A stretch of DNA of 63,455 bases, filler included, from Globobulimina sp. (lineage: Eukaryota): the NCBI GenBank assembly GCA_003354225.1. It is 13 parts of 13 records of this genome, joined end to end, with 100 filler letters (N's around TTAATTAATTAA, not from the genome) between each part and the next. Parts side by side here need not be neighbours in the genome. Positions count along the whole stretch, not along the records: positions 1 to 4,797 come from PIVH01000916.1; 12 more parts are not named here. The stretch is one strand, 5' to 3'. Below are positions 1 through 63,455 of this stretch, in pieces. A program made the position numbers and the translations under genes. The stretch's first letter is position 1, and the number at the start of each line of letters is the position of its first letter. The notes under the pieces are model-generated. The model saw only the letters and a list, made by a program, of their open reading frames with translations. It was not told where the DNA came from and searched no databases.

Positions 1-16
1 CCTGTCGTCACTCCAA

Positions 17-2353
17 ATGGCACAAGAATCAAATACAAATACAAAGACAGAAGTTGATTCAGGCGGCGTCGCCGAAGCAAAGAATAAATGCATTCATGTT
101 TCACACAGCTGTCGTATTCCAGACGACGAGAGATTAAAAGAATTAGCCACTTTTATTAAAAACCCAATTTGTTGCATCTCAAATTGTGATCAGACAGAAT
201 GTTGGTTATGTCTGCGTTGCCATGAATTATTTTGCAGTCGCTATGCCAATAAACATATGAATATCCATTACAGCCAAAGTGTGAATGAACCTCATTGTTT
301 AGCCATGGGTTTGAATGATTTGAGTTTTTGGTGTTTTAAATGTGATTCATATATTAATCATTTAACCATACAAAAAATATTTGAAATTTATGAGTTAGCG
401 CATATTGCCAAACATAATCAAAGTATTCCTCCACAATTATTGGAACAAACAAATTTTAACAACAACAATAATAATAATAAAAAAAATAACAACGACAGCA
501 ATGATGATCAGGAAATGGTAGAATATGATAAAAATAAAAACTATAATGTCAACATTGATATTTTGGATCATTCGATCGGTGATCATACGCATGACGAGAG
601 AATGAAACAAATTTCAGCTTCAGACTATAAATCTTGTATTGAATGGAATAATGATTCCAATCAACCCAACCTTGATCCCATATTATCCAATTTAAACCGT
701 CGGAGATTGTTTGTTGGCGCATTACAACAAAAACATAAAAACAAAAACTCAAATAATATATTTTCACCTTTCTCAAACTTTTCAGCTCGAAATGGTTTAA
801 CAGGCTATTCATTATTTGATCACATTTCCAGTTTATTAAAATTAGAATATATTAAGTTGAGTATTGACAATAATATTTTTTTAGATCGTTGTATTGGAAG
901 TATCTATGGAATGGGCATTGGTGATGCCACAGGAGCACCACTTGAATTTTTGCCATGTGTCAGCCAAAGAGGCCAATCATTTTTCAATTTGCATTCGAAG
1001 ACAAAGAAATGGCGCAATGAGAAGAATGCATTCGGTTTGAAACGTGGGCAATGGACTGATGATGCTTCGATGGGTTTATGTATGGCGGACAGTTTGCTCT
1101 TAAATGGTGAATATAACGGCAGTGATATTCGAGTCAGGTTTTGGAATTGGTGGAATAATGGATATAACAATGCATTTCGATTAGATTCAAGTGGCGGTAA
1201 TAGCTCATCGGTGGGTTTAGGCGGTAATATCAGTAAAAGTATTTATAGTATGAAGCACGGTGAGAAACCAACACCGATTTTCGAGACTCATAGCGACAAA
1301 GATGACTCTGGCAATGGCTCATTAATGCGGTTGGCGCCAATACCCGTATTTTTACATGCATGTGGCAGTGGTACTGGTGGTGTTGATGCACAATTAATGG
1401 ATCTTGCGATGGAGTATGCGAAGCAGTCAAGTTTTACGACCCATCCTGGATATATTGCTGCGGAAGCCTGCGCTTTGATGTCCTATATTATTATTCATGC
1501 CATTCATAGACAAGATAATGAATACGAGAACAATGTGAAAGTATTTTTAGAACATGTTACTGGCAAATATTCAAAACGAATTGAGGTTCAACATAATGAG
1601 TTGAGACATCTGTTAGAAAAAACCTTACAATCCCAGGAATTCAATGAGATTAAAGAAAAAGTAGAAAAACTTAGTTTGCAGAAGAAAAATAAGCATCAAA
1701 ACAATGAGGATTCGGAATGTAAACAACAGGACAAATATATTAAGATTGCATGGAGTAAAATTCAAATTAATTTAAACCATATTCATCGAAAGATAATCGC
1801 TTTAAAATATATGATGAAATTAATAAATTCGGCAGAAAGTGATGATTCGCGCGAGAGATGTTGGAATTGGAGATGTGTGTATGGTGAGTTAGGGATTGAT
1901 TTGACAATGAAAAATCGTGGTAGTAATTACAATGGTTATCCCAATACGCAGGGATATTTTGGTTCGTATTGTATGGATGGATTGGCAATGGGTCTACATT
2001 CATTGTATAATAGTCATTCCTTTGGTGATTCAATCATGAAAGCTGTCAATATGTTGGGCGACGCGGATAGCACCGGAAGCATTGCTGGACAATTAGCGGG
2101 CGCTTGGTATGGATTTAAAAGTGTATTTTATGATATGAATAAGGAATTATTTTTGTTTAAACAAATTGCTAAATGGGATGATTATGAATTTGGTATAAGA
2201 GCTATTTTATTATATTGTATCGGGAATAGATTTGCTGAAAAGGCAGCAAAACAAATTCAAGCAAAAAAGAATAATAATACTAATAATCAGCAGCAAAAAC
2301 AACAAGCGAATCAAAACGAGGATGATAGTAATAGTACAATAGTAAATGACTGA
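17..2353 (+). CDS. zf-UBP (HDAC6/BUZ-type ubiquitin-binding zinc finger) fused to ADP-ribosylglycohydrolase (ARH/DraG family)
   Basis: N-terminus CWLCLRCHELFCSRYANKHMNIHY..HCLAMGLNDLSFWCFKCDSYI matches zf-UBP. ARH motifs GMGIGDATGAPLEF, GQWTDDASM, GNGSLMRLAP, THP and GDADSTGSIAGQLAGAWYG follow. Intronless 778-aa ORF. Confidence 0.92.
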   Translation: MAQESNTNTKTEVDSGGVAEAKNKCIHVSHSCRIPDDERLKELATFIKNPICCISNCDQTECWLCLRCHELFCSRYANKHMNIHYSQSVNEPHCLAMGLNDLSFWCFKCDSYINHLTIQKIFEIYELAHIAKHNQSIPPQLLEQTNFNNNNNNNKKNNNDSNDDQEMVEYDKNKNYNVNIDILDHSIGDHTHDERMKQISASDYKSCIEWNNDSNQPNLDPILSNLNRRRLFVGALQQKHKNKNSNNIFSPFSNFSARNGLTGYSLFDHISSLLKLEYIKLSIDNNIFLDRCIGSIYGMGIGDATGAPLEFLPCVSQRGQSFFNLHSKTKKWRNEKNAFGLKRGQWTDDASMGLCMADSLLLNGEYNGSDIRVRFWNWWNNGYNNAFRLDSSGGNSSSVGLGGNISKSIYSMKHGEKPTPIFETHSDKDDSGNGSLMRLAPIPVFLHACGSGTGGVDAQLMDLAMEYAKQSSFTTHPGYIAAEACALMSYIIIHAIHRQDNEYENNVKVFLEHVTGKYSKRIEVQHNELRHLLEKTLQSQEFNEIKEKVEKLSLQKKNKHQNNEDSECKQQDKYIKIAWSKIQINLNHIHRKIIALKYMMKLINSAESDDSRERCWNWRCVYGELGIDLTMKNRGSNYNGYPNTQGYFGSYCMDGLAMGLHSLYNSHSFGDSIMKAVNMLGDADSTGSIAGQLAGAWYGFKSVFYDMNKELFLFKQIAKWDDYEFGIRAILLYCIGNRFAEKAAKQIQAKKNNNTNNQQQKQQANQNEDDSNSTIVND

Positions 2354-2689
2354 AATATTTTATTATATATACATGTATCCAGTATCATACTACAATTCAA
2401 CTTGAATAATTGTCTTCGGTGAATAATAAATCAGAGGACAATGATTCAGCGTCAGAACTTTTAATCTTTTTATGCGACGTATGATGCCATTCCTTTGTCG
2501 TGAAATTTCCACTAAAACCACTTTAAGCTAGTGCCTAGTGGTAAAACATTAATTAAACACTTTACAGTTTCATGCATAATTATATTATACTTTCACGTTC
2601 GTACTTTTGTTCATATAATTTGCGATTGAACTAGCGATAAATAAATACAGTATAAATCAGATAGAAACACATAAAGTAGTTTTTAAGTG

Positions 2690-3727
2690 TTACTGTTTAT
2701 GACTTGCGGTAGTTTTATTCGGTTGACATCCTTGATTCGCATGCGTATCCGTATAGAATGCAATTTGATGGATGGTGTGTGAATATTCATATTGTGGATA
2801 TATCTGCGCTCTCAATATATATGATCCAGACGCTTTACACGAGTTAGACACATATTGAGTGAATTGCGATAAGGTTTTATTCGAAATATTTTGATTTAAA
2901 GTCACAGAAAATGGATAGTAATAATCATATGTTTCTTCATTTTGTAGTTCATGCCATGAGTTTGTAAATGACAATAAATAGATTTGCTGGCAAATATCTA
3001 TAGTTTTATTATCATGATTGTAGTGTTTATGTGTAGTTCTGTTAAAATATATGTCCACTTTCATAGATTCTAAGATAATCGGTAAATAATTTGGATTTGT
3101 AACATATAAATATCCAGTAATCGACATTTGAATATTAAGCTGTCCTCTTGTGGGAAACTGCAATTTTTGTACAGTGACTTCAATCCATGCATCAATGGCA
3201 CGGGGGATGAGAAAAAATGTTACAATGGCTACAAACGATAAATACGAGATTAAAAATAATAAATATTTCATACGCAATAGTTCAAACCATGAGGATGCAT
3301 TGTATTTTAGTCGCGAGTTTCTTGGCGCAAAATCTGTTTGCGGCAATTGACGCATTTTAGGACTGCTATTAGCATTTGGCGATAATGAATGTGACCTAAG
3401 CGATCTGTGTGATCTATGCGATGCATCGGACAATAATGAATGTGCTCCCGTTGCCGCTGACTGTTGAAATGAAAAATAATTATTTCCAGTTGAATTGGTT
3501 GAAACGTTGCTTGCATTTAACAGTACATATCCAAATTCACCACTTTTATTGAGATGAGAGAGGTCGTCAGATACTAATATCTGCCGTTGGCTGTCTTTTG
3601 TCTGAATTGTCTCGACTAGCAGCATGTCACTGATATCCTCTCCATCTGAAAAATCCTCATCTGTATGCGTTTCATTGTTCTCAGCTAAATGAGCGCTCAA
3701 TTCCTGAAAACTTGTCATGTTAGACAT
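2690..3727 (-). CDS. Type II membrane protein with LEA_2/TMEM106-like luminal domain
   Basis: Disordered N-terminus, one TM helix (YLLFLISYLSFVAIVTFFLIPR), then VTNPNYLPIILESMKVDIYF, typical of LEA_2/TMEM106. Confidence 0.55.
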   Translation of the reverse strand: MSNMTSFQELSAHLAENNETHTDEDFSDGEDISDMLLVETIQTKDSQRQILVSDDLSHLNKSGEFGYVLLNASNVSTNSTGNNYFSFQQSAATGAHSLLSDASHRSHRSLRSHSLSPNANSSPKMRQLPQTDFAPRNSRLKYNASSWFELLRMKYLLFLISYLSFVAIVTFFLIPRAIDAWIEVTVQKLQFPTRGQLNIQMSITGYLYVTNPNYLPIILESMKVDIYFNRTTHKHYNHDNKTIDICQQIYLLSFTNSWHELQNEETYDYYYPFSVTLNQNISNKTLSQFTQYVSNSCKASGSYILRAQIYPQYEYSHTIHQIAFYTDTHANQGCQPNKTTASHKQ

Positions 3728-3889
3728 GATTTAATAGTATGTGTTAGACTACAAAACTTCTTACTCCTTGCACATATTATTAAAGATTGACTAAGAAAGA
3801 TTTAGTCCTTGCACCAAACAAGTGTCAATCCGTGTAAATAATGTCGCAAACAATGATAAACTTATAATGTTACAATTGGAATGACGCAG

Positions 3890-4310
3890 TCATCTTTTCC
3901 AAAATGATTTACATTCCGCATTTGTGCAAACAAATACCAATGACATAGCTTCATCAGGATTCTTAGATTGCGCAGAGAAGAATACAGCTTCGTGATTATG
4001 ACAATCTTTACATTCAACATCTCGAGTTCTGGGTAATGTGGGATCCATAATAACATCCGGATTAACAACCGCATCAATGTTTGTTTCTTCATCCTGATTT
4101 ACATAATTTTGATACACACAATATTCCTTTTGATTTTTACGTACTGTGATTTTATTTGCACAATGTTTACATTTGAACATTAATGTTTGATTTGTTCGAT
4201 CTTCCACTGGAAACATTAAATTATTGCTAAGTATTTTTATCATAATAATTACTACATTCAATAATGTATAGAATGCTAAAAATAACAAACCATTCATCAC
4301 AAAAGTTCAT
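3890..4310 (-). CDS. RPB9: RNA polymerase II subunit RPB9; exons 4291-4310 and 3890-4226
   Basis: Splicing a 64-nt GT-AG intron (4227-4290) gives MNFCDECNNLMFP..., then DPTLPRT..CKDC.HHEAVFF..MSLVFVC. Confidence 0.95.
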
Positions 4311-4529
4311 TGTTGTTAATTTGCTGAAAATAACGTTGACATGCAATGAAAAACTAAAAACAAAGTTAAAATTTTCCTAAAAAAAAAACTCTTAATAGTC
4401 ATCAGCGTAAATAAGTTGATTGATAATAAAGTAAGATTCAATCAATGTTAAATACACAACACAAAATGTACAAAACAAACAAACAAATTGATAAAGGTGT
4501 GAGTTAAGAATGTGTGCAAGGATACAACA

Positions 4530-4797
4530 TTATAAAATAATACATTTGATCCACAGTGAGTCGACAGAGTAACTGATCCAATTTGATATTGGTAACACTG
4601 TCGTGTTGTTATCGTCTATTGAGTCTATAGAAGGTTCATTTATTATATATTTGTCGCCAAACTCTACATTAACATCAGTGGTGTAATATGGCGGTGATCT
4701 TTCTCTGTTATTATTATCATGAAATGACTTACTTTCCTCATCTTCATTATATTCCGTATCACTTTCTGTATCATATGAACTCTGGATGGACTTCAAT
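4530..4797 (-). CDS. 3' fragment of a hypothetical protein (truncated by contig end)
   Basis: Open frame from the contig edge; acidic, ending WISYSVDSLWIKCIIL (possible CaaX end). Confidence 0.4.
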
Positions 4798-4897
4798 NNN
4801 NNNNNNNNNNNNNNNNNNNNNNNNNNNNNNNNNNNNNNNNNTTAATTAATTAANNNNNNNNNNNNNNNNNNNNNNNNNNNNNNNNNNNNNNNNNNNN
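4798..4897. other. Artificial contig-joining spacer (first of 12 identical 100-nt spacers)
   Basis: N44-TTAATTAATTAA-N44, with stops in all six frames. It recurs every ~4.9 kb and contig lengths decrease monotonically. Confidence 0.99.
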
Positions 4898-5194
4898 TTT
4901 TTTTTATATAATACACTCTATTTGTTTACTTTTGTGTTTGTCTGTGATAGGAGTAAGAGACGATTATTTTTTATAAACTAATTTAACTAATACGGTAGGC
5001 GTATATTAATATAATATATAATTTATTACATTTTCCGTTTTTAAAACAACATGATATTTTTCTCAAACAAAAAATTATTTTTGAGATTTCAGAAACAAAA
5101 TAAAATATCATGTTGTTATAAAATCGGAAAATGTAATAACACACACAAAAAAAAGAATAATTATAAGTTTTTTAAATTGAATTGGTATTAATTA

Positions 5195-6497
5195 TTAATG
5201 GACAAATACTGAAGTTGCGTCACCGACTAACGCATCTGAAGTCTGACAATTCTCGGCTGACAATTCAATCGGCATAAGACCTACGCCAACACCAATACCA
5301 AATCCAAAACCATAAATGCCTTCAGTATAACTCTGTGATTTAACAATAAAGGCATCAATCCCGGGGCCAACTGGTCCTTCTACAGGAATATCCGCACCAA
5401 ATCCAAGCACCACTGAACTTCCAAGTACATCTTGTCTATCTTCAATAAAATTGACAGATAATGCCAAAGAAATTTCAGTATCACTTTTCACTCCAGTACA
5501 ATAAAATGCATAACCATACAAATACAAACCATCAGCACTCAGATAAAAGCCAACACCGCCTGCGCCGCCTACGACGACAAGTTATCTCAAGTACAATTGC
5601 CGAGTCAGTGGACCATAATAAGCGTCGACCAGATAATGACTGTACTCCGCTTTTTACAGCACGGAGAAACGAGATAATGTCACCCAAATAAGGACCCAAC
5701 AACGAAATAGCATCATCGAAATGTTCTTCATTAAATATTGATTCTAAATAAGCAATGTTTGCATTTGCGATAAATGGAGCTAACGAACCAGTGACCAATG
5801 TGTTTATTGCTGTCGACATACTGTTGGTCAATGTAGTAACAAAATCAGCAACAGAGGTATAATAAATTTGTATATCACATTCACAGTCAGTTAGCCATGC
5901 ATCATAGCCATACGCGCATATTTCCATACATGTAATAATATATTCTTCATAATTTGAAGGACAAAATGAAGGAGAACCGTCTAAATCGTATGTTCTGAGA
6001 GTATAGGAACCGCAGGGATAGGCTGGTAAGCATGCTGTAGTACAGCTGTCATCCAAAGGCCATGGTAAACATACTGTGCTACACGCTCCAGCACACATTT
6101 TAACGCAATCACCCAAAACGAGGCTATATCCCGAAGGACAATTCCTTTCCTTACAATACACATCACCAAATACACCAATCTTTTGTTCATAACCAGATGA
6201 ACAATAAGAATAACATGAACCGCCTATCATTTGTTTGCCGTATGCGCAGATATGGTTTGTTGTTTGTCGTGAATAACTCTCGGATTCTAAACAACTTGGC
6301 TCAGGAAGCCCTAACGCTGTGTATATATATATATGTTTATTGTGTATATTAATCTGAAAGGTTGCTATTTGAACATTCGTGTAGATATATTAATATTTAA
6401 TCGCTTTTATTTCAACGTGATTACATATTGTACCTGAAACGCAGTAAAATGTGCGCGTAATGCTTAATAACAACAATGAAGCTAAAATACTTCTCAT
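5195..6497 (-). CDS. Secreted cysteine-rich protein with Gly-rich beta C-terminal domain; apparent frameshift near 5578
   Basis: Signal peptide MRSILASLLLLSIT (ATG 6497), intron 6317-6433, Cys-rich repeats (CY..C..GY...C...CP.GY....DC) and a GRRLL site. The frame shifts to VVGGAGGVGFYLSADGLYLYGYAF, continuous with ORF 5195-5527. Confidence 0.6.
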
Positions 6498-6602
6498 TTC
6501 GGCGATTAATTTTATTTTAATTGTATTGTTGGATGCGATATTTGAACTGAAGAAAGGGACGGTAGGATTAATCAGAAAACTGCCACAGACATTCTTAAAA
6601 AG

Positions 6603-8227
6603 TCATCTTTTTGTAGCGTTAACAGCAAATGAATGTATTTTATTTTTCATTTTTGTTTTCCATTTGTTTGGTGCTTTACTTATTTTCTCTTTAATATATG
6701 GCTCCACTTTGGTCTCATCACTTACATTAATCATCAACTGTTTCTTTAAAAACGTTTCCACCGTATTCCATTCTAAAAACGTGATTGCAATCTTGGCAAA
6801 AGATAAAATATCGGAATAATTTTCTCTCAACACTTTAAAAGCCATAAAACAACAATTTATAAAATTATGCCAATGCACATCTCCCATAATATATTTCAAA
6901 TCATTTGTAATTGAAAAAGAGGCCGCATCTAAACCCGATAATTTCTCACCTAAAATATATCCATAATCAATGTGAAACAAAACACCATCTTTTTTAATCA
7001 AAATATTATCCGAATGGCGATCTTTTATCCCCATTATATATGCACCAATGTATGAACCTACACATGATGCTATCAATTTATTTATCCATTTCTTATTTTT
7101 TTTAAATTTAGCATCATCAAAATGCTTTTTTATGTTTGTTAATGAGACACAATCATTAATGTACTCGATACATCCGAAATCTTCACAGATTGGCACACAT
7201 CGATAAGTAAATATTTTTATTGTTTTTGTATTATATTTTAACTTATTTGACGCCCAAATATCATTAAACAATCGGAACATTGTCAATATACTCGAATCCT
7301 TCCTAAATATATATATATGTAAAATAAAATAGTTAACGTTTCTGACAATGAATATATTGCATCACACCTTAAATCATCACCTTTTTTAAATATAGTTTTT
7401 GATGTTAAGTTTGCGGATTTATTATATAAACTTAATAACAATGGTTTTGAGTTTGAGTTAAATACCGATTCACATTGAATTGTTTTTAAATTGGTTTCAC
7501 CAGAAATTGGATCGCAAAAATTATTTGTACTCTCATCAACTATCGACACTTTAAATCCTTGTTTTACTGCAATTTCATTATTTGCACCATCGATACTTTG
7601 AGAAATGCAAAACATTTCAAATAATTCGACAATATTTGTTCCCGCATATTCAATCTTGTTAATTTTCGTACTTTTCTCAATGTCGGCTTGCAAAATACTT
7701 TTCTGCGCGGTGCTGAATCTAAAATGACTCGCATTGCTTGTATATATTTTATGTAATATTCGTTTTTGCCGTTCGTTCCTTATTCTTTTTTTATCAATTT
7801 TGTCATCAGTACTTTCATATTCTTTTTCTTCATCTTCAAGTATTATATTTATATCTTTTACAATATATTGATAAATGGGATGCGAATTCCATAAAATCTT
7901 TACATAATTTTCATTGAAATATGCATTTAAAAAACAATGGAATGACTGGGATAAAAATATATTGTTTTGACATCGTTTTAGAAATATTTTCAACAATTCA
8001 TCTCGATAACATTGCGTACCATATGGTATTTGTGCTAATATTGCATTTATCAATGGCATAAAATTTGAAATTTCCTCTTGGTCTCCATGGGTTAGCGCAT
8101 ATTTAATGTCTCCGTTTCTTATGGCTCTTAAAAATGTTTTATGTCTACGTTTGCTTTTTTTGATATCATCTACACTCTCACTATCGCCACAACAAAATGT
8201 GTATAGGTGAGACACATTAGTGCCCAT
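6603..8227 (-). CDS. Phosphatidylinositol 3-kinase family protein, compact; intron 7303-7367
   Basis: FNSNSKPLLL, spliced IFKKGDDLRKD, GCIEYI, YIMGIKDRHSDNILI and HIDYGYILG. Likely start MGTNVSHLYTFCCG at 8227. Confidence 0.88.
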
Positions 8228-8296
8228 CCAACTGTCAGATTTTACTTTAAGTGGAGTAAAAAACCTACAGTATTTATTATTTATGTATTTTGCATC

Positions 8297-9693
8297 ATGG
8301 GCGCGACTACCAAGCGATATAGGACCCAATACCTTGTTATCCTCATTGTCTTTTTTATTGGGTGGTGGATATTTTGGTTTCAATTCAATCAGTCATTGCA
8401 ATCAACACCGTATCCAAAATTAATTCCAACCATCAACAAAGCTGAAACTGAGCAAGACAACATCGGTAATATTACATTATTGATGCATGAAATCAAATAC
8501 CTACAAACACGTAACACACGCATCGAAAACGAGAAAGCACAGCTTCGACAAGAGATTAATAAACAGCCAGTACTGCAGCATCCAAACCATGATACAGCTT
8601 TGTTATTGGATGAAATCGATGAGTTAAAAAAGACAATATGGGACTTACAAGATGCTGATCAACAAAATAAAATGCAAAATAACGAACTCAACCAACAAAT
8701 TAAATCCTTAACAACTGACAAAACCGATGATATAAACTATTATTTTCTGTATGGTTTTTGTAATGATAACACGCACCAACTCAATAAAGAAGTAATTGTC
8801 ATAATGGATGGTATAAAAAACTACGTATCCACAAAATACAATGATTGGATCGTTTTAAGTGTATCAATTCAACAGTTTTTAATGGACACCAACTCACAAA
8901 ATTATACACACAAAAAATTAATGAGATTCACAAAATCTGCAGTCCCAAATATAAATATAAAACGAGATAAATTCCAATGGGTATTTGAGCCACATTGCGC
9001 CGGATTTCACACCGATTTAAAAGCATATTATGATGATAAATTATTATATTTACCACTGCCACCGGACATATATGAATATCATAACGTTTCTACAACGAAT
9101 AAGTTCGGATTTATTGATGACAATGACAGATATTCAGACAATGATCATATTGTCAACATAAACTATCATAAATATGACAATTATTACTTAAATATTTCGC
9201 ATCCATATCGTGTGTTGAATGTATGGCAAAATGATAGTTATTATAGTTTCTGCCATAAAGACGAGAGATATCCATTGTCGTTGCGCAATAACCGCCCATT
9301 TTTGATGGAAATCGGTGGTGAGGCGTTTAGTGCATGGTCGGTACGGAGAAAATATGCTTGCTTTGATATAGATTTTCATATTCAAAGAAGTAGATCGTGG
9401 CCGCGTAGAGGATGCATTGTCGCGTTGTTTATCCAAGGCATTATACAAAGAGATGTACCATATAATCTACGCAGAAAATATCAAAGTTATCAAGATTTAA
9501 TGAATTATCACAGGTTAATTATCAATGATAATAATGCGCAAACGAGAGAGCTGTATATTGATGAAATCATGAAACAAAAAAAGAGATTTTGCAGTTTTAC
9601 AGTGAAAACCTTGTTTATGTGGGGTTATTACTTGAGTGAAGCTTTAGTGCGACATGTCGTTCATGCTATGATCTCCAGACAGTATAAGTACTG
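8297..9693 (+). CDS. Type II Golgi glycosyltransferase, possibly GT10 alpha-1,3-fucosyltransferase-like (3' truncated)
   Basis: Signal anchor YLVILIVFFIGWWIFWF, coiled-coil stem, then GGEA and KKRFCSFTV resembling the GT10 K-F-C-x-F motif. Confidence 0.5.
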
Positions 9694-9793
9694 NNNNNNN
9701 NNNNNNNNNNNNNNNNNNNNNNNNNNNNNNNNNNNNNTTAATTAATTAANNNNNNNNNNNNNNNNNNNNNNNNNNNNNNNNNNNNNNNNNNNN

Positions 9794-9912
9794 TCTAAAA
9801 AAGTGGTTAATTTCTTGAATAATTGACTCATTTGTTTATTATTTTGCGTAAAAGACCTTTTCACCGAGGAAACAACGCCTTTTTTCACACTGTCCATGGA
9901 CTGCATAATGCG
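9794..9912. repeat. 119-nt exact direct terminal repeat of contig 3 (second copy 14470-14588)
   Basis: TCTAAAAAAGTGGTTAATTTC...CTGCATAATGCG is identical at both ends of the contig. Confidence 0.97.
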
Positions 9913-12427
9913 TTTTGGATGCGTTTTTTTTAGGATTTGGTTCAACATTCCATTCTCTTTATTTTTGTCGGCCCATTGCTTATCCGATTGGGCCACATCT
10001 TTGCTTTCGTGTTGCTTGAAGTTTTTGTTTAGCGACACTTGCAATTCTTTGTCATATTTCTTATGAAAGTCGCTGTTTTCAGCGAATAAGTCTTTGTTCG
10101 CAGCTAAGCCTTTCAATTCCTTCCATAGTGGAGTACCAATGCAACCTTTCACGTTGTTGGCGCATTGGAAATATTCCTTTAACTGCGGAATGGCGACGAT
10201 AACATGGATTAATTGCTTATGAATGTCGAGGTCTATGCATAGTTTTAATTTCTTGAAGTTTACGCACTTTTTGTATTTGGGGAATTTGGTCATTGTTTTG
10301 ATGGCGAATAACGGCGAATATTGCACGGTTTCATCGTCTAATTTGTAGTCAAACTCTAAGAGACCTTTTTGTGCTGCGGATAAAAAGGCGTCTCTGGTTT
10401 TTAATGCAAAGCCTTGCAATTTCTCTTTGATTTTCTCATCTTCGCCGCCCTCCGCGTTTACTTGTTTTAAATCTTTGCTCAACTCGCTTTTGCTCGGTTT
10501 GCTGGCAATTGCTTTTGTGGTTATTTTAGCTGTTTTTTTTGTGTCGACGTCTGCAGCCTTTTTAGTGTCAGTAGCTTTTTTTGCAGGTTTTTCAGCTGTT
10601 TTTTTAGTATTTTTGGGTGCTGTTTTAGCAGAAACAGAAAAAACAAGCTCGTCATCACGTTCTCGCTCTTGATTTCGCAATGTATGCGATAATAAGGAGG
10701 ATAATTTATTTTGATCTCCATATTTGCCGTATACATTTTGATCATAATCCTGTCCTTTTGATAAAATAATATCATCCCAATCTTCATCATTATTAAAATG
10801 CAAAACAATGTCACCAAATTCATCCACATCGCTTAGCATTCTTCTTCTCCTTCGATCCTATACACGGTTGTTGACAAACGTTTATTTGTATACTTAATAA
10901 CAAAAAATGCATAAAAAAACAAAACAAAACAAAACTTGATAATCATCATAGTCATCGTAGCCATTATAGTGTGCAGTAAATTTATTTTTATTTTTGGCAG
11001 CTAGAACTTTCTCGTCATAATAGATATGTTCTTGTTGATGCACAGGAGACATATAATTCTTGTTATTTTGTCGGCTTTCTCTTTCTAGACATTTATATTT
11101 ATGCGAGTCTAACCAGCCTAAGAATTGGCACAAACACAGTCGTCTTCCCCACATATGCATGCATTTCCTGCTCACTTTCTGTCCGCCATCGGTCACAATA
11201 TCATCATCAATCTCATCCCATATTTGCTCATTATCCCATTGATAGTCATACACTGCCGAGACAGCCTCAGATGACACCAACCATTGGCTCCCATCCATTG
11301 ATATCGATGCCGATGCCGAATCAGAGGCAAATGTAAATAATGCATCCTCAAAATTATTCAGTAAACCGCGTGTTGCTGCCTCTGCATTGTCTTCTTGTTC
11401 ATCCTCGTCGTCCTCATCCAATTCCAACGCATCGCCTTGGTATGTCACGTATGCAGAGGCGTAGAATTTATCTATTTCGTTTGTGTTGGCCTTTTGGAAG
11501 AATATTTGTGCGTCGTTGTCATGTGTGATATGCATGCAAATATGCTGATGGATGAAGGGAATGATCTGTGTACATCGGGTGTTGTATCGATGGAGTTGTT
11601 TATTATTGTTGTCATAATCAATGATATCCCAATTCCAATCATTATTGTCGTCCCAATCTAGCTGTAATTCGTCAAATAAATACGTATGGCCTCCAAACTC
11701 ATTCACTCGTTGTTCTGGAATGTATTTATTTATTTATTATGTATGACGCACATGTAATTACTACTAAACTGTGGTGTTTTTGTTGTAATTGTTTGGTTCT
11801 TTCGTGGTTATATCGTATATTATCATCATAGTGTTGGAGAGCGAAATTAGTAAAATCAGCCATTGAGCTTTGTTTTAATAGCTGTTCTATGTCAATTGCA
11901 TCAACATCGTCATCGAGGAGTATATCGTCTTGTTGTTGATAGGAAGAATATGCATTTATAGATTTTTTATGTCTTTTTTTTTTAAGTATTTTAGTATTGA
12001 TTTGAAAATTGTCGCTATACGGATTATATACAGCACATAGTTCAATTAATTGCAATGATTGGCACTTTGATATCGCAGCATAGCCATCAATACCATCTAT
12101 GGAGGAGATAGAATTCCAATCGTTGTCATTATCAAAATTTAAATCAATGTTATTGTAATATGTATTATGTGATGCAAATTGAAAATGAGGCGATTTGGCA
12201 GCGGAAATGGAGCCGGATTTGATGCATAATTTTGTATGTGATGTAGGGAATAATTCTGTATTGCTACAATCCTCTTCGTCCCAATCATTTAGATTGTTCC
12301 AATCAAATCTATGCTCTTCAAAATAGAATGAATAATCTGAGGCTGATCTTGATGAAGTTATTAGAAAACACAAAGCTAAGATCAATATATGCGTCATATG
12401 GAGAGTCTGATCATGCATTACATGCAT
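9794..12427 (-). CDS. Secreted acidic protein with repeated [FL]x[FW]DxxNDW motifs; introns 11715-11769 and 10858-10935
   Basis: Signal peptide HILILALCFLITSSRSA. Three ORFs join in frame through GT-AG introns. The C-terminus continues at 14469-14400 through the terminal repeat. Confidence 0.7.
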
Positions 12428-12561
12428 GGATTAATGTTACAAGTTGACTACCATGCAATGTTTAACAACTTCAACACAAAGCAAGCCAAGTTTTCAAAAA
12501 CTTGAAAATGAATTTAATGAATTACTATAATACTATATTAAATTAACTGTGTACAAAAAGT

Positions 12562-13491
12562 TTAATAGTTTGCAGTGTATCCAACATATGGTACTACAGT
12601 GCCAACTTTATCTAGATTCTCTGTGTCTATCCTTATTCTCCCATATCCACCATCACCACCACCACTACATGCTCCTGGATTGCGGGTATCATCTCCTTTT
12701 GGTGCTCCTTTCCCTCCAATGACAGATATTTTTCCATTATTAATTAATTCCTTACATTTGATATAAATGCTACCACCACTTCCTCCGCCTCCTCCTGATA
12801 CATATTTTCCATTATTAACAGATGGCGCATTCTGTCCATTTGAAGTAATCGACCCACTGTTTTCTATTAACAGTTTGGTGGTTGTTATAAAAATGGTACC
12901 TCCGCCATTACCACCTACTTTACCATCACCAGCTTTATAATATGGATGGCCAGAGCCACCTCCAGAACCTAAAAGCAATTCGGTAAGCTCTTCATCTCCA
13001 TAAATTTCTCCACCTTCTCCTCCCGGTCTATCACCACCACTTAAACGATTTGGTTCTGCCTCACTTCCCACAGTTCCATATCCTCCGCCACCTCCTCCGA
13101 CACTGCCATAACTACCTCCAATCCCACCACCACCACCGCCAATGTTTGCACTTGTCTCCGTTGAACCTTTTGAATTTACAGATTCACCCTGAAAAGCAGT
13201 ACCTTTATCTTCTCTCTTCTTTGCTTCTCCGCCTTTATATCCTTTACCATCAACCTCAATTTTTGCATTTGATTTAATTATTATTTCATATGCTTCCAAT
13301 ACTAATTTGCCGCCGCTGCTTCCATCCCATCCATTTGTTGTTAAGATACCATGTGATTCAATTATTATTTTATCAAATTTATGAATGATATCGGATTCCA
13401 ATATTTTTGTTTCATTTGCTTTAATTATTAAATCTGTGCCAATTTTCTTCCAAACATTTTTTTTTTGATTGAATCTTTTAAAAAAAGACAA
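12562..13491 (-). CDS. Glycine-rich domain protein (start codon uncertain)
   Basis: GKGYKGG, GGGGGYGT.G, YGD..L..LLLGSGGGSG, GGGGGSGGSIYI and GGYGRIRID. The ORF begins at TTG. Confidence 0.75.
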   Translation of the reverse strand: MSFFKRFNQKKNVWKKIGTDLIIKANETKILESDIIHKFDKIIIESHGILTTNGWDGSSGGKLVLEAYEIIIKSNAKIEVDGKGYKGGEAKKREDKGTAFQGESVNSKGSTETSANIGGGGGGIGGSYGSVGGGGGGYGTVGSEAEPNRLSGGDRPGGEGGEIYGDEELTELLLGSGGGSGHPYYKAGDGKVGGNGGGTIFITTTKLLIENSGSITSNGQNAPSVNNGKYVSGGGGGSGGSIYIKCKELINNGKISVIGGKGAPKGDDTRNPGACSGGGDGGYGRIRIDTENLDKVGTVVPYVGYTANY

Positions 13492-13762
13492 AATGCTGTT
13501 CCTAATAATGTTAACAGAATAAAAATCGGTATTCTGTGCATTTTTTGATTGATATTAAATTAAAATATAAGATTCAATTAATTCGAGTTACAGTGTAGTT
13601 AGTTTTTATTAAATTAAATTGTTTGAGCTGGAGCTGGTTTCTGTTATTTATATCCTCTATGAATAGATTGCAGAATTACAGAATTAGACGGATCATAATC
13701 ATAATCATAACAGCTGCAGCTGCATAATAATACGTATACGGCTTATATATAAGTCATGCATT

Positions 13763-13839
13763 TTTTGAGTGGTTTATAAATATTTAATTTTTAACTTTGT
13801 ACGTGGTTTATAAATATTTTGAGTGGTTTATAAATATTT
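13763..13839. repeat. Three copies of 17-mer GTGGTTTATAAATATTT
   Basis: Copies at 13769-13785, 13803-13819 and 13823-13839; two extend to a 23-mer. Confidence 0.85.
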
Positions 13840-14048
13840 GGAGAGTAAATTAATACAAACCCCCTTTGTTCCAAACCTTCCAGTTCGAGATCTCCCAACG
13901 CGATGCATAAAACATTCAGGGTCATAATAATAAACAGCCAAACCAACAGCAGGAATATTAATACCGCGAGCAATTAAATTTGACGCAACCAAACATTGTG
14001 TCTGTCCCTTATTTTATTGTTGCAAATCAGATCGACAAAAATTATCAT

Positions 14049-14170
14049 TGTGCCACCAACCGCAGCCACATAGGGAGATCCCGCTGGATAATTACCAGTT
14101 ACCACCAGCACCACTGTCGCCTGAAGCAAATAGAAAGGACATTCCCGTTGTGCCACATTTGGCAAACTCC
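14049..14170 (-). pseudogene. Sedolisin/tripeptidyl-peptidase I (S53) gene fragment
   Basis: EFAKCGTTGMSFLFASGDSGAGG*, then a frameshift to YPAGSPYVAAVGGT; both are S53 motifs. Confidence 0.85.
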
Positions 14171-14344
14171 ATTAACCTTTTGCGATAGCATGTGTCTCTG
14201 TACAATGATTTGGGGAATTATTCAAATGATTGCAAGGCATCTGCAAGGCATTTTTGGTTGGTAACGAAAAAAGTTATTTAGATCGAAAGATCATATATTA
14301 AACTAAAAAAAGATCATATATATGGAAAGAAAAAAAAATGACTG

Positions 14345-14399
14345 TGACACCAACGGGATTCGAACCCAGACTATAATGCCAAAACCAATTGGCAGTGTC
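14345..14399 (-). tRNA. tRNA-like remnant (55 nt) lacking a D arm, Ser-like acceptor stem; probably a pseudogene
   Basis: GACACTG...TGGTGTC-A acceptor stem, GGGTTCGAATCCC T arm/B box, one internal hairpin GCCAA-TTGGTT-TTGGC, and a T9 run a few nt downstream. Confidence 0.5.
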
Positions 14400-14688
14400 T
14401 TACATATAACAAATGGTATATATATTACCAAAAAAAGCAAAAAAAAAAAAAGATTTCATATTTTGCTGTTCTAAAAAAGTGGTTAATTTCTTGAATAATT
14501 GACTCATTTGTTTATTATTTTGCGTAAAAGACCTTTTCACCGAGGAAACAACGCCTTTTTTCACACTGTCCATGGACTGCATAATGCGNNNNNNNNNNNN
14601 NNNNNNNNNNNNNNNNNNNNNNNNNNNNNNNNTTAATTAATTAANNNNNNNNNNNNNNNNNNNNNNNNNNNNNNNNNNNNNNNNNNNN

Positions 14689-14895
14689 CGGCGGACAGAA
14701 ATCAGAGCGCAAGAAATGGATCAATTGTTTTAACGAAGTGAAGGCGATCATATTTGTGATATCGTTGTCATGTTTCAATGAGATGATGTACGAAGACCTA
14801 AATAAAAACTGTATGGTGGATAGTTTAGAGTTATTCGACTTGACCATCAATAATAAATATTTCACGGATACGCATATCATATTATTCCTCAATAA
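14689..14895 (+). pseudogene. 207-nt partial copy of the G-alpha gene (matches 18064-18270)
   Basis: Identical except four substitutions; ends abruptly after FLN. Confidence 0.9.
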
Positions 14896-15098
14896 TATTT
14901 TATCAAAAAAGCAAAGCAAACGTTGTGAGGTTCTTAATTTTTGTGATGATAGCTCAATGAGAGCATCTTGTTCAAGAAGATTTGGGTCCAAATCCCAATC
15001 ATCACATTTTTATATTTTGTTCCTATCTTATTCCAATCCAATCTGACACATATTTTGATTGGTTCACTCTTGTTACCTTCTTAAATTGAATTTTGTAT

Positions 15099-15140
15099 GC
15101 GAGCGAAGCGAGCCAGGCACGAGCACGAAGTGCGAGTGTC
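15099..15140. repeat. Two adjacent GAA-triloop hairpins with GA/GA mismatches
   Basis: GCGAGC-GAA-GCGAGC (15099-15113) and GGCACGAGCAC-GAA-GTGCGAGTGTC (15116-15140). Confidence 0.75.
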
Positions 15141-15751
15141 CTTCGACGTCAGATGACAAAAACGAGTCTTAAGTAACTAAAAGTTTTTTATAAATACAGT
15201 TTACTTTTTTGAGTCGCCATGGAATGGACATCTGGACATTTGGAGATAATAAACACAATTAGTGCCCGCTATAGATGAAGCATCGTTGTTGCCCCGTCTG
15301 TCGGATCTAATACGTCCATTGGTCAGCTCCTAAAATAGTTCAACAAGATTTAGAGCTCACGTTGTCTATGTTGTGGATATAGTGGCAAGGGCGCTTTTTG
15401 TGGGACATTTGATGCTATTTGGTGTATTTCAGCGTGTGTTTCAAAACAAATGAAATTTATATTAACTTTTTGAATTATAAAATATACAGACAGTCGATTC
15501 GCACAATCAGCTAAATATAGGATCGAAAGAAATATTATTTTTGCTTATAATCCAAATTAAATCTGACAATTAATGCACTAATTCTATAGCTCATAGCTGC
15601 TAATAAATAGTTTTTTTTTTATTTATAAATAGCGCCGAATGTATCAAAATATCTTGGCAATTTGCCTGGAATTAATCGCAGACGATTACTACAATTAATT
15701 GGAAGCGGATAATTTGACATAACTGAGCCGTGCTCCATTGCTAACAAATAA

Positions 15752-17142
15752 TTGATAGCAACAGATGTGAATAACCCAAACGGATCGAAAGTGGCTGAAA
15801 TAAAAGCCACTGCCCCCAATGCAATGCAACAAACAGACGGTGGGCGTCAAATAGCAGACCCATTGGCAGCATTTAGCTCTGTGTTTGGCGGTTTTAGTCG
15901 TCCCGCTGTGCTCGCATTGACTAATCCCGTCCAACAGTCCAATGCTGCATTGCAACAATTGCTATCCGGCGCTGCTAATCCTTATAAATTAAATTGTGGC
16001 TTATCAGGCTCCGCAAACACTATCAATCCCATTTTGATGAATAAAGTGGCCGCTGAATTGCGGAAATCTGCAATGGAGCAACAAACCAAAACTGCTGCTG
16101 CCAAACTGGCCGAAGTTAAAAAGGTACGCAACATACACACATTTACATCATTTACACGCATTGTTTTTGTTAATAGGACAACCTGACAGATAATAAGAGC
16201 GCCGACGATTCATTGTTTTTCACCGTGCATTTGCCCGGAATGAACACACTGACCGCCATTGGCGGCATCCACCCACAAATCACGCGTCCAGCGCGCAGAC
16301 TATATGTCGGAAACTTGCCCGTTGGAATGGGACTGACGGAGCAGATTTTGACTGAGTTCTTCAGTCAATGCTGTAAAGGATTAGGCATTGCCACTGTCAA
16401 TCCGGTGTTGTCTGTGTGGCTGAATAGTGAGCAGACGTTTGGGTTCATTGAGTTTCGATCTGTCCAGGATACGAACCTCGCATTGCAGCTGTTTGACGGC
16501 TTGCAACTCGGTGGCAGACAATTGCGGTTTGGACGGCCGGTGGATTACAAAGAGCCGCCGGATAATTTGAGGAATTATGTGGTTGGGGAGCACGGCGCTG
16601 GCGGTGGCAATGTGGCGCAGAATGCCAATAATATTGAACGGGGGTCGCCCGCTGCAATGTTAGTGTTGCAACAGCAGCAACAGGCCGACGCGTTGCAGAA
16701 TGCGTTGGATTCGCAGCAGCAGGACATGGCAAAGAAGACGTTGAATGTTGCGATATCGACGAAGCAAAAGGCAATGTTGGAGGCAATGATTGACGGCGAT
16801 GTGGAGATGAAGGATGATGGGGAGGTTAATATGGAGAGCAATGTGTTGTTATTGTTGGATATGTTGAGTGAGGATGATATTGGCGACGACGACGAGTATG
16901 CGGATATTTTGGATGATATACAATGTGAATGCGAGAATTATGGCAAGTTATTGGAGGTTGTGGTGCCGAGATGTGGAGAGAAAGGCTGCGGCCGCGTCTT
17001 TTTGAGGTATGCGGATTTAGCGCAAGCAAAGAAATGCAAATCGAAAGTGGATGGCAGGAAGTTTGGCGCAAATATTGTGAAATGTGTGTATTTTGAGGAG
17101 CGATTGTTTAATGCAAAGGAATATGACCATAAACTTGATTGA
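15752..17142 (+). CDS. U2AF large subunit (U2AF65)-like splicing factor; intron 16124-16176; 5' end uncertain
   Basis: RRM ARRLYVGNLP...FGFIEFRS...LRFGRPVDY and C-terminal UHM EYADILDDIQCECENYGKLLEVVVPR...GRVFLRY...DGRKFG. Confidence 0.8.
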
Positions 17143-17285
17143 AAGCAATATGAAACTTCACATTCCAATTGTCATAGATAGCGTTGTCCAAAACCGTCAG
17201 TGAAGTGATCTTGTCCCTAACTGAATTCCCTAAACAATAGGTCACCTAAATTACTTTGCACGGAGGCTAATATTGTCACATTGCA

Positions 17286-18562
17286 ATGGGCACATGTTGT
17301 GCACAAACAATTGATGAACACTCAAAGTACATCAATCAGAAATTAGAGCAAGAGAATAAAAATGACAAAAGAACCAATAAACTCTTATTTCTGGGGCCTG
17401 GCGGTTCGGGCAAATCCACCATATTCAAACAACTCCAATGGTTACATGGTGGTGGCTTCGCTAAAGAAGACGCCTTGATGTTAAAGGAGCACATTTACTG
17501 CCAAATCACCTCGCAGATGAAAGCCGCCATAAAACATTATGTGTTGCCTCCAATCCATAGTCAATCGCATGCACAAAAACCACTAATAAATAATGAAGAT
17601 ATGCTGGGTATGAACCTCAACAACCACAACCATAACGAGCGCAAACACAAAGACCCACCGCCTCTCCGCACCTACGATGTGCAGAAATTGCAAACCGCCA
17701 TATCCATCGTACAAAATCACGGCGACGTCACTATATTCAATAATGAATTGGCGGATTCTATAAAATATATTTGGAAGCATGAGAAAAAAGTAGATAATGC
17801 GTTCCAAGACATGGAAACTGTAAAAAATAAAATCTTGGACGAAACTTCAGAGTATTTTTTCAACGAAATTGATCGAGTCAAGGTGTGTTGCGTTGAGATT
17901 CGATTTCAGAATACGGCAATTATAAAATTCAATATATTTTTTCTATACAGATTGAGGATTATGTGCCAAATGAAACTGATATAATTAATGTGCGCTATCG
18001 AACGACGGGAGTGATTGAGAAGAAATTTGAGATAAATAATGCGCGGTTTCACATCTACGATGTCGGCGGACAGAAATCAGAGCGCAAGAAATGGATCAAT
18101 TGTTTTAACGAAGTGAAGGCGATCATATTTGTGATATCGTTGTCATGTTTCAATGAGATGATGTACGAGGATTTAAATAAAAACTGCATGGTGGATAGTT
18201 TAGAGTTATTCGACTTGACCATCAATAATAAATATTTCACGGATACGCATATCATATTATTCCTCAATAAGCGGGATTTATATCGCAAGAAAATCATTAA
18301 AATACCGATCACGGTCTGCCCCAGTTTTGGTGATTTTGCATTGTATAATGATCCGCAATCTATTCATAGCAATCCCAATGATTATGAGCAAACTTCTTGT
18401 TATATACGATTTAAATTTGAATCATTAAATAGATCTGGAAAAAGGAAGCAAATTTATACGCATTTAACCTGTGCTATGGATAAAAAGAACATTGAAAATG
18501 TATTTAATGACGTCAAACATATTATTATTTCGCAGAATTTGTTCAATGAAGGATTGTCATAA
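17286..18562 (+). CDS. Heterotrimeric G protein alpha subunit; intron 17883-17950
   Basis: MGTCC lipidation motif, LLFLGPGGSGKSTIFKQ, RYRTTG, DVGGQKSERKKW, FLNKRD and TCAMD. Confidence 0.96.
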
Positions 18563-18840
18563 TTTTTAGTTTGTTTTCAATCTTTTTTTTGTTAATTGTT
18601 ATCGAGCAACTCCTCTCATATTATCCTCTCACTTAAATGTTTTTTATTGTTTTTGTTTTTTATCCTTGCACAGGAAAGGAACAATTTCAATCGCTATTAA
18701 ATTTGCATTGGATTTAGGATATGTACAAAGTGCTGACATTTTAGTTTTTGAGCAGAAGGTGACTGTGATATAAAATGACTTTCAATCATAATCTAAATAA
18801 TGAACGAACAAGTTTCAATGTCTGATATTAAGCAATAAAT

Positions 18841-19442
18841 TTATTTAATTTTTTTCTTCATTCTTAATTTATTTGAACGTCCACATTTTTTCTTTCTGCA
18901 ATTATGTGCTTTTAATGGTAAACGAGCATAACATCGACGACAGACCAACTTGTCAGAATTGTATTTTCTGGCTAAAACCATCAAAGATGGCTCAATTGCT
19001 CCACCACGTAATCTCAATGCCAAATGCAATGTTGATTCTGTTTATTGTTATTTTTATATATTTTAAATAATACGCAATTTCGCAAAGTATTAATAATACC
19101 TTTTTGGATGTTGTAAGATGATATCCTTCCATTTTCCAATTCTTTTCCAGCAAATATTAACCTTTGCTCTTCTGTTGCGATGCCTTGTTGGTGTTTCAAT
19201 TTTATTTAATTTTATAATATTATAGGTAATGGTCGCCAATTTAAGAAAAATGATGCACATAAATACCTTCTTTATCTTGAATTTGTGCTTTTACATTGTG
19301 TATGGAGTCAGTTGGTTCGACGTCCAATGTTATTGTTTTGCCTGTTAAAGTCTTAACAAATCTATGTATTTTGTATTTATTTGTCAGCAAATAAATCGCC
19401 ACAAGGTACCACCAAACAATAAACTTACATTTGAATGGCCAT
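18841..19442 (-). CDS. UBA52: Ubiquitin-ribosomal protein L40 fusion with divergent ubiquitin; exons 19429-19442, 19267-19361, 19100-19183, 18841-19037
   Basis: Spliced product [83 protein letters not shown]...CRRCYARLP...CRKKKCG, 129 aa. Confidence 0.93.
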
Positions 19443-19582
19443 GACAACTGTTACGATTTGATCGCAGGTAACAGATATGTTGNNNNNNNNNNNNNNNNNN
19501 NNNNNNNNNNNNNNNNNNNNNNNNNNTTAATTAATTAANNNNNNNNNNNNNNNNNNNNNNNNNNNNNNNNNNNNNNNNNNNN

Positions 19583-19780
19583 TCGGATAGAGAGAGGGAG
19601 GGAAATGGTTAATTTATATCTTTTGATTTTATTGTCTTCATTTGACATAAAAACATTTTTTTCACCAGATTGGATGGAGTGACTGCATAACAGAAACTTG
19701 ATAGATATTGCAATGATAACCAGAGACAATGGTGATAGAATTGCACTCAGAAGAAAGCATAAAAAGAAAGCACTATCCAT
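19583..19780 (-). CDS. 5' fragment of a membrane protein (truncated by contig end)
   Basis: ATG-initiated hydrophobic helix; the frame is open to the contig edge. Confidence 0.3.
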
Positions 19781-19952
19781 AAGATGTATAATTCAGTGTG
19801 CTTATTTGGACTAAATATCTAGTCCATTGGACTAGTTTGACTGTTTGCTTTGCCAGTTGAAGACGTTGAAAAACTGTTTAATCTTTCTTGAAAAATCGTT
19901 TTTGAAACATTTGTGAACCACTCAGTAGAAAGAAGCATTATTTAATAAAGAA

Positions 19953-22859
19953 ATGAAAATATCAACATCTATCAACCATAATGATAATGGCTATTTTTTA
20001 AAATTGAATGGTCAAAAAGAAGAAAACATGGGAAAGAGACAAAATAATAAATGGTGTTGCTGTCATATTAAAATTCCAATCACTGGAAGAGTGCGTAGCA
20101 GATCGTTAACAGCACTGTTAATTGTATTTATTATCGATATGTTATCAAATATATATTTGTTATTTGCAACACGATATGGCCAATTTCACCAAGACACATC
20201 AGATACAGCTTTATTATGTTTGTTGCGGTTTTCATTATTAATTACATTGACTCTTATTGCTGTTCGTAAAGGAGTTCCAAAAGAATTATGGCTTCAACCA
20301 AACAATTCCAAACTTGCAGTGCCATCCGATGCAAAATTAGAAATATTAATTGAATTAAATGACAAAGCACAAAACAATCCGAACAAATTAGACGAATCAG
20401 CAGAGTCATCCGAAGAAGAATGCATTGAAGGAATCGAAGATAATCGTAAATTGCAACCACAATTTGATGACAAAGAAGAAATGGAAGATTATAAAAAACG
20501 ACGTAAAAGAGCAACTATTTATAAATATTGTATTTTATTCTTTATGTTTTTTTTATGTACAATATTCCAGTCATATATGGGCGTTAAATCAATAATATTT
20601 GTATTTGATGGGAAATATATCATATTTGAAGCAATCTCGTTTGGTGTAAGTATATTATGCATAAATATTGAAATATTTTTATTAAAAGACTTTATTGAGA
20701 ATGCAACCGATGACGGTGATAATATATTGATTAAATCGTTACATCCACACCATTTACAATATAAATCTGGTAAACAATATCATTGCGATATTTGTAGGAA
20801 ACCATCCGATAAAACCTATCGATGCATGGCCTGTTCTTATGATGTTTGTACTGATTGTTACAAAAAAGAGAAAAAAAGATTGAAAAAAAAAAGTGTTGAT
20901 GATGACGATGAAAAACAAGAAAAGATGAATTCGACGAGTTATTTAAGACGGAGTGTAAAACTATGCGCTCCGCATTGGCATATAATTGTTTCGGGGAGCA
21001 TCTTTTTGGTGATTTGCTGTATTTTACGCTTATTATTGCCTAGCATTCAAGGCAGAGTATTTGATAATATTATTGCTGGGAATAAATCTGCATTTATATG
21101 GATTATAAAATTGTATCTAATCATTTCTATATTGAACGGTGTATTTAATAGTTTGCGCGATATGATGTTTCAATTTTTTTGGCAGCGATTAACTGCGGGA
21201 ATACGCAAACAAATGTTTTCCAATATTACGGTTCAAGACATTACCTTTTTTGATAATACCTCCACCGGCGAATTACTGTCGAGATTGGGAAATGATGTCT
21301 GGAGAATGACCGATCCAATACATAATGTTTTGCGATCATCATTGTCAAATAGTTTATTATTATGTGGTGGCCTGATAATGTGTTTTGTGACATCATGGCG
21401 ATTATCAATGTTGGCATTCACCACATTAGCTCCAATTTTATATTTAACAACGCAATATTCCAAATGGAGCAGAAATATATGGGGTTCTATTTGGGGCTCT
21501 TTTGCCAAATCTACGTCTGTGGCACAACAGACATTTGCAAATATTAGGACTGTCCGCGCATTTGGTACAGAATTGAAAGAAATTGGAAAATATAATAAAT
21601 CCGTTGATGAAATGTTACGAAGCGGCATAATTGTCAATGTGGGCGGTATCATTGTTTCGTTTGCCACAAACTATTTAGATTTAGGCGCAAGTGTATTATT
21701 ATTGTATTTTGGTGGAATGGCTTTATTTGATATACAATTTGGTAATGACAACCAAACAGAATTAACAATTGGTAAACTTATTACATTTCAACTTTACTGG
21801 AATATGATGACAACCGCATACAAAGGATTACAAAACGTATTAACAGCTTTTACCAAAGGTTTAAGTGCGGGAGAAAGGGTATTGTTAATATTGGATAGAA
21901 TGAGTAAGCATAGCACCAATTTATATGATGGGAAAAAATGTGAATTAGATGGCGAAATATATATTGATAATGTCAATTTTACCTATGAATCAAGAGCAGA
22001 AGAACCAGTTTTAAAAGGGATTGATTTACATATTCTTCCATCGCAAGTTATTGCAATTGTGGGGAAATCGGGTGGCGGCAAAACAACTTTAATCCATTTG
22101 TTAATGCGGTTTTATGATATTGATATTTCGAATGGCGGCATATATTATAATAAAGAAAAAATAGCATTGAATGATTTAAATTTAACACAGTTTCGACAGC
22201 AAATCGGTTTCGTTGGACAAGAGACAGAAACATTTGATGCCTCTGTCCGGGATAATATTATCTATGGCTGTATCGACGGAAACGGCATGGATCGAGAAGT
22301 GAGTCTGCAAGAAATTATCCATTATTCAAAATTAGCAAATTGTCATGAATTTGTTTCAAAATTTGAAGAAAAATATGAAACGAAAGTTGGAGAAAGAGGG
22401 ATTAAATTAAGTGGCGGACAGAAGCAGAGGTTGGCCATCGCCCGAATGCTAATTAAAAGGCCAAAGATATTGTTATTAGATGAAGCAACGTCAAATTTGG
22501 ACACAGAAAGTGAAGCATTGGTTCAATCAGCAATTGACAAAACGATTTGGTTTAATAATGAAAAAGAAAAAGAAGAAAAATATGAAGGTGACGATAATGA
22601 TAATGAGAAAGAATTTGAGTTTAAAGCAAATGCAGTAATATTGATTGCTCATCGTTTGTCAACAGTTATTAATGCGGATAAAATTGCAGTTATTGATGAT
22701 GGCAAGATTGTAGAATTAGGGCGTCACGAACAATTATTAAAAATTGAGAATGGCGTTTATAAGAAATTGGTTCAAAGACAAATTCAAAAACAAAAAAACC
22801 AATTGAATCTACAGAAACAAGATACAAATAACGATTGTATTGACAATTTATTTGATTGA
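19953..22859 (+). CDS. ABCB (TAP/ABCB9/ABCB10-like) half-transporter with extra N-terminal TM region and C1/ZZ-like zinc finger
   Basis: QDITFFD..TGELLSRL, Walker A GKSGGGKTT, LSGGQKQRLAIAR, LLLDEATSNLD and IAHRLSTV. Finger LHPHHL..YHCDIC..YRCMACSYDVCTDCY lies before the core TMD. Confidence 0.93.
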   Translation: MKISTSINHNDNGYFLKLNGQKEENMGKRQNNKWCCCHIKIPITGRVRSRSLTALLIVFIIDMLSNIYLLFATRYGQFHQDTSDTALLCLLRFSLLITLTLIAVRKGVPKELWLQPNNSKLAVPSDAKLEILIELNDKAQNNPNKLDESAESSEEECIEGIEDNRKLQPQFDDKEEMEDYKKRRKRATIYKYCILFFMFFLCTIFQSYMGVKSIIFVFDGKYIIFEAISFGVSILCINIEIFLLKDFIENATDDGDNILIKSLHPHHLQYKSGKQYHCDICRKPSDKTYRCMACSYDVCTDCYKKEKKRLKKKSVDDDDEKQEKMNSTSYLRRSVKLCAPHWHIIVSGSIFLVICCILRLLLPSIQGRVFDNIIAGNKSAFIWIIKLYLIISILNGVFNSLRDMMFQFFWQRLTAGIRKQMFSNITVQDITFFDNTSTGELLSRLGNDVWRMTDPIHNVLRSSLSNSLLLCGGLIMCFVTSWRLSMLAFTTLAPILYLTTQYSKWSRNIWGSIWGSFAKSTSVAQQTFANIRTVRAFGTELKEIGKYNKSVDEMLRSGIIVNVGGIIVSFATNYLDLGASVLLLYFGGMALFDIQFGNDNQTELTIGKLITFQLYWNMMTTAYKGLQNVLTAFTKGLSAGERVLLILDRMSKHSTNLYDGKKCELDGEIYIDNVNFTYESRAEEPVLKGIDLHILPSQVIAIVGKSGGGKTTLIHLLMRFYDIDISNGGIYYNKEKIALNDLNLTQFRQQIGFVGQETETFDASVRDNIIYGCIDGNGMDREVSLQEIIHYSKLANCHEFVSKFEEKYETKVGERGIKLSGGQKQRLAIARMLIKRPKILLLDEATSNLDTESEALVQSAIDKTIWFNNEKEKEEKYEGDDNDNEKEFEFKANAVILIAHRLSTVINADKIAVIDDGKIVELGRHEQLLKIENGVYKKLVQRQIQKQKNQLNLQKQDTNNDCIDNLFD

Positions 22860-23114
22860 AAATGAGGATGCGAATTAATGCTAACACAATGACATACCTT
22901 TTATTCTGTGCTATAGTCCAGTTTCAAATGTATATTGGCTTGTATTTGTCGTTAGTTATTGCTTCTCCATTTGTGTGTTTTTGTGTGCTTTTATGATACG
23001 TTTTGTGTTATTTTTTTGTTTGTTAAATATATGCCCACGTTCATTTTACCCGTGCTGTGCGATATAGAAAAATAATTTGTTTTTTTAGTAGTTTAGTGGC
23101 ACACCAGACAGTTA

Positions 23115-24276
23115 ATGCCGTCGCTTGAGCAACAAAAGGACTATTTGGTATGCATATATTGCCAATGATCTCTACACAATACTAATGCAGTAATTTATTG
23201 TTACCATTCCTTTACAGAGAAAATTACGGAAAGGATCGTCAATCGATCCATCAATTCATCCACAGTGGACAATATCTGATTGGTTTCATTATTGGCTTAA
23301 ATTCCCAATCGAGTACTCATTAATTTTTTTATTGGTTGTGCCCGCCTGCATTATCTCGTTTCTATTTGCATTTTACGATGTTATTAAAAATGTATTCATC
23401 ACAAATAAGGCATCCATTAAAAAGGATTTGACACATAATTTGAATAAGAATCCGCAGTTTAACCTTAATTTTAATACGAATAATATTATCAACACCAACA
23501 ATGAAATATTATCAGTCATTATACCATGTTACAACGAATCGAATAACATCTTACCCACATTGATGTATTTGGATATACATTGTTCAGATTCGAGCAAAAT
23601 CGAAATCATATTAGTCGATGGCAATAGCTCTGATATTGCCTCATTAAGAAAAGCGGTGAATGACGTATTGACATATTTGAATGTAAAAGAATCGCAAATT
23701 AAAATCATAAACAAACCAAATGTATCCGGGAGAGGAACCTGTCAAAATATAGGTGTTGCTCATTGCAGCGGTGCATATTTGTTATTTGTTCACGCGGACA
23801 CCATCGTACCTCAACATTACGACAAAATAATCCGAGCTACACTCGATTGTAAGAAGAACAAAGCAGTGTTATTAGGTTCCTTTACCTTTGCAATCGATCG
23901 GTCATTGATGGAATATCCCGTTCCGGGCATTGGTTGGGTTGAGTTTTTTGCCCAAGTCCGCAATACATTGTTTTCATTGCCCTATGGCGATCAGGGATTA
24001 TTTATCAAAAGGGATCGGTTTATTGAGGTTGGCGGCTTTCAATGGATTCCGTTTTTAGATGATATTGAATTTGTAATGCGTTGCCGGGACATTGCGGCTT
24101 TACAAAAAGAGATAATATGCATTGATAGCAATTATGCGTATTGTTCGCCGAGAAGATGGCAAACAAAGGGCGTGGCAAAAAATACTGTGCGGAACCAATG
24201 GTTATTGTTTCTGTATACGAGGCTCAAACTAACACCGGAGAGAATATACCAAATTTATTATGGCAGGAAATTGTGA
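23115..24276 (+). CDS. GT2 glycosyltransferase, TIGR04283-like; intron 23148-23217
   Basis: LSVIIPCYNE, LVDGNSSD, GRGTCQNIG, LLFVHADT, LPYGDQGLFI..F.EVGGF..PFLDD and SPRRW..G. The spliced first exon MPSLEQQKDYL joins in frame. Confidence 0.8.
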
Positions 24277-24474
24277 CTGTTTATTTAACTTTTTGGCTTA
24301 GTTTCGTTTCGTTTCATTTCAATCGCATACTCGGTCAACTTCGAATACTAGGTTGAAAACCACTCTAGCTAACNNNNNNNNNNNNNNNNNNNNNNNNNNN
24401 NNNNNNNNNNNNNNNNNTTAATTAATTAANNNNNNNNNNNNNNNNNNNNNNNNNNNNNNNNNNNNNNNNNNNNG

Positions 24475-24633
24475 TATCAATTGCATACATGGAATATTCC
24501 AAATTGTACTGAATGTTTCAAACTGTTTAGAATATATCAGTATGGACGAAATTCATCTCATGATAATGATCTTTGCATGACTGGCTTTGAAGTATATGGC
24601 CAATTAAGCAGACTGCAGACTGCTGTCTCTTGA
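24475..24633 (+). CDS. C-terminal fragment with galactose-binding-like domain of HECTD1/BTB-associated type
   Basis: FRIYQYGRNSSHDNDLCMTGFEVYG; 5' truncated by the contig edge. Confidence 0.6.
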   Translation, partial: YQLHTWNIPNCTECFKLFRIYQYGRNSSHDNDLCMTGFEVYGQLSRLQTAVS

Positions 24634-24950
24634 CAATTGGTGATGCGTCTTATGATAATAAATAACCACAGAATACAAAATTGTAAACGGAGTCCGATGT
24701 GCCGTGTGCGTGCTGCAGTGTCATTGTTAGCAACTTTATATTTTTGGTTTTTCCTTTTCTCCCATAAATCGAATCCAAAACCATCAAAATTTATCTTGTG
24801 GCAATCATGCAATCTTTAATACCATATTTTTTAATGTTTTTTTTATTTGTGTTGTACGTCTTTAGAACCATACAAACACCACAACTGCTGTGCAACTGAC
24901 CTAAATTGAACGGTTTTCTCTAAAACATTCACACGTATTTTGCTTCATCA

Positions 24951-25928
24951 ATGTTGCTGTCTTTTTGTATTGTTGCATTATGTATAGTATTTCAAAGATT
25001 TATTCTTGGTAAAATATCTCAAGAAAAGTTGGAATTCTCTGGAAACGCATTGATAAACGACAAACAAATATGGATTTTAATTACAGGATCACTCATTCAG
25101 TTACTGCTTATCTTTCATATCTTATTATCATTGTAATCTTGAATCAAAATACAGTGCAACATTAGGTCATGAGGTAAATAATTTGTTATTTACATTTGTT
25201 GTATCATACGTTGCAGAAACACAATATTTGCTATCACCAATTTGGATAATCATAGTATTTACACTTAGCGGCATTATTGGTTGGCTCTTCTCATTGCTTT
25301 ATCATTACAGTCAACATGGTCAACTTGCTTTTTTTATTCCGGTGAGAGGCATCTCACCAAATATGTATGGTTTTGCCTTTTTTTGTTGCATTGTTTATTC
25401 AAACCAAATATTAAAGAATGTATTATTCATTCACCCCATCATTTGGATGTTATTCATCATTGGTTTACCTGTCTATTGCACCAATAACAAGAAACATAAT
25501 CCATTCATATGGACTCTCCTTTGGTTTATCATTTGTTGCATAACAACGCTTCTCTATAATCATACATCTTTACGCAAACAAATGACAATGGGAACATTTC
25601 TAAGTTTATATTTTATAAAATGCTTTATCAGTATGTTGTTTTTACAAAATAGAAGTAAAATAAAACCGATAACACATTAATTCCATTTGATTTCCAAATA
25701 GGTTATGCATATTTTGTGAAATTTTTAGGAAACCCATCATCTGCGGATCATGCATGTCATTTAGGAGGGAGTGTTGGTGGCATAATATTGGGAATTTATT
25801 ATTTATACATTCACAACAAACCATGGCCATATTATAGATTGGATGTGAATATTTGGAATGCAACAACTCGATGGGATTTCGTATTTCCTTTCGCAATGTT
25901 ATGGGTTAGGTTGCTAAATAACATGTGA
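24951..25928 (+). CDS. Rhomboid-like intramembrane protein (multi-exon, boundaries approximate)
   Basis: Multiple TM helices, RGISP (putative GxS) and DHACHLGGSVGG (HxxG motif of TM6). Confidence 0.6.
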
Positions 25929-25954
25929 ATTAAACAGAGGGAAAACTGACCAGC

Positions 25955-28460
25955 TCACTCTTTGTTGCTTGTTTTGCATTTACAAAGTCTTAAATTAATT
26001 TGTCTCTGCTCTCTTAACAAAGATTTGGTGTACTCCATATTGGTAAAAACAACAGGTGGTAGATCATTGTTTGTATTCTTGAATTGCTCCGTAAATTCCG
26101 ATCCATTTTGTTTGAATGATTCTATATCATATTCTCTGGTTAAACAGTGTTCAAACTTAAAATAATCCAATCTATCAATCAAAGGAACCATCATTCCATC
26201 TCGTTCAAGATTTGGTATTTTATATCCATTCCATTCATTTGCTTGATTTACTTCAATGTAAACAAAATATGTTAATATTTTATTCTCTTTTTTCAATTTA
26301 TAAATATTAAAAGTATTTGGGTCCATTACTTGTTGAATGACCAGTTGTATATCATTGTTATTATGATGTTGCAAATGAGTAACAACAGTAAACTCATTTG
26401 CATTTAATAGACAACAATCATATTTTCCATTTCCTGTCATATTGTTAATAGTTTCAATCACAAATTCAATCAACGGCTTGTCATTTAATATTAATTCAGC
26501 TGTAATTTCTTTATTTTGTGGAATATCACAAAAACAAAATCCTTTTGGCGCATCTATTTCATTGCAACTTCTATTCACTGAAATTATTTCTCTTATTATA
26601 TTTTTATACATTCTTTTTTTATGTGTATTGATTGGCAGAGACTCTTTTAACCAGTCAATCTCTTCTGCATTATTACTGTCATAATGGTCAGTAAAAAGTA
26701 ATGGGATTTGTTTGAAAAATACATGAAAATCATAATGGGTGACAAGTCGTTGTTGATTAATCCTTTGAAATGAATTGAAAAGATTGCCATTATCAAGTTA
26801 AAAAACGTCAGGTAGATTTTCATGGAAACCTTTGTCAATTCATTCCATGCACAAAAGAGTGAAAAAAATACCTCAATATCTCCATTTGATACTTGCTTAA
26901 TAAGTTGCGAGGAACAAATAAGATTGAAACAGGATTTGTAACCTCCCATCTTCCAAATTGTGTGGATGTCGAAGTGCCAACTAATGCTCCATGATCACCA
27001 ATTATATGAAATACAGTATTACTAAAATCAAAATACTCAACCAATTGCCGATAATATCGATCAATCACATACGAAAACCACCCATCCGCGCGATGATTGT
27101 CTTCCATATGAACCACCATAAAATACGGCAACGGTTTGTCATAATTATTATGCACATTATTCACTGTGTCAGTGACAAAATGAACCCATGCTTGCGTGCT
27201 CCAATACTGTATGTACTTACAATTGAATCCAAACACATTATGTGTCAAATAAAATGTATATTCCATAGTTTGATCCCATTGTTGCGATGTATAAATATTT
27301 GAATCATTCTTTGTGTCCCAACCAGAATGTATTACCGGTAAATATTCCTCCATTGCTGGTATAATATAACCCAATTTATGATAATATTCGAATAAATCTA
27401 ATTGTGATTTCATCCCATTGCCGCCTTGAACCATTGCCATTAAATTGACGCCCGTCCCCCATCCAACTGTACTGTGTCGAAAAAATTCAAACAATTCGTA
27501 TGAAATACCTTCACTTTTCTGCACATTTTGCAAGTAATTATCTGTGGATGTACTGCCACGATGGAAATTGGATCGCGATGTCGAATCCACAACAAATATA
27601 ATCACATTTGGCATGACATGTCTCTTAAATTTATGGCTTTCATATTTCTCTAACTGTTGTTGATATATTTTGGGTGCTCGGATTTTTAGTGGCAACACAG
27701 AAACATAATGATTATAAAAAATAAGGCCGAATGGCGACGAGGCATTGCAAGCCAACCAGATGGTTTGTGTTAAATTCTTTATTTCCAATTTAATCAATGA
27801 TGCATTCATTATATAATCAGAATTGTCATTAATTTCAGTCCATAAATTATCGGCATTGATTTTTTCTAAATTTCCACGCAAAATACTTTTGCTTTGATAT
27901 TGGAATATATTCATACATTTAAATTTATCTCTGTTTATCATAATATATCTTTCATATTTACTGATTTCTAGCAAATCGGACCATTTTTTGTGATCATTGC
28001 AACGATGTATTTTGTCATAAAATGGGTCTTTATGTTGTACGGCACTTTGAGATAATTCAAATCCGAAAATATTTGGAACAACGCAAGTTTCTGAAAATCC
28101 GATATTTGATAATTTAGTGTCGCCAATTCCTTTTATCCATTGTTCAAAAGATAATGGATTGCTCATTGCTTCATAATTTAATATAGTTTCTGTTTTATTG
28201 TTTAATGTATTTTCTAGCTGTTTGAGTTGTTTTGTGTAGTTTGTGATCAATAATTTATATTTGCTCATTTCATTTTCGTGTTTCTTATTTAATTTAGTGA
28301 TGTTTGTGGATTCAATTAAAAGGTTTGATGATGTGGGTAAATACTTGCAATCAATGGATGATATTGATCGTAGTATAAAACATTCTAACACGAGACACAA
28401 AAGTAAAACAATGGTAAAAGTAAATAAGCATTGTTTGTTAGGTTTGCCTAACACTGCCAT
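25955..28460 (-). CDS. DUF229 (sulfatase/alkaline-phosphatase superfamily) type II membrane protein; intron 26763-26871
   Basis: Signal anchor, PNVIIFVVDSTSRSNFHR, IIGDHG and GRWEVTNP. The spliced continuation NQQRLVTHYD...RSCNEIDAPKGFCFC joins ORF 25955-26611 in frame. Confidence 0.8.
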
Positions 28461-28740
28461 GGTTTTCTTTAGTCGCACTTTTTATGCTCGAGAATATGGC
28501 TATTTCCACAGAAACGGTACAGTTTGGAGATTCAAATCTATTCAAATCTATACAAATCTATACTTGTTTCTGTTGACTATTATTCCGTTTGTGTTGCCTC
28601 TGTTCCCTGTTCGTTTCTGCGTAGTGGAATTGTGGGAAGAACCATATTAAGAATTGCGATTTACATTTTTCTAGAAGTTATAGAACTAAAAATACAAAGC
28701 AAATTTGACTAAAAATACAAGCAAAATATAACATTGATAA

Positions 28741-29263
28741 TCACGTGCACGGATCTAACAATTTCTGTCCAGTTATCTTGTTAGATATCTCTTTGTTTGC
28801 AACCATTTGCAATTCTACATTTTTATTTTCTCTTCTTTTGGTCTTAGTTTTTTTAAATTTTGCTTCTTTTAATCTTTGTTTTTTCACATCAACTAATTCT
28901 AGCCCAAGTTGACAGAAAATAACACCAATAAACACAGTCAAAAATAAATGAGCAACAAAACGGTTTAATGGCTGAGTTCCTAAAATCTCCGACAAGGCGA
29001 TAGCTATAAACGATTCCCACGAATAACTCACAGAGACAGCAAACGCTAAATCATACGTCGAATGTAACTGGTCATAAAACAGCAATTTCTGTTTATTATA
29101 AACGATCATTTTCATCAATTCCCCATCTTCGTCAATATTATTCACAGACGATTTTAGTTGTTTTTTAATAGCGCCTATTTCCGCAATAATGTCTCTCTGT
29201 ATCCTTCTTTTATAATCGCTGAATATGAAACCAATGAACACAAACAACGAAGTCGCAGTTATA
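28741..29263 (-). CDS. C-terminal fragment of a multi-pass membrane protein
   Basis: Open frame from the contig edge with several hydrophobic helices and a basic tail. Confidence 0.5.
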
Positions 29264-29457
29264 NNNNNNNNNNNNNNNNNNNNNNNNNNNNNNNNNNNNN
29301 NNNNNNNTTAATTAATTAANNNNNNNNNNNNNNNNNNNNNNNNNNNNNNNNNNNNNNNNNNNNAAGTCCTTTTTAAAACTTAAAATAGTCGACATAATCT
29401 TATATTTGAAAACTAAAAAATCTTGTATTTGAAAAAATATAAAATTGAGGAAATAAA

Positions 29458-32400
29458 TTAATTCCTACCCAGGAGTCTACGTCGCTTGTCGACAATTTTA
29501 TTATTGCTTATTTCATTTGATGATAACTTTAATAATTGATCTTTTTTCATGCAAATTAATGCAAAACAATAAACTATTAACACCGCAGCAGCGATAGAAA
29601 CAACAATCAGCGCAATGGACAACAACTGCATCATATTATCATTAATAAAACATTGACAGATCGGGATCGTAGTTTGTGTGTTGATTTCATCACATTTAAA
29701 TTGCTTAATACCACCAAATGCGTTACAATTTTGTATACATTGTATTTTATTACACACACAAAACGAAGGTCCATCATACCCGCAACATGACTGCCGATTA
29801 TTGCCATTTGATGGCGGACTATAAACACTGTTGCACGGTGATGATGGTATTTGGTGAGTTAACTTAAAAAAATCTACTTTAACCGAATAAGCTATCGGAT
29901 TGCCATTGATTTCTGTTAGAATATAATCGATGGATAATGTCGGTGTGTAACTAAATATAAATGAAGAATCATCAGAAGCGGATACAATGGATGATGATGA
30001 TATTTGTGTTGGTGTAATACGTATGTTTCTTAATGAAAATCGACCTGAAAATTTGTTATTTCCCTTTGATTGAGCCGTGCGAACTGTTTCTTTGCTGCCA
30101 AAAACAGGAATTTTAATAGTCTTTACAATATCTGGCAGGCTGTATTCCTTCTTACCAAAAGTAAAACATTTCCGAGTTGATAATGCTGAGAATTCGTCGG
30201 CGTTCCACTGTCGTACTCCTAAATCATTTGCGTTTTGTATACTTTGAAATGAAATGGTCAGCTTATTTTCAATATTTTCTCGTGATATAATTTCATTATT
30301 TGCCACAGATTCATCGCCTGCGATATTTGTGATATATATTTCTTTTATTGCTGACGGTAAAACATAATAAGTTTGTGTCGCATATCCAAGTGATGCACTG
30401 CCAACAGTACAGGTCAAGCAATGCCATATATCATCGCTTACTGACTTAAAATTTAAATTGTACATAGCAATGGATTGGATCAGAAAAGCTCGATTATTGA
30501 CTTGAAAATATTTCCCTTTAAAATATAATGGATATTCAATATTTTGATCAATTTCACCACTGGAAATACCTGCGATTTTTATATAAATATGCGATTTTCC
30601 TCCATAAATTGGAATAATTGATTTCCGAAGCTTTGCTTTGTATTTATTATCTGGAATTTCTTTATAATTTATTAATTGGCTGTATATATCAAAATATTTA
30701 ATACCATGCTTGACATCACTGCCTCCGCACTGTTTGTTTGTTGTGATAATATCAATGCGGTCACATTCCTGATTACATTTAGTAGCATCTGCCTTTTTTG
30801 TGGTGTCTGGTATGTTTACCAAACACGCACATTTATTCCCATCAAAGAATGCAAAATATTTAAATTTACCTTTTTCTTCATTTCTACAATAATTGGAACA
30901 TGAAATGACGGATATTTTATCATTATCATTAAACCGTATGTTTGAACTTTGCAGTGATAAGTCGTAACAGCCAAAATAATATGAATTTGAATATAGTTTT
31001 ATTGCAAATATTGATATCAAATCGCAACTTGGATCATTGTTTACATTCTCTTTGCATTCACTTTTTGCCCACAAATGCGATGGATACTTAAATATATTTG
31101 TATTATTCAGAATGATTTGTCTTCTCGCAATTTTTTTATGTGCATTGCAATACATATCATCCACAAACGCATTTTTTGGTGTCCGATCAGTACAATAACA
31201 CGCACCATAATAAAATGCAAAATATTTATAATCATAACATGCTTCTTGACATAAATCCACTTTATCATCGATTTGATGATCACTGTAATATTTATGAATT
31301 GCTTTATCTTTATCAGTCTCAATTAATTTCATATCTTCTTCTTTATACAATACAAAACAGCCCAAATATTGCTCACTTTCCAATATTTCCTCTTTTACTT
31401 CAATCACAACATTTGACCTCATTGTTAGATCCATATTATACGGCCATTCCACACTTTTTGTTGTGATGTTGGTGGAAATTGTATCAGCTCCAATTGTCAA
31501 TGTACAAATATTAGAACTAACAGAAGATGCTACCGTTTGTTGTGTTAAATTGAATCTAATGACTGCCACTCCTTTATTCCTACCGCTATCATCCACGTTG
31601 AATGTCCCTAAACCTAAAACACTAAAATATTGATAAAAGTTACTGAAATACACCGCTTGTACACCACCGTTTGCATTCGAAATGGTAACAATACAATGCG
31701 CATTCGACAATATCCATTCATCGCTTTTATAGCCAAACGCCATGGTCTGATGCATCGCCATCAAATATGCCAACTTTAACTGCTGGTTATGTATCTCATA
31801 TGGCGACGGTTGCTTTGGTTTCTTATCCCCAACAATTTTGGAAAACGAATTAATTATCTCCTGTTTCTCCTTAATAACCAAAGATAAGCCACCAAACAAT
31901 TGATTAGATGCAGTAGACATTGTATCCAACAAAGTTTGAATTTCATTTTCTATCAAAGAGCCACCGCCAAACCCAAACGTCCCAAATACTTTAGGAAGCC
32001 AATTTTTATCAATCAATTTCCCAGCTGGCACTGCTGCTGTTTCGTCAATATCCCCATTTGTGTCCCAGCTGAAATACATTTCAGTATTAATTTCCGACTG
32101 TGCAGGATTTGAATTATGTAAATAGACTTGAAAACCACATTCGATGGCTTGCACTTTTAGAGGTTTGTTGGGTGGGTCTGGGAACCGCCCAGAATATAAT
32201 GTTATTTCTGACAAAGCTGACAAATCAAGACCTACTGAGACATCAATATCATTACTTCCACCTTCATTATCTGCATAATCTAAGTTTTCAAAGGCAGTCA
32301 CATCGTTAATATTTGTGCCGACATTGTTGATGTCCAATTTTGGATCGTTTTTCCAGTAACACGAGTTTTCAGTTTGCTCCCACATGCACTCCCAATTTGC

Positions 32401-32937
32401 CTTATTGTTCTGGCAAATGGTTTCTTCGTCGAACGTAGGACATACCATTAGCGGAGTCCGTGATGATTCATCCAAACTACCAAACGATGATAATCCACTC
32501 TGTGAATCTGAACATAGTGATGTTGACGAAGAAGAGGTACCGTCAGATTCAAAAACTAAGGAATAATGTAAGTACATATCGCCATCAATTGCCGCGGGCT
32601 TACTACTAATTTGTGTCATATCAATTGGATAAACCCAACCATAAATATAGATACACATTGTACCTTCAAATTTAAGAGTATTGATTGGTGGCATGGAGAT
32701 ACACTGTTTATAGCCTAAAATCATGGTTGAACCAATGGGTGGAGAGCCAAATGATCTCATTGGTAATGCTTTGCATTCTCCAGTCTCTAATCTATTTGCA
32801 ATCTCTTCTGCAGTGAATGGTTCGATTTTGGGATCATTTCGAGAGAATGCGCTGCAAATCGAATTACATTCAAGGGTTTGACTGTGTGCTAATTTTGTTA
32901 TTACAGTTGTTGATAATACCAATGCAATTGCAAGCAT
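29458..32937 (-). CDS. Type I membrane protein with two WSC domains
   Basis: Signal peptide; YLGCF...CQEACYDYKYFAFYYGACYC and YFGCY...CSNYC...YFAFFDGNKCAC...CNQEC...CGG; Cys-rich stalk and a C-terminal TM helix. Confidence 0.85.
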   Translation of the reverse strand: MLAIALVLSTTVITKLAHSQTLECNSICSAFSRNDPKIEPFTAEEIANRLETGECKALPMRSFGSPPIGSTMILGYKQCISMPPINTLKFEGTMCIYIYGWVYPIDMTQISSKPAAIDGDMYLHYSLVFESDGTSSSSTSLCSDSQSGLSSFGSLDESSRTPLMVCPTFDEETICQNNKANWECMWEQTENSCYWKNDPKLDINNVGTNINDVTAFENLDYADNEGGSNDIDVSVGLDLSALSEITLYSGRFPDPPNKPLKVQAIECGFQVYLHNSNPAQSEINTEMYFSWDTNGDIDETAAVPAGKLIDKNWLPKVFGTFGFGGGSLIENEIQTLLDTMSTASNQLFGGLSLVIKEKQEIINSFSKIVGDKKPKQPSPYEIHNQQLKLAYLMAMHQTMAFGYKSDEWILSNAHCIVTISNANGGVQAVYFSNFYQYFSVLGLGTFNVDDSGRNKGVAVIRFNLTQQTVASSVSSNICTLTIGADTISTNITTKSVEWPYNMDLTMRSNVVIEVKEEILESEQYLGCFVLYKEEDMKLIETDKDKAIHKYYSDHQIDDKVDLCQEACYDYKYFAFYYGACYCTDRTPKNAFVDDMYCNAHKKIARRQIILNNTNIFKYPSHLWAKSECKENVNNDPSCDLISIFAIKLYSNSYYFGCYDLSLQSSNIRFNDNDKISVISCSNYCRNEEKGKFKYFAFFDGNKCACLVNIPDTTKKADATKCNQECDRIDIITTNKQCGGSDVKHGIKYFDIYSQLINYKEIPDNKYKAKLRKSIIPIYGGKSHIYIKIAGISSGEIDQNIEYPLYFKGKYFQVNNRAFLIQSIAMYNLNFKSVSDDIWHCLTCTVGSASLGYATQTYYVLPSAIKEIYITNIAGDESVANNEIISRENIENKLTISFQSIQNANDLGVRQWNADEFSALSTRKCFTFGKKEYSLPDIVKTIKIPVFGSKETVRTAQSKGNNKFSGRFSLRNIRITPTQISSSSIVSASDDSSFIFSYTPTLSIDYILTEINGNPIAYSVKVDFFKLTHQIPSSPCNSVYSPPSNGNNRQSCCGYDGPSFCVCNKIQCIQNCNAFGGIKQFKCDEINTQTTIPICQCFINDNMMQLLSIALIVVSIAAAVLIVYCFALICMKKDQLLKLSSNEISNNKIVDKRRRLLGRN

Positions 32938-33176
32938 GTTGTAATGAAATCTAAAAATAAATTCTAAAAAAAGAATCTCATTTTTTCATAATTCGTTTCA
33001 TACGCATTCACAATATTCTATGCTATAATTGATAGTGTGTGTAATTCCGTGTTGACCCCATATACTAGAACTAGTAGCAAGATAATTGAGCTCAAAACTT
33101 ATTTCAAACCGCTTTCGGAGACGGAGAGTAAATGTAGTTATAATTATATTAAAAAGCACATAACAAAGAGTGATAC

Positions 33177-34080
33177 TTATGGTAAAACAGCAAATGACGG
33201 TTCTTTTAATATACCACATATACCATTGCCATTATTCTGATTACAATCTCTGCACAATAATATAAACCCCTTCTGTCCCCAGGATGCACCCCAACTATTT
33301 TGACATTTCCAATATTTATTACCTCCTTCTTCACCATAACCAACCACCACCACATAATGATCAATATTATCACCACAGCCTCCACTTAATATACCACTTG
33401 AATAAAATTGAAATGCTGCTTGATCCGCTTCAATACCAATTACAATCGGTCCACCTAATAATGCATATTGTAAACTTGTTGAATTTCCGACTGCATCTAC
33501 ATCGACATAACTTTTTATTGGATCAATTGGTGAACACTTATCCTTTTCACACTGTCCATTACTCGCTGGATACGATGCTTTGCTACATAATCCTGTATTG
33601 TTTACAATAAATTCCCAACAATTATTTGGTGTTATTGGTCTAACGCAATCTGTTAATTCCTGCACAGATAATGTTTCCAATAAACCTGTTTTAATGGTCT
33701 CAAAAGCTTGTAAAGAAATAGTAACTGCAATGCTGACAGCATCGCCTGAGTGAGCTTGATTTTGCACTGGGCCTTCGACACAAAAACATTAATAAATTAA
33801 TTTGTATCACTATGGAAATAATCAATTGGGAGGAAAAATACCTGTTATATTGGACCAATCAATGGAGTCTGGCAGATCTTGAGGACTATTAATTGGGGAT
33901 ATGAATGTTTTTTTATTTGCATTAACAGGAACTTTATGCGATTGTGTTAACGTGAATCTTGTTGTAAATTGAGTTGATGTTAAATCCGAGAATTGATTCA
34001 TTTTGAGTGTATATGCCTGGTTACCATTAATATTCCATTCATTAATCATTTTCCAATTTGATTTCCAAATTGTGAATGGC
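33177..34080 (-). CDS. Papain/cathepsin L-like protein with I29 prodomain, catalytic Cys absent; intron 33773-33841; 5' incomplete
   Basis: NQFSDLT, LPDSIDW, LSVQELTDC, FQFYSSGI, DHYVVVVGYG and QNSWGASWG. The active-site segment reads QNQAHSGDAVS instead of QGxCGSCWAF. Confidence 0.88.
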
Positions 34081-34253
34081 GGACAAACCACTGCAACAAT
34101 ATATTTTTCCAAGAAAGATGGACTGGATATCAGTAAAGTAAAAGTCATGGCAANNNNNNNNNNNNNNNNNNNNNNNNNNNNNNNNNNNNNNNNNNNNTTA
34201 ATTAATTAANNNNNNNNNNNNNNNNNNNNNNNNNNNNNNNNNNNNNNNNNNNN

Positions 34254-34393
34254 CTTTCATAATGGATATGTTTGATAGATTAGCAAAAGAAGCAGCGAAT
34301 GCGGTGAAATATTCAAATAAATCTACGATGGATGCCAGAGCCATAAAATGTGAATTCGCAAAGCATTGCCAGATGGAGGCACAGAAAGCATTG
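34254..34393 (+). pseudogene. Histone H2B-like fragment with internal deletion
   Basis: SFIMDMFDRLAKEAANAVKYSNKSTMDARAIKC-EFAKHCQMEAQKAL aligns to H2B helices 2 to C but lacks the AVRLxLPG segment. Confidence 0.7.
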
Positions 34394-37300
34394 CCAGATG
34401 GGATTTCCGGGGGCAAAACACCAGTAAAAAGTGCGGATTTATCAATGGTTAATTCATCAACGGTTAATTCTGAATCAATGGAAGTATCAATGACAGTGTC
34501 ATCCAATTCCGTAGCGGGTAAATCTGTATTTATTAAGGTAGACTGTAAAGATGATGCAGTCACTGAATTTGCCTGAGATATGGACACCAAATGAGGTGAT
34601 TGTGATGAATCAATCTCATGTTTATCATTACGCGTAGGTTTAGGGACAAAGGCAGCGGCATTAATATTTAATACATTGCGTGTTTGCGAATTGCGTGTTT
34701 TCGAATTATAGGCATCGTTTTTATCATTTTCAGCGTTTTTATATTCATCAATTTCAGGATCTATATCATGAGCGGTATCATTCTGATATACGACATCAAC
34801 ATTATCTTTGTCATTATGCGACACATTATCTTTATCATTATGCGACACATTAAGAACATGCACATATGTACAAGTATTACAAATCCACTTATTTTGATCT
34901 GATTCAACGCGTTGTAAATAGCCGCAAACGTCACACACAATATCGCGTACACTCATTGCCAAAGAAACAGATGCTTTTGATACAGAAACAGACGGTTTGG
35001 ACGTATCAAATGAATTATCTATCATTGAAATATCTGATTGAATATCGGATTTGACATCAGATTTATCATCGGATTCGGCATCAGATTTATTGTCATTCAC
35101 CACATTATTATTACTCACATTGTCTGAGTCTGGTTCAACGGCAGCAATGGCATCGTCAATATCATCTGTGTTATTATGTATGTCTGTTTTTGTGTTTTTT
35201 GTTGCATTGCTATCATTTTTAGAGATAATGGCATCACGTAAAGTAAGTCCGTAGAGACGAAATGCGCGACTCTCTAAATTCCGCGGTATAATGTTGCGAT
35301 TCTTATATATCACCGCTGTATATTGCTGCACAGTGACAGGAGACATCAAACGCTCCCAATTCATTACAGGATAGTCATTGCGCCATAAATTATACACAAT
35401 GTTATCCACAATGAAGGTATTCGTAAAAGGGATGCCAAGGCGCTTAATATCAACAATGTTTGTAATCGGTTGATATGGATCTTTATTTAATTGCCGCCAA
35501 AAGACCTCAATGCGTTGATAACCTGCCTCGTATTTATGGAAATACATATAATATTGCACTAACATCGCAGCATAGAAGATATCGCCATTATTTATTATAC
35601 CGCCACGGTGCGAATATAATGGATCAAATTTAGCATAGTCATTCGTCACCGGATTGATCGGAGATTGTTTAAAGATATCCCCTTCCAACGCTGTGATAGG
35701 TTTAGTTTGAAGGAATTCATTATTACGCATGTTATTATTGTTATTGTTGCGATTATTGCTATTTTTGTTGTTATGCCGCGCAAATCGATCACTCTCAATT
35801 TTAAGGTCAGTATCATCGGTCACAGTCGTTTGTATTCGTGCCAATGGCTCCGAAATGGCTTTAGATCCAACTTTCTGTTGAATCGACTGCGGAAAAGTAC
35901 GATTCTTCCATCCGGTTTGTGCCAAACGGGCGGCTTCTTTATACGTTTGCTTCTTTGATATTTCAGGTGATATAAAGTGTGTTGGATGGGAATCCGGTGC
36001 AGTCTCAAGGTACTCTTTGGATGCATATCCGGCTACGTTTGTTTGTATATATTTCAATTTCGATGATACGAATGTTCTGCTCGGATTAGAGCGGTACCGA
36101 TTATTATTTCGATTCTGCCGGCTTCGTGGTACCTGTTTAAGTGCGGCGGGATTACTTAACTGCTCATCCAAGCCAATTGACGTTAATTCAGCAGTGCCAG
36201 CATCTAATCCTGCAATGCCCGCGAGATAATTTGTAGTTTTATTAGGAAACAATTCAATGTATCTATTATCATTCGGAATATATGATTGTAATACATCAAT
36301 ATTGCGAGGCAAATGACGATCAAACATAACAATATCAGTGCCACACCATTGGTTACACGATTTATATCTGCCTATGGTACAAGTAATCAATGTACTTTTC
36401 CAGATGTCAATATTATAAATAAGGGTGCCATTAGCTTCAATTTCGGATTTAAATATTTTAATATCTCGTGGATGCCAATCCGCATTCTCAAACGTCCGAA
36501 TTCGCACATAATCACTAAAAACAAAGTCAGGATTCGCAGCGCAGTCAAATTTCGACGCCAAACAAAAATTCAACTCAAGGGCGTCAACGTGATATACAGA
36601 TCGATCCTGAGGCTGTTGTATCATTGCTGGCTTTGCAGGAATGGGACAATCATTACCATCCATGGTGGAAAATGTGTATTTATTATTGCGTGCATATACA
36701 ATGTGATTTTTCTCATATAATCTGGTTTTATCTCCCATTGGTGCCTCCATATACGGAATGTATCTACGAATACGGCCTTCAACCAATATCACACGAAAGC
36801 GTGCGACCTGTATTTTTATGCCAGTTGTCTCCACAAATAAGTTAGCTCTGCGGTTCCATGATTCAATTAAGGAGTCGCTATATAGCCAGTTATAAATAAA
36901 CAAAGCCGCATCACCCGGAGTATAGTCACACATTCTGGCACTTTTATTGAACCAGTTTCCCGTTAAGACCTCAATTTCATTGAGTTTATATTGCTTTTGT
37001 GTAATTAATGAAAGGCAATAAATAATGCGTGCTTTGTTACCATCGGATTTAGTGATGCTGGGAGATAAACGATTAGCGTACATAGTCATATACGGAATGC
37101 CTACGACTGCAAACCGGAAACGATTACCCAATGCTAAGATGGCATTCCAGCAGCCCACAGGAGAGGGTTTGATGTAAATTTTATTTTGTGATTCAACTCT
37201 TCGCCATGGATTAACAAATGGACACGTTTCAACATACCGATCACGAAGGGAGTCATCACGTATTCCATCATGGATCATTTGCAAAGTTAAAAATATCTCA

Positions 37301-38346
37301 CGATTCAAGCAATATATAGATATAAAAAGATCAGTCAATTCCTCCTCAAACATCAAAGCGGAGTCACACCAATTCTTAAATAACAAATAAACATCGGATT
37401 CATCATCGGGATTGCTATGGATATTAACATCTTTATATGCAAAGCTTAAAACGTGGCGAAGTCCAATCCAGCCACCTTTACCATAAATATAGTCCAAAAG
37501 TAACATGTAATCAATAATACGCGGATTCAAAGCATCGTTGACATTCATAACAACAGTATCGGAGTCGCCATGGTCAGATCGCATTTTATAATCATTTTCA
37601 TCCTCATCCGGCGCTGAAAAATACTCATCATTTTCAATAAAGATATCAGTGCCAATCTTAGCACTCAAAGCCAATTTCTCCCGTTTAATTTTATCGATAT
37701 ACTGATTATTCAACACTGCTCCTTCCAACATTATCTTTTTATACCATCGGCGATTTGGGGAACGTTTAGAGCCAGTGAGGAAAGCAAAACCTTTGCAAAC
37801 AGGACTAATATGTGATATGACATCACATTCTAATGGTAAATGATAATAAGAGTGCTGCCTGGCATCACAAATAAAACTAATACACCATTTGCCATATCGG
37901 CGAATAATTTGTTGTGTCGCTGCGATCTGGACTTGAAATCGTACGCGATTTGGTAATGCTTGCGTTTGTTCAGTTTGTACATGATATTTCTGCTCAGTTT
38001 GTACATGATCGACATTTGTGTTTGATTGTTGTTGCTGTATGCTTTGTTCTTGTGGAGTGTTTACTTGTTCTTGTGGAGTGTTTACCTGTTGTTGGTCAGT
38101 TTGTTTTTGGTCAGTTTGTTTTTGTTTTTTGGCAGTTTGTTTTCGTGTTGTTGCACTTTGTTTATTTTTATTTCGTTGCTGATATGCAAACGCATATGTT
38201 TCATCACATGTAGTACAGGTCCATGTGGTGGCAGTTGTATGCATATCACCTTCATAGTCAGCACTACAAACTTCACAGAAAGGTCGTACTAAAATTCTAC
38301 CAGTGACAGGATCAACGGGTATAATGGAACGGCGCATATGAGTCAT
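34254..38346 (-). CDS. Large intronless orphan protein (>1360 aa) with N- and C-terminal zinc ribbons; possibly from a mobile element or virus
   Basis: CEVC...WTCTTC near the N-terminus and VCDVCG...WICNTCTYVH (RanBP2-like) near the C-terminus; short tandem peptide repeats; no catalytic motif recognised. Confidence 0.6.
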
Positions 38347-38639
38347 TGGGAAATATACAAAATAAACAAAATCAATAAAAAATAGACTACAAAGAGAGTT
38401 GTTTTTTGCACAGAGGTAAAAGTCGAAATAATAAAAATATTATAAATAATAAAAGAACTATGAAAGTATAAATAAGAAGTTGTATAGATAAGATATATTA
38501 GTTTTAATGTATGGCCGAGATACGGCAATACAAATCTTGATGGTGTAGCGAGCAAAAAGAGGAGCGTTAGATTGACTGTTAAGAAAGTGTTTCTTAAACA
38601 AAGTAAGCAGAACATGTAAGTGAAGTGAAGTGAAGTGGA

Positions 38640-38971
38640 ATGGAACAACCGATTTTGTGTTTTTAACTTATTATTTATGATAACAATACAACATTGCGCT
38701 TGTATATAAACACTGTTTTTTGCACAATATTTTGTTTATGGGTTCAGTGATTGCCATTTAATAAATCAATAATGTTTTCATTTTACAGTCTAATTCAAAA
38801 TGTAACAATCTATAGAAAACAGATATTATTTGGTTACCGGTTTGATTTATTAAATGGCAATCACTGAACCCATAAACAAAATATTGTGCAAAAAACAGTG
38901 TTTATATACAAGCGCAATGTTGCATTGTTATCATAAATAATAAGTTAAAAACACAAAATAGGTTGTTCCAT
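38640..38971. repeat. 130-bp inverted repeat with 72-nt spacer (MITE- or foldback-like)
   Basis: Arms 38640-38769 and 38842-38971 are reverse complements with two mismatches. Confidence 0.92.
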
Positions 38972-39142
38972 ATCCCAGGTATAGAGAGCCACATTTTGCA
39001 ACGAAATTCTTTCTCACAAAATAGACTCGGTATACAATAAAANNNNNNNNNNNNNNNNNNNNNNNNNNNNNNNNNNNNNNNNNNNNTTAATTAATTAANN
39101 NNNNNNNNNNNNNNNNNNNNNNNNNNNNNNNNNNNNNNNNNN

Positions 39143-42100
39143 TTGGCGCCGGTGTCTTTCTTCTACGAACCTGCCCTAAACTTCGCGACCCACAAAACCC
39201 ACAAATCCCCGAAAACGAAAGCCGTGAGAAAGTCGCGACAATCAAACAATGACAACTCGGCCCAGCAGTCATCCCACAATCAAACAATCCAAAACTACCC
39301 ATTTCGTGTCGTTACGTCCAGTGTCATGGCCATTTTGCGCAAACTCAATGTCTTTGAGACCTTCCACCTTTTGGATCTCTGGAATTTGATGCCGCATCTA
39401 ATCAAAGATACGAAAAACTTCATGTTCGAGGTGTACCAAATAAACAAGTTCCTCACTCACGAAATCAACCTCAACAAAGATGACTTTACCCACAATGTAC
39501 TCCATACCATCTACGCCGTCTTTTATGACCAATTCATCCTCAAATTCGATCTCGCCACACATACATTTATGCCATTGTCCAGCAAAGAGAATTCTGACAA
39601 TGAAATATTGATCGATGAGTTATATCATCTAATCAGATTATACAAATTTGATATCGATCTGCAGCATCTTATAAATTCTTATATTAATTTTACAGCTCAT
39701 TTCGCGCAGTTTATCCGGTCCACATATCCGGCGACCAAAAATCTCACAGTGCCACAGTTGAAAATCACCAACAACATTCTCACAGCGTCTCCCACAATTC
39801 TGCCATTCAAACTATTTGATTACAAACGCCACCAACGTCTCATGTTATGGTCATTCGACGTCAAGGCAATGTATCCCAGCTTGATCCATTCATTCTGCCT
39901 ACAGGTCTTGGATCTGTATTGGATCAAATATGCGGCGTCTCTCCCTCCGAACCCATCAAAGAACTGCATCAAGGCATTCCTTTGGTTCTCCATCAAAAAT
40001 GCCATATCTACCTTCAACGGCAAACTGTACCAAAAGATTGCAGGAATTGGTGCAGGCGAAGACTTCGCCGCTCAGCTGGCCGATATTTCCATCAGCTACG
40101 TATGCGAATTCTTACATAGTTCCAGGTGGCTTTCCAACACGACAGCGGGCAAACTATATTACAATGGAGCGTACAGAGACGACATGTTCAATGTGGGTTG
40201 TACATCATACCATGAAATCGAGCAGATTCGTAATGGCATCAGTACCTTAACCGAAGGCATTGTCTTTACCTCAGATATAAAATGTGGAGGTCTAGTATGT
40301 GTTTTCTTAGACTCAAAACTTTTTCTCACTCCGTCTGGAATCCAGGTTCAGATATTTGCAAAAACGACCGACGACCACGCATATCTCAAGACGTCGTCGC
40401 AGCACCCGGCATATCAATGGAAGGGAATCATTAAAGGCGTCGCTCTCAAAGCCCGATGCATCTGTGATGACTATTTTGTCGATGAGGCGCTCTATAACTA
40501 CAAATGTTTTATGATTCGTAGAGATTACAATCACGTATTAGTCAATCAAATCTTTAATGAAACGCGCCAAAAGACGAAGGAAGAAGCGCTGAAACTTTGG
40601 TTCCCAAACAAACCAAAAACGCGTTATCGCAAATCATCAAAGGCCGTACGTCCAAACCAAGACTCTGCGGCTCTTCCCCAACAACAGCTCCCTCCCAACG
40701 TCCATACCAATAAACAGAACCTGAAGATCAACCATCACCTATTCAAAGAAACAAATAATCCAAATTTCTTCAGTACACTCAATAAAATCAAATATTTAGG
40801 ATACGCACCGCTGTCATTCATCGATGACAATCCAAATCTATCGCTTTTTATTGACCCCACCTTGGACAATGACGAGAAATGGCAACTAGATAATATCAAC
40901 TGTGCCTACCACAAACCTTTAAAATCGACAAAGTCCGCACCAGCACCAAAGCTGTGGTTAGTTCGCGAGTTTCACCAAAATCACGCGGACTTCTATAAGA
41001 TTGCCAAAAGCAACCACAGTAAATTCATCCGCACCAAACCAACCTTGTCCCTGTTATTCCCGTTGGAGGACTTCAAAATATCGTGGAAAAAGTCCAAAAC
41101 AATCGCCAACGTTATTGCTCCCCACAAGTTCTCCTACGATCCGAGTATTGACGATCTATCGGAGGATGAGATAAATTTGACCAATACATTACGTTCCCTC
41201 CCAGGCTCCCGCCTTTCCGCCAACAATCCGTCGATTCTCATCTATCAACGCAGGCGGTTCAACGTCACAAATATTGGCCTTTGGAAGGGGTTCATGACTT
41301 GCAAACACTTGATCAGTCTGAACATATTGCTTCCAAACAGAGGCCGCAAATGTAAGTGCAACCACATTGCAGCTTACACCAATTCCAGATCAATCAAATG
41401 CAAACTCACCAACATTAAGCGCAAAATATCGCAGCGCCTGACCTGTTTTACCAAGAACGTCATCTATTCCATTGACTGCAAACACTGCACCCGCCGCTAT
41501 ATAGGAAAGTGTGGAGAGGGCATTACTCACAACAGAGTGCTACGTAATCGTCTCAACGAGCACTTCTGTGGCATCAAGAACCTCTATAATCTATTGATTT
41601 CGATGGGGTTCTATGATTTAGCCAATAATAAGATCACTCTCGACTGGCGCGAGAAGTTCGAGATATTATTCAAGATCAAAACTGGTATCAAAGCGCTGCA
41701 GAATGAGCAGAAGCTTGACGAGAACCAGCATCTTACAACAAATGAATCCAGAGTCGACTTCCTCGCAGACGCTGATCCATTATTAAATAATCGCATTCGC
41801 TTCGTACATATGACAAAATATCAGAAAATGAATTTTTTAATCACAAAAATCGTCAAATTCAACTACAACACGTGGACAGGGGATATAGTTCACTTTGTAG
41901 GATTAGATGGCACCAATTGTTTCCAACATATGGTCAATCACAATCCTTTCTCATTAATGGAAGCTTTTGGTGTGGAACTGGTCAAAGGCCCATCGGAGCT
42001 CCACATTGAAGCAGGTCTCAAGGAGCGAGAATCATATTATCAGTCAGCGCTCAACACGATATATTTTGGTTTGAATGGCACTGTGGATTGGAATAACTTT

Positions 42101-43393
42101 GGTACATTCACCAGAGATTGCGTCAAGCGAATGAATACGGCGCTGGGTTATCACGACCCTTTTCCTGCCACCTATCCCCACTCTACCAAGCTCAGAGTCA
42201 ACCCCCTCATTGCCGAAGCCTGTGCGCTAACCCACAGAGACCTGCATTTCCCGGCATATATTCGGGAGAATTTTAACAACGATCCTCATAAATATTGTCC
42301 AGAGCACCATAAGCTGACTCAGTTCGTCATGGCAGATCTCCACCACACCTTCGCCAGTAACAATCTCAACGACAACCTGGATCCTCTGCTACACCGATAT
42401 CGGAATGGCTACCACTGCCAAATATGCCACAGGATCATCCCATATGTTACAGGCACCAATGACAACTCAACTGCAGCACCAAATAACCCGTTAATATATA
42501 CGTGTTTGTCCTGCCGCTATGATGTCTGTTTTAGCTGCTTCGTCAGCAATGAAACAGACCCGCAGTTGTACCCAGAAGTCAGTGCGGATCATCCGCACAA
42601 CCAACACCATTCCACCGTAATGTCGTCCCAGCTCACTGCCGACACACAACAGCTGTTGGACTCATTGCTATGCATTCCCTCCGTCCATTCCAACATCAGA
42701 TCCAACAGTGCCAACAACAGCAACTCATCCGACAAAACATGGGATCTGTGCACGAAATCCCCCATCAAATCCAACATCACCATCGACACCACCAATAACA
42801 GCAACTCCTCCGACAAAACATGGGATTTATGCACGAAGTCCCCCGTCAATGCGTCACCACATAGAAATGACTCATTTGTTGACTGGGATCTCCGCACTTT
42901 TCTTTCCCCGCCAAACCCTCCCACTCCGCCACATACCACTTCTTCCCCCATTACAGCCACACCAATTGCAAAGAAGACCCGCTCGCAACACAATCTGCGC
43001 CACATCAGATTGTCTCAGCTCAAACAAGACATTGCCACGCCCAAACGTCCAAAACCTAAACGTAAACGGCGGCCAAAACCACGGAAGATAGCGCAGCCAA
43101 AAGCGTCCCTTCCACCACCCATTCCAGCATCCACTCCAGCGCCAGACCCAAAAACCAAATCAGTTCCACTATCCAGCTCAAAATCAATCAAAACGCCAAC
43201 AGCTTATTTATCCAACCGGAGATGCATGCGATCCCAGAACAAGTTATCCCAACAGTCTCTTGCATCCATTATCCAACAACAGGAAGCTGAGAAAAAGAGA
43301 ATAAAATTGGCCAACAAACGAAGAAGAGCAGCGCTTAGAAACAAAAAGAAGGCGCAGAAACCAGCGAAGAAGAAAGACCCTCCGAAGAAGTGA
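39143..43393 (+). CDS. PLE polyprotein: reverse transcriptase + GIY-YIG endonuclease + C1/ZZ-like zinc finger + basic Pro-rich tail
   Basis: HKTHK..PFRVVTS, IKDT..F, SFDVKAMYPSL, YQKIAGIGAG..FAAQLADI, YRDDMF, VFLDSKL and SSQHP..KGI; LTCFTKNVIYSIDCKHCTRRYIG..LRNRLNEH..RESYY..LNT..GLN. Confidence 0.92.
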   Translation: MAPVSFFYEPALNFATHKTHKSPKTKAVRKSRQSNNDNSAQQSSHNQTIQNYPFRVVTSSVMAILRKLNVFETFHLLDLWNLMPHLIKDTKNFMFEVYQINKFLTHEINLNKDDFTHNVLHTIYAVFYDQFILKFDLATHTFMPLSSKENSDNEILIDELYHLIRLYKFDIDLQHLINSYINFTAHFAQFIRSTYPATKNLTVPQLKITNNILTASPTILPFKLFDYKRHQRLMLWSFDVKAMYPSLIHSFCLQVLDLYWIKYAASLPPNPSKNCIKAFLWFSIKNAISTFNGKLYQKIAGIGAGEDFAAQLADISISYVCEFLHSSRWLSNTTAGKLYYNGAYRDDMFNVGCTSYHEIEQIRNGISTLTEGIVFTSDIKCGGLVCVFLDSKLFLTPSGIQVQIFAKTTDDHAYLKTSSQHPAYQWKGIIKGVALKARCICDDYFVDEALYNYKCFMIRRDYNHVLVNQIFNETRQKTKEEALKLWFPNKPKTRYRKSSKAVRPNQDSAALPQQQLPPNVHTNKQNLKINHHLFKETNNPNFFSTLNKIKYLGYAPLSFIDDNPNLSLFIDPTLDNDEKWQLDNINCAYHKPLKSTKSAPAPKLWLVREFHQNHADFYKIAKSNHSKFIRTKPTLSLLFPLEDFKISWKKSKTIANVIAPHKFSYDPSIDDLSEDEINLTNTLRSLPGSRLSANNPSILIYQRRRFNVTNIGLWKGFMTCKHLISLNILLPNRGRKCKCNHIAAYTNSRSIKCKLTNIKRKISQRLTCFTKNVIYSIDCKHCTRRYIGKCGEGITHNRVLRNRLNEHFCGIKNLYNLLISMGFYDLANNKITLDWREKFEILFKIKTGIKALQNEQKLDENQHLTTNESRVDFLADADPLLNNRIRFVHMTKYQKMNFLITKIVKFNYNTWTGDIVHFVGLDGTNCFQHMVNHNPFSLMEAFGVELVKGPSELHIEAGLKERESYYQSALNTIYFGLNGTVDWNNFGTFTRDCVKRMNTALGYHDPFPATYPHSTKLRVNPLIAEACALTHRDLHFPAYIRENFNNDPHKYCPEHHKLTQFVMADLHHTFASNNLNDNLDPLLHRYRNGYHCQICHRIIPYVTGTNDNSTAAPNNPLIYTCLSCRYDVCFSCFVSNETDPQLYPEVSADHPHNQHHSTVMSSQLTADTQQLLDSLLCIPSVHSNIRSNSANNSNSSDKTWDLCTKSPIKSNITIDTTNNSNSSDKTWDLCTKSPVNASPHRNDSFVDWDLRTFLSPPNPPTPPHTTSSPITATPIAKKTRSQHNLRHIRLSQLKQDIATPKRPKPKRKRRPKPRKIAQPKASLPPPIPASTPAPDPKTKSVPLSSSKSIKTPTAYLSNRRCMRSQNKLSQQSLASIIQQQEAEKKRIKLANKRRRAALRNKKKAQKPAKKKDPPKK
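42711..42849 (+). repeat. Imperfect coding direct repeat, 81-nt period (NNSNSSDKTWDLCTKSP x2)
   Basis: 42711-42768 versus 42792-42849. Confidence 0.9.
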
Positions 43394-43705
43394 TACCTTG
43401 GGCCCCATGTTATTTGTCCATATATTAATTTTATCATTATGTATCTATCATTATTGTGCATTTCTTATTTCCTATAACCTAATCATAGATTTATCCTCCA
43501 ACACATATTATTTTTTCATCTTTCTCCCTTTTCTTTCATTCACAATAATGACTGATTAGGTGTAATATTGATGTTATTTATTTTATCATATTCATTCATT
43601 TGTGTTGATTTGCAAACCTATTTTCTTTTTATTATTTAGATTTAGATTGTGTTTGTGCTTAGAAGTTTTTTGAAGTTGTTTTCAAAACACAACTTTTTTT
43701 AAATT

Positions 43706-43749
43706 TAACTCTGAAGAAGACCTCCATAATGAGGTCGAAACGTTAGTTA
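43706..43749 (+). ncRNA. Minimal type I hammerhead ribozyme (PLE-associated)
   Basis: TAACT-CTGAAGA-A-GACCTC-CATAAT-GAGGTC-GAA-ACGT-T-AGTTA: helix I TAACT/AGTTA, CUGANGA core, 6-bp helix II, GAAA, palindromic helix III and a GUU site. Confidence 0.88.
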
Positions 43750-44206
43750 TTGTAACCTTAGATAGTTCGATCGACTCCTTAGGAAAACCCTCTTCAATAA
43801 TAATAAAAATAGTGTTATAAAATATGGTTATAAAATAATTGTCATTTTTTTTCAGAGTGGTCATGGTCACAATGGATTAATTTCGACTTTTTCATCAAAT
43901 AAATTTAAATCATTTACAAATAGGTTCCGNNNNNNNNNNNNNNNNNNNNNNNNNNNNNNNNNNNNNNNNNNNNTTAATTAATTAANNNNNNNNNNNNNNN
44001 NNNNNNNNNNNNNNNNNNNNNNNNNNNNNGACCAGACCCCATTATATACCTTTCATTATTTGTTTATGCAACCTTTTTCCAATTATAATGTCCAACATTT
44101 TAGCAATTTATTTGAACGGATTGGTTGCAATTGTTTCCACAGACTCATATTTTGTGGATTTAAACGAAAATATATTGCTTAGACACACACACAATTTATC
44201 TATGCA

Positions 44207-44520
44207 TTGGATCGTATGACATTGGACGACATAAACATGCAATGGATGAATGAACAGGACATCAACATCGAGAGAGACGTAAAAATATGGAAATGGAAGA
44301 CATTGGACACTTATCTTGATCCGAATGCCAGTGATGAAACTTTAACGGATGTGGATGAATGGTTTTTTATTGGTTTTTATCAAAGGAATTACCGCCGAAC
44401 CTGGCTACTGTTGGAAAGATGCGAAATATAATAAGTATGACATTTGCATCCAAGAGATGTGCTTATTGTGCATCGCTCCTTTGATCTGTTGATAGGAATA
44501 CACGGCGCCCACTTATCAAA
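44207..44520 (+). pseudogene. Degraded glycosyltransferase family 61-like fragment
   Basis: FYQRNYRR and downstream FDLLIGIHGAHL (GT61 G-x-H-G-A-x-L motif), broken by stops or frameshifts. Confidence 0.4.
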
Positions 44521-44618
44521 ACAAAAAATGCATCATTACATTTGCTCGAATATCTTAAAAAACTTTGTAGCACGTTTTTGTGGCACAAGGATATATTCTT
44601 AAGCAATTATAATTAACA

Positions 44619-46515
44619 ATGACTCTTTTCCAAGCATTTTTTGTGTTAATCGGGTTCGCATATGCAGCTAATCCGAATATTGTGTTCATTTTAGTCGATG
44701 ATTTAGGATTTGGCGATGTGAACTTCAATCGAGAGACAGCCGATACTGAAACTAAAACACCAAATATGGACAATCTTGCAATGAATGAAGGTTTACATTT
44801 AATGAGACATTATGTACATTTTACATGTACGCCAACAAGATCAAGCTTTCAAAGTTTAGTATTTAAATTCTATACAGTTTCCATTACATATATATAAGTA
44901 TAACATATTAAGGTGGCAGACTTCCTGTTCATGTTCAAATGACATTGTTAAACCCGGACGCTCCAAATGCAGGAATCCCAAGAAATATGACTGCCATTGC
45001 CACAAAGATGCAATCCGCAGGATATCAGACCCATATTGTTGGTAAGTGATATATGTCATTTTGATGTTCTCTTTTTTTGTGATATATCATGGATGCCATT
45101 TTAATGCAATTCAAGGCAAATGGGATTGTGGAATGGCTACATTTGATCACACGCCGCGTGGTCGAGGATACAATTCATCATTGATTTATTTTGAACACAA
45201 AAACGATTATTGGACGCAAATTCAAATGCAATCTGGCTGCTTGAGCACTGTCCCAAACATTGTTGATTTATGGATGAATAACGAACCCGCACTTGGTTTG
45301 AATGGAACAATGTATGAAGAATATTTATTTGCAAATAAAGTCTATTCATTAATTGATACATTTGCTGGAACCGCAGCTCAGAATCCATTCTTTATGGTTT
45401 ATACCCCTCATATTGGTATTTTGTATTTTTATTTGATATTAAAATGTTTACTTTTATAATATGACAATCAGCTCACTGTCCATTACAAATTCCTAAAATC
45501 GATTTGGATCCATTCAATTTTACTGATGACTAAAATGTTTGTCAAGCTCAAACAAAGTATGTTTATCCGGGTTTTGCGGATGGTTCGAAATTTCAATGTC
45601 GCTCCATTTATCATGCAATGGTGGCTGAGTTGGATGTAATTATCGGAAATATCACCGATAGATTGAAAGCAAAAGGTTTATGGCAAAATAGTTTGCTGGT
45701 TTTTTCCAGCGACAATGGAGGACCCATCGACGTGCACGAATCGGGCGCTAACAACCATCCACTACGGGGATCTAAGTATAGTCCCTGGGAAGGAGGGATA
45801 AGAGCGGCTGGTACGTTGTTTATAGATATATATCTATTTAATTTGATATCGAATATATTAATACAACAAAGCATTTGTAAGTGGTGGATATTTGCCTCAA
45901 TCCAGGAGAGGACAGAAAGAGTATGGTATGATGCATATCGCTGATTGGTATTATACGTTTTGCAAAATGGTAGGCATTGACCCCACCGATGATAAAGCGG
46001 CTGAATATAAATTACCGCCAATTGACGGGGTGGATTTATGGCCATTGATAAGCGGAGCAAATGGGACATCGCCACGAAGACAGCTACCGATTGCTAACAA
46101 TGCATTGATTGACAATGGATATAAATATTTAAAAGGGAATATATCATTTGCCAGTTGGACTGGTGAACATTTTCCAAATTCATCATCACAAGGAAATAAT
46201 GTGAAAAATACTTATATGGATTGTGTGGCAAATGCGTGCTTATTTGATGTGGTGAATGATATGACGGAACATGAAAACATAGCGCGCAGTCATCCGGATA
46301 TTGTGAATTCGATGGAAGCAGAACTTGCAACTTTGAAGAAAGATTTTTACTCAAATGATGAATTGGGAGAAGATTCGTGCCCTCAAAATATTACAATTAA
46401 ATGTGCGTGCTGGATGGCAGAGAATTATTGGAATGGGTTCTTTGGTCCATATCAATACATGAATATCAGTGATATTAAAAATAGCAAAATAAGAAAAAAA
46501 GGTGAAAAAATGTAG
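44619..46515 (+). CDS. Arylsulfatase B-like secreted sulfatase, multi-exon, with in-frame TAA at 45531-45533 (possible pseudogene)
   Basis: Signal peptide, PNIVFILVDDLG, CTPTRSSFQSGR, GKWD.G, HCPLQ, FSSDNGG, NHPLRGSKYSPWEGGIR, MHIADWY and DGVDLWP. Confidence 0.88.
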
Positions 46516-47032
46516 AATTAAGTTTTTTGATTTAATTTATTAACAAACCAACATTTAGACAAAACTTTTTACTCGAATTTCAAAAATATAATGACTTGGT
46601 CCACACAAAAGTGGTGATGGAATGTTAATTGGTATTCAATCAAACTGGAATGTTTATGCTGATTATGATAAGATAGATTATGGATATTATAAATTGCAGC
46701 ATTGATAATTTGTCGTCGTTACGCCTTGCCAGTATGTTCAAAGTACTTCAAAGTAGATGGTCAAATTATGCTGTTTTTCACAACTGTGTAATGATGTCGT
46801 TGTGACACAATTATATAACTATTTTGTAATTTATGTATTCCTTTTGTTTGTTTTTTTGTACTTCTTTGTAAAGAGGAGCTATTTTCTTTTCCCTGCTGAC
46901 CAATTTGGTTTGTCATATGGACAGGAAATGAAATTATGCTGATTACATTTTAGTATTTAATTATTACGTTTATAAATTTAATTCAATTCAATGCAACTAT
47001 TTAGTAACTGTTTTAAAACAAAAACAATCATA

Positions 47033-48288
47033 TCAGAAGCACGAGGAAAAGGAAGTTTTTCGATTTAATAAACACCTAAAGAAGTGGAGTACTTTCAAAC
47101 AACATAAAGATACTCTACTTCTTAAGGATGCAGTGGTTACTACAGTGACTGGGGCAGCACATACAGTCGTAAATCCATTTGGATCGCGTATTTCAAAGGA
47201 AACACCAACATCTGAGCCAACTAATGAGAATGCAGTAACCTCAATTCCTACCTTATATGAAATGGGGTTCCAACCAGATGATATATCAACAGATTGAGAA
47301 TCTCCAGGTGTCAAAATTGCGGTTATTTCACTTGTAGAGTTTGCAATGGCAATGACATTAATATCTAATGACGATACATTAACTAAATTCGAACTTACGT
47401 CAAATAAAATGGTTACTTCTCCGCCAACCTCTACTTCGAATGGTGCAGTTGGAACATTACCACAAAGGGGCGGTTCACCATCAATACCCTCCATAACAAA
47501 ATCAACCGCAGTTCGATCCATTTCAACACCGGCTGCATTTTCTGTATATAAAAAAATTTGTGTGGCCCATTTACTGCCATGTTCAACGAGTTTGCCTTTG
47601 AAGTAGGCGCCGCGTGATGGCAAAGTACCTGTTAATACACAATCCTCTGAAATGCCTAATAAATTACAGACAACACATTTAGTTTTTTAATTTCAAAAAT
47701 ATTTATAACTTAACTGAAATGATCAGTGTTATCCAGTCCACGTATACCAGAAAGGGTGTCTGTTGATTTCTTGCATTTTACTACATCTCCATCAGCATCA
47801 AAGGTTTGCAATGTCATTTCGTGTGGAACACCTAATGGAAATTGTAGATTTGGTGAAAGTGAAACTTGGGGTCCATTCTGACTACTTTTTGTAAGATCAA
47901 TTCTTGTTTCTACTCGAAAGACATCACCCGCGCCTAACATTAAACTTGAAGGTCTGTCGTGTAACATTACTGAATATGCTGTATATACATCATAAGATGA
48001 ATATGTATGTGTCCAGGTCGCTTCATATAATTCCCAACCTTGACCCAATACGTCATGACCAGATGCTACGAGTACTCGTCCTCCACTTACCTTGGTACCA
48101 TCGCCCAAATCGTTCTCGCGGACTGTGTTGGACTCGGAGGAGCTCCATCCGATGGTTCGTGTGAGTTTAATTGTTTTATCGGAGCGCGACCATGAATAGG
48201 TACAGCCTCTAAAATGACCTGAATCTGAATGTGATAATATCAATAAATTCAACACTATAAATGATGCGCTAAAAAGTAAATTCTGCAT
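47033..48288 (-). CDS. Secreted/surface protein with HFRG N-terminal motif (two exons)
   Basis: Signal peptide then GHFRGCTYSW and DADGDVVKC; beta-rich. An intron of about 47630-47715 is inferred. Confidence 0.55.
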
Positions 48289-48914
48289 CTTTAATTTAAT
48301 TATTGTAGTTATTGAAAGTGTTGAATTAATTTAATTATTGTAGTTATTGAAAGGAGCAAAGAGATTTGGAAACTATATTTAGAGACTATTTTTATTGGCT
48401 GCTGACAAATATGGAAAAAACCTATATTTTCATAATTAAACAGCTGCTTTTATCTGACTCAGCAATATATTTCTGCGATATACATATTAACACAAATGGA
48501 GAAGATTTTGCTATTATGTTCGTAATGAGGATTTTGATGATATTGAGAATGAGAATCATGGGCTTGAGAGTTGAGAGTACAATATGTAAACAATAATAAT
48601 AATAGCAATATTGTCCATATTATGAAAATATATGTGAGAACAATCAAAGTCTCAAGAATTTGCCTTCTCCGCAGACATTAATAGAGCCTCGAAAGTATTT
48701 GGTGATGATATGCCAAATCTGAAACATTCACTACCTATTTACTTAAACGTGTTGAATGTAACAATATGGAATGAGCAACAACGCGAATATGAAAAAGCAG
48801 ACTGTCGCTACCACNNNNNNNNNNNNNNNNNNNNNNNNNNNNNNNNNNNNNNNNNNNNTTAATTAATTAANNNNNNNNNNNNNNNNNNNNNNNNNNNNNN
48901 NNNNNNNNNNNNNN

Positions 48915-51900
48915 TGAGCTACGCGTTGTTTCAATGCCTTCTCCATCTGAACATCGCTCATTTGTGTGGACGATTTAACACAACATTTGCGTGAGTCATC
49001 CGATTTGTTGCTGTCTAATTCCATAACTGGAGCTACTGTGGTCGCTACTCTTTGCAATGCATTTTTAGAATAACCATATGCATATTTCTCGTCATGGTAT
49101 GGCTGTTCGTAGAGCGTTACATAATAACTCAAAGCCACTTTAACGGTGTTACACATGATATGTTCCCCTGCGTCCGCTGACAATTCCATTTTTAGAGCAA
49201 TGTCTGATACGGACGGATTAAAATTAAATATCTCAGCATTGGCTGGTAAGTCAATAATTGGTGTTTTATGTCTGATTAATGTTTGTTTGGTGAATTTATG
49301 TAATATTATTTTATTCCAACGGACAGTATCATAATGTTTGGGATGTATCATTCCTTTTTGTTTGCGTAGTGTCCAAAGTGGAGAAATGTCTAAATATATA
49401 ATCCCCATTATTCTGTCAGGATTATTAGTTGTTTCCTGTTGATCACTTTCTTCATTGTTTATTAAAATGTCTTCGAATGTGATACGGACAGTTTCCAAGC
49501 CAATGGTGGTCGGCAAAGGAATATCAAATATAACGCGATTCTCATTGGGTCGTACATGAACCGTATCAATTTCAACCGCCTGCGGTCTAAATCTGTCATA
49601 CGTATCCTGCATCAAATGAATATATTTATTGAATTGATGGAACATTTTCCATTTCTTACGCAATAAACCATCCATTTCTTGCATCAGCTCATACTGTTCA
49701 GAGGATAATCGAATAGATTTTGCGGGAGTCGATACAATATATTCTAATAAATCAATATGTTTTTGCGTCATAATCTGTGCCGATACATGCCAATATTTAT
49801 CATCTTCTTCGCTTTGGCCCATTGCACTGTTATATATTTCTTTTATTTCTCCATCATTCGCTGCATTATCCATATTATCATAATCATTATAGGTTAATAT
49901 ATAAATATTATTATCCTTTTTAAATTTTGTTCTCATATTAATATTATTACCGTTGGTTTGTTCAATAATATCATCGAACAAAGTCAATAGAAATAGCTCA
50001 ATCTGATGATGGAAACACATAAAACATTCCGCTAAACGGAAACTTAATTGCAGCGCCGATTCAATATTGCCATCATTTATCACCAACTGAAATTTCTTAT
50101 TTTCAAAATATTTTTTCGTCGTTTTCGCAAAGAATCGTTGCATAGAATCTTTCCTTGAATTAATAGAATTAATCTCGACAGCATTTACTTGGAAATTGAA
50201 ATCAACATTGCCCTGTTCGTTGGCATCATAACCACGCTCAACATTATCTATCTGAACCTCAAAGTCATTGTCATCCTCGTTTTCCTGTATTTCATTAAAT
50301 TGGAACAATACATTACACTCTGTCTTATCCTCCGCGTCCATCAAATATGTGTTATCGTTAAATATCGCTCTGCTCGAATACCATAATAACATAAATGCCG
50401 ATTTTAAATAAGATTTATCATTCAAACTCAACGCAGTTTTTAGTCGATAATACATGATATAAAATATAAAATTCCGCGATGATTTATCCAATCCAAATAA
50501 AACCAAGCCACAGTAAAATTTTCTTAATGCAAAAAGCACACCGAGCCGTATCATAGCTGCTTTCACAAAATTGACATTGTAATGTCCACCGAAGCGCGAA
50601 TCCAATAAATAAGTCGTTATATCAAAATCGCCGCATTCTAAGAAGGTTTTTGTGATCGCTGATAAGTTTGCGGGCGAATATGATAAATATCGGATGTCAG
50701 TGTTATTAAATATTAATTCGTACCAATTTATGGTAGAAGCGTCAATATTGATCCTCCCATTACATGCTCGGAATAAATCAGCAATAGAATATAAATCAAT
50801 ATCTTTACAGCAATGAGAGCCTAATTTAATGGTCCATAAGTTTTCTGTTTTTGTGATGAGAGTTTTGGACATTTTCCATTTTTCTGCAGTGATTTTTGGT
50901 AAAACTGTTAATTGTTCAGCTAAATTCCGGACACTTTCATTCGTAAAAATATAATCTACATTGTAGACAACGCCACAAGTGGTACTTCTAATATTTTCAT
51001 AATTGTATGTTTTCATAGCCATCATTTTTGCGTTAATTTGTTGTTTTTTCAGTTGTTTTGGATCCTGCGCTTTTTTTGAATCATTTTTCGAAATACTATG
51101 TATGGAATGAAATAAGTTGGAATATGGAATCCATTTTAAGCGAGCACCTAAACAAATAATTGAATAATGATAAAATGAGAGATAACACGCACGGCTGTCA
51201 AGGCTGATTATGATGGCTTCAAATATTAAATGAAATATTGCGATGCCGATTGAAATCATCAAATTTGTAGTATCCACGCCGGTGACCTCATTTTGTGATT
51301 CTTGCAATATTCGCAATTGCAGGAAAATCTGCGGAATCGTTTCGAATGTTAACTTTTTTTTTTTAGTTATAATAAATTAACAAATCGCAAAATGAATTAA
51401 TTGAATAAAATGTACCTGGGATAAAGTTCTGAGCCTTTGTTGTATGTAATTAATTAACAAGAAATGTCGAAATTGCATAAAACATACCTGCGATATCCAA
51501 TGATTTGCATCCTGGACAAATTAAATAACTTTTTAAATATATAATCGTCGATAAAATCTTTAATATCAATATATCCGCAAGAGATAAAAAAGAAAAGTGT
51601 GGATAAAATAACATAAAACATAAACGACACATCAATTAATATAAAATATATGATGCAAACTGGAGTCATAAAAAAAATTCCAATTAAAAACCTAATAAAA
51701 GATGATACATTTTTGTTTGAACTTTTCTTTTGAAATAACGTAATTAATACAGAATATGAAACTAAATATGGACTGCAACAGAAATTATACAAACAATTAT
51801 AAAAATATATTTGTATATTACATACCAAATGGTTGCAAAGACCATCAATGTGGTCCATACGACATGTTTTGCTCTGTATAACTCCACCAAAACAATTGCA

Positions 51901-53588
51901 TCAGTGATTAAATCCATAGATGATAAAGATTCGACAGTTAAACCATACACCAAATCAATCCAATTTGTTCTCTTCTTATTATTACCATCTAATTGTTTTT
52001 GTTGATTTGCATCGCCGTCATTCACTAATTTTATAGTTTTAGCGGTCTGTATTCTATCATTACTATCCACCGACATATTTTTAATAAGATCCATATCGTC
52101 CTCAGAAGACATAACAATCATTTTCGGTTTATTCGACATTTTATTTTGTTCGTCATACTTATAATCATCATATACATGATCGTCATGCGCTGATTTTTGT
52201 TCTTGTCGTTTCTGTCTGATTCCCTCTCTTATTTGTCGGGGAAGTAATAATTTTTGACCTACCTGTTGTTCCTCTAATATTTCTAATCTTTGTTGCTGCG
52301 TTTCATTCATACGACATTGCCATTGATTATCCTCCTTACACAGATATTGTATTTGTTGAATTAACTTCAACTCCAAACATTCACTGATCAGTTTGCTTTG
52401 AATCAAATCATTATCATTTATAAATATATCAAATATGGCTTTCAATTTTGATGTATAATGATCAGTTTCACTATTTTCATTTTTCTGATCCATAAATTGT
52501 ATGCTGAACGTAACTAAATCAAGAACAGAATTTATAATAGAATCTATATGAGAATCAATACAAAATTGTTTGATGGACGCATCGAAATCAATTAAACATT
52601 GAATAGTATCAATCTGCAACGCATTTAATGAAAAAGCTAGTGATGTCGGAACAAAATCGTCTTTGTTCTTCTGCTGGAGCCAATTATTATGTTTCAATGG
52701 CAATAAATATTTCAATAGTCTGAGAAAGAATGTCTTTGTGCTTTGTTTGCGAGACCATCCAGCATTTTTTATTAAAAAATGAAGCGGATTATTTCTATGT
52801 TCATCTTTAATGCCATCCAAATCAATATAACATTGCCCGCAAATATTTAAAATAATATCTAAGTATCGATTTGTTACCATTTCGTCCATATTATCTCTTT
52901 TAACCAATTGCAGAAACAACGATGGTAATATTGTAATTTCATACGACTGCAATCGCGCTTTGTAGTCATTGCAGAGTTTCAACGCTAACTCAAAGTCTTT
53001 TAAATTAATTAAAACAAAAGCTAATGGGGATAAACCATCGCTGTTCAAAGGATAATTACTGTGAGCATTCCCATACAAAATTAACATTTCATATAAATAT
53101 TTTTTCAATTTATTTTTTTCTGCCGTCGCAGCTTCACTTTGTTTATTTTGCTCTCTCTGCTTTTTTTCATCGTGATATTGATTTAATGCAAGATATAACG
53201 GCGAATATCCTTTGATATCATAATAATTCATATTGATATGAATATTTTTTTTATTGCAATATTTAAAGATCAATAATAAACCTCGATAATCTTTATGTTT
53301 TATGAATAAATGAACAATGCTTTCACCGGTTTCATTGGTTAAATTAATGTCAATATCACTATGTTTTAGCAATGCAACTAATATTTTTTTATTTGGATCA
53401 TAGCCTGATTTATAAATTGCATTCAAAATTGGTTCGTTATCCAGTCGGGCATTAGTTATATTTGATATATCTTTGCCGTGTTTGATACTGAATAAAATAG
53501 CTTGTTTCCAGTCAATTAACCGGTCAATATCTGTAAAGCCTTTCATGTCAAAATTAATATGTTTCAAATAGATTGTTGATATTACCAA
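48915..53588 (-). CDS. Large multi-exon protein: ankyrin repeats + XK-like multi-TM region + long C-terminal cytosolic domain (ends incomplete)
   Basis: Ankyrin motifs GESIVHL, GYSPLYLA, GLSPLAFV and NNPLHFL; TM region SMDLITDAIVLVELY ... LTFETIPQIFLQLRI; short introns between ORFs. Confidence 0.7.
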
Positions 53589-53795
53589 TGGTTTCTTGAG
53601 ATAAAATAAGATTGGGTTTCATCAATAATTTTGGTCATAGCACCAATACTTCCTTTTGTTTTTCGTTGTTGAGTGTTTCAAAAAACGGACAAGGGNNNNN
53701 NNNNNNNNNNNNNNNNNNNNNNNNNNNNNNNNNNNNNNNTTAATTAATTAANNNNNNNNNNNNNNNNNNNNNNNNNNNNNNNNNNNNNNNNNNNN

Positions 53796-56700
53796 TTGGC
53801 TCATATTTTTTGCATGATTTGGATGGTCGGGATCAATGGTTTGGGAACTTCTCATTTGTTTTAATTTATTTTGTTTCACTTTTTGAAATTCCTGTTGTAT
53901 TTTATTTAGATCTGATTCCTGTAAAATATCTAATTTATTTTTTTGAATATATTCAATGTGAGATTTCTTTTCTTGTAATTTTTTTTTATACCTTTTTATA
54001 GTTTCAATATATCTTTGTTTATACAATTGATATACATCGGGATGTCTTTTCCAATATCCCTCTCTGCGCTCCTCCCGTTCGTTGACAATGTCCTTATAAT
54101 ATTTCTCCACCACACCCGACTTATAATCGTCTATACATTCAAACAAATCGACGTTCCAAAAATACCTCTCCTCATTGTTAAACTGCACAGAATAAAAGAG
54201 TTTCAGCTCCTGTTCGTTGTCCAAGTCGCCAAACCAGCGAATAAAGGCATGCGTCCGTATCCGAGTCTCCATCCACGTGTCTTTTAGGACTTGTTGCATG
54301 GCCTCATGTACGCTGCTGTTGCACTGCACGATCCTCTCATGTAACCAGAAATGATCACGAAACCACTCTTCAATGCTAAAAAAATAGCACCGCAAGATGT
54401 GATTCTTATGAATATACCAATCCGAGCGATCACGATATAAATCATTCTCTAAGTCGCTAAAATCTTGTTTCTTATAATTAAATATATAATTCGTCGGTGC
54501 GTTGTGCAGAACATCGCGACCCACCGTCTCTACCAATTTCACAAAGGGTCGCAATTTGCTGCTCACTTCTACATCAAATGTGGCTTGCAATGTAATCATT
54601 TCTTCGTCGCGCTTTTCCACCAACTCTCTTTGTCGAGAAATGTCGATTTGTAATCGGCCAATCTCTTCCGATAACTGCGCTTTCTCTCGCAATAACTTCT
54701 TGATTTGCTGCTGAGTCTGATCCGAGGCCATTTTCATTTTTTTATATTGCATGCGGGCCTCTTTTAATTCTTGACTCGGCTCATAATAGCCGGCGTATAT
54801 GGCTTGCGGGTCAATGGGCCCTTTGTGATTGCTCATATGTTGCTGTTGGTGGCCTTGCTTCGCATACATATCATCATTGCCGTCATTCTCGCTGTTCTCT
54901 TGCTTATATTTTGCAAACTCATTCGCTAACTCTTTATATAATAACTGAGACTCTTTTAATTGTCCGCTTAAATTGGACTTTTCTTTGCGAATCTCATTGG
55001 TGCGTTGCATATATTTTTGTTGCGCCTCCATAGTTTCGTCCATACGGTTTTGCATATTTTTTAATTCATTTTTTAAGTGTTTCATCTCTTTCTCGTACTC
55101 AATCCTTTCTTTTTCAATGTCTTCGTGGAGCTCTTCCATTTTCTCAGCAAATTGTTTGGTTAAAATCTCTTTTTCAGATTCTAATTCCTCCTCTAATTGT
55201 TCTTGCATTTTTTCATGTGCTTCATCCTCTAAATGTTGTTTGTATATTTCTAGAGATTTGGCAATCTCTTCGTTGATAATCTGTTCCTCCATTTCGACCT
55301 TATTCTTATTCATCTTATCCTCATACTTGGCTTTGGCCAAAACCATCTCATGCTTTTTCAAACTGTATTCTTCAATTTCTTCCTTAATTTGACTCCTCAT
55401 CGACATGGCTTGATCCATGATCTCATTGCCGCGTAACTTGGTTTGTTCAAAGAGCTTTTTAATCATTCGTTTCTGTCGTAATATCTCCAATTTCTCCTCT
55501 CGTAAATCTCTGCGAATCTCCATCTCTTCGCGGCGACTGTCACGATACATTTGTAACCGATATTTGTCGATTAATCCCATCTCTTTTTGTTTGCCTTTTA
55601 AGTTATGCAATTGTGATTTTTTCGCATTGATTTGGTCGATATACGATTGTAATTTTAATTGCAACGATATCTCGGTGGCTTTCCCTAAAGTATTGATGAT
55701 GAGCGGTTGTTTTATATCTTTGATGATATTGTTTAATTCGTCTCGCTCCCATTTAGCAAATGATAGTTGGACATTTAAGTTTGTATTTGCGCGATATAAA
55801 CGCAACAATTCCTCATATCCAAATCCTAACTGCTGCTCTAATTCATTGTCATTATCCTCCCCGTCATTTAACAGGAAATCAGGGATCTCATCATCATCAA
55901 TTTTAGGGATATCATCCACTGACTTATATTCTAAGATGGATTTAAGTGCCTTCATTTGCAACTTTTCCTTTTGCGAATACAATTTCTTTTCATATTTAAT
56001 AGTTTTTTTTAAAGTGTTGCTGTCTGGTAAATAATTATTTAAATTTATATGTTTATCTGCCGACACAATATCTATTTCCAAATCCTTTTCATCCTCATCC
56101 TCATCCTTCTCCTCCTCGTCCTCCTCCTCCTCGTCGTGGTGGTCCTGGTCGTCTTGTTGTTGCTCTTCCACTTTTACCATATCTTTTAGTTTGATGCCCA
56201 ATTTCTTCTTTAATTGGCCCCTTAATTGGCTAACAACGGCTTCCTGCTGCAAGAATTTGCCCAATGCAATGAGTAATCGCTCCCGCTCGTCAATGGCGGC
56301 CTGTTTCTCTCGAAAGGCCGTATCTTTTGTATGTTGCAACAGTTTCTCTAATTCGTTTGCTTTTAGTTTAGATTTTCGAATTTCAGCTTCAAAATTGGCT
56401 TTCTGTAAATCTAACTGCGTCGCCAGCTCCTCCACCGGCATCAGTTGATACGTATCTTTCTTATTGGAAGCAATCTGCCCAAATAAGGCAAACACAGTCT
56501 TTTCCAGCTTCAACAATCGTTGCGATATTATTTTCTGTAAACAATCATCCAGAGAGCCAACAGATTTCTTAATTAATTCCATATCCCCAATAATTGATTC
56601 TATGTCGTCCTTATCCATGCCGTCAATGCCTTGGATACCATACTCACTCTGTACACCATCCATTAGTTTGTTTGGATCAAATTCAAAGGCCATCAATGAC

Positions 56701-58169
56701 TTATTATTTGTATGCATTGCTTTATGAAATGGATAATGGACAGATTTTGCCGAATTTAATCGTGAATATCGATTGGTATTTGCCGTACTTGGACGCGATC
56801 CATTGATGGCCACATGAGACATTTGTGTGTTGGTATCGATATTATTCAAATACGACTCCAAATCTTGTAATTTTTGCGTTAAATTGGCGCCAGACTGAGC
56901 CGAGAGCAATTTATTGGTATTATTGATGGTATGATTCATTCGGGTTAATTGGGCAGATATCTCTTTGGCCACTTGGTGCGACGCATGAATGGCAGATTTA
57001 TTTAGCACATTATTAATGTCCTCGCCTAAGGATTGCACCGACGACTTAGCAATGCCATTGATGGCGTCTTGTAATAGCACCACATTATTCATACCAGAGA
57101 CTAAGTCCTCATTCTTGTACTTACTCCGCAATGTCTCCTCAATGTATGATATTTTATTATATAATTTATATAAGGATTCTTCTTGAATTTGTAAACTATC
57201 CGATAGCATATTAGCCATTGGGTTGTTTTTCGCTATTTTAACATTATCATAACTACCTTTGATGGAACTTCGCCGTTTGGTCTCTGCTGAACCGGATGAT
57301 TTGTCCTTAAATAATGGTCGGTGTGGTGGTACGGCCGCAGTGGTAACGGCTCTGGCCCTGCTGGCTGGAACTTAGATATATATATTTATATATATATAGA
57401 ATATTATTTGTATCAATGTGCAAGGATAGTATAGTCAATATATACATATACATGGAGTAGGATCAAATACAGCATCGGCATCATCATCGTCATCATCCGC
57501 TCCATCATCATCATATTCTTCTTCTTCATCCTCCTTAATAACGGGGCCCGATGTCAGTTTCCTTATTGGTTTGGTCATACCAGCTTGTGCTTCATTAGTC
57601 GGTGAGGTATTATTTGTATTGCTATTCGTGTTGGCATTGGCATTGGCATTGGCATTGACATTAAATATGGCAGTCGATATTTGATTTTTTTGTAAGAATG
57701 AGATCATAGATTTTTTAGCAACGGCTTTTTTTCTTTCAACGCCTCGGGCAGATTGTTCAAATTCATATAATAATCCACCAACCACCTGATCCATGGTCAA
57801 ACCTTTAAATTTAGACTGTCCATCGCGTAGTGCATAAAACATTGCATTCCAACCAACCTCATTTGTAGCATCTTCATCTAACATTAGAAAAAATTCCACT
57901 GTTCGTTTCTCATTTAATTTTATACTTAAAGTCTCTAAAACAGATGGAAACTGCTCCAATGTACAACAATTTTTACCGCCAGTTGCCATCGAAAATGCTG
58001 TACGTACATCGCCAACTTGTATTAATTCTATAATTCCATCTGATGATGAACCTGAACCACTGTTATCTTCGTCATTGTCTTCCATTGTTGATGAACCACT
58101 GTTATCTTCATCTCCCTCTTCTGACGAGGAACCGCTGTTATCTGTTGATTCATCCTCAGAGTCACTCAT
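53796..58169 (-). CDS. Long coiled-coil protein with N-terminal EF-hand-like pair; intron 57371-57451; 3' truncated
   Basis: FLMLDEDATNEVGW is an EF-like loop. Splicing joins 58169-57452 in frame to the >1100-aa E/K/Q-rich ORF. Confidence 0.7.
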
Positions 58170-58799
58170 GCTTTTTAATTCGCAAAAATACAGTATGTCT
58201 AACAAAAACGATAGGAAATAAAAACGATAGCAACTATATATAAAATAAAAATACATTTATAAAACAAATAATTAACCAAACACCAGAACAGAAATTACAA
58301 AATTACTTTATATGTCACTAATAATAAAACATTGCTAATTAAAAAAGAAAAAAAGGAAAAATAAAAATATATAGACATAAAATATAGAAATATAAAGATA
58401 TAATATTAATTTAATAATAAATTGAATTATGTTTTTGTAATGAAGCGGTAGTTGTATCTTTAATTATTTTTTTAGTTATTTTTGTGTTGTTTGGCAATCC
58501 TAAATCTTGTATGATTTCGTTAGGCCGAATCATTAAACCTTTACCATATTTGCATGAAAAATATCGTATTCCATCNNNNNNNNNNNNNNNNNNNNNNNNN
58601 NNNNNNNNNNNNNNNNNNNTTAATTAATTAANNNNNNNNNNNNNNNNNNNNNNNNNNNNNNNNNNNNNNNNNNNNTTTTCAGCTTCAGAGCTTTTTCTAA
58701 CATTTTTTTCTTAACTTAATGTATAAAAACCAAGTGTAATTGACACAAAATGTACAGTTGGAACAGGCCTTATTAAGGATCAGCCACTATTTGCGATCC

Positions 58800-59497
58800 A
58801 GAAATGCGAATTTTTGCGCGATATACCAATTATAGCAGGAACAAATAAAGACGAAGGCACACTATTTCTTTATAGAGCCTTTCCAAACGCAATAAGCAAA
58901 TTAGAATACGAAGCGTTGTTAGCACTTGTTTTTAATAATGTACACACTGCATCGGCTATAATCCAATATTATAGCAGTTATAATATAACAAATCAGTCAG
59001 ATTATCGAGGTCTAATGGCGGAAATTACAACTGACGCTTTTTTTCGCTGTCCAACACATAATGTATCAAATGTGATTGCATTGGATAAAAGTTATAAATC
59101 ATTGAATTATATGTATCATTTTAATCATATTTCAAGTTTTAATCATGAGGCCTTTCCAAATGATCCACATTGTTGGAATAGCGTATGTCACGGGGTTGAG
59201 TTGCCGTATGTATTTGAGCCAGATATGTCTATAGCGAATACAAGTTATACTCCAAGTGAATGGCAATTAGCACAAACTGTGGGATATTATTGGTCCTCAT
59301 TGGCAAAGTATAAAATAGCTGGAAATGGTAACCCCAAACGACCTGTTCAATGGCTACCATTTGGTGGTGGCGCCAAACAAAACAGTCTCATGTTCAATGT
59401 GCAAAATGTTAATAATGGTACTAGAATTGAATCAAATTATGATTTGCCAGTTTGTGATTTCTGGGATACATTGAGTTATAATTGGGTTCCAAATTAA
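58800..59497 (+). CDS. Type B carboxylesterase/cholinesterase family, C-terminal exon (5' missing)
   Basis: IPIIAGTNKDEG (catalytic Glu), TDAFFRCP, YMYHF, VCHGVELPYVF (catalytic His), YW..AK.GN and CDFW. Confidence 0.9.
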
Positions 59498-59876
59498 CTA
59501 CACTCAGATTGAATTGTTTTGTTTTTACATTTTTATTTAAAATTGCATGTTTTGTACATGTTCTAAAGGAAAACGTACACAAGCAATACTTTTGTATATA
59601 TTACTGTATCTTAATCATAAAATACTGTAGATCTGCGCAATAATCTCAAGGTAGATGCGATTAGAAAACTTCGTAAGTGTGTATTGCTATTGCAAGAATT
59701 CTATTTTAGTATTCTTGTGTATTGAGTTGAAATGTTTTCACAAAAAAAAAAAAAAAAACTACTATAATACTATTATTTAGTTTATTTTGATTGAACAGAT
59801 TCACGTGAAATGTAAGATTGAGCAGTTTAAATATTATATAGAACTGGAACAAGATAAAACTACAATTATATATAAT

Positions 59877-61376
59877 TCATAAAATATTGAATTCATGTTG
59901 TAATTTTTCATGCAATTTCTTTGAAGAATAATGAGTTGGGAATATTTGTAATGATTTCAATATTTTTTGCAATGATGATTGGCAATTTCCGACATTATAA
60001 TGAGCCAAAGCAGAGTTATACAATGGTTCATATAAAAAATCCGAGATATTATGTGAAGTATCAAAATGTACAATTGCTTTATCATACTTTTTATTTAATT
60101 TATATTCCAAAATAGCTAAATTATTCCAAGCTTCACCATGATTCGGATTGGCTGCAATTGCAATTTTTAAAGCTTTATAAGCAAATGATAAGTCCCCACA
60201 AGATATTAACACAATGGATATATTATACCAAATATCGGCCAATAAAATATCATCGTTTGCACACAAACTCAAAGCCTGCTTAAAACATTGCAATACAATG
60301 TCATATTGTTTGCAATAATAGGAACATAATGCGATATTATTCCACAGCTCGCTGTTTTGTATACCAATCTGTAGCAATCTTTTATAAAATTGTAGTGCTA
60401 TCTCATACTGTTCCAAATAAAAGTATTGCGAACCGAGACATGCCATTGCCTCAATGTTAGATGATTCATACTTCAATACATCTTTATATAAATACGTAGA
60501 TGTTTGAGTATCATTTAATAACTCATAAATTCTTGCTTTCCCCAAAATAAATGATATATCATTACAGTTTAATTTATTTAAGCCTGTATTATAACAATTA
60601 ATCGCGTTTTTGGGTTGATCCAATTTTATATAAATCTTGCTTAAGTACAAATAGATTGGGATCGAGGATATATTCAATCCGTCGTTTTTCAAACAACTTT
60701 TAAACTGTTTTTCCGAATCTCGGTACATTCCAAGCGAATAATAGCATTGACCGAGGCGTAATTTATAAAAATAATCTTTGAATTTAAAATATTTTGTAGA
60801 TAACGAACATAACTCTAAACATTTGCGAATATTCTTTTCAGAATAAAATAAAAAATTTATCAATAATTTCGATAATATGCTATCTCGGAAAAATTTATGC
60901 AAATTTAATGAATCCGGATTTATAAATTTATCAGAATCACACAACATTGATTGCGTTCCTAATCGCAATAATCTGCCATTCATTGTCAATGGTCGAGAGG
61001 TGTTGCTATTATTTGAATTGTTCAATGATTGGGTGGATGGTCGAGTAAATCCAGTGATTGGTCGATTTAATCCAGACATTGGTCGCATACTTTTAGATAA
61101 TCCAGACATTGGTCGTCCTGATGTCGATGGCATATTTAACGATGTCCCAGGTCTTGGCAATGATGCCATTGTTTCTTCATTCACCACAATATCACCCAAC
61201 GTTTCTTCCTCCATATCACAGTCATCAATATAGTCATTCTCGGTGATTGCGCGGGTTTTAATAAACCAAGCTGCTTTATCGTATGGATTTTTCTCTAAAA
61301 TCTCCGTACATATTTCAATACATTCATCGAACCTGCGTCGACGTAATTTACTCTGTGCTAACCATAAAGAATCCAT
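59877..61376 (-). CDS. BBS8: Bardet-Biedl syndrome protein 8 (TTC8), BBSome TPR subunit
   Basis: RRRRFDECIEICTEILEKNPYDKAAW, LPRPGTSL, RPITGFTRP, GRLLRLGTQSM and TPR repeats. Confidence 0.95.
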   Translation of the reverse strand: MDSLWLAQSKLRRRRFDECIEICTEILEKNPYDKAAWFIKTRAITENDYIDDCDMEEETLGDIVVNEETMASLPRPGTSLNMPSTSGRPMSGLSKSMRPMSGLNRPITGFTRPSTQSLNNSNNSNTSRPLTMNGRLLRLGTQSMLCDSDKFINPDSLNLHKFFRDSILSKLLINFLFYSEKNIRKCLELCSLSTKYFKFKDYFYKLRLGQCYYSLGMYRDSEKQFKSCLKNDGLNISSIPIYLYLSKIYIKLDQPKNAINCYNTGLNKLNCNDISFILGKARIYELLNDTQTSTYLYKDVLKYESSNIEAMACLGSQYFYLEQYEIALQFYKRLLQIGIQNSELWNNIALCSYYCKQYDIVLQCFKQALSLCANDDILLADIWYNISIVLISCGDLSFAYKALKIAIAANPNHGEAWNNLAILEYKLNKKYDKAIVHFDTSHNISDFLYEPLYNSALAHYNVGNCQSSLQKILKSLQIFPTHYSSKKLHEKLQHEFNIL

Positions 61377-61454
61377 TTTCACTCAAAAACATGAATCTTT
61401 TGCAGTAGTAAAGATACTAAATATATTAGTTTATTTAAGAAATTTTACAAAACG

Positions 61455-63383
61455 TCATAACATCCTATTTGCGATTCTAGACACAAGATAAGCGCCGTAA
61501 TACAGACACTTTTGAAACACCGATCTATCATTCCGTACATTTTCAATTTTTATTTCCTTGCTGCGTTGCTGATCAATAATAAATTGCTCATGCACTGATT
61601 TCGCCACTTTATCATCGACGATCATTAAATTCATTTCCAGATTTTTTGTATGACTCCAATCGTCCCAATTAAATGAACCTAAACTCACAAACACATCATC
61701 AATCAAACACATTTTCGCATGTAATATATTTGCACACTCATCACTATGATCGCCCTCATACTCAAACAAACGAATATTATCTTGACTTAAGAGCTCCTCA
61801 TAAATATGTCGCGACGCCATACTCATAAATGGCACATCACTTTGATCGCAAGTTATTACTCGTACATCCACGCCACGTTCCGATGCATTTCGCAGCCTTT
61901 TCTTCAACTTTACCGGCGGCAAAAAGTATGGATTCATTATAAATATATGACTCACCGCATTATCAATGCCATTCATCAAAGCCTTTTGAATCAGTCGGAA
62001 CCTTTTATCCCGATAGGATTCCAACACTTGAATGTACAAATTATTTGTTTCACTTTCATTCATTTTACTTTTAACACCGGAGCCGGTTCCAAATGAATAT
62101 GAAAAATTGTTTGTTTGTTGCGCTTCATCCATCAAATTGGACAACGCACTGACTTCCAACATTGATTTATTTTGTATTTTATTGTCCAGCTCACGTTGTT
62201 CATCATAATATTGCATCCATTCCGACACTGATTTTCGCGGCGAAGATGCCAATATTTTGAGCCTATTTTTATATGTTTCATCATGTATATTCCTATTACT
62301 TTTATTTTTTTTCCATGTTTCATGCCAACTTTTTTTCCTCACAGTTCCAAAAGCAATCATCTCTTCATTGTCAGATAAATTATCACTGTCATCAGTATTG
62401 TCCAGCTCTGACATCGATTCTTTTTCTATGTTTGCTTTTTTATATGAATATTTTTTCAAAAATCCAGGCAATATTTGATACGGAAATAGTCTCTGCGTCC
62501 CATTAACATTCAACCCATCGTCGTCAAGTTCATTTTCATCGTCGTCCAAATCATCGTCCTCCTCCATAAATTGTGTGGGAGGCAATGTTGGATTTATATC
62601 CAACACACTGAAATACAAAGATTCCTTCAAATATCGGACAATGTCCCCTTGTAATCTGGTGTGTGTATCTCTAAATTTATTGATTCCGCCATCAATGTCC
62701 AAGCCACAATACTCGCCGCTCATATTCATGCCGCCCGTATAGCCATATTTGTCATCGATAACAATGATTTTTTTATGGTTTCTATAAGCAAAAATGAATG
62801 GAAACTGCTGTTTTAAAAACATGAATTCAAAAAAACGAGAAACTTTCACTTTATTATATTCCAACACCACTGCTCCAGCGCGACGAAGTTCATTTAAATA
62901 CTCATTGTTATCAACTTTCATTTTGGAGCTGCCGAAGCTGTCAACAATTAATGTGACGGATACACCGCGCAATGAAGCGTCGGTTAATAATTTTATGGTT
63001 TTAATAGCAATTTTATCAGGTTCCATAATGTAGGTTTCCATTAAAATTTGTTCCTCAGCGTTGCTAATGTCGTTCCATAGTTGTTGGAAAAATAACTCTC
63101 CGCGATGATAAATTTCAATTTTATTATTCATGCAAACGTTTCCTAAGCGTAACAGCTTTTTCTTTGTGAACAAAATCCATTTTGATTTGAGAATATCGTC
63201 GTCGTTCATATCTTGCAATAGATATTTTGATAAATAATCAGAATCAATGTCGGTGGATTGGAACAGAGAAACGCCGGAGGTTCGAGCATCAAACCATACG
63301 TTTTTTAATTTGGTCCATTTATTTTGAAGTGAGCTCGAATGAGACCATTGATGTGATAATACACTTGATTTTTTGGCTTCCAT
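61455..63383 (-). CDS. Phospholipase D-type (bacterial-like) cardiolipin synthase
   Basis: METYI..D, VDSFGS, RNHKKIIVIDD..TGGMN, RDTH, NPYFLP, RGVDVRVI, LHAKMCLIDD..GSFNWD..S..NLE: two HKD motifs. Confidence 0.88.
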   Translation of the reverse strand: MEAKKSSVLSHQWSHSSSLQNKWTKLKNVWFDARTSGVSLFQSTDIDSDYLSKYLLQDMNDDDILKSKWILFTKKKLLRLGNVCMNNKIEIYHRGELFFQQLWNDISNAEEQILMETYIMEPDKIAIKTIKLLTDASLRGVSVTLIVDSFGSSKMKVDNNEYLNELRRAGAVVLEYNKVKVSRFFEFMFLKQQFPFIFAYRNHKKIIVIDDKYGYTGGMNMSGEYCGLDIDGGINKFRDTHTRLQGDIVRYLKESLYFSVLDINPTLPPTQFMEEDDDLDDDENELDDDGLNVNGTQRLFPYQILPGFLKKYSYKKANIEKESMSELDNTDDSDNLSDNEEMIAFGTVRKKSWHETWKKNKSNRNIHDETYKNRLKILASSPRKSVSEWMQYYDEQRELDNKIQNKSMLEVSALSNLMDEAQQTNNFSYSFGTGSGVKSKMNESETNNLYIQVLESYRDKRFRLIQKALMNGIDNAVSHIFIMNPYFLPPVKLKKRLRNASERGVDVRVITCDQSDVPFMSMASRHIYEELLSQDNIRLFEYEGDHSDECANILHAKMCLIDDVFVSLGSFNWDDWSHTKNLEMNLMIVDDKVAKSVHEQFIIDQQRSKEIKIENVRNDRSVFQKCLYYGAYLVSRIANRML

Positions 63384-63455
63384 TTCATCAATGAAATGTT
63401 TGTCAAAGTGTTGATTGTGGCTATGGATTTTGTTGGGATTAGATCTAGATTTGGG

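What the first reader, a model, noticed from the sequence alone, without database searches (positions are those of the whole stretch)
17..2353. Ubiquitin-binding zinc finger fused to an ADP-ribosylhydrolase: candidate eraser linking ubiquitin and ADP-ribosylation
Seen: one uninterrupted ORF with a zf-UBP at about aa 26-113, an Asn-rich linker, and a full ARH/DraG domain keeping the Mg-binding TDD and DADS motifs plus a coiled-coil insert. Known: the HDAC6/USP5 zf-UBP binds the free C-terminal Gly-Gly of unanchored ubiquitin through an R-Y pair and aromatic residues; here SRY, the W of CWLC and WCFKCDSY are retained. ADP-ribosylated ubiquitin and Ub-ADPr hybrids are made by Legionella SidE, CteC and DELTEX/PARP enzymes. 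Inference: the protein may strip ADP-ribose from free ubiquitin or ubiquitin chains, for example against bacterial effectors in a phagotrophic host. I do not recall this architecture being characterised.
Basis: partly seen in the sequence, partly recalled or inferred. Interest (0 to 1): 0.82.

Follow-up and report, generated by a model that had tools for sequence, protein, structure and literature searches.

The report
Ubiquitin-tail reader fused to ADP-ribosylhydrolase
A protist gene joins a zinc finger built to grip the free tail of ubiquitin to an enzyme that removes ADP-ribose from proteins; the combination has been catalogued but never tested, and it could be a cell's own tool for cleaning ADP-ribose off ubiquitin.

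Summary
Window 17-2353 (+) is one uninterrupted 778-aa ORF. It carries a zf-UBP (49.5 bits) and a full-length ADP-ribosylglycohydrolase domain (159 bits). All six ubiquitin-tail pocket positions align with HDAC6, one as Y->F. P0001 matches the family consensus at 100 of 101 conserved columns.

The join is not an assembly artefact. Contigs from separate studies bridge it, and foraminiferal transcriptome proteins share the layout.

The fusion recurs. Of 258 proteins examined, 15 carry it, from Foraminifera, Amoebozoa and Euglenozoa. It occurs in both domain orders, and in variants with a UBA-like cassette or a sirtuin.

The hydrolase is closest to bacterial Tri1, the Thermus enzyme and DraG, not to ARH1 or ARH3.

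The architecture was already noted in print for Capsaspora in 2014. My searches found no characterisation.

Function remains inferred. I put "erases ADP-ribose from unanchored ubiquitin" at about 0.4 and "ubiquitin only guides or regulates it" at about 0.35. The complex prediction was not run by the tool.

The parts
17..2353 (+). Whole gene: a 778-aa ORF with no intron, stop codon included.
   Evidence: A 2040-nt contig of run X1 covers 1..2007 with 1 difference, and no joint lies inside the ORF except one from a paralogue-like contig.
77..436 (+). zf-UBP fold, aa 21-140 (Pfam core aa 53-115 = nt 173-361). Candidate zinc ligands: C25, H27, C53, C57, C65, C68, C73, H80, H84, H93, C106, C109. 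Ubiquitin-tail pocket: W63, R75, Y76, W105, F107, Y112.
   Evidence: Pfam. HDAC6 ZnF-UBP E 1e-13 with aligned pocket residues. jackhmmer envelope. Conservation across 16 fusions. pLDDT 79-93. The role of each residue is recalled from HDAC6/USP5 structures, not taken from a call.
452..556 (+). Asn-rich flexible linker, aa 146-180.
   Evidence: Sequence. pLDDT below 50 at aa 150-179. Not conserved outside the foraminiferal clade.
569..856 (+). Structured segment before the hydrolase core, aa ~185-280. Its last ~25 residues are conserved across the ARH subfamily.
   Evidence: pLDDT about 95 for aa 190-240 and about 96 from aa 260. Family consensus before the GDxxG motif.
857..2299 (+). ADP-ribosylglycohydrolase (ARH/DraG-fold) domain, aa 281-761 (Pfam aa 294-702).
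   Evidence: Foldseek top hits Tri1 6drh_E (E 2.2e-12), Thermus 2cwc and DraG 2woe. P0001 agrees at 100 of 101 conserved columns.
1055..1063 (+). First metal/catalytic motif, T347-D348-D349, within GQWTDDASMG.
   Evidence: Aligned to the TDD of Tri1, the Thermus ARH and DraG. Nearly invariant in 114 sequences.
1535..1828 (+). Lineage-specific helical insert, aa 507-604, inside the ARH domain.
   Evidence: Three long helices in the AF2 model. Long form only in P0001, P0002 and P0003.
2060..2071 (+). Second metal motif, D682-A683-D684-S685, within GDADSTGS.
   Evidence: Aligned to the DADS/DADT of Tri1, Thermus ARH and DraG. D682 and D684 nearly invariant.
2186..2350 (+). C-terminal long helix (aa 724-770) and Q/N-rich tail.
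   Evidence: (helix 724-770). A related contig of run X8 has a 9-nt in-frame deletion at 2272.

Best explanation
The gene encodes an active, metal-dependent ADP-ribosylhydrolase tethered by a flexible Asn-rich linker to a zf-UBP.

Proposed mechanism:
1. The zf-UBP pocket clamps the free C-terminal ...RLRGG tail of unanchored ubiquitin, as monomer or chain.
2. That holds ubiquitin next to the hydrolase.
3. The hydrolase cuts ADP-ribose off ubiquitin itself. The linkage is most likely N-linked arginine, the Arg42 type, whose site lies at the base of the tail.
4. The free ubiquitin pool becomes usable for conjugation again.

Shown here:
- Both domains and their key residues are present.
- The gene is genuine.
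- The fusion recurs.
- The hydrolase is closest to arginine-specific bacterial ARHs.

Inferred:
- Ubiquitin binding.
- Catalytic activity.
- Linkage type.
- That ubiquitin is the substrate.

My odds are about 0.7 that it is a ubiquitin-tail-guided active hydrolase, and about 0.4 that ubiquitin itself is the substrate.
For: 1. Pocket. W63, R75, Y76, W105 and Y112 are identical to HDAC6, and F107 replaces a Tyr. All 12 Cys/His candidate ligands are present.

2. Hydrolase. The Pfam match is full length. The TDD and DADS motifs align with Tri1, Thermus ARH and DraG. P0001 carries the consensus residue at 100 of 101 columns that are at least 90% conserved among 114 relatives. The AF2 model has pLDDT 87.6 and pTM 0.82, and its best PDB matches are ARH folds.

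3. Nearest solved relatives, by profile bits: Tri1 177, Thermus 2cwc 167, DraG 117, ARH3 88, ARH1 33. NCBIfam names Tri1 an ADP-ribosylarginine hydrolase. DraG reverses arginine ADP-ribosylation (PMC11668277, passage).

4. Recurrence.
- 15 of 258 proteins from the two searches carry a zf-UBP: 9 N-terminal and 6 C-terminal of the ARH.
- Named sources are Foraminifera, Amoebozoa and Euglenozoa.
- Capsaspora is reported in print.
- A UBA-like + zf-UBP cassette occurs on either side of the ARH.
- zf-UBP ties with ankyrin repeats as the commonest accessory domain, at 3 of the 60 further long members scanned.

5. Precedent. The bacterial macrodomain MavL needs its own ubiquitin-binding site to de-ADP-ribosylate Arg42-ADPr-ubiquitin. 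ARH1 is only weakly active on that substrate. [quoted passage not shown]

6. The gene is under purifying selection. Of the 40 listed differences to roughly 94-95% identical contigs, 28 are at codon position 3. All 4 indels are multiples of 3.
Against: - No binding, activity or substrate was measured.
- Pocket conservation among relatives is patchy. Only 8 of 16 aligned fusions keep all six positions. Four have R-H instead of R-Y, one has R-W, and three are degenerate (I read the W63 column by eye, because the script printed the neighbouring column).
- A natural relative, P0229, inserts a SIRT2/3-like sirtuin between the finger and the ARH. That recalls HDAC6, where bound ubiquitin is not the substrate.
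- Other members of the same ARH subfamily carry ankyrin, TPR or WWE modules. The accessory domains therefore look like interchangeable address tags.
- The protein does not reach the equivalog cut-offs of Tri1 (111 against 490 bits) or DraG (81 against 337 bits). Arginine specificity is therefore only a lean.
- The position aligned to the Asp of Tri1's FDIGNT stretch is an invariant Ser (S398) in this family. Whether that Asp is the DraG-specific catalytic Asp could not be settled here.
- No ubiquitin-ADP-ribosylating writer was looked for in this organism, because no genome is held.
Confidence: 0.4

Rival explanations
1. Ubiquitin is the address or the switch, not the substrate. The zf-UBP senses unanchored ubiquitin chains. 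It either recruits the hydrolase to where they accumulate or activates it allosterically. The ARH then removes ADP-ribose from other proteins, or hydrolyses O-acetyl-ADP-ribose.
For: - HDAC6 (deacetylase + ZnF-UBP) is the best sequence match of the finger. In HDAC6 the bound ubiquitin is not the substrate, and in USP5 tail binding activates catalysis (both recalled).
- P0229 is zf-UBP + SIRT2/3-like sirtuin + ARH. It comes from a 21-member cluster, of which at least 4 are full-length.
- Sirtuins make O-acetyl-ADP-ribose, which ARH3 hydrolyses (PMC11668277, passage).
- Ankyrin, TPR and WWE fusions in the same subfamily suggest swappable targeting modules.
- The fusion is spread over free-living protists of several supergroups, which fits a housekeeping regulatory role.
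Against: - A long disordered linker gives no obvious allosteric coupling.
- The UBA-like + zf-UBP cassette resembles the multi-site recognition USP5 uses for unanchored chains that it then processes (the USP5 layout is recalled).
- The ARH is closer to Arg-specific Tri1 and DraG than to the O-glycosidic ARH3.
Confidence: 0.35
2. The finger reads something other than ubiquitin. It could be a ubiquitin-like modifier or another protein ending in a free Gly-Gly, or the finger could be a plain protein-protein module. The enzyme would then be directed to a non-ubiquitin partner.
For: - Half of the fusions have altered pocket residues.
- Several human zf-UBPs are said not to bind ubiquitin (recalled).
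- F107 replaces the Tyr of HDAC6.
Against: - In this protein and its foraminiferal orthologues the pocket is essentially complete.
- Two lineages carry a UBA-like segment next to the finger, which points to ubiquitin.
Confidence: 0.12
3. The ARH domain is a catalytically dead ADP-ribose binder, as ARH2 is said to be (recalled). The protein would then be a dual reader of ubiquitin and ADP-ribose.
For: No activity was measured. S398 sits where Tri1 has an Asp.
Against: - P0001 has the consensus residue at 100 of 101 conserved family columns, including TDD and DxDS.
- S398 is invariant across the 6 aligned fusions, so it is a family trait and not a decay.
Confidence: 0.05
4. The ORF is an assembly chimera of two separate genes.
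For: None found. The window starts only 16 nt before the ATG, so the promoter side is not visible.
Against: - A contig of run X1 covers nt 1-2007 with 1 difference.
- A roughly 95% identical contig of run X6, from another study, covers 36-1121 across the join.
- Transcript-derived proteins of Ammonia, Bolivina and Nonionella have the same order at 55-62% identity to P0001 (52% and 55% by BLASTP for P0002 and P0003; names).
Confidence: 0.02

Closest known systems
Capsaspora owczarzaki 'ARH3-like' protein with zf-UBP (Perina et al. 2014, DNA Repair, PMC4245714, section 3.2 and Fig. 3 legend; passage read)
   Same: It has the same two Pfam domains in one protein, catalogued in a survey of poly(ADP-ribosyl)ation systems.
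   Different: - It is only listed as a domain architecture, with no binding, activity or substrate data.
- I could not fetch that sequence. Its domain order, its pocket state and whether it belongs to this ARH subfamily are untested.
- The paper calls such proteins ARH3-like. Here the profile scores higher with Tri1 and DraG than with ARH3.
- Supplementary tables of that paper could not be read.
Tri1, the ARH-fold immunity protein of the Tre1 ADP-ribosyltransferase toxin (PDB 6dre/6drh; NCBIfam NF041672 'ADP-ribosylarginine hydrolase Tri1')
   Same: It is the best solved relative by sequence (E 1e-19), by profile (177 bits) and by fold (E 2.2e-12, TM 0.66 on the target). The TDD and DADS motifs are shared.
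   Different: - The NCBIfam score is 111 bits against a cut-off of 490, so this is not an equivalog.
- Sequence identity is about 17-18% in the fold alignment.
- Tri1 is bacterial, has no zf-UBP and has no helical insert.
HDAC6 and USP5/USP16 ZnF-UBP domains
   Same: They are the best sequence matches of the finger: HDAC6 E 1e-13 and USP16 E 4e-11. The pocket residues align. The logic of an enzyme plus a reader of unanchored ubiquitin is the same.
   Different: The attached enzyme is an ADP-ribosylhydrolase, not a deacetylase or a deubiquitinase. F107 stands where HDAC6 has Tyr, and S74 where it has Gly.
MavL, the ubiquitin ADP-ribosylhydrolase of a bacterial pathogen (PMC10951314 and PMC11668277; passages)
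   Same: The proposed working principle matches: a ubiquitin-binding site combined with an arginine-directed ADP-ribosylhydrolase that regenerates ubiquitin.
   Different: - MavL is a metal-independent macrodomain (DUF4804 class).
- It binds the ubiquitin body weakly (Kd 88 uM).
- It is a secreted bacterial effector.
- The protein here is a metal-type ARH fold with a tail-specific finger, and it is encoded by the eukaryote. Pfam finds no macrodomain in it.
Human ARH1 and ARH3
   Same: They share the ARH superfamily fold.
   Different: - ARH1 is distant, at 33 bits and matching only the C-terminal part. ARH3 scores 88 bits, against 177 for Tri1.
- Neither carries a ubiquitin reader.
- ARH1 acts only weakly on ADPr-ubiquitin (PMC10951314).

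Membership tests
zf-UBP (Pfam PF02148) | Profile match above the curated cut-off. | tested here: met
   49.5 bits against 22.7, E 5.2e-13, profile positions 1-60 of 63.
zf-UBP (Pfam PF02148) | Twelve Cys/His ligands for three zinc ions (the number and roles are recalled from HDAC6/USP5 structures). | tested here: met
   C25, H27, C53, C57, C65, C68, C73, H80, H84, H93, C106 and C109 are present. They lie in Cys/His columns shared by most of the 16 fusions. Spacing at C53-x3-C57 is one longer than the CxxC seen in P0115 and P0229. Metal content was not measured.
Ubiquitin-binding subclass of zf-UBP (HDAC6/USP5 type) | Pocket for the free Gly-Gly carboxylate: a Trp, an Arg-Tyr pair, a second Trp and two Tyr. 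| tested here: met
   W63, R75-Y76, W105 and Y112 are identical to HDAC6, and F107 stands for a Tyr. The same holds in P0002, P0003 and P0259, which have Tyr at position 107.
Ubiquitin-binding subclass of zf-UBP (HDAC6/USP5 type) | Measured binding of unanchored ubiquitin that depends on the free C-terminus. | not testable with these tools
   This needs protein work. The one complex-prediction job was not folded by the tool.
ADP-ribosylglycohydrolase / ARH-DraG superfamily (Pfam PF03747) | Full-length profile match and ARH fold. | tested here: met
   159.2 bits against 26.2, profile positions 1-283 of 287. AF2 pLDDT 87.6. At least 73 PDB matches with E <= 0.001, and the 30 listed rows are all ARH-fold entries.
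ADP-ribosylglycohydrolase / ARH-DraG superfamily (Pfam PF03747) | Acidic metal-binding motifs: [ST]-D-D near the N-terminus and D-x-D-[ST] near the C-terminus. | tested here: met
   T347-D348-D349 and D682-A-D684-S685 align to the same motifs of Tri1, Thermus ARH and DraG. They are nearly invariant in 114 relatives.
ADP-ribosylglycohydrolase / ARH-DraG superfamily (Pfam PF03747) | Metal-dependent hydrolysis of an ADP-ribosyl linkage. | not testable with these tools
   An enzyme assay is needed.
Tri1 equivalog (NCBIfam NF041672) | Score above the equivalog cut-off. | tested here: not met
   111 bits against a cut-off of 490. It is the closest relative but not a member.
DraG equivalog (TIGR02662) | Score above the equivalog cut-off. 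| tested here: not met
   81.1 bits against 337.05.
DraG-type mechanism | DraG-specific catalytic aspartate (D97; mentioned in PMC11668277, and in the title of PDB 2woe). | tested here: inconclusive
   Pairwise alignments with DraG stop just before that region. Against Tri1, the Asp of FDIGNT falls opposite the invariant S398. Equating that Asp with D97 is recalled, not shown.
ARH3 orthologue | Closest to ARH3 among solved ARHs. | tested here: not met
   Profile scores: ARH3 82-88 bits, Tri1 177, Thermus ARH 167, DraG 117.
MavL / DUF4804 ubiquitin ADP-ribosylhydrolases | Macrodomain fold. | tested here: not met
   No macrodomain family among the Pfam matches at E <= 1. The catalytic domain is ARH fold. 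It may work like MavL but is not a member.

The most novel reading that the evidence does not exclude
Eukaryotes own a dedicated ARH-fold ubiquitin de-ADP-ribosylase. It recognises the free ubiquitin pool by its unconjugated tail and strips ADP-ribose from it. It has been assembled at least twice, in both domain orders, in phagotrophic protists of several supergroups. It would be the host-side counterpart of MavL, and a natural counter to bacterial enzymes that poison ubiquitin by ADP-ribosylation.
Probability: 0.3. Interest if true: 0.8.

Novelty: new variant of a known kind. Interest (0 to 1): 0.55.

Why it matters
The passages I read state two gaps in the field:
- No host enzyme is known that efficiently reverses Arg42-ADP-ribosyl-ubiquitin (PMC10951314).
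- Thr66-ADP-ribosyl-ubiquitin has no known eraser at all (PMC11668277).

This family offers a concrete candidate for either gap. It combines an intact ubiquitin-tail reader with an intact Tri1/DraG-like hydrolase, and it recurs across distant protists in both domain orders. It can be tested with ordinary biochemistry.

If ubiquitin turns out to be only the address, the family would still be a new example of HDAC6-style ubiquitin-guided enzyme targeting, and it would link unanchored ubiquitin to ADP-ribose signalling.

The claim is tempered in two ways. The architecture has been visible in domain databases and in one 2014 survey, and nothing functional is shown here.

Tried and rejected
- Own-genome search for ubiquitin: no genome is held for the window.
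- RNA evidence: no RNA holder is listed for the stretch. Runs X6 to X8 are only guessed to be RNA. Transcription in this organism is therefore not shown.
- Complex prediction of P0001 with a ubiquitin-like protein from a giant-virus bin: the tool did not fold it and the job was counted.
- Word-based search with the finger alone (aa 20-145): it found only the 2 closest orthologues among 33 candidates.
- Search among longer proteins (1363-3890 aa): nothing at E <= 1e-10. This is weak evidence, as the tool itself says.
- Earlier findings of the scan: none by place or by words.
- Mapping the DraG-specific Asp: not resolved.
- ARH-domain tree of 249 rows (FastTree): the zf-UBP label needs 14 changes. 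Its clustering is no better than shuffled labels, with 358 and 360 of 500 shuffles as low. Many rows are fragments that may have lost a finger. I therefore claim only two or more arrangements (N- and C-terminal), not a number of gains.
- Paralogue in the window: none by tblastn.
- zf-UBP next to viral ARH genes: 0 hits among the ORFs of the 82 stored loci, including the 80 ARH ORFs.
- Assembly chimera: rejected.
- DELTEX-type Ub-ADPr ester hybrids as the finger's ligand: set aside, because the pocket needs a free Gly76 carboxylate (recalled knowledge).
- Literature searches for a characterisation:
  - 'zf-UBP' + 'ADP-ribosylglycohydrolase': 0 papers.
  - 'zf-UBP' + 'ADP-ribos': 7 papers, of which only Perina 2014 is relevant.
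  - 'ZnF-UBP' + 'ADP-ribos': 28 papers. Of the 20 listed, none is on an ARH fusion by title or abstract.
  - Searches likewise found nothing.
  - Subscription-only papers and supplements were not searchable.
Full report
**Observation**

Window 17..2353 (+) is a single 778-aa ORF without stops. Pfam finds two domains:
- zf-UBP, aa 53-115, E 5.2e-13, 49.5 bits against a cut-off of 22.7.
- ADP-ribosylglycohydrolase, full length, aa 294-702, profile positions 1-283 of 287, E 2.3e-46, 159 bits.

The window begins 16 nt before the ATG. Transcript-derived homologues P0002 and P0003 start at the same aligned position, so the ATG at 17 is the likely start.

The window has about 30-43% G+C and many long ORFs. 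No prokaryote genome is held for it. The best homologues are foraminiferal. I infer a foraminifer-like protist, and that is inference only.

**The gene is real**

Logan contigs from separate studies cover the junction:
- Run X1 has a 2040-nt contig on nt 1-2007 with one difference.
- Run X6, from another organism label and study, has a 1142-nt contig on nt 36-1121 at about 95% identity.
- Run X8 covers nt 1015-2357 at about 94% identity.

All 4 indels against these relatives are multiples of three. Of the 40 listed substitutions, 28 fall on codon position 3; a further 84 differences were not shown by the tool.

None of these runs is on record as RNA. However, the Ammonia, Bolivina and Nonionella proteins with the same layout come from transcriptome collections. 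The exact protein is not in the 15-billion-protein collection.

**The finger**

The best solved relatives are the HDAC6 ZnF-UBP (E 1e-13) and the USP16 ZnF-UBP. In the HDAC6 alignment:
- W63, R75-Y76, W105 and Y112 are identical.
- F107 stands for a Tyr, and S74 for a Gly.

That these residues form the pocket for the free Gly-Gly carboxylate of ubiquitin is recalled from the HDAC6 and USP5 structures, not taken from a call. Twelve Cys/His candidates for three zinc sites are present.

**The hydrolase**

- T347-D348-D349 and D682-A-D684-S685 align with the same motifs of Tri1, a Thermus ARH and DraG.
- Against an alignment of 114 relatives, P0001 carries the consensus residue at 100 of 101 columns conserved at 90% or more. 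The one exception is S672 for Ala.
- AF2 with that alignment gives pLDDT 87.6 and pTM 0.82. Disorder is limited to aa 1-20, 150-179, 249-254 and the last four residues.
- The insert is three long helices at aa 507-604.
- Foldseek's best PDB matches are Tri1 (E 2.2e-12), the Thermus ARH, DraG and then ARH3.
- The family profile ranks, in bits: Tri1 177, Thermus 167, DraG 117, MJ1187 104, Lmo0067 89, ARH3 88, ARH1 33.
- The equivalog cut-offs of Tri1 and DraG are not reached. It is a relative of those families, not a member.

**How common is the fusion?**

- Word-based search: 6 of the 120 listed hits carry both Pfam domains.
- Full scan of 1.84 billion representatives: 5723 hits at E <= 0.001, of which 150 were listed.
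- Among all 258 proteins from these two searches, query included, an iterated local search finds a zf-UBP in 15. Nine are N-terminal of the ARH: P0001, P0002, P0003, P0020, P0072, P0115, P0184, P0229 and P0235. Six are C-terminal: P0090, P0126, P0162, P0187, P0198 and P0246.
- Pfam confirms 13 of the 15 individually above the cut-off. P0072 is confirmed only by the precomputed label. P0246 scores 17.8 bits, below the cut-off.

Named sources:
- Ammonia sp., Bolivina argentea and Nonionella stella (Foraminifera).
- Paramoeba atlantica (Amoebozoa).
- Diplonema japonicum, Artemidia motanka and Apiculatamorpha spiralis (Euglenozoa).

Variants:
- P0115 has a UBA-like segment before the finger (Pfam UBA_7, 24.2 bits, below the cut-off of 27). 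The same UBA-like + finger cassette lies after the ARH in the P0090 cluster.
- P0229 places a SIRT2/3-like sirtuin between the finger and the ARH.

Among 60 further long family members, zf-UBP occurs in 3, ankyrin in 3, TPR in 2 and WWE in 1.

A FastTree of 249 ARH domains scatters the fusions, needing 14 changes, which is no better than shuffled labels. Many rows are fragments, so I conclude only that there are at least two arrangements.

The pocket is complete in 8 of 16 aligned fingers, including the window's. The others have R-H (4), R-W (1) or are degenerate (3).

**What is in print**

Perina et al. 2014 state that ARH3 homologues of an amoeba, a filasterean and a sponge carry zf-RanBP, zf-UBP and WD40 domains respectively. 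Their Fig. 3 legend names the zf-UBP in Capsaspora owczarzaki (PMC4245714, passages). No other paper in the library joins these terms in a relevant way.

From other passages I read:
- The known ubiquitin ADP-ribosylhydrolase is the bacterial macrodomain MavL. Thr66-ADPr-ubiquitin has no known eraser (PMC11668277).
- MavL has its own ubiquitin-binding site. ARH1 is only weakly active on ADPr-ubiquitin. The authors speak of an absence of host enzymes reversing the modification (PMC10951314).
- DELTEX-type ADPr-Ub hybrids and their RNF114-type readers are reviewed in PMC12687431 (passages).
- PMC9503650 and PMC7050489 (passages) mention no such fusion.

Supplements were closed. Perina's tables may list more such proteins.

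**Mechanism**

Shown:
- An intact tail-reading finger.
- A disordered tether.
- An intact Tri1/DraG-like hydrolase.
- Recurrence of the pairing in both orders, with a second ubiquitin-binding-like module in two lineages.

Inferred: the finger docks unanchored ubiquitin, and the hydrolase acts on ADP-ribose carried by that ubiquitin, most likely on arginine (confidence 0.4).

The main rival (0.35) is that ubiquitin is only the address or the switch, as recalled for HDAC6 and USP5. The sirtuin-containing relative and the swappable ankyrin, TPR and WWE modules favour this rival.

Minor rivals:
- A non-ubiquitin ligand (0.12).
- A dead hydrolase acting as a reader (0.05).
- An assembly chimera (0.02).

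**Verdict**

The architecture has been catalogued since 2014 but, as far as my searches reach, has never been characterised. I rate it a new variant of a known kind, with interest 0.55.

The one computational test of binding open to me was not run by the tool. The question therefore rests on residue conservation and on domain-fusion logic.

Noticed in passing
P0229 (810 aa; cluster of 21 members from metagenomes): One protein carries zf-UBP (aa 31-87), a SIRT2/3-like SIR2 domain (aa ~133-348) and an ARH (aa 484-785). This is a deacylase plus ubiquitin-tail reader, as in HDAC6, with an ADP-ribose hydrolase added.
   Followed up: partly
P0115 aa 1-60 and P0090 aa 465-523: The same UBA-like + zf-UBP cassette lies before the ARH in Paramoeba atlantica and after the ARH in an unnamed metagenome cluster. 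The cassette seems to move as a unit.
   Followed up: partly
L001 3001-3957 and L002 3001-4065 (giant-virus bins): Giant-virus bins encode ARH proteins of 471 and 487 aa that are 39-41% identical to the window's ARH domain. In total, 169 of 252 candidate viral stretches encode a relative. No zf-UBP hit turned up among the ORFs of the stored loci, including the 80 ARH ORFs.
   Followed up: partly
L081 1-774 (same giant-virus bin as L002): An ORF with EATNV pentapeptide repeats, then a ubiquitin-like domain (Pfam ubiquitin, 91.3 bits) ending in LRLRGG, followed by about 130 further residues.
   Followed up: no
window 1046-1081, 1139-1179, 1964-2000: Other contigs of runs X1 and X2 match only these 36-41-nt stretches, which encode conserved ARH motifs (aa 344-355, 375-388, 650-661), and then diverge. 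They are probably paralogous ARH genes in the same samples. No paralogue lies in the window itself.
   Followed up: partly
window 19953-22856 (+): A 968-aa ABC transporter (ABC_membrane + ABC_tran) with a weak C1-like zinc-finger match at aa 263-302 (23.7 bits, below the cut-off of 26).
   Followed up: no
window 61458-63383 (-), 29461-32937 (-), 26838-28478 (-): A two-HKD phospholipase D-like protein, a 1159-aa WSC-domain protein and a DUF229 protein.
   Followed up: no
window 34201-38346 (-), 39143-43390 (+), 48866-51316 (-), 53751-57218 (-), 2693-3727 (-), 8207-9742 (+): Six ORFs of 345-1416 aa have no Pfam match at E <= 0.001. G+C rises to 0.41-0.43 at 16-18 kb and 40-44 kb, against about 0.30-0.35 in most of the rest of the window.
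   Followed up: no
window 30, 532, 731, 2272 (relative to contigs of runs X6 and X8): Contigs about 94-95% identical differ by in-frame indels of 6, 9, 6 and 9 nt. This points to a close relative or a diverged allele under purifying selection.
   Followed up: partly
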